Shown one piece after another: positions 1 through 20,000 of a DNA stretch of 20,000 nt. A program made the position numbers and the translations under genes. The stretch is from an uncultured virus (IMG/VR IMGVR_UViG_3300009418_000017) (taxonomy: Duplodnaviria; Heunggongvirae; Uroviricota; Caudoviricetes): IMG/VR virus record IMGVR_UViG_3300009418_000017; one strand, given 5' to 3'. The notes below the pieces were generated by a model. It had not been told where the DNA came from. It did no database searches and saw nothing but the letters and a program-made list of their open reading frames with translations. Every line of letters begins with the position of its first letter. The stretch's first letter is position 1.

Positions 1-616
1 AACGAATTTGCTTAGCCGATTCGGGCATTTTTTTGTTTTCTGCCAAAGCGTAGAAAAACAAAAATCCAGACTGGAACATAATGCCTTCTAGCGCCTGGTT
101 TGCGACTGTGGCCAAAGCAAAGTTCTCGGTCGAGAAACCTTCCGGCATCAACACGTTCATCACGCGAACGTACTTGTTCTTTTCGTGAAGAAGGTCGTCA
201 GTCATGAACATATTGTAAGTTTCGATAGGGTCAAAGCCCATTGTCTCGATCATTAAGCTGTACGCCATGACGTGCATGGACTCATCAAAAATCTGACGAC
301 TCAACGCCATGCGGTACCAGGGCGAAGTCACATGAGAGTTAACCACGTTCAAGTTGTTCAGCTGAAGACCGTCCAGATTTGACAAGAACGCCAGGGCTTT
401 TTGGTAACCGCGTTGCTCAGCCTCAGTTAGAGAGGACCACTGTTGAACGTCACGGCTCATGTCCACAGAAGACTCATTCCAATGGTCTTCACGCATCTTG
501 TCGTAAATCGCCATTGCAGCCGGGTGCTTGGCCGGTTTGATCTGCATTAACCCATTGTCAGGGCCATTAATTACACGATAATCGTCTAAGTTGATGATTT
601 CTTTATCAGATTTCAC
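1..616 (-). CDS. nrdB: Ribonucleotide reductase class Ia beta subunit, 5' part (runs off the left edge; absent from the ORF track)
   Basis: Hand translation from GTG at 616 (GGAG upstream): MKSDKEIINLDDYRVINGPDNGLMQIKPAKHP...FLSNLDGLQ...RQIFDESMHVMAYS...LEGIMFQSGF...AKQIR. Di-iron ligands D, ExxH and E are present, with the radical Tyr at H+4. Lies downstream of nrdA. Confidence 0.93.
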   Translation of the reverse strand, partial: MKSDKEIINLDDYRVINGPDNGLMQIKPAKHPAAMAIYDKMREDHWNESSVDMSRDVQQWSSLTEAEQRGYQKALAFLSNLDGLQLNNLNVVNSHVTSPWYRMALSRQIFDESMHVMAYSLMIETMGFDPIETYNMFMTDDLLHEKNKYVRVMNVLMPEGFSTENFALATVANQALEGIMFQSGFLFFYALAENKKMPESAKQIR

Positions 617-646
617 GTCTATTCTCCGCTACTAATTACAAAATGA

Positions 647-665
647 GAGGGACAATAAGTCCCTC
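647..665 (-). terminator. Hairpin between trx and nrdB (weak terminator or RNA-stabilising stem)
   Basis: Minus strand GAGGGAC-TTATT-GTCCCTC, a 7-bp perfect stem followed by TCATTTTGT, an imperfect U-tract. Confidence 0.45.
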
Positions 666-673
666 AACAACAA

Positions 674-1033
674 TCACTGACACGCTTCGCAAGCAATCTC
701 TTCGTCAGCGTCATAGTCGGTCGCTTCAGCAAGCTCAAAGACTACTCGCTCGATGCGACTCTCATCGTCACCAGTAACCCGGTTTTCTTCCATGCCATAG
801 GCAAAGGTCATTACCGTTGGTGCCGAGCGGATATTGCGCAGATGCAAAAAGCCGTTATCCACGTCTTTAATGTCGATTTTGATAAAGTCGATACTCTGAT
901 GAGTTTCTTCTAACTTTTTCAACGTGCGCTCTGCACTTTGGCAGGGTGCACAGTTTGTAGCGCAAATCATGAGGACCGTAGGACGGCCCTCTGTTAAACG
1001 CTGTACCATTTTTTTGTGATCTAACTGTTGCAT
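674..1033 (-). CDS. Thioredoxin-like protein with an appended NrdA-type C-terminal CxxC tail
   Basis: NCAPC active site, FIKIDI strand and cis-Pro motif IRSAPTVMTF, then acidic tail ATDYDADEEIACEACQ. RBS GGAG lies in the last nrdA codons. Confidence 0.85.
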   Translation of the reverse strand: MQQLDHKKMVQRLTEGRPTVLMICATNCAPCQSAERTLKKLEETHQSIDFIKIDIKDVDNGFLHLRNIRSAPTVMTFAYGMEENRVTGDDESRIERVVFELAEATDYDADEEIACEACQ

Positions 1034-1035
1034 GA

Positions 1036-3228
1036 TTAAGCTCCTACTTTTTTAGCTGCTGAAGAGGTTTTTTGCTTCTTCAGGTAATAAGTTGATTTCA
1101 AACCTAAGCGCCAAGCCAGGTCGTAAATTGCAGCGACTTCTCGCCCTTTTGTGTCCGCCTTGCAATAGATATTCAGACTTTGAGACTGATCTACCCATTT
1201 CTGGCGAACCGCAGCCGGACGAATCTGCCACTCCGGAGATATTTCATAAGCCGTCTTCGTTATTTCAGGCCGGTTGTATTGCTGACACGGCTCTACAACA
1301 CGGTATAAACCGCCTATGTTTTCTTTCTTGAATACACGGTGCTCACTTGCTTCAGTACAAGGCGTGGTACCGGCTATGTTGGCGATGGTTGCCGTTGGTG
1401 CGACCGCCATTAGGTTGCAGTTGCGCATACCTTGTTTAGCCAGTTCGCGAACACGGTCCCAAGCCTCAGCTGAGTACACGTTTGTTTCACGGTTGCGAGC
1501 GGTATCAATTGGCAAAATGCCCTGAGACCACAAGCTACCTTCAAACGACTCGTACCGGCCTCGAGTTCGAGCCAACACGCTTGAGCTAACGATTGAGTGA
1601 TATGAAATAACCTCAAACACTTCGTCTGCCCATTTCAGGTGCTCTTCTGACTCATAATCGATGCCACATTGAACAAGTGCTTCTGCGTAGCCCATGACAC
1701 CAAGACCGATTGGGCGATGACGCATATTCGAGCGGCGAGACTCATCGCTTGGGTAGTAATTGAGGTCAATTACGTTATCCAACATTTCGATAGCGTCAGA
1801 AACCGCCTGGCCAAGCAGGTCAAAGTCAATTTTTCCGTCAACAACCATACGGCTCAGGTTGATAGAGCCTAAGTTACACACGAACGTCTCATTAGTGCTG
1901 TTGTTCAGCGAGATTTCAGTGCACAAGTTCGAGTTGTGAATCATTCCGTCGTGCGACTGAGGATTACGGCGATTATGCTCGTCCTTAAACGTCAGCCACG
2001 GCGCACCTGTTGTCATGACGCTCAGAACGATTTTCTGCCAAAGCTCAGCTGCATTAATCTGGTGACGCGCTTTACCGGCCTTCTCAGCTTCAATGTAAAG
2101 GCGCTCAAACTCTGCACCGTAGCTCTCAACAAGCTCGGGGCACTCGTCAGGGTCAAAGAACGACCAGATTGCTTCCGGATCTTCTTTACGCTTCATGAAT
2201 AAATCGTTCATGAAGAAAACAGGGAAAATGTCATGAGTTCGGCGGCGCTCATCGCCTGTCTTCTTCTTCAGATCGATAAAGGCTAGAGCGTCTGCGTGCC
2301 ACGGCTCAAGATAAGCCGCAAAAGCTCCCTTTCTCTTACCTCCCTGGTTAACAGCTACAGAGGTGTCGTTATAAACTTTCAGGAACGGCACAATCCCTGA
2401 GCTTCTTCCATTCGTTGCGCGAATGTGTCCACCCATCGACCGTACACCTGTCCAGCACGTTCCAATCCCCCCGGCATACTTCGACAGAGCGGCGCACTCG
2501 GTCATCTTTGGGTAGATACCGCCCTCATCAATCAAGCTGTCACCAACAAAGTTGCCGTAACATGAGCTCATTTGGCTGAAGTTGGTGCCTGAGTTAAACA
2601 AGGTCGGTGTCGAGCTCACAAACTCCAGGCTGCTCAGCCGGTCGTAGTAACGAATTGCTGCTTCAGTGCGCTCTTCTTCACTGTCAAAGTTCAGGCTTAA
2701 GCCCATTGCGACACGCATCCAGAAGTGCTGAGGCAGCTCAAACAAACGACCCACTTTTTCATCACGCAAAGGTTCTTTACGCATCAAATATCTTTCTGTC
2801 AGTGTTGACATACCGACAAAGTCAAATAAAGAATCACGCTCCTGAACGATAGCGTCATTAAGGTCGTCCATGTTGAAGCGCAGCATACGCTTGTCAAAAC
2901 GGTTCTCTTCGATACCAGTAATGATTGTCTCTTCAAGGCCTGGGTACCGTAAAGAGCCGCCGGTCACTTCTTTGAAGTTGTTCATCATCATCAGACGCGC
3001 TGCCACAAACGTGTAGTTACGCTCTTCTGATACTTTCTGTGCTGCCGAGATAATCAAGGCATTTTGAATGTCAGACGTTGGGATGCCGTCAAAGAATTTA
3101 AGCGTTGTGCTCATTACAACGTCATCCGGTGAAACGTTTTCCAGGTCACGGCACGCGAATTTTGCAGCGGCGGTGATCTTGTCGATGTTCAACTCTTCAA
3201 GAGAGCCGTTCTTTTTAGTGACTTGCAT
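1036..3228 (-). CDS. nrdA: Ribonucleotide reductase class Ia alpha subunit with N-terminal ATP cone; no C-terminal cysteine pair
   Basis: MQVTKKNG ATP cone; TPTLFNSG; SSCY, NSNLCTEI and VCNLGSINL (three active-site Cys equivalents); RPIGLG; APTAT; KSTYY. Confidence 0.97.
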   Translation of the reverse strand: MQVTKKNGSLEELNIDKITAAAKFACRDLENVSPDDVVMSTTLKFFDGIPTSDIQNALIISAAQKVSEERNYTFVAARLMMMNNFKEVTGGSLRYPGLEETIITGIEENRFDKRMLRFNMDDLNDAIVQERDSLFDFVGMSTLTERYLMRKEPLRDEKVGRLFELPQHFWMRVAMGLSLNFDSEEERTEAAIRYYDRLSSLEFVSSTPTLFNSGTNFSQMSSCYGNFVGDSLIDEGGIYPKMTECAALSKYAGGIGTCWTGVRSMGGHIRATNGRSSGIVPFLKVYNDTSVAVNQGGKRKGAFAAYLEPWHADALAFIDLKKKTGDERRRTHDIFPVFFMNDLFMKRKEDPEAIWSFFDPDECPELVESYGAEFERLYIEAEKAGKARHQINAAELWQKIVLSVMTTGAPWLTFKDEHNRRNPQSHDGMIHNSNLCTEISLNNSTNETFVCNLGSINLSRMVVDGKIDFDLLGQAVSDAIEMLDNVIDLNYYPSDESRRSNMRHRPIGLGVMGYAEALVQCGIDYESEEHLKWADEVFEVISYHSIVSSSVLARTRGRYESFEGSLWSQGILPIDTARNRETNVYSAEAWDRVRELAKQGMRNCNLMAVAPTATIANIAGTTPCTEASEHRVFKKENIGGLYRVVEPCQQYNRPEITKTAYEISPEWQIRPAAVRQKWVDQSQSLNIYCKADTKGREVAAIYDLAWRLGLKSTYYLKKQKTSSAAKKVGA

Positions 3229-3242
3229 ACTACCTCTAGTGT
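3227..3242. promoter_or_regulatory. NrdR box, proximal (overlaps nrdA RBS and start codon)
   Basis: ATACTACCTCTAGTGT versus consensus acaCwAtATaTwGtgt, one core mismatch; 32 bp from the second box. Confidence 0.6.
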
Positions 3243-3258
3243 TATTTCTTATATCGAG

Positions 3259-3274
3259 TTACTAAATGTTGGGG
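3259..3274. promoter_or_regulatory. NrdR box, distal
   Basis: Minus strand CCCCAACATTTAGTAA matches all core positions of acaCwAtATaTwGtgt. Confidence 0.65.
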
Positions 3275-3280
3275 TTTCGT

Positions 3281-3309
3281 AGTATCTCAGCGTTGAAATA
3301 CACAATCAA
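3281..3309 (-). promoter_or_regulatory. Sigma70-type promoter for nrdA-trx-nrdB
   Basis: TTGATT (3309-3304), 17 bp, GATACT (3286-3281) with an extended TGn motif. Confidence 0.55.
3282..3301. promoter_or_regulatory. Palindromic operator-like site RTATYT-N8-ARATAY
   Basis: GTATCT-cagcgttg-AAATAC, overlapping the nrdA -10 and spacer. Confidence 0.6.
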
Positions 3310-3323
3310 CCCCAAAAAACGAA

Positions 3324-3716
3324 TTACAATCTGCTAATTTTTAACAGGTGCGAATAAAACGCAACAAACGGATAAGCAATGGCCGCGTTTATCAACGCAT
3401 AAGCTGGCAGATAAACCGGGTCGAGCGTTTCTATAAAGACCAACCCTAATGGCCAGGCAATGACTGCCACCGCCATATTCACGAAGATCCAGCGAACAAG
3501 GTTCCACGATCTGCGAGCCATATAAACATTGCGGTAATTTTCCGATGCTTTTGCAAGCGCATAGTCTGTCGCTTTTCTGGTGCCAAGAAACAGGTCGCGC
3601 ATAAAAACAGACAGGGCAACGTAAAACGGAACAAACCAGTACGGGTTCATTTCGTGCTCAGTCTGACAATATACCGGCAGTAGCATCATCAACACGATTA
3701 TAGCGAAAACCTGCAT
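3324..3716 (-). CDS. Hypothetical membrane protein (about four hydrophobic segments)
   Basis: 130-aa ORF in operon orientation with a GGAG..TAAtcATG junction to the upstream gene; hydrophobic stretches at both ends. Confidence 0.75.
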   Translation of the reverse strand: MQVFAIIVLMMLLPVYCQTEHEMNPYWFVPFYVALSVFMRDLFLGTRKATDYALAKASENYRNVYMARRSWNLVRWIFVNMAVAVIAWPLGLVFIETLDPVYLPAYALINAAIAYPFVAFYSHLLKISRL

Positions 3717-3718
3717 GA

Positions 3719-4312
3719 TTACGCTCCTATCGCCATTTTCAGCGCATTTCTGAAATAGTTAAACTCTTCGGTTTCCAGGCCGGCTTGAATCGCTGCAATA
3801 GCGTCTGCGGCGTGCTCATTGAAGCCTTCTGTGAAAACCATTTCACCGTTTTTCTTGTGCTTCTTCCACGGTGCATTAGGATGCACTTCGCGCACTGCAT
3901 CAATCATGGTTTGCTTGGTTATAGCGCCTTTAAGACCCATAGCCTTTTTGTTTTCAGCTTCACTCAGTTGAAATACCGGCAGACCTGTCTCGTTTGATAC
4001 AGCGGCCAATACAGTAATGCACATGGCATAGCTCAACTGGGAGCTAGCGTTTTGCGAGCCGTGTGGCATTTCGACGAACAATGCTTTCGGCTTGTGCTCG
4101 TCAATAGAGGCCATAACCTGTTTGTGCAGATACTTGGCTCGGTCAAAGTTCTGAGAGCTTTTGCGCACCTGCTTTTTCTTGGACTTATCCAGTTTATTTT
4201 TAATGACGTCGATATGAGTCACTTCAAATTCCAGATCTTCAATGTCGAGGTTGGCTACCGCCAAACCCCAGTTAGTCATGCTAGGGTCATAACCCATCAC
4301 TACTTGCTGCAT
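3719..4312 (-). CDS. RuvC-like Holliday junction resolvase (RNase H fold); start reassigned to ATG 4312
   Basis: VMGYDPSMTNWG, LFVEMP and NEHAADAIAA match the RuvC acidic motifs. GGAG-tataaa-ATG at 4312 follows the upstream stop at 4314; the 4465 start would overlap that gene by about 150 nt. Confidence 0.8.
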   Translation of the reverse strand: MQQVVMGYDPSMTNWGLAVANLDIEDLEFEVTHIDVIKNKLDKSKKKQVRKSSQNFDRAKYLHKQVMASIDEHKPKALFVEMPHGSQNASSQLSYAMCITVLAAVSNETGLPVFQLSEAENKKAMGLKGAITKQTMIDAVREVHPNAPWKKHKKNGEMVFTEGFNEHAADAIAAIQAGLETEEFNYFRNALKMAIGA

Positions 4313-4313
4313 T

Positions 4314-4739
4314 TTATACTCCGTATTTTCCCCAACTTGGAATGCGCTCTCGCATTTCTTCGTTTTCACCACGCTTGTAAAGCTCAACTGTGCTTTCAAG
4401 CTCCTTTTCGACAATCTGCTCAAACTGAACAAATTGCTCGACCGTTGCTGAATAACCGAGCTCATTAATAATGCACTCTGCTATTTCAACGTTTTCCGGT
4501 TTCTCCAGGTTCGCTCTTATGCGTCGAGTTCGTATCTTGCCTTCGACATAAAGAGTGCCGTTCTCATCGACAAGCCTCGGACTTCTAATGACGGCGCCTG
4601 GGCCAACTGTTGACTCCTGGTAACCATGCTTTTCTCTGAAGTCCACCAACAGCTGAGCCGCATTAACGTCTAGCTTGCCTAGCGACTCAACTTTTACCCC
4701 CCAGTCATCAATAAGGGCTCTCAGAACTATCGGCTTCAA
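4314..4739 (-). CDS. Hypothetical protein (141 aa); start reassigned to TTG 4739
   Basis: Strong SD AAGGAGG 6 nt before TTG at 4739 (MKPIVLRALIDDWG...); fills the gap between neighbouring genes. Confidence 0.7.
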   Translation of the reverse strand: MKPIVLRALIDDWGVKVESLGKLDVNAAQLLVDFREKHGYQESTVGPGAVIRSPRLVDENGTLYVEGKIRTRRIRANLEKPENVEIAECIINELGYSATVEQFVQFEQIVEKELESTVELYKRGENEEMRERIPSWGKYGV

Positions 4740-5232
4740 CCTTAACCTCCTTTGCCTTAACAACCTCTACATCATTCAAATCAACAATTCCGGCTATACC
4801 CTCCTCGTCAATCATTTCTTGAGCTATGGCGGCATAACCTCCCCTCAAAAACGCATCATCCCGAGCACAGGCATTGTTAATTCGAACCTTTACGGTCACC
4901 TCAAGATGCTGTGTTTCATTGCAGTGCGGTCTAAACTGCTCGCAGTTTTTCTCTGCACGATCTTGCTCATTAAGCCAGTAGAAGACCTTGTCTTTGCTCT
5001 GCTCATCCGGGTCTTCTACGACTTCACTGCCTGGCACCAACTGGATCTCACTAACTTCGTCATCAGGAATCCCGAATCTCGACTTAAGTGGCCAAAAAGA
5101 TGTTCCGTTTGGAAGGCACCACTTAACGACCTCACCCTTCTTGGTTTTTATGTTGTAGAGGTCTTTGTAACGAAAGCCGGTGTACTCGACCCAACGTCCA
5201 AAGTCATCGTATCTATGGTTTACTTCGTTCAT
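4708..5232 (-). CDS. Hypothetical protein (174 aa, acidic)
   Basis: TAATG stop/start overlap with sbcC, GGAG upstream, operon orientation. Confidence 0.75.
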   Translation of the reverse strand: MNEVNHRYDDFGRWVEYTGFRYKDLYNIKTKKGEVVKWCLPNGTSFWPLKSRFGIPDDEVSEIQLVPGSEVVEDPDEQSKDKVFYWLNEQDRAEKNCEQFRPHCNETQHLEVTVKVRINNACARDDAFLRGGYAAIAQEMIDEEGIAGIVDLNDVEVVKAKEVKVEADSSESPY

Positions 5233-7157
5233 TACTCCACCAATGTTGCTTGACCGTCACGTTTGACGACCGTTACTTGTTGACGAATCCAGTCTCTAAG
5301 CTCGTTATGACTGATTACCAGTACTGTTCCGTGTGTACGTGCACGTTCATCAAGTACATTCATCAATCGCTCAAGGCCGGCTGTATCGAGTGCATGGTCT
5401 ATCTCATCACCGATATACAGATCGATGTTTTTAACAGCTCGGGTAGACACCAGATCTTGCAATGCCAAGTTTGTTGACAAGCGAACCTTGCGCTTCTCGC
5501 CGCCTGACAGCGCCTTGAATGAGTTGCCGCCTGTCTGAGATTCCACATCAATCGTGAACTTCTCAGTCAGCTCGCCGTTGGCCTTTTTGCTTAGTGTTTG
5601 CCATGTCGCCGTAATGTTGCCGTCTGACAGCGCTGACAAGTACTCCGCCGTTCTCTGGTTAAGATAAGGCGTTACCGTGTCGAGAATATGAGCACGAACA
5701 CCCGAATTCCCGTAAACTTCTGCAACTTCCTTCATCACCTCAACAGTCTCAGCTTGCTCTTCAAGATCACTTATGACCTTTTCATAGCTCTTCTTCTGGT
5801 CAGCCAAACGCTTCTCAAGACGCTCAATACTCTGCTTGTGAGGGTTAGACTCATCACTTTTGGCGTGCTCGAGCTGTATCTTTTTAGAGTCAATTGACTC
5901 CTTTTCGCGCTTAAGGTTATCAACCGCTCGTTGATATTCGTTTCGCTGATTGAAAAGCGCCACGATCTCAGAATCATCGAACTCCGGCGCCTCTCTTCTG
6001 GCCACATTCAATTCTGTTTGAGCATCGTCAAGCTGCTTCTCAAGGTCGGCAAGCTTTGGCTTCTCCTGCTTTATCTCGGCCATTAACTCGTCAAGGCGCT
6101 TCTTGCGGACTTCAATGACATCAGCCATGTCATGCTCCGAGTAAGGCTTGCCACACTCGCGACAATCAGTGCCAATTAGCGACTCACTGTTGTCTATTTC
6201 ACCCTTGAGCTTTCTCGCTTCATTGGCCAACTGACTCAGCTCAGCCCGAACCTTGCTGTGCTCAGCCTGGACTGCAGAAAGGTTTGCCTGTTTCTGAGCC
6301 TCATAAGCTTTGTGCGCTGCTTTGGCTTCTGTTCGAGACTCTTCAATTTCCTTTATCTTGTCTTCAATTGAATCGTCTTTCTTACCCTTCAGCTCGGCTG
6401 CTTTTTCTCTAACAGAAGCGGCCTTTTCTTCAATTTCTCGCTCAAGGTCTGCCACAACCTGCTTTTGGCGCTCTTCGTGCTCTTTAGCCTGAGACTTGGC
6501 TTGCTCCAAATCTTCTTTTGTTGTCTGCAAGCTGCGAGCTTCAAACTCCTTGCTTTGAGAAAGTGTTTCGTAATCCCGCTTTGCATCCTTCAGCTTGTCT
6601 TTGGCCAACTTATAGGCGTTTTGCAGTCGAGTGATTCCGGCTGCTTCTTCAACAATGGTCTTTAGCTCTTTATCGGTCATGGCGGGTAAGTCCACCTGAG
6701 CCTCTTGAGCGCTATACACGGACGCATTGAAGATTTCTTGACTGCAACCTAAGACTTCTACAATTTTCGCCTGAGTGAGCTTGTCTGTGCCGCCTGTGAG
6801 CGATTCTTCTTTGCCGTCAGCAATACGAACAAGCTGAACCGAATTTTTGAACTCTTTGTGCTTGCGATACCGGGTTACCACGTACTTGTCGTCACCGTCG
6901 ATGATCTCTACCGACACCGAGCAATTTTTCTTGGCTTTTCGGTTAACAATGTCGGTAGGTGAAATGCCCCGAGCTGTCACGCCAAACAGACACCAACTTA
7001 TTGCATCAGCAATAGTTGATTTACCGGCTCCGTTTGAGTTCTGACTTTCGTCATGCTCGTTCTCGCCCTGTATCAACAGAAGCCCTCGTTGCTGAAGGTT
7101 AATCGATGCTTCACCGATTGCCATGAAGTTAATGATATTTACGTCGCCAAAGTGCAT
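5232..7157 (-). CDS. sbcC: SbcC/Rad50/gp46-like SMC-family ATPase
   Basis: Walker A NGAGKST with a short insert, long coiled coil with central Zn-hook CRECG, signature LSGGEK, Walker B YIGDE, H-loop VISH. Confidence 0.93.
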   Translation of the reverse strand: MHFGDVNIINFMAIGEASINLQQRGLLLIQGENEHDESQNSNGAGKSTIADAISWCLFGVTARGISPTDIVNRKAKKNCSVSVEIIDGDDKYVVTRYRKHKEFKNSVQLVRIADGKEESLTGGTDKLTQAKIVEVLGCSQEIFNASVYSAQEAQVDLPAMTDKELKTIVEEAAGITRLQNAYKLAKDKLKDAKRDYETLSQSKEFEARSLQTTKEDLEQAKSQAKEHEERQKQVVADLEREIEEKAASVREKAAELKGKKDDSIEDKIKEIEESRTEAKAAHKAYEAQKQANLSAVQAEHSKVRAELSQLANEARKLKGEIDNSESLIGTDCRECGKPYSEHDMADVIEVRKKRLDELMAEIKQEKPKLADLEKQLDDAQTELNVARREAPEFDDSEIVALFNQRNEYQRAVDNLKREKESIDSKKIQLEHAKSDESNPHKQSIERLEKRLADQKKSYEKVISDLEEQAETVEVMKEVAEVYGNSGVRAHILDTVTPYLNQRTAEYLSALSDGNITATWQTLSKKANGELTEKFTIDVESQTGGNSFKALSGGEKRKVRLSTNLALQDLVSTRAVKNIDLYIGDEIDHALDTAGLERLMNVLDERARTHGTVLVISHNELRDWIRQQVTVVKRDGQATLVE

Positions 7158-7159
7158 GA

Positions 7160-8233
7160 TTAAGCCTCCACTTCCTGCAGCACTGCCAGTGCTTCTTTCA
7201 CAACACGGTTCTTGCGAATAGAATCGCGTGATTCAACATAGCTCTCAATTGAGCCCTCTAGCGTCTCTGACTTTTCAGTATCAACACTGTCCTTGCGCTC
7301 AGTGACGTTGGTCTTCGGTGTAGCAACAATTGACACACCAAGTGCGCCCCTCTCTTTCATGTCGTTTTTCAGAGAGCTTGATTCTTCAATGCTTAGCTCA
7401 GAAGCACGAACACGAACGAAATTACCGGGTACGTGGTAAACAGCGTCTTCGTAATCTTCCTCTTCGCTTATCAAGTCCATGTTCACGTCTACGAATTTAG
7501 GCGCCTGAGTTTCAAAGTGCTTGACGCTGTCACCTTCAACCAGTATGAATCCGGCTCTGGAGCTAATATCGCCAAAGTTCTGATGTGTTAACGCACCAAC
7601 AGACACAACCGACTTGTCATCGTCTATGTCAAACACTTTGTGATTGTGGTAATGACCAAAGTAGAAGCGCTTGGCTTTATACTTCGCAAGCTCTTCGTAT
7701 GAGAAGCCGTGATCGGGTATGCCGCTAATCACGCCGTTCAATTGCGCGTGCAGGTGAACATGAGCGTTTCCGTTACTATCATCCAACTGATTGCTAAGCT
7801 CTTCACGCAAGTCATCCAGGTTTGCAAACCAGGGCATTAATAGCGTTTCTTCGTCAATCCAGGTTGGTTCTGTCACAACATTGACACCGACACCCTGAAG
7901 CGCTGAACTGGCGTTAGACACCCACTCTGAGTCACGACCTTCTAAGTCATGGTTGCCGGCTATCATGTGAATGCCGTCTTCAAACTTACCTTCGTACTCT
8001 TTGTACAGGTTTAGTACCGGGTTCAAAACGCTCGGAATGATTTTTCCGCGAACATGAAAGCAATCGCCGTCATGGATAACTCGGGTAGCACCCTCTTTCA
8101 GAGCGTGCTCAAACGCTTCTCGGGTTGCCTCTATGATATGCAAAAGTCGGCTGTTAACGCCGTCCACAGTTGTGCTGAATTGGTCGAAATTGTGATAGTG
8201 AGTGTCACTTATCAAGCAATCGAATCTGTTCAT
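7160..8233 (-). CDS. sbcD: SbcD/Mre11/gp47-like metallophosphoesterase nuclease
   Basis: Motifs SDTH, GDCFH, GNHD, HLH and GHYH; adjacent to the SbcC-like ATPase. Confidence 0.92.
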   Translation of the reverse strand: MNRFDCLISDTHYHNFDQFSTTVDGVNSRLLHIIEATREAFEHALKEGATRVIHDGDCFHVRGKIIPSVLNPVLNLYKEYEGKFEDGIHMIAGNHDLEGRDSEWVSNASSALQGVGVNVVTEPTWIDEETLLMPWFANLDDLREELSNQLDDSNGNAHVHLHAQLNGVISGIPDHGFSYEELAKYKAKRFYFGHYHNHKVFDIDDDKSVVSVGALTHQNFGDISSRAGFILVEGDSVKHFETQAPKFVDVNMDLISEEEDYEDAVYHVPGNFVRVRASELSIEESSSLKNDMKERGALGVSIVATPKTNVTERKDSVDTEKSETLEGSIESYVESRDSIRKNRVVKEALAVLQEVEA

Positions 8234-8260
8234 CTTTTAATCTCGCTTGTCTTGCTGAAT

Positions 8261-8280
8261 GTATTTCAATACTTACATAA
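8261..8280. promoter_or_regulatory. Palindromic operator-like site (degenerate)
   Basis: GTATTT-caatactt-ACATAA in the 48-bp gap upstream of sbcD. Confidence 0.45.
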
Positions 8281-8281
8281 A

Positions 8282-8734
8282 TTAAGCTCGGGTTAAATAG
8301 ATAGCCGTTAATTTGTTTGACTTTAAAACCCAATTCTTTCCATAACTTTTCACCAGTGCATCAAAAACAACCGGCACAAAGTGCTCATCTTGGTTGGCCA
8401 GGGCCATGTGATTTCTCTCGCCGTGTTCTAAAAGAACATTGTCGAAATCACCGGCTATCGTCATCACAACGGCGCAATCTAACCGCTCACCCTTGCATTC
8501 CAGTGTAATGATGTCACCCGGCTTTAATCGCTTATGCCATGCACTGTGAAGCCGCATTGTGTTGAATATCTTTTGATCGGTTCCGTCCAACCATTTTATC
8601 GGCAATATCGGTCTCATTTCCTGACACATTTGAACGTCACCTCGAAACTCGCAGTTTAAAGAGCATTCACTGCAAAGCGTTTCCGTCGATGACGTTTGAA
8701 AACCTGCTTCCATGCGTTTTAGAACTCTCATCAC
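8282..8734 (-). CDS. Hypothetical protein: N-terminal Cys cluster plus possible ASCH/PUA-like domain (start GTG 8734 or ATG 8731)
   Basis: CSECSLNC-x7-C; FNTMRL...KRLKPGDIITL resembles the ASCH TxR..GD pattern; GGGAG upstream. Confidence 0.7.
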   Translation of the reverse strand: MMRVLKRMEAGFQTSSTETLCSECSLNCEFRGDVQMCQEMRPILPIKWLDGTDQKIFNTMRLHSAWHKRLKPGDIITLECKGERLDCAVVMTIAGDFDNVLLEHGERNHMALANQDEHFVPVVFDALVKSYGKNWVLKSNKLTAIYLTRA

Positions 8735-8749
8735 TTCTCCCGTAGATAT

Positions 8750-8779
8750 AAAAAATGCGACACCGTTAGTGTCGCATTT
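8750..8779 (-). terminator. Rho-independent terminator downstream of recA
   Basis: Minus strand AAATGCGACAC-TAACG-GTGTCGCATTT, an 11-bp perfect stem running into a T-tract. Confidence 0.8.
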
Positions 8780-8803
8780 AATTAAAGGTAATCAATACCG
8801 ATT

Positions 8804-8823
8804 GTATCTATTTAACTAGATAT
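8804..8823. promoter_or_regulatory. Palindromic operator-like site
   Basis: GTATCT-atttaact-AGATAT, overlapping the recA stop codon. Confidence 0.6.
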
Positions 8824-9823
8824 TTTCCTTAAGATGCTTGATGACATCGCCGGTTAGGTCGTTGTCGTCAATATGCTTAATCAACGTTGCGCGAGGGTAA
8901 GTTTTCCCGTCAATAAACTTGATTCGATTACCGGCTCTCTCCAGAAAACCGTTCTCCTTCATGTAATCGACAAGCGCCCCGGTTGTGTCGATACGACCGA
9001 TTGACTTCTGACCGGCTCCGCTGCGCTCATACGCAATGTTCCACTTAACTTTTTCACCGACCGACTGCGTCACTTTGTTCTTAATGATTTTCGCCGTGAT
9101 TTCATGCTCATGCACGCGACCCTCTTCCGACTTCACCTTCTTGCCGAGAGAGATACGCACTGAAGCGTAAAACTTAAGCGCTTTACCGCCAGGTGTCGTC
9201 TCAGGATTGCCGAACATAACGCCTGGCTTTTCACGGATCTGGTTGAGGTAAATCATCACCACATCCATGTCATCGACGAACAGGTTTACCGCTTTCAACG
9301 TCGAACTGGTTACTCGAGCCAGTGCCGTTGTGTCGTTCATGTTGTATTCGCTGATGCCCTTTTCTGCAACAGATTTTGGTACTGCAGCTGCCACCGAATC
9401 CTGAACAATAACGATTGGCTTGTCAGCAAACTCTTTTGAGTTTCGAATTGCTTCAGCAACTTCTAACGCCTTTGTATTGCCTTCTTCCCAAGTAACCGGC
9501 TTGATATACATAAAGTGTGGTCGTTTTGTATTCAGACCTAAGTCTTCAGCGAAGTCTTTCTTGAAAGACCGCTCGTAATCCACAAAGATTCCGACACCAC
9601 CGGCTTTCTGAGCGGCAATCATGGCCATTGTCGCCATTGCTGTCTTACCTGATGACTCAGGGCCGTAGATTTCATAAATGCGGCCGGTGGCAAATCCACC
9701 ATCCGGGTTGCCGCTCAACACAATGTCCAACGGCAAAAGCGATGAACTCATAAAGTGATTTTCTTCTTCAAGCCACTCTTCGTCACCTAAAAGACCGGCT
9801 AACTCTTTATCTAAACTTGCCAT
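8816..9823 (-). CDS. recA: RecA/UvsX-family recombinase (phage-type, divergent termini)
   Basis: GRIYEIYGPESSGKT Walker A, VQDSVAA Walker B, NQIREKPGVMFGNPETTPGGKALKFYASVR. Confidence 0.95.
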   Translation of the reverse strand: MASLDKELAGLLGDEEWLEEENHFMSSSLLPLDIVLSGNPDGGFATGRIYEIYGPESSGKTAMATMAMIAAQKAGGVGIFVDYERSFKKDFAEDLGLNTKRPHFMYIKPVTWEEGNTKALEVAEAIRNSKEFADKPIVIVQDSVAAAVPKSVAEKGISEYNMNDTTALARVTSSTLKAVNLFVDDMDVVMIYLNQIREKPGVMFGNPETTPGGKALKFYASVRISLGKKVKSEEGRVHEHEITAKIIKNKVTQSVGEKVKWNIAYERSGAGQKSIGRIDTTGALVDYMKENGFLERAGNRIKFIDGKTYPRATLIKHIDDNDLTGDVIKHLKENI

Positions 9824-9835
9824 GCTGAATGCTCC

Positions 9836-10762
9836 TTATGCGAATAGACGTTCAACGGTGTCTATTTGATTCGCCAAACTGATGAAATTGTTGTCCTCGA
9901 AAAACACCAAAGTTTCTTCTTTACTGAACTTAGGCTTTTCCATCTTGAGGCCGCTTGGTTTTGGCGACTTGCTCATATCCATAAGCGCTATGTTCCGCTT
10001 AAGGATCTCCAGACCGCCATTTTCGTTGCTACAAAAAGCGTTAATCTTCTTGCGAGCCCGAGTAAGCTCTTTGGGCAAGTCTTCTTTTTCAAACTCACCA
10101 TTTGCCCGATAAGCTTTAATCAATTCAGCTATGCTTCCGAAATGATTAATAACTCGCTGAGCTGTTAGCTCTCCCAGGCCACCAACGCCGGGTATGCAGT
10201 CTGAGTTGTCACCTTGCAAATACTTAGATTCGAGAAATTGCTTGGTTGTTTTAAACCCTGTCTTTTTCTCGAAACCATGAGTATCAACTACCTCATCGTT
10301 ATGTAGGTTGTACCAGTGAACGAACGGGTTAACCAATTGCAGCCAGTCCTTGTCACCAGTCACAAGCAAAACACGCTTGCCGTTGTCCGATAACTTTTTG
10401 CTTATCCAATAAGCCAGGTCATCAGCTTCTAAACCTTCATAGCTCAATTGCTGAATGCCCATCTTTTCGAGCGCTTCTTTGATCAGGGGTCGCTGCTTGC
10501 GGTATTCTTCCCGCTCAGCCGCCACTTTCGGATTGTCGTCACGCTTTGATTTGTACTCAGGGTATATGTCAAAGCGGAACTGACAGTGCTCGTCCCACAG
10601 ACAGATAATTCGAGCGTCAGGGTTTAAGCGCTTAAACTTGATCATCTGCTTGATACTTTGAAACACGGCTTGAGTTTGGTTACCGTCTCCGTCGTTAAGC
10701 TTGCGAGTGCTATTCGACTGATAACCCACCGCATTCATATCAACCAAAATTACGTTATACAT
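9836..10762 (-). CDS. 5'-3' exonuclease / flap endonuclease (T4 RNase H / Pol I N-terminal family)
   Basis: LVDMN, RFDIYPEYKSKR, EADDL, TGDKDWLQLV, and H3TH motif GDNSDCIPGVGGLG. Confidence 0.93.
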   Translation of the reverse strand: MYNVILVDMNAVGYQSNSTRKLNDGDGNQTQAVFQSIKQMIKFKRLNPDARIICLWDEHCQFRFDIYPEYKSKRDDNPKVAAEREEYRKQRPLIKEALEKMGIQQLSYEGLEADDLAYWISKKLSDNGKRVLLVTGDKDWLQLVNPFVHWYNLHNDEVVDTHGFEKKTGFKTTKQFLESKYLQGDNSDCIPGVGGLGELTAQRVINHFGSIAELIKAYRANGEFEKEDLPKELTRARKKINAFCSNENGGLEILKRNIALMDMSKSPKPSGLKMEKPKFSKEETLVFFEDNNFISLANQIDTVERLFA

Positions 10763-10779
10763 GGTGTGAATCTCCAGTG

Positions 10780-10807
10780 AAGAGAAAGGGGGCTAACGCC
10801 CCCTTTT
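10780..10807 (-). terminator. Rho-independent terminator downstream of the SSB gene
   Basis: Minus strand AAAGGGGGC-GTTA-GCCCCCTTT then CTCTT; may act in both directions. Confidence 0.75.
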
Positions 10808-10825
10808 AAAGTTACCGAGTGAACC

Positions 10826-11908
10826 TTACAGGTCGCCCAAGATGTCGTCTAAGTCATCGTCGCTTGAAGACTCAGCTACCGGCGCGTCTCCGCCTACAAC
10901 TTGCTTTTCTTCAGAAGCCTTTTTCTCAGCTTCAGCTTTGGCTTTGGCTTCTTCTTCAGCTTTCGCCTTAGCTTCCGCTTCTTTGCGCTGTTCAGCTTCA
11001 CGCTTAGCCTTAGCTTCTTCTTCGGCCTTAGCCTTTTCTTCGGCTTCCTGGTCGTCAGATTCAGACTCAACAACCTTCTCTTCTGAAGCTTCTGCTTCAG
11101 GCTCGTCAGCCGGCTCGTACTCAGCATCTTCAATGCTTTCGTCCAACATATTGTCGAGTTCACGGCGCTCACTGGCTTTGTTCTCAAGAGCTCGACCACC
11201 ATCAGCAACTTCGATGCCGACAATAGAGCCAACAGTAGCGATTGCCTTATTGACTCGCTCCTGCTCCCAGTTCTGAGCTTTAATCCACTTGTCGATGTCC
11301 TTGCGAGCTTCTAACTGCTCTTTAGTCACGTCTTTAACGTTATTCTTAGGCGATGTCGGCATGACTGTATATTTACGGTCAAAACCCGAGCCTGTTGCGT
11401 TAACAGTGATATCAAGGCCGTCTTCCGTTGCAATGATTTGCTCACCGTACTCTTCAAACAGACTGATAATGTCGTTTTCAAACAGTGAACGTGGAATGTC
11501 GATCACTTCAACGCTATCATCTGAGCGCTTGTCACCACGCACAACAACGTTTAGCAAAATACGATTACCGGCGTTCGCTTTCTTAAGCGCTTTAACGCTG
11601 TCATCACTGTCATTGATTTCACCCATAGACTCGCGAACATAGCCAAACGCATCGCCAATAGCGTTACAGGTCGGACACTCTTCGTCGTAAGTTGCGCGAG
11701 GGCATACATGAACACCTTTCAAGTCGCCTTTTGCATCTTTTACAAAGTGCATACCAAAATCGTGAAAAAAGGTGTCGTCGTCTTCGCGCCAACCCGGTAG
11801 GATGCGCAACTGCGTTTTGCCTTCTTTCAGTTTATAAGCACTATCGTTACCTAGTTTGCGTTCTTCAGCTTGTTCTTTGCGTTTCTTGATGATGTCGTTT
11901 AGTTTCAT
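10826..11908 (-). CDS. T4 gp32-like single-stranded DNA-binding protein
   Basis: KLKEGKTQLRILP, H..CP..CPTC putative Zn site, and acidic end DDDLDDILGDL resembling the gp32 tail; sits in a recombination cluster. Confidence 0.8.
   Translation of the reverse strand: MKLNDIIKKRKEQAEERKLGNDSAYKLKEGKTQLRILPGWREDDDTFFHDFGMHFVKDAKGDLKGVHVCPRATYDEECPTCNAIGDAFGYVRESMGEINDSDDSVKALKKANAGNRILLNVVVRGDKRSDDSVEVIDIPRSLFENDIISLFEEYGEQIIATEDGLDITVNATGSGFDRKYTVMPTSPKNNVKDVTKEQLEARKDIDKWIKAQNWEQERVNKAIATVGSIVGIEVADGGRALENKASERRELDNMLDESIEDAEYEPADEPEAEASEEKVVESESDDQEAEEKAKAEEEAKAKREAEQRKEAEAKAKAEEEAKAKAEAEKKASEEKQVVGGDAPVAESSSDDDLDDILGDL
10947..11035 (-). repeat. Intragenic duplication, 66-nt period, encoding KAKAEEEAKAK
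   Basis: gcttcttcttcagctttcgcctt (10947-10969) and gcttcttcttcggccttagcctt (11013-11035), 20/23 identical. Confidence 0.7.
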
Positions 11909-11917
11909 GATGTTTCC

Positions 11918-12445
11918 TTAGCCTTCTACATTCATGCCAGTTGCTTTTTGAATTCGTGATGCCGCAGCCCCACGGTCCTTTTTTGGAGCTGAGTGATAGC
12001 CTTCCAATGAAAGCTGTTCAGACTCCCTTTTGGCCAATTGCGAAATCATTCGCGAACGTTGGTCAAACGCTTCGTTCATGCTCTTGCAAATGCCCAAAAC
12101 TTCTTTCGCATCGATGACTAGGTCTTCCACCTTTCTCATCAATGGGTGTGTCTCAACTTCGGCGGCGATTGCCGGTTCAGTCTTCTTGTCTCCGCTATCG
12201 AGTGCTTGCTTGCGCACTTCTTTAGCAAGAGACGACCGAACTATTTCAGCCGCACGTTTGAGACGCTCATGTTGCTTCTGAGCTTGGCTGTGAGCGACAC
12301 CGGCTAGAAAGGCCAGTGACGGCTGACCTCTCATTTCTTCATCCAGTCTTTTGTCGCTGATAGACAGCTTTGAGCGCATTTCTTTTCCCGTTAATGGGTT
12401 TCGAACGGCTAGCTCAGAAACAAACTCTTTCAAATCTTTTTGCAT
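11918..12445 (-). CDS. UvsY-like recombination mediator (helical/coiled-coil), tentative
   Basis: All-helical 175-aa protein; KKTEPAIAAEVETHP...EAFDQRSRMI resembles the UvsY family; adjacent to gp32-like SSB and near recA. Confidence 0.6.
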   Translation of the reverse strand: MQKDLKEFVSELAVRNPLTGKEMRSKLSISDKRLDEEMRGQPSLAFLAGVAHSQAQKQHERLKRAAEIVRSSLAKEVRKQALDSGDKKTEPAIAAEVETHPLMRKVEDLVIDAKEVLGICKSMNEAFDQRSRMISQLAKRESEQLSLEGYHSAPKKDRGAAASRIQKATGMNVEG

Positions 12446-12474
12446 ATTTTGTATCTCTCTGCTGATTGACGAGA

Positions 12475-12503
12475 ACTATAAAACACTTTCTTAAGAATAT
12501 CTA
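12475..12503 (-). promoter_or_regulatory. Sigma70-type promoter for the uvsY-like/ssb genes
   Basis: TAGATA (12503-12498), 17 bp, TATAGT (12480-12475). Confidence 0.5.
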
Positions 12504-12520
12504 TCTATCCACTGAGATAT
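12501..12520. promoter_or_regulatory. Palindromic operator-like site
   Basis: CTATCT-atccactg-AGATAT, overlapping the predicted -35. Confidence 0.6.
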
Positions 12521-12537
12521 TTTCCTAAGTAAAGAAA

Positions 12538-15500
12538 TTACTTTCCAACCATTTCTGCTGCCCGGATAAACGCATTTTCTATTTCTTCTGTCAGCTCTGG
12601 CTTCATGTAAATCATGCCTGGACTGACTGTGAATAAATACGTTCTGTCACCGTCTACATCATAAACGTCTTGCCCTGACAGCTCTTCAATTCCACCTTTA
12701 ACATCCGGGTGAAATGCACGAACAGTCATTGAGCCGGATAGAATGCAAATAGCAGGGTCCATAATGGCCACTTCTTCTTTTATGATGTCCTTGTACGCTT
12801 TGAGAAGATTCGGATCTATCTCTTCACCAAACTTAGGTTTTTCAGTTTTGAACAAGGTTGTGTAATACACCTCTGCCATTCCAAAACCTGCATTCTTAAT
12901 GGCCGCTTCAACCGTCCCTCGCGTTTTCTTGTCGAGCAACTCACCTTTCTGCAGCTCATAATAGTTTGGCGCATCAACGATCATCATGACGTATGGCCGC
13001 TTACCTGTTTTCGGTACCACTTCAATCGGCACATCGTATTCTTTTTCTTTATCCTGGTACATTTTGAGCAATGTCGGTTCAGCCAGGCCAAAGTTCATCC
13101 TGCGATTAGCCGACACGTCAGCCATAGCAAATGCCCCCATAACTTCTTTCTGAGCCCGAACACGGTCAGCGTGCAACGGATGCTTTTGATCCGGCTCGAT
13201 GTCAGCAAACGCACCAATCGAGTCCAGGTTCTCAATTGCTCGCTTATTAAGTTTGCGACCGTCTACCCTACCCCTTAAGTCTTCTATCGATTCGAAAGGG
13301 CCATTCTTGCGAGCTTCCAGTATTGCTTCAACACTTTTGCCGCTGACGTACTTAACACGGTCGAGAGGTGTGTATAGAACCTCACACTCACGAGCTGTGT
13401 CATAGACTATCTCAAACTTACCCGATGACTTGTTTATGTCGGGCGGCAAAATAATCACCCCATCGTTTGCAGCGTCTCTCGCTACACTGCCGACTTTGTC
13501 ATCTGACAGAATCGACATTGATGCTGCGTAAAATACAGCCGGATAGTTCGCCTTTATATAGCCGCACTGATACGAAATTAGTGAGTACGCCACTGCGTGC
13601 GATTTGTTGAATGAGTAGGCAGCAAAGCCTTCAATATCATCCCAAAGCTGCTGAGCGTCTCGCTCAAGCATCCCTGAATCGACACAACCGTTAATGAACC
13701 GCTCACTCATCGTTGCCATTTTCTCAGCGTCTTTCTTGCCAACTGCTTTACGCAAAATGTCAGCTTGAGCCATAGTGAAGCCAGCCAAGTCTTGCGATAG
13801 CCTCATGATCTGCTCCTGGTAAACCATGACACCAAACGTCTCTTTCAACGCCGGTTCAGCTTTACCGTGAACGTATGCTTCATTCAGCTGACCTGAACGA
13901 ATCTTGCAGTACTGCTCTGACAGACCGGCGTCGAGTGGACCCGGACGGTTTAATGCGTTGACCGCAACGATGTCTTCAAAGGTCATTTCGCCGCCTTCAG
14001 CGATGTCTTTTAGCAGTTTTCGAGCATTGCCCCCTTCAAACTGAAAAACCCCCTTAGTGCGACCCTCAGCAAACAGCTGAAGCGTTTTCTTGTCATCAAG
14101 CGGAATCGCATTAAGGTTTAACTTAATATCCCGCTCTTCTAAGAAATCCAGTGCAATGCGCAAAATGTCCAACGTCGACAAGCCTAGCAAGTCGAGCTTT
14201 ATCAAGCCCTGGTCTTCTACATTCGACTTATCCCAGTTAACCGTTGCACCTTTTCGAGTTTCGAGAACGGCACGCTCCCTGATCGGAACTCCTGCGACAA
14301 TCAAACCGGCTGCGTGCTGAGACAAGGTTCTTAACTTACCCTGAAGCCCGTCAATTTGTTCGATTATCTCAGGGTACTTCTCTGCGAAACCCTGCATCTG
14401 ATCGTCTTGCTCAAGCGCCTCTTCAAGCGTCATTTCATTCAGCTTTTTGGAGACGTTTATCTCCGAGTTACTCAGCCCATGTGTACGACCTAAATCACGA
14501 ATCGTTGAAGAGCCACCCAGTTTTGAGTAGTTGCTGATACCGGCTACATATTCTTTACCGAACTTGTCCTCTAAATGCTCCACCACGTTCTGACGACGAG
14601 ACGACATAAAGTCCAGGTCGATATCCGGATAGTCGAGACGGTCAGGGTTCAAGAAGCGCTCGAAAATCAGGCCAAAACGAATCGGGTCAACATCAGTAAT
14701 TCCCATTAAATAAGCGACCAGTGAACCCGCCGCTGAACCACGAGCCGGGCCTACCGCAATCTTGTTCTCTTTCGACCAGTTGACTACGTATGAAACGAGA
14801 AGAAAGTAAGGAACGAAGCCCATTTCTTTGATAATGCCAAGCTCATACTTCAAGCGCTCTTTGTAAACCGGCATATCTTCCGCTGACGGCTTATAATCAA
14901 AAACCGGCTTACTGAAACGCAACTGCCAGCCTTCTTTGCACTTGTTAACTAGCTCACCGAACTCATCTTCAGCAAGTTTAGGTAGAGATATCTCCTGACG
15001 CTCCCACTTGTAATCACAACGCTCATGAAAAGACACGGCGTGCGGCAACAGTCTTTTCAGAAGATCTACGTTGCAAGAAACTTTGAGCTCCTGTGAGCTC
15101 ATCAAATAAGCATCCCGGTATTGCGGTATCGGTCTTAGCTCAGATTTAGCCGGAGCTCCTTTGAAAGAAGAGCCGTTAACTATGTAGCTTAAATGGTCTC
15201 GAGTATCGTCCTGACCCTTTTTATACATAGCCGTTCTGGTGATAATCAGTTGAAGACGCTCAGAATCATCGTTCTCAATGAGTTCCAATGCTGCATCACA
15301 CACCGACTCGAAATAGCCTGTTGGCAGCAATGGCGCCTCAAGATAAAACTCTGGCACTGTATCGACCAAGTTTCTGACAATGTCGGTTGCGTTTGGCAAC
15401 AACAAAGGAGAATTCATGTCATTCGTGGTCACGATGACATTTCCACGACTTGCAACCTTAACGATGTCGTAAAGAGACGTTCTAGGGTGAAAGTAGAAAT

Positions 15501-15831
15501 ACTCTTCACTGTTAGCCAGTGAAAGAATTTCAAACAAGTCTTTCATACCCTCATCATTCTTAACGATGATTCGCAACTGGTACATTGGGTTGTGCGCTTT
15601 CTTCTCGCGCAGCTTTGGATCGGCAACAACCGTTACCGATGCGCTTATCACATAGTCCAGGCCAAGCTTGTTGCACTCATCAACAAACTCAGTCATCCCC
15701 GAGACAGTATTGCTGTCAGATAAAAGCGCTACTGGCTTTTCCAACTCTTTTGTCTGTTGAGCGACCTCAGCCGGCTCTAACAGAGCACTTCCGAGAGAGA
15801 AGTGCGTTTGTGCGAACTGATAAACTTTCAT
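12538..15831 (-). CDS. dnaE: DNA polymerase III alpha subunit (C family) with degenerate PHP domain and C-terminal UDG-like domain
   Basis: RGSAAGSLVAY, FERFLNPDRLDYPDIDLDF, SQHAAG, KLDLLGL, VYQEQIM, FNKSHAVAY, ILPPDINKS. The last ~160 aa resemble family-4 UDG. ATGA overlap with the upstream gene. Confidence 0.96.
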   Translation of the reverse strand: MKVYQFAQTHFSLGSALLEPAEVAQQTKELEKPVALLSDSNTVSGMTEFVDECNKLGLDYVISASVTVVADPKLREKKAHNPMYQLRIIVKNDEGMKDLFEILSLANSEEYFYFHPRTSLYDIVKVASRGNVIVTTNDMNSPLLLPNATDIVRNLVDTVPEFYLEAPLLPTGYFESVCDAALELIENDDSERLQLIITRTAMYKKGQDDTRDHLSYIVNGSSFKGAPAKSELRPIPQYRDAYLMSSQELKVSCNVDLLKRLLPHAVSFHERCDYKWERQEISLPKLAEDEFGELVNKCKEGWQLRFSKPVFDYKPSAEDMPVYKERLKYELGIIKEMGFVPYFLLVSYVVNWSKENKIAVGPARGSAAGSLVAYLMGITDVDPIRFGLIFERFLNPDRLDYPDIDLDFMSSRRQNVVEHLEDKFGKEYVAGISNYSKLGGSSTIRDLGRTHGLSNSEINVSKKLNEMTLEEALEQDDQMQGFAEKYPEIIEQIDGLQGKLRTLSQHAAGLIVAGVPIRERAVLETRKGATVNWDKSNVEDQGLIKLDLLGLSTLDILRIALDFLEERDIKLNLNAIPLDDKKTLQLFAEGRTKGVFQFEGGNARKLLKDIAEGGEMTFEDIVAVNALNRPGPLDAGLSEQYCKIRSGQLNEAYVHGKAEPALKETFGVMVYQEQIMRLSQDLAGFTMAQADILRKAVGKKDAEKMATMSERFINGCVDSGMLERDAQQLWDDIEGFAAYSFNKSHAVAYSLISYQCGYIKANYPAVFYAASMSILSDDKVGSVARDAANDGVIILPPDINKSSGKFEIVYDTARECEVLYTPLDRVKYVSGKSVEAILEARKNGPFESIEDLRGRVDGRKLNKRAIENLDSIGAFADIEPDQKHPLHADRVRAQKEVMGAFAMADVSANRRMNFGLAEPTLLKMYQDKEKEYDVPIEVVPKTGKRPYVMMIVDAPNYYELQKGELLDKKTRGTVEAAIKNAGFGMAEVYYTTLFKTEKPKFGEEIDPNLLKAYKDIIKEEVAIMDPAICILSGSMTVRAFHPDVKGGIEELSGQDVYDVDGDRTYLFTVSPGMIYMKPELTEEIENAFIRAAEMVGK

Positions 15832-16310
15832 AGTAACGTGTATTCCTTGCCATTCTTTTCAATCATGCCGTAGAAGTCGAGCGCCTTTATTGCCGCCGTA
15901 ACTTCTGACTGAGCCGTTGTCTGAGCCATGCCCAGGCCTAATGCGTAATCCAATAACTCTGAGCGTGTGAAGCCGCCTGTCTTCAGCATACTTACTGCTT
16001 GCCAAAACACTTTTCTATCTTTGTGTCTCTGACCTGCGCCTAGTATGTCAGCACTTACATACAAATCTTTATCAAAAAGAGAGAGCACAAGCTTCTTAGG
16101 GTGTTTAGCTAATTGATCTAGCTTTTCAGCAAACAGCTCTTTCTGCCGGTTGCTCTCTTCTTTTTTCATTATCTTCTTGTCGTCACTGTCACCGCTAAAG
16201 CTTTGAATGACGCCTTTGACCCGTTCCGAGCACTTATCCTTTATCTCGCACGATTTACAGTAGTCGCTTCTCGGGTCATAACAGGCAGCGTAACCAAAGC
16301 ACAGTCTCAT
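15828..16310 (-). CDS. Hypothetical protein: N-terminal Cys cluster, possible C-terminal winged helix; start reassigned to ATG 16310
   Basis: MRLCFGYAACYDPRSDYCKSCEIKDKC; C-terminal FTRSELL..AQTTAQSEV..LDFYGMIEKNG. ATG is 2 nt after the stop of the AAA gene. Confidence 0.75.
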   Translation of the reverse strand: MRLCFGYAACYDPRSDYCKSCEIKDKCSERVKGVIQSFSGDSDDKKIMKKEESNRQKELFAEKLDQLAKHPKKLVLSLFDKDLYVSADILGAGQRHKDRKVFWQAVSMLKTGGFTRSELLDYALGLGMAQTTAQSEVTAAIKALDFYGMIEKNGKEYTLL

Positions 16311-16312
16311 AC

Positions 16313-17419
16313 TTAACCCCAAATTCGTTGAGCAAACTCTTCACACATTGCAGCGTCTCTACCTGGCAGTCGATTGCTAAAGGCTAGTCGTGCACCTTCA
16401 GCCATGTCACCAAGATCGATACCGTTCTGAGCAATGTTGAGAATTACCCGGACGCCGCCTATCGTGTTTGAGATTTTACCTTTCTTAAAAGAGTTTCTGA
16501 CCATGCCGACATACTCCATGATGCTTTTAGCTAGAGATTCGTCCGCATCGGTCTTCTTCATGAGGATCTCGTTTTCCACCTCTTCCCCTAACCCTTCTAG
16601 GTGGTAGACGATTCCAAAGCGCTCCATGTTTGCTGCATTCTGAAGCTTAGCCCCTTGAAACAAGCCGCTCTCATCACCTGCACCGTTCGTGTTTCCGGTT
16701 GCGAAGAATCGAAAGTCTTTGTGTGGGTGAACAATGTTGTTCCCGTTATTAGGGCCTCGAATGACTAAAGGCTTTCCTTCAAGCACAGCCTGATAGTTTG
16801 CCGCAACACTTGGTTGAGCAAAGTCATATTCATCAGCTATGTAAATCCAACCTTTCGTCATGGCCATAGCAAGCAAACCCTCAGCGTAATAGCTGCCTTC
16901 TTTATTGACTCGCTCTGTACCGAGAATCTCCCAGTCTTCTATCTGACCTGAATGTTGAACGCGAATGGCCGGCTTGTTATTTCTGGCGGCGAACTGCTCT
17001 ATTAAGCTCGTTTTGCCGTTTCCAGGCATACCGAACACATAGACTGGTACGTTTCGCTCGTAACCCATTCTGATGATGTTGTCGGCTTTTTTGGGTATGA
17101 CGTAGTTATCGTCAATGGCGGGAATTCCGCTATTTGCATCTTCTTTCATGACCGGCTCCGGTTTTTGCTTTTGCTGAATGTCGTCTTTAACGTCTCTGCC
17201 TATTTTCTTGGCGATGGACTTGTACGCTTTCTCCGTGTAAAGCGATGCGCCTGGAAACAATTGCGCATATTGCTTTTCAGCTTCAAATGCGTCATTGCTA
17301 TCGATATGAGACCTGCTGCACTCTTTCAAGTGCTTAATTACCGCCTCACAGTTCTCACCGCAAAACTGACAGGTGACAGTCTTCGACACGTTGTCCTGTG
17401 TTAGTAATTCAAATGTCAT
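16313..17419 (-). CDS. CobS-like MoxR-family AAA+ ATPase with N-terminal Zn finger
   Basis: CQFC...HLKEC..H; Walker A GMPGNGKT; Walker B YIADEYD; FRFFATGNTNGAGD; NAANMERF Arg finger. Confidence 0.9.
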   Translation of the reverse strand: MTFELLTQDNVSKTVTCQFCGENCEAVIKHLKECSRSHIDSNDAFEAEKQYAQLFPGASLYTEKAYKSIAKKIGRDVKDDIQQKQKPEPVMKEDANSGIPAIDDNYVIPKKADNIIRMGYERNVPVYVFGMPGNGKTSLIEQFAARNNKPAIRVQHSGQIEDWEILGTERVNKEGSYYAEGLLAMAMTKGWIYIADEYDFAQPSVAANYQAVLEGKPLVIRGPNNGNNIVHPHKDFRFFATGNTNGAGDESGLFQGAKLQNAANMERFGIVYHLEGLGEEVENEILMKKTDADESLAKSIMEYVGMVRNSFKKGKISNTIGGVRVILNIAQNGIDLGDMAEGARLAFSNRLPGRDAAMCEEFAQRIWG

Positions 17420-17451
17420 TTTACCGCGCTCGTATTGCTGAATGTGTTCTT

Positions 17452-17480
17452 ATAGTATGACAGTGCTGAGATATATTCAA
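17452..17480 (-). promoter_or_regulatory. Sigma70-type promoter for the AAA-hypothetical-dnaE genes
   Basis: TTGAAT (17480-17475), 17 bp, TACTAT (17457-17452). Confidence 0.6.
17455..17474. promoter_or_regulatory. Palindromic operator-like site
   Basis: GTATGA-cagtgctg-AGATAT, filling the promoter spacer; inner CAG/CTG symmetry. Confidence 0.55.
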
Positions 17481-17492
17481 CTCGCCAAAAGA

Positions 17493-19259
17493 CTATTTTT
17501 CCATCGAATTGAACAGCTCCAGAAGCTTCTCGGTCATATCGTTGGCGTCTTCTGACACCGTATGATGGTCAAAGAATACTCCTGCATGGTTGGTTCCGAC
17601 CCCCAAACTGCACATTAAAATTTTTCTACGCCACTTATTAATTTTTTTCTTCAAGTCTTCTTCAAACAAATGATAGCTTTCACTTTTACCGCTCATGGCT
17701 TCCGGCATACCGTCACTGATCACAAAAAGCATCTTTTTGGACTCAGGTCGGTCTATCAACATTTTGCAGCAAATATCCACCGCTTCACCGTCCACATTGT
17801 CCTGGTATATCTCCGGATAAGTGGCCATGTCGAACTTGTTTATATTGGTCATTTCAGACCAATTCTTAATAGTTGGCATAAGAAGTGGCTGAATTCTGAC
17901 GTAGTCTTGGGCCATTTCTAAGTCCAGATAGTGAATGTAGTTTATTGGTATGCCACCTTTATTCACACAATTGGCCGTTGTATGCCCCATGACCTTACAA
18001 GTCACACCAACCTTATCCATCACACTCGAAAGAGAATAAGCGGCCTTCATCGCCTCTACATGGCGATTTTGCTCTATCATTGAGTAGCTCATATCAATCA
18101 GTATGATTGCAGCGGCGCTCTTGTCTTCTTTATCGCTTCTTTTTCTGAAGATCCGGTCGTCACCGAGTGCAAAGCGACTTATCTTCTTGGGATCGATAAC
18201 ACCAGAAACATGACCACTGTCCCAACCCGAGTTCGTCTTGCCTATTATTTTTCTTTCAATGGCATTCATCAGCTGAGCTCTACCGCTCTCAACTTCGATT
18301 TTCTCAAAGTCACCAGGCAAAGTGTTGTGCTCTTGAATGACGTCCAGGATTGGCACCCCTATCATGTCGTATGAGCGCGACATCACAGAATACTCTTCAT
18401 CGTCATCCTCATCAGACTGGTTCAACTCCATTTCTATTGCTTCACCAATGTCGCCGTTTCCAGGCTGCTCAAACTTGTCAGCCGGGCTTTCTTCTGACTC
18501 ACCCTGCTCATCATCTTCTTCCGGCTTCGAGTCGTCATTTTGGTCACCATCGTCCTGCTCTGGATCTTCATCGTCGCCAGAGTTTTCAACCTCATCGTCC
18601 TCTTCTTCGTCAGAGTAGAGTTCGCTCAGTATCTCTGATATACGGGAGGCCTGTTCACAGCCCTGCTTAGAGTTTTCTATTTGCTGACCGCCGAATTCAC
18701 TTGCTATCTGGTCGATCACTCTTGGGCAAGCAACTTTGAATTCGTCCATAAACTCAGAGTGTCCGGGTACACCGTATATGGCTCTCAAAAAGGTAGGCGC
18801 CGCCGAAACGAAATTGTTAACCTGGTCCTGGATACTTTGAGGGTTTTTGAAGTCATTCTGATAATCCGACCAAAGCTTTTGCTCAAAAACAGCAACAAGG
18901 TTTTTCGCTGAACCTTTCCAACGCTTTATCCGTTTTTGCTCGATATGACAGTCTTCAACAATCTGCCCCACGAACAGTGCCACCTGCGAATCTGCAAACT
19001 TGACCTTGTACTCTTCGCGTCTATCAATGTCTGTGTACTCAACATGGCTCACCTCGTGATCGACATAGCCGTTGTAGAGTCGCAAAGTTTTTTCATCCAG
19101 ATCATCTTTTGGCTCTGGCAGTATCAAGGTTTCAGGTCTCCCATCCACCCCGTACTCCAAACCTGCAGATTTACCGGCTACCAAAACACTGATCTTGTCT
19201 TCAACCAGGCTTTCAGCCAAGTCAGCGATGTAGCTATTAAAGCGCTGCATATATCTCAT
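17493..19259 (-). CDS. CobT-like protein: N-terminal HExxH domain, acidic linker, C-terminal vWA (MIDAS) domain; start 19259 or 19250
   Basis: VDHEVSHVEYTD..VEDCHIE; D/E-rich linker at about 18390-18615; LIDMSYSM (DxSxS) and VISDGMP; paired with the AAA+ gene. Confidence 0.88.
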   Translation of the reverse strand: MRYMQRFNSYIADLAESLVEDKISVLVAGKSAGLEYGVDGRPETLILPEPKDDLDEKTLRLYNGYVDHEVSHVEYTDIDRREEYKVKFADSQVALFVGQIVEDCHIEQKRIKRWKGSAKNLVAVFEQKLWSDYQNDFKNPQSIQDQVNNFVSAAPTFLRAIYGVPGHSEFMDEFKVACPRVIDQIASEFGGQQIENSKQGCEQASRISEILSELYSDEEEDDEVENSGDDEDPEQDDGDQNDDSKPEEDDEQGESEESPADKFEQPGNGDIGEAIEMELNQSDEDDDEEYSVMSRSYDMIGVPILDVIQEHNTLPGDFEKIEVESGRAQLMNAIERKIIGKTNSGWDSGHVSGVIDPKKISRFALGDDRIFRKRSDKEDKSAAAIILIDMSYSMIEQNRHVEAMKAAYSLSSVMDKVGVTCKVMGHTTANCVNKGGIPINYIHYLDLEMAQDYVRIQPLLMPTIKNWSEMTNINKFDMATYPEIYQDNVDGEAVDICCKMLIDRPESKKMLFVISDGMPEAMSGKSESYHLFEEDLKKKINKWRRKILMCSLGVGTNHAGVFFDHHTVSEDANDMTEKLLELFNSMEK

Positions 19260-19270
19260 TCCTTAAATAG
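19251..19270. promoter_or_regulatory. Palindromic operator-like site
   Basis: ATATCT-cattcctt-AAATAG, covering the RBS/start of the vWA gene. Confidence 0.55.
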
Positions 19271-19275
19271 TGCTT

Positions 19276-19306
19276 CAAAACGAAAAGAGACCGCAAAGCG
19301 GCCTCT
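19276..19306 (-). terminator. Rho-independent terminator after the HTH gene
   Basis: Minus strand AGAGGCCGC-TTT-GCGGTCTCT then TTTCGTTTT; the G-U pair forms only on the minus-strand transcript. Confidence 0.8.
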
Positions 19307-19324
19307 AGTCATGAATTTGTTTTA

Positions 19325-19738
19325 TCAGTAGTTGTTGAGAAACTCTTCGAGTTTTTCCATAAACTCGCTGTCGATATCTCCAACCGGAATTCTATCTTTG
19401 ATAGTGTCCAGTATAGCTCTATCACCTTCGTCAACGACTACACCGCAACGTTGCAAAATATCGTAACGTTCTTTATCCCACGTTTTAAAAACAAGCGTTG
19501 CAAGCTTGAATTTATCGAGGCCGTGAACGTTTTTAGCAAGTGCTTCAACTTTATTCATTGGTAAAACAACACTGCCTTTCTTCGCCATAGAAAGGTTGTT
19601 TTGGTTTCTATAACCAATCAGTCGAGCAATCTCACCAACTGACTTGCCACTGTGTTCAATCGGGCCCTCAATGTAATCTGCTATTGCTTGAGCGCGACGA
19701 GGCTCTTTCTCTTCAGCTAAACTAATTTGTTGTGCCAT
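19325..19738 (-). CDS. XRE/Cro-CI-like HTH transcriptional regulator
   Basis: KSVGEIARLIGYRNQNNLSMAKKGSVVLPMNKVEALAK HTH pattern; GGAG RBS; own promoter and terminator. Confidence 0.82.
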   Translation of the reverse strand: MAQQISLAEEKEPRRAQAIADYIEGPIEHSGKSVGEIARLIGYRNQNNLSMAKKGSVVLPMNKVEALAKNVHGLDKFKLATLVFKTWDKERYDILQRCGVVVDEGDRAILDTIKDRIPVGDIDSEFMEKLEEFLNNY

Positions 19739-19817
19739 AACGTTTCTCCAAAAACTGTTTACCAGTACATCCGTTTACCTGGTCTTTTTTTTAAAATCTC
19801 AATTCGAGACAACTTGA

Positions 19818-19845
19818 AGTATAAGACTTGTTGTATTTGTGTCAA
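19818..19845 (-). promoter_or_regulatory. Near-consensus sigma70 promoter for the HTH gene
   Basis: TTGACA (19845-19840), 16 bp, TATACT (19823-19818). Confidence 0.7.
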
Positions 19846-19852
19846 TAGATAT
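19833..19852. promoter_or_regulatory. Palindromic operator-like site over the HTH promoter -35
   Basis: GTATTT-gtgtcaat-AGATAT; the TTGACA hexamer lies within its spacer. Confidence 0.62.
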
Positions 19853-19891
19853 AAATGACTAATCTCAACTTTTATTCCTAACTGAGTAAAA

Positions 19892-19911
19892 GTATCTAAG
19901 TTAAGAAAAAC
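19892..19911. promoter_or_regulatory. Palindromic operator-like site (degenerate)
   Basis: GTATCT-aagttaag-AAAAAC. Confidence 0.4.
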
Positions 19912-19968
19912 TTATTACTCACGCTTTCTATTTTTGGATTAACTAGCTCTTAAACAGTAGTTATTGTT

Positions 19969-19999
19969 AAAGACATTGAAAGACATTAAAAGAACATTA
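19969..19999 (+). repeat. Short tandem direct repeat, about 10-bp unit, three copies, at the window edge
   Basis: AAAGACATTG AAAGACATTA AAAGAACATTA. Confidence 0.55.
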
Positions 20000-20000
20000 C

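Follow-up and report, generated by a model that had tools for sequence, protein, structure and literature searches.

The class I ribonucleotide reductase (RNR) of an uncultured marine phage lacks the redox-active cysteine tail on its large subunit, NrdA, and the thioredoxin encoded next to it ends in such a tail. Class I alpha subunits carry a flexible C-terminal cysteine pair that re-reduces the disulfide left in the active site. From comparison of both proteins with their homologues, we consider it probable that this enzyme's C-terminal redox arm has left the catalytic subunit and now sits on a dedicated thioredoxin, where the tail would act in trans while fused to its own reductant. A first-pass annotation of this DNA had proposed the same; on re-reading the sequence, its coordinates and residues all proved correct, so that the observation itself (tail missing on NrdA, present on the neighbouring thioredoxin) is confirmed, and the interpretation is supported by the sequence comparisons, every part of it that computation could check having held.

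The window, that is, the whole 20,000-nucleotide stretch analysed, has three minus-strand genes at this locus, nrdA, trx and nrdB (Table 1). The last of these is cut by the window's start and opens with a GTG codon 57 nt past the trx stop.

Table 1. Positions, in the window, of the RNR genes and of the features discussed in the text.
Feature	Position	Strand	Basis
nrdA, class I ribonucleotide reductase large subunit, 730 aa	1036-3228	minus	ORF and Pfam
trx, thioredoxin-fold protein with RNR-type C-terminal tail, 119 aa	674-1033	minus	ORF and PF00085
nrdB, small subunit, N-terminal 205 aa in window, GTG start	2-616	minus	ORF, PF00268 E 5.4e-39
Lysine-rich 15-residue stub after YY dyad of NrdA	1039-1083	minus	ORF and homologue comparison
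nrdA-trx junction	1034-1053	minus	sequence and assembled contigs
Thioredoxin active site C28-A-P-C31	941-952	minus	C28, C31 invariant in 11/11 family members
Acidic linker (residues 104-114) and terminal C115-E-A-C118-Q of trx	677-724	minus	C115, E116, C118 invariant in 11/11

A tail-less NrdA beside a tailed thioredoxin

The body of the phage NrdA is that of a class I large subunit. It comprises an ATP cone (PF03477), the all-alpha domain (PF00317, E 2.2e-20) and the barrel (PF02867, E 7.5e-155), scores 573 bits against TIGR02506 (cut-off 341), and matches 5im3 best among solved relatives (E 1.8e-184), the two aligning at the SSCY, NLCTEI and VCNLGS motifs. The barrel and all-alpha domains, the catalytic residues and an nrdB alongside (the PF00268 ORF) are thus all present, and of the features that define a class I NrdA it is the flexible C-terminal redox cysteine pair that is missing: the chain ends in STYY followed by 15 residues (LKKQKTSSAAKKVGA), with zero cysteines past the YY dyad. 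Across 60 aligned NrdAs, nine tail-less ones among them, C223, N434, C436, E438, C451, Y714 and Y715 are invariant. By correspondence with E. coli NrdA, we take C436 to be the thiyl-radical residue, N434 and E438 its partners, C223 and C451 the active-site redox pair, and Y714 and Y715 part of the radical path. Since these catalytic residues, including C223 and C451, are kept in the tail-less NrdAs, the need for a reductant remains.

How far this truncated end extends among relatives was read from the best 120 of 8000 scored NrdA homologues. A tail of 24–63 residues with a CxxC and one further residue at its end is present in 109 of these 120, closing with CEACQ in 49, CESCQ in 49 and other endings in 11, and is absent from the other 11, which have stubs of 15–20 residues that are cysteine-free in every case. 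In a 119-row NrdA tree from which the tail columns were excluded, the 10 tail-less rows make up one side of a branch with support 99, requiring one change. Their sister group consists of 28 tailed rows; comparing tail sequences with the tree by eye, 25 of these 28 end in a two-cysteine tail like that of the thioredoxins. With 53–58% identity between its deep branches, the tail-less clade is, judged by sequence divergence, old. The alignment with the 120 best homologues and the tree together establish the suspected tail loss as real and confined to one clade.

The neighbouring protein scores 32.5 bits against PF00085 (cut-off 23.5), has NCAPC as its active site (C28, C31), and terminates in ATDYDADEEIACEACQ, which ends CEACQ. 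Its AlphaFold2 model (mean pLDDT 90) runs in the order beta-alpha-beta-alpha-beta-alpha-beta-beta-alpha, and the top Foldseek matches of this model are thioredoxins, with TM-scores of 0.73–0.80 and rmsd values of 1.6–2.5. The CxxC lies at the start of helix 2, C28-A-P-C31 being placed where helix H29-44 begins, and P72, presumably the equivalent of the thioredoxin cis-proline before strand 3, is invariant in the family; the fold and the CxxC/proline signature of a thioredoxin are both there. The usual thioredoxin site is CGPC, and against the equivalog-level model TIGR01068 the phage protein reaches 35.2 bits, where the cut-off is 96.8. On these sequence measures it is a divergent member of the superfamily, and, given this score and the CAPC site, its reduction by host thioredoxin reductase is assumed. 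What sets the protein apart is its end. The family profile aligns with solved thioredoxins over positions 4–111 of 117 only, and the last 9 residues of the model (block pLDDT ~52) are predicted to be flexible.

A profile search over 1.84 billion proteins gave 8 further thioredoxin clusters, 26–50% identical, with the same terminal cysteine pair. Among the 150 best thioredoxin matches, a CxxC lies at most three residues from the C-terminus in nine, namely the 8 relatives and one unrelated 289-aa protein; within that set the RNR-type terminal pair is thus found only in the phage's thioredoxin family and this unrelated protein. C28, C31, C115, E116 and C118 are invariant in 11 aligned family members (26–80% identity), and the terminal pair is always at the very C-terminus. 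Because both cysteine pairs are invariant across 11 members so diverged, and the second never leaves the C-terminus, the cysteine tail on the thioredoxin is evidently under selection. Common to these thioredoxins and to the NrdA tails of the sister clade is a hydrophobic or aromatic residue before the first tail cysteine. The description of the thioredoxin as ending in an NrdA-type tail is therefore well founded: CEACQ is a commonest ending of its NrdA subfamily, and the cysteine pair remains invariant down to 26% identity.

The junction and its genomic context

The nrdA stop codon TAA (1036–1038) and the trx ATG (1031–1033) are parted by a 2-nt spacer (1034–1035), a gap so short that it suggests, from the gene arrangement, that the two are translated in a coupled manner. 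Relative to nrdA, trx lies in the -1 frame, which is open for 6 codons ahead of the ATG (an open frame of 125 aa); an AGGAG (1041–1045) lies 7 nt upstream of the trx ATG, and an A6 run occupies 1048–1053. In assembled contigs of four runs the junction is free of indels, with position 1034 varying G>A (plus strand); the comparison is one of contigs from separate assemblies, which rare variants could escape. A strain variant from another study has 19 listed differences across 300–1700 and no indels, and these 19 variants alter a single residue of Trx (Q2K) and leave NrdA unchanged. Since the variants are nearly all synonymous and include no indels, the nrdA and trx frames are both under purifying selection. 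In every assembly compared, nrdA and trx are separate ORFs and nowhere one continuous frame.

Physical linkage of a tail-less nrdA with trx was read directly in the DNA of the window, of its strain variants and of one metagenome contig (L021). In L021 the tail-less nrdA is followed by a 192-aa gene and then by a trx that is 76% identical to P0128 and is cut off before its tail. The order nrdA-trx-nrdB put forward in the first-pass annotation accordingly stands for the window, and its strictly three-gene character does not hold, as a fourth gene lies between nrdA and trx in L021. Four more pairs of NrdA and Trx-tail clusters have equal longest contigs (90671, 57413, 22279 and 59659 bp), and simply from these equal lengths we infer that the tail-less NrdA and the tailed Trx are linked there too, which, with the direct cases in the window and L021, bears out the expected co-occurrence. 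Pairwise identities of the five NrdA/Trx pairs co-vary, with a Spearman coefficient of 0.83 over 10 non-independent comparisons. P0164 provides a converse case: this relative of the thioredoxin is nested within the family yet no longer has the tail cysteines, and its contig is as long (7654 bp) as that of P0071, a tailed NrdA of a distant clade, so that P0164 appears to sit with a tailed NrdA. Tail cysteines are also missing from a thioredoxin relative on a contig of 18573 bp. Five of the 11 tail-less NrdA clusters (P0007, P0010, P0011, P0012 and P0014) are without a named thioredoxin partner; the contigs of these five measure 4953, 35776, 107102, 30412 and 6184 bp. P0005, an intein-containing version of the window's NrdA, comes from a 95,322-bp contig that also bears trx.

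NrdA is tailed in all 13 of the IMG/VR loci in which its 3' end is complete, and the next ORF, of about 330–357 aa, follows with no trx between; it belongs to PF00268 in all five of these loci that were checked. The phage record that contains the window (G001) has one thioredoxin and one RNR large subunit, and in it neither a glutaredoxin (no PF00462) nor a Pyr_redox_2 flavoprotein was found. Attempts to find the family in other genomes yielded little. The window's thioredoxin gave zero tblastn matches in 50,697 phage records, P0124 and P0128 found among phage records only distant ordinary thioredoxins (26–35% identity) with the tail never covered, and megablast of window positions 1–4500 against phages gave three 35-nt matches only. 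Scans of IMG/VR with the thioredoxin, the sub-alignments A4 and A3 and the tail-less NrdA P0011 gave no relatives, the window's own genome records possibly being excluded from them, and none came from GTDB species genomes scanned with A4 and A3. The metagenome scan gave L021, a true relative, and the ordinary thioredoxins L022 and L023.

A putative redox arm acting in trans

In the mechanism we envision, the thioredoxin's acidic, flexible C-terminus, CEACQ (C115/C118), would enter the NrdA active site in trans and reduce the C223–C451 disulfide. The CAPC site (C28/C31), either of that molecule or of a neighbouring thioredoxin, would then re-reduce the oxidised tail, and this site would in turn be recharged by host thioredoxin reductase and NADPH. 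Past the last helix the free thioredoxin tail measures ~9 residues, compared with 24–63 in the covalent NrdA tails; with so short an arm, the thioredoxin domain would need to dock right at the active-site mouth, perhaps helped by the lysine-rich NrdA stub and the acidic thioredoxin linker. Structure prediction of the NrdA–thioredoxin complex gave a median score of 0.47, the best of 3 controls scoring 0.00, with runs agreeing in at least 75% of contacts and a partner pLDDT of at least 83. Of 157 solved complexes 116 reach the mark set for this score, as do 2 of 215 mismatched pairs; at scores of 0.60 or below, 18 of the 157 solved complexes passed, along with both passing mismatches, these counts being approximate (own alignments). 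The modelling thus lends weak support to docking of the two proteins.

As to how the arrangement arose, a single origin is most likely, in which a trx would have been inserted into an nrdA ending in aromatic-x-CEACQ, parting its body from its tail-coding end. The insertion of trx into the 3' end of nrdA that had been suggested from the window fits what its relatives have, as tailed relatives have nrdB directly after nrdA, and trx stands at the tail-coding place. A bolder version, which we put forward tentatively and would not yet favour, makes the tailed thioredoxin a third subunit of a class I RNR, obligate and present in stoichiometric amount: it would dock at the rim of the active site, its 9-residue arm would shuttle from the CAPC site of the thioredoxin to the NrdA disulfide and back with electrons from host thioredoxin reductase, and the whole would form a self-contained relay that arose once by gene insertion into the nrdA 3' end.

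A thioredoxin lying beside nrdA could also reduce the NrdA active site directly via CAPC, leaving the terminal cysteine pair to form a metal site with C28/C31, to serve as a regulatory or resolving pair, or to be the point of recharge by host redoxins. Four invariant cysteines are enough for a Zn or Fe-S site, the flexible tail is short, and a review, in the portion drawn on here, allows that some class II enzymes whose C-termini are free of cysteines may have their active site reduced directly by small reductants. We nevertheless regard this explanation as unlikely, because 49 of the 109 tailed NrdAs close with the very five residues that close the thioredoxin, and a hydrophobic or aromatic residue comes ahead of the thioredoxin's first tail cysteine, just as in the tails of the sister clade. 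Moreover, thioredoxins bear the motif in precisely the clade where NrdA has lost it, the motif is gone in the nested relative apparently paired with a tailed NrdA, and the tail in the AlphaFold2 model is disordered and unpacked against the CAPC site. That the tail is instead an inert leftover, with NrdA served directly by host redoxins or small thiols, or poorly active, is harder still to credit, in view of tail cysteines that stayed invariant while the thioredoxin diverged to 26–35% identity, of an old NrdA clade with its catalytic residues all kept, and of strain variation in nrdA and trx that is nearly all synonymous. In the class II system of Pseudomonas, NrdJa alone is slightly active with DTT, so that direct reduction is chemically possible, but NrdJb is required in vivo (PMC4520616, as far as that account extends).

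The frame relationship at the junction admits one more possibility, a -1 frameshift at the A6 run, 15 nt before the nrdA stop, yielding one polypeptide of NrdA body, thioredoxin and tail; the trx frame is indeed -1 to nrdA and open from the A-run onward. Read in the nrdA frame, however, the run does not make a canonical X XXY YYZ heptamer; the trx ATG is preceded by a separate AGGAG, and 11 of 11 family members begin at a methionine near one alignment column. The 192-aa gene parts nrdA from trx in L021, none of the 120 best NrdA homologues has a thioredoxin domain, and no longer, fused form matching the thioredoxin was found (the latter being weak evidence). We give such a fusion protein scarcely any credence, and retain a tail that probably acts in trans from a separate thioredoxin as the preferred reading.

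Relation to known systems and implications

With canonical class I NrdA (R1) the phage system shares the domains, the catalytic residues, the active-site redox pair, the CEACQ motif and a presumed electron donor of thioredoxin fold. In the canonical enzymes the cysteine pair is covalently part of NrdA and is recharged by thioredoxin, glutaredoxin or NrdH, whereas in the phage the pair is on the thioredoxin, so that shuttle and reductant are one polypeptide encoded inside the operon. NrdH, encoded with NrdEF, offers the likeness of a small dedicated redoxin gene beside RNR genes, as does the dedicated redoxin of phage T4, the nrdC product, which adjoins RNR genes; these redoxins, however, reduce a tail kept on the large subunit and are not known to carry an RNR-type terminal cysteine pair.

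Among described systems, the split class II enzyme NrdJa/NrdJb, found in Pseudomonas aeruginosa and other gamma-proteobacteria, comes nearest: there NrdJb ends in redox cysteines, exchange takes place in trans, and NrdJb is needed in vivo (Crona et al. 2015, PMC4520616). Both systems combine a tail-less catalytic chain with an adjacent product ending in a redox cysteine pair. They differ in that NrdJa/NrdJb is class II (AdoCbl) and has no NrdB, whereas the phage enzyme is class I with NrdB and its tail carrier is a thioredoxin with its own CxxC; homology between the two is limited to the RNR barrel. By the definition in the relevant parts of PMC9669993 and PMC4520616, the phage system would work like NrdJa/NrdJb yet is not a member. 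Fusions of redoxins to RNR subunits, which PMC6187632 in its section on them describes as common in phages, include Grx::NrdB in Facklamia ignava, Francisella and vibrio phages and Grx::NrdA in two viruses. These likewise couple a redoxin physically to an operon-encoded RNR system, but there a glutaredoxin sits on a whole subunit and, on that paper's overall account, the tail stays on NrdA, whereas in the phage a free thioredoxin bears the tail itself, the two ORFs being separate and in different frames.

The arrangement was not found described in full-text literature searches, the fusion list in Table S1 of PMC6187632 lying outside their scope. A tail-less NrdA contradicts the general statement, made in PMC6187632 as excerpted here, that the NrdA of every class I RNR carries the cysteine pair. 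With it the principle of a split RNR, seen in class II, reaches class I as well, and the arrangement is a probable example of gene insertion re-partitioning a functional peptide between two proteins. Structures of class I RNRs give a poor view of how the arm enters the active site and how redoxins recognise it, owing to the arm's flexibility and covalent attachment. A natural two-piece system would make the arm titratable, mutable, cross-linkable and trappable as a mixed disulfide with the catalytic subunit untouched, and the small folded handle may render the complex tractable for cryo-EM. For annotation, the tail-less NrdAs of marine phages are not necessarily truncated or inactive, and small phage thioredoxins, to judge from this family, can probably be RNR components. 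Should the third-subunit relay prove true, it would free the phage RNR from having to match the redoxins of its host.

Tail-less NrdA and the adjacent thioredoxin

The genes nrdA, trx and nrdB are consecutive on the minus strand (see table). Only 2 nt separate the nrdA stop from the trx ATG, the two frames differ, and an AGGAG precedes that ATG by 7 nt. A phage replication module takes up the remainder of the window; its DnaE-type polymerase and its CobS/CobT-like pair are less common features for a phage genome. The window matches virus record G001 (101,852 bp, 100% complete by CheckV), and the runs containing its DNA are labelled marine metagenome. The G001 thioredoxin lies at 93362-93718, and a 20-kb window beginning ~680 nt earlier would overrun the record's end; the window therefore derives from an assembly of this phage that is longer or permuted differently.

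Genes of the window, all encoded on the minus strand
Feature	Coordinates	Strand	Description
nrdB	starts at 616, cut by the window's first base	-	PF00268
trx (thioredoxin)	674-1033	-	119 aa; PF00085, 32.5 bits against a cut-off of 23.5
nrdA	1036-3228	-	730 aa; Pfam ATP cone, all-alpha domain, barrel domain
Replication/recombination module	3324-19738	-	all genes on this strand
RuvC-like protein	3719-4465	-	RuvC-like nuclease
Rad50/SbcC-like ATPase	5232-7157	-	
Mre11/SbcD-like phosphoesterase	7160-8233	-	
RecA	8816-9823	-	
5'-3' exonuclease	9836-10762	-	
gp32-like protein	10826-11908	-	
DnaE-type polymerase III alpha	12538-15831	-	
AAA_5 and CobT-VWA pair	16313-19259	-	

Translation of nrdA agrees with the first-pass annotation: the protein stops 15 residues after the YY dyad, with no cysteine among them. 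Among the best 120 of 8000 scored homologues, 109 are tailed, extending 24-63 residues past the dyad (median 40) and ending in CxxC plus one residue (CEACQ in 49, CESCQ in 49, other in 11). Alignment with these closest homologues bears out tail loss and confines it to the other 11 (clusters P0004-P0012, P0014 and P0098, of which P0005 is the window's own NrdA with an intein), which have 15-20 residues after the dyad and no cysteine. In a FastTree tree of 119 rows, built with tails removed beforehand, a branch with support 99 sets the 10 tail-less rows apart from all others, and a single state change suffices. Their sister group comprises 28 tailed rows; comparing tails with the tree by eye, 25 of these end in a tail holding two cysteines and, two positions ahead of the first, an aromatic residue.

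C223, C451, C436, N434, E438, Y714 and Y715 are invariant across 60 aligned homologues, 9 of them tail-less, and the catalytic motifs align with those of 5im3, the closest solved structure. The tail-less enzymes thereby retain the features that call for a reductant. Seven positions, each fixed in at least 8 of 9 sequences of the tail-less clade, differ from tailed enzymes: A290S, P341N, C418H, T440S, W525Y, S639G and T712S. Position 440 is next to the catalytic NLCTEI motif, 712 is next to the YY dyad, and 37 of 51 tailed enzymes have a cysteine at 418; the seven positions could mark a docking surface or a lost tail interaction.

The neighbouring thioredoxin does carry the RNR-type Cys tail attributed to it, as its NCAPC site (C28, C31) is followed by an acidic stretch and a CEACQ end (C115, C118). 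Close relatives are few, with only three clusters at 75-100% identity, all with identical endings. Searching 1.84 billion representative proteins with a profile gave 443 matches at E <= 0.001; the best 150 include eight more tailed clusters (P0124-P0128, P0135, P0138, P0167), each built of a ~95-residue thioredoxin, an acidic linker and C-E-[A/S]-C plus one last residue, and only one other CxxC-ending protein, unrelated and 289 aa long. In an 11-sequence alignment reaching down to 26% identity to the window's Trx, the invariant columns are G16, C28, C31, R69, P72, G80, C115, E116 and C118. AlphaFold2 predicts a thioredoxin fold (mean pLDDT 90) whose C-terminal 9 residues lack secondary structure and are modelled with low confidence, and classical thioredoxins (TM 0.73-0.80) head the Foldseek list. 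The family profile aligns with solved thioredoxins only to position 111 of 117, and the CEACQ-type end is absent from them. Trx scores well below the TIGR01068 cut-off, and its only PHROG match is the broad PHROG 22 "thioredoxin domain". Alignment and model together point to a divergent thioredoxin with an added end.

Linkage, strain variation and origin

Linkage of tail-less NrdA and tailed Trx was read in DNA in the window with its strain variants, and in L021, a 1,346-bp JGI contig that holds a tail-less nrdA end, a 192-aa gene and a trx 76% identical to P0128, and that stops short of the trx tail. Four further pairs were obtained indirectly, from equal sizes of the clusters' longest contigs: P0006 with P0003 (90671 bp), P0008 with P0124 (57413 bp), P0009 with P0125 (22279 bp) and P0098 with P0138 (59659 bp). 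Over five pairs, NrdA and Trx pairwise identities co-vary (Spearman's rho 0.83, 10 non-independent comparisons). The expected co-occurrence is thus seen directly in the window and L021 and would extend to the four indirect pairs, which leaves P0007, P0010, P0011, P0012 and P0014 with no Trx partner matched in a representative library whose relatives are collapsed at 50% identity. The 192-aa gene of L021 (469-1047) belongs to the N4 gp49/Sf6 gp66 family (PF13876, E 2.6e-10); it overlaps the nrdA stop with its start and the trx start with its stop, and is possibly a mobile insertion.

Conversely, P0158 and P0164 group within the tailed-Trx family beside P0128 (moderate support, 85-89), and both are without terminal cysteines; in P0158 the second cysteine of the active site is missing too. 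P0164 and P0071, a tailed, intein-bearing NrdA of a distant clade, have the same contig size (7654 bp). Both look like decayed partners remaining after RNR replacement.

Contigs from four runs, assembled contigs rather than raw reads, were compared over window positions 300-1700. A 95,322-bp contig from another study (X3) covers the whole interval with 20 substitutions and no gaps, and a short contig of the fourth run (X4) bridges the nrdA-trx junction without gaps. The 19 listed substitutions cause one amino-acid change in Trx (Q2K) and none in NrdA, and this near-absence of changes indicates that selection keeps both reading frames. The junction is no artefact of assembly, and the assembled contigs give two frames with no gap rather than one continuous ORF.

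The strain-variant NrdA P0005 (1119 aa, LAGLIDADG-type intein domain PF14528) is 100% identical to the window's NrdA over residues 400-730 and sits on a 95,322-bp contig, equal in size to that of X3; the intein therefore varies between near-identical phages. Inteins also occur in other NrdAs among the best 120 of 8000 (P0012, P0036, P0071 and more). At window positions 1376-1434, which code for a highly conserved part of NrdA, the APTATIANI region, many short unrelated contigs (X1, X3, X4) match over ~55 nt only, at <90% identity and with both ends loose; the depth spike there stems from other organisms' RNR genes, not from the window's phage.

All 13 IMG/VR loci whose nrdA is complete at its 3' end encode a tailed NrdA, followed without an intervening trx by a 330-357-aa ORF, which is PF00268 in 5 of 5 checked. 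With an nrdB-sized ORF directly after tailed nrdA, the window's trx occupies exactly the site of the nrdA tail-coding end. Its position fits one insertion or re-partition in the lineage ancestral to the tail-less clade, in keeping with the suggested origin by insertion of trx into the 3' end of nrdA.

Proposed route of reduction and its alternatives

NrdA lacks the shuttle cysteines, yet the disulfide-forming pair is present, and a conserved, predicted flexible copy of the shuttle is carried by the neighbouring Trx. G001 encodes one thioredoxin and one RNR large subunit, and no glutaredoxin-family protein or Pyr_redox_2 flavoprotein was found in it. We consider it probable that the terminal Cys pair of Trx serves tail-less NrdA in trans. 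C115/C118 would reduce the C223-C451 disulfide, the CAPC site of Trx would in turn re-reduce the tail, and electrons would come from the host thioredoxin reductase. Because the free arm is short, the Trx body probably docks near the active-site entrance. Modelling of the NrdA-Trx complex is weakly favourable: with author-made alignments and no interface reported, the median score is 0.47, against 0.00 in the best of three controls. Between runs, at least 75% of contacts coincide, with partner pLDDT at least 83. Among solved complexes the mark used is attained by 116 of 157, and among mismatches by 2 of 215; of those that pass, only 18 solved complexes, but both mismatches, lie at scores of 0.60 or below.

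Alternatively, the CAPC site could reduce NrdA directly, the terminal pair being otherwise employed, e.g. in a four-cysteine metal site; the identity and position of the terminal motif and its reciprocal distribution count against this, and we regard it as unlikely. That the tail is an inert leftover is quite improbable given cysteines that stay invariant across deep divergence. Fusion of NrdA and Trx by a -1 frameshift has in its favour an A6 run followed by G at 1048-1053, 15 nt before the nrdA stop, from which the -1 (trx) frame is open. However, read in frame the run is not a canonical slippery heptamer, trx is preceded by a ribosome-binding site of its own, in L021 another gene intervenes, and no fused homologue was seen among the best 120 of 8000 NrdA homologues or, as weaker evidence, in a search for longer proteins matching Trx; we give a frameshift hardly any credence.

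Relation to known reductases

As portrayed in the relevant passages of PMC4520616 and of PMC9669993 and its preprint, the second chain of the split class II NrdJa/NrdJb carries redox cysteines at its end, brings about thiol-disulfide exchange and is required in vivo. The functional logic of redox cysteines on a separate chain is alike, whereas NrdJb, on those accounts, is a detached piece of NrdJ rather than a redoxin and belongs to a class II enzyme. Fusions of redoxins with RNR subunits, such as Grx::NrdB, are mentioned in PMC6187632, a passage of which places a Cys pair in the NrdA of all class I RNRs. Our full-text search of freely accessible papers, main texts only, found no description of a class I NrdA that lacks the pair or of a Trx that bears it, in line with the initial impression of novelty. 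Among 50,697 deposited phage records, the window's Trx has no match at E <= 1e-3, and P0124 and P0128 match only distant ordinary thioredoxins, none spanning the tail; up to now, uncultured marine phage contigs are thus the only known source of the system. Taken together, the Trx-borne tail is not a new kind of chemistry; tailed Trx with tail-less NrdA is a real, conserved variant of the class I RNR redox system, and one apparently undescribed so far.
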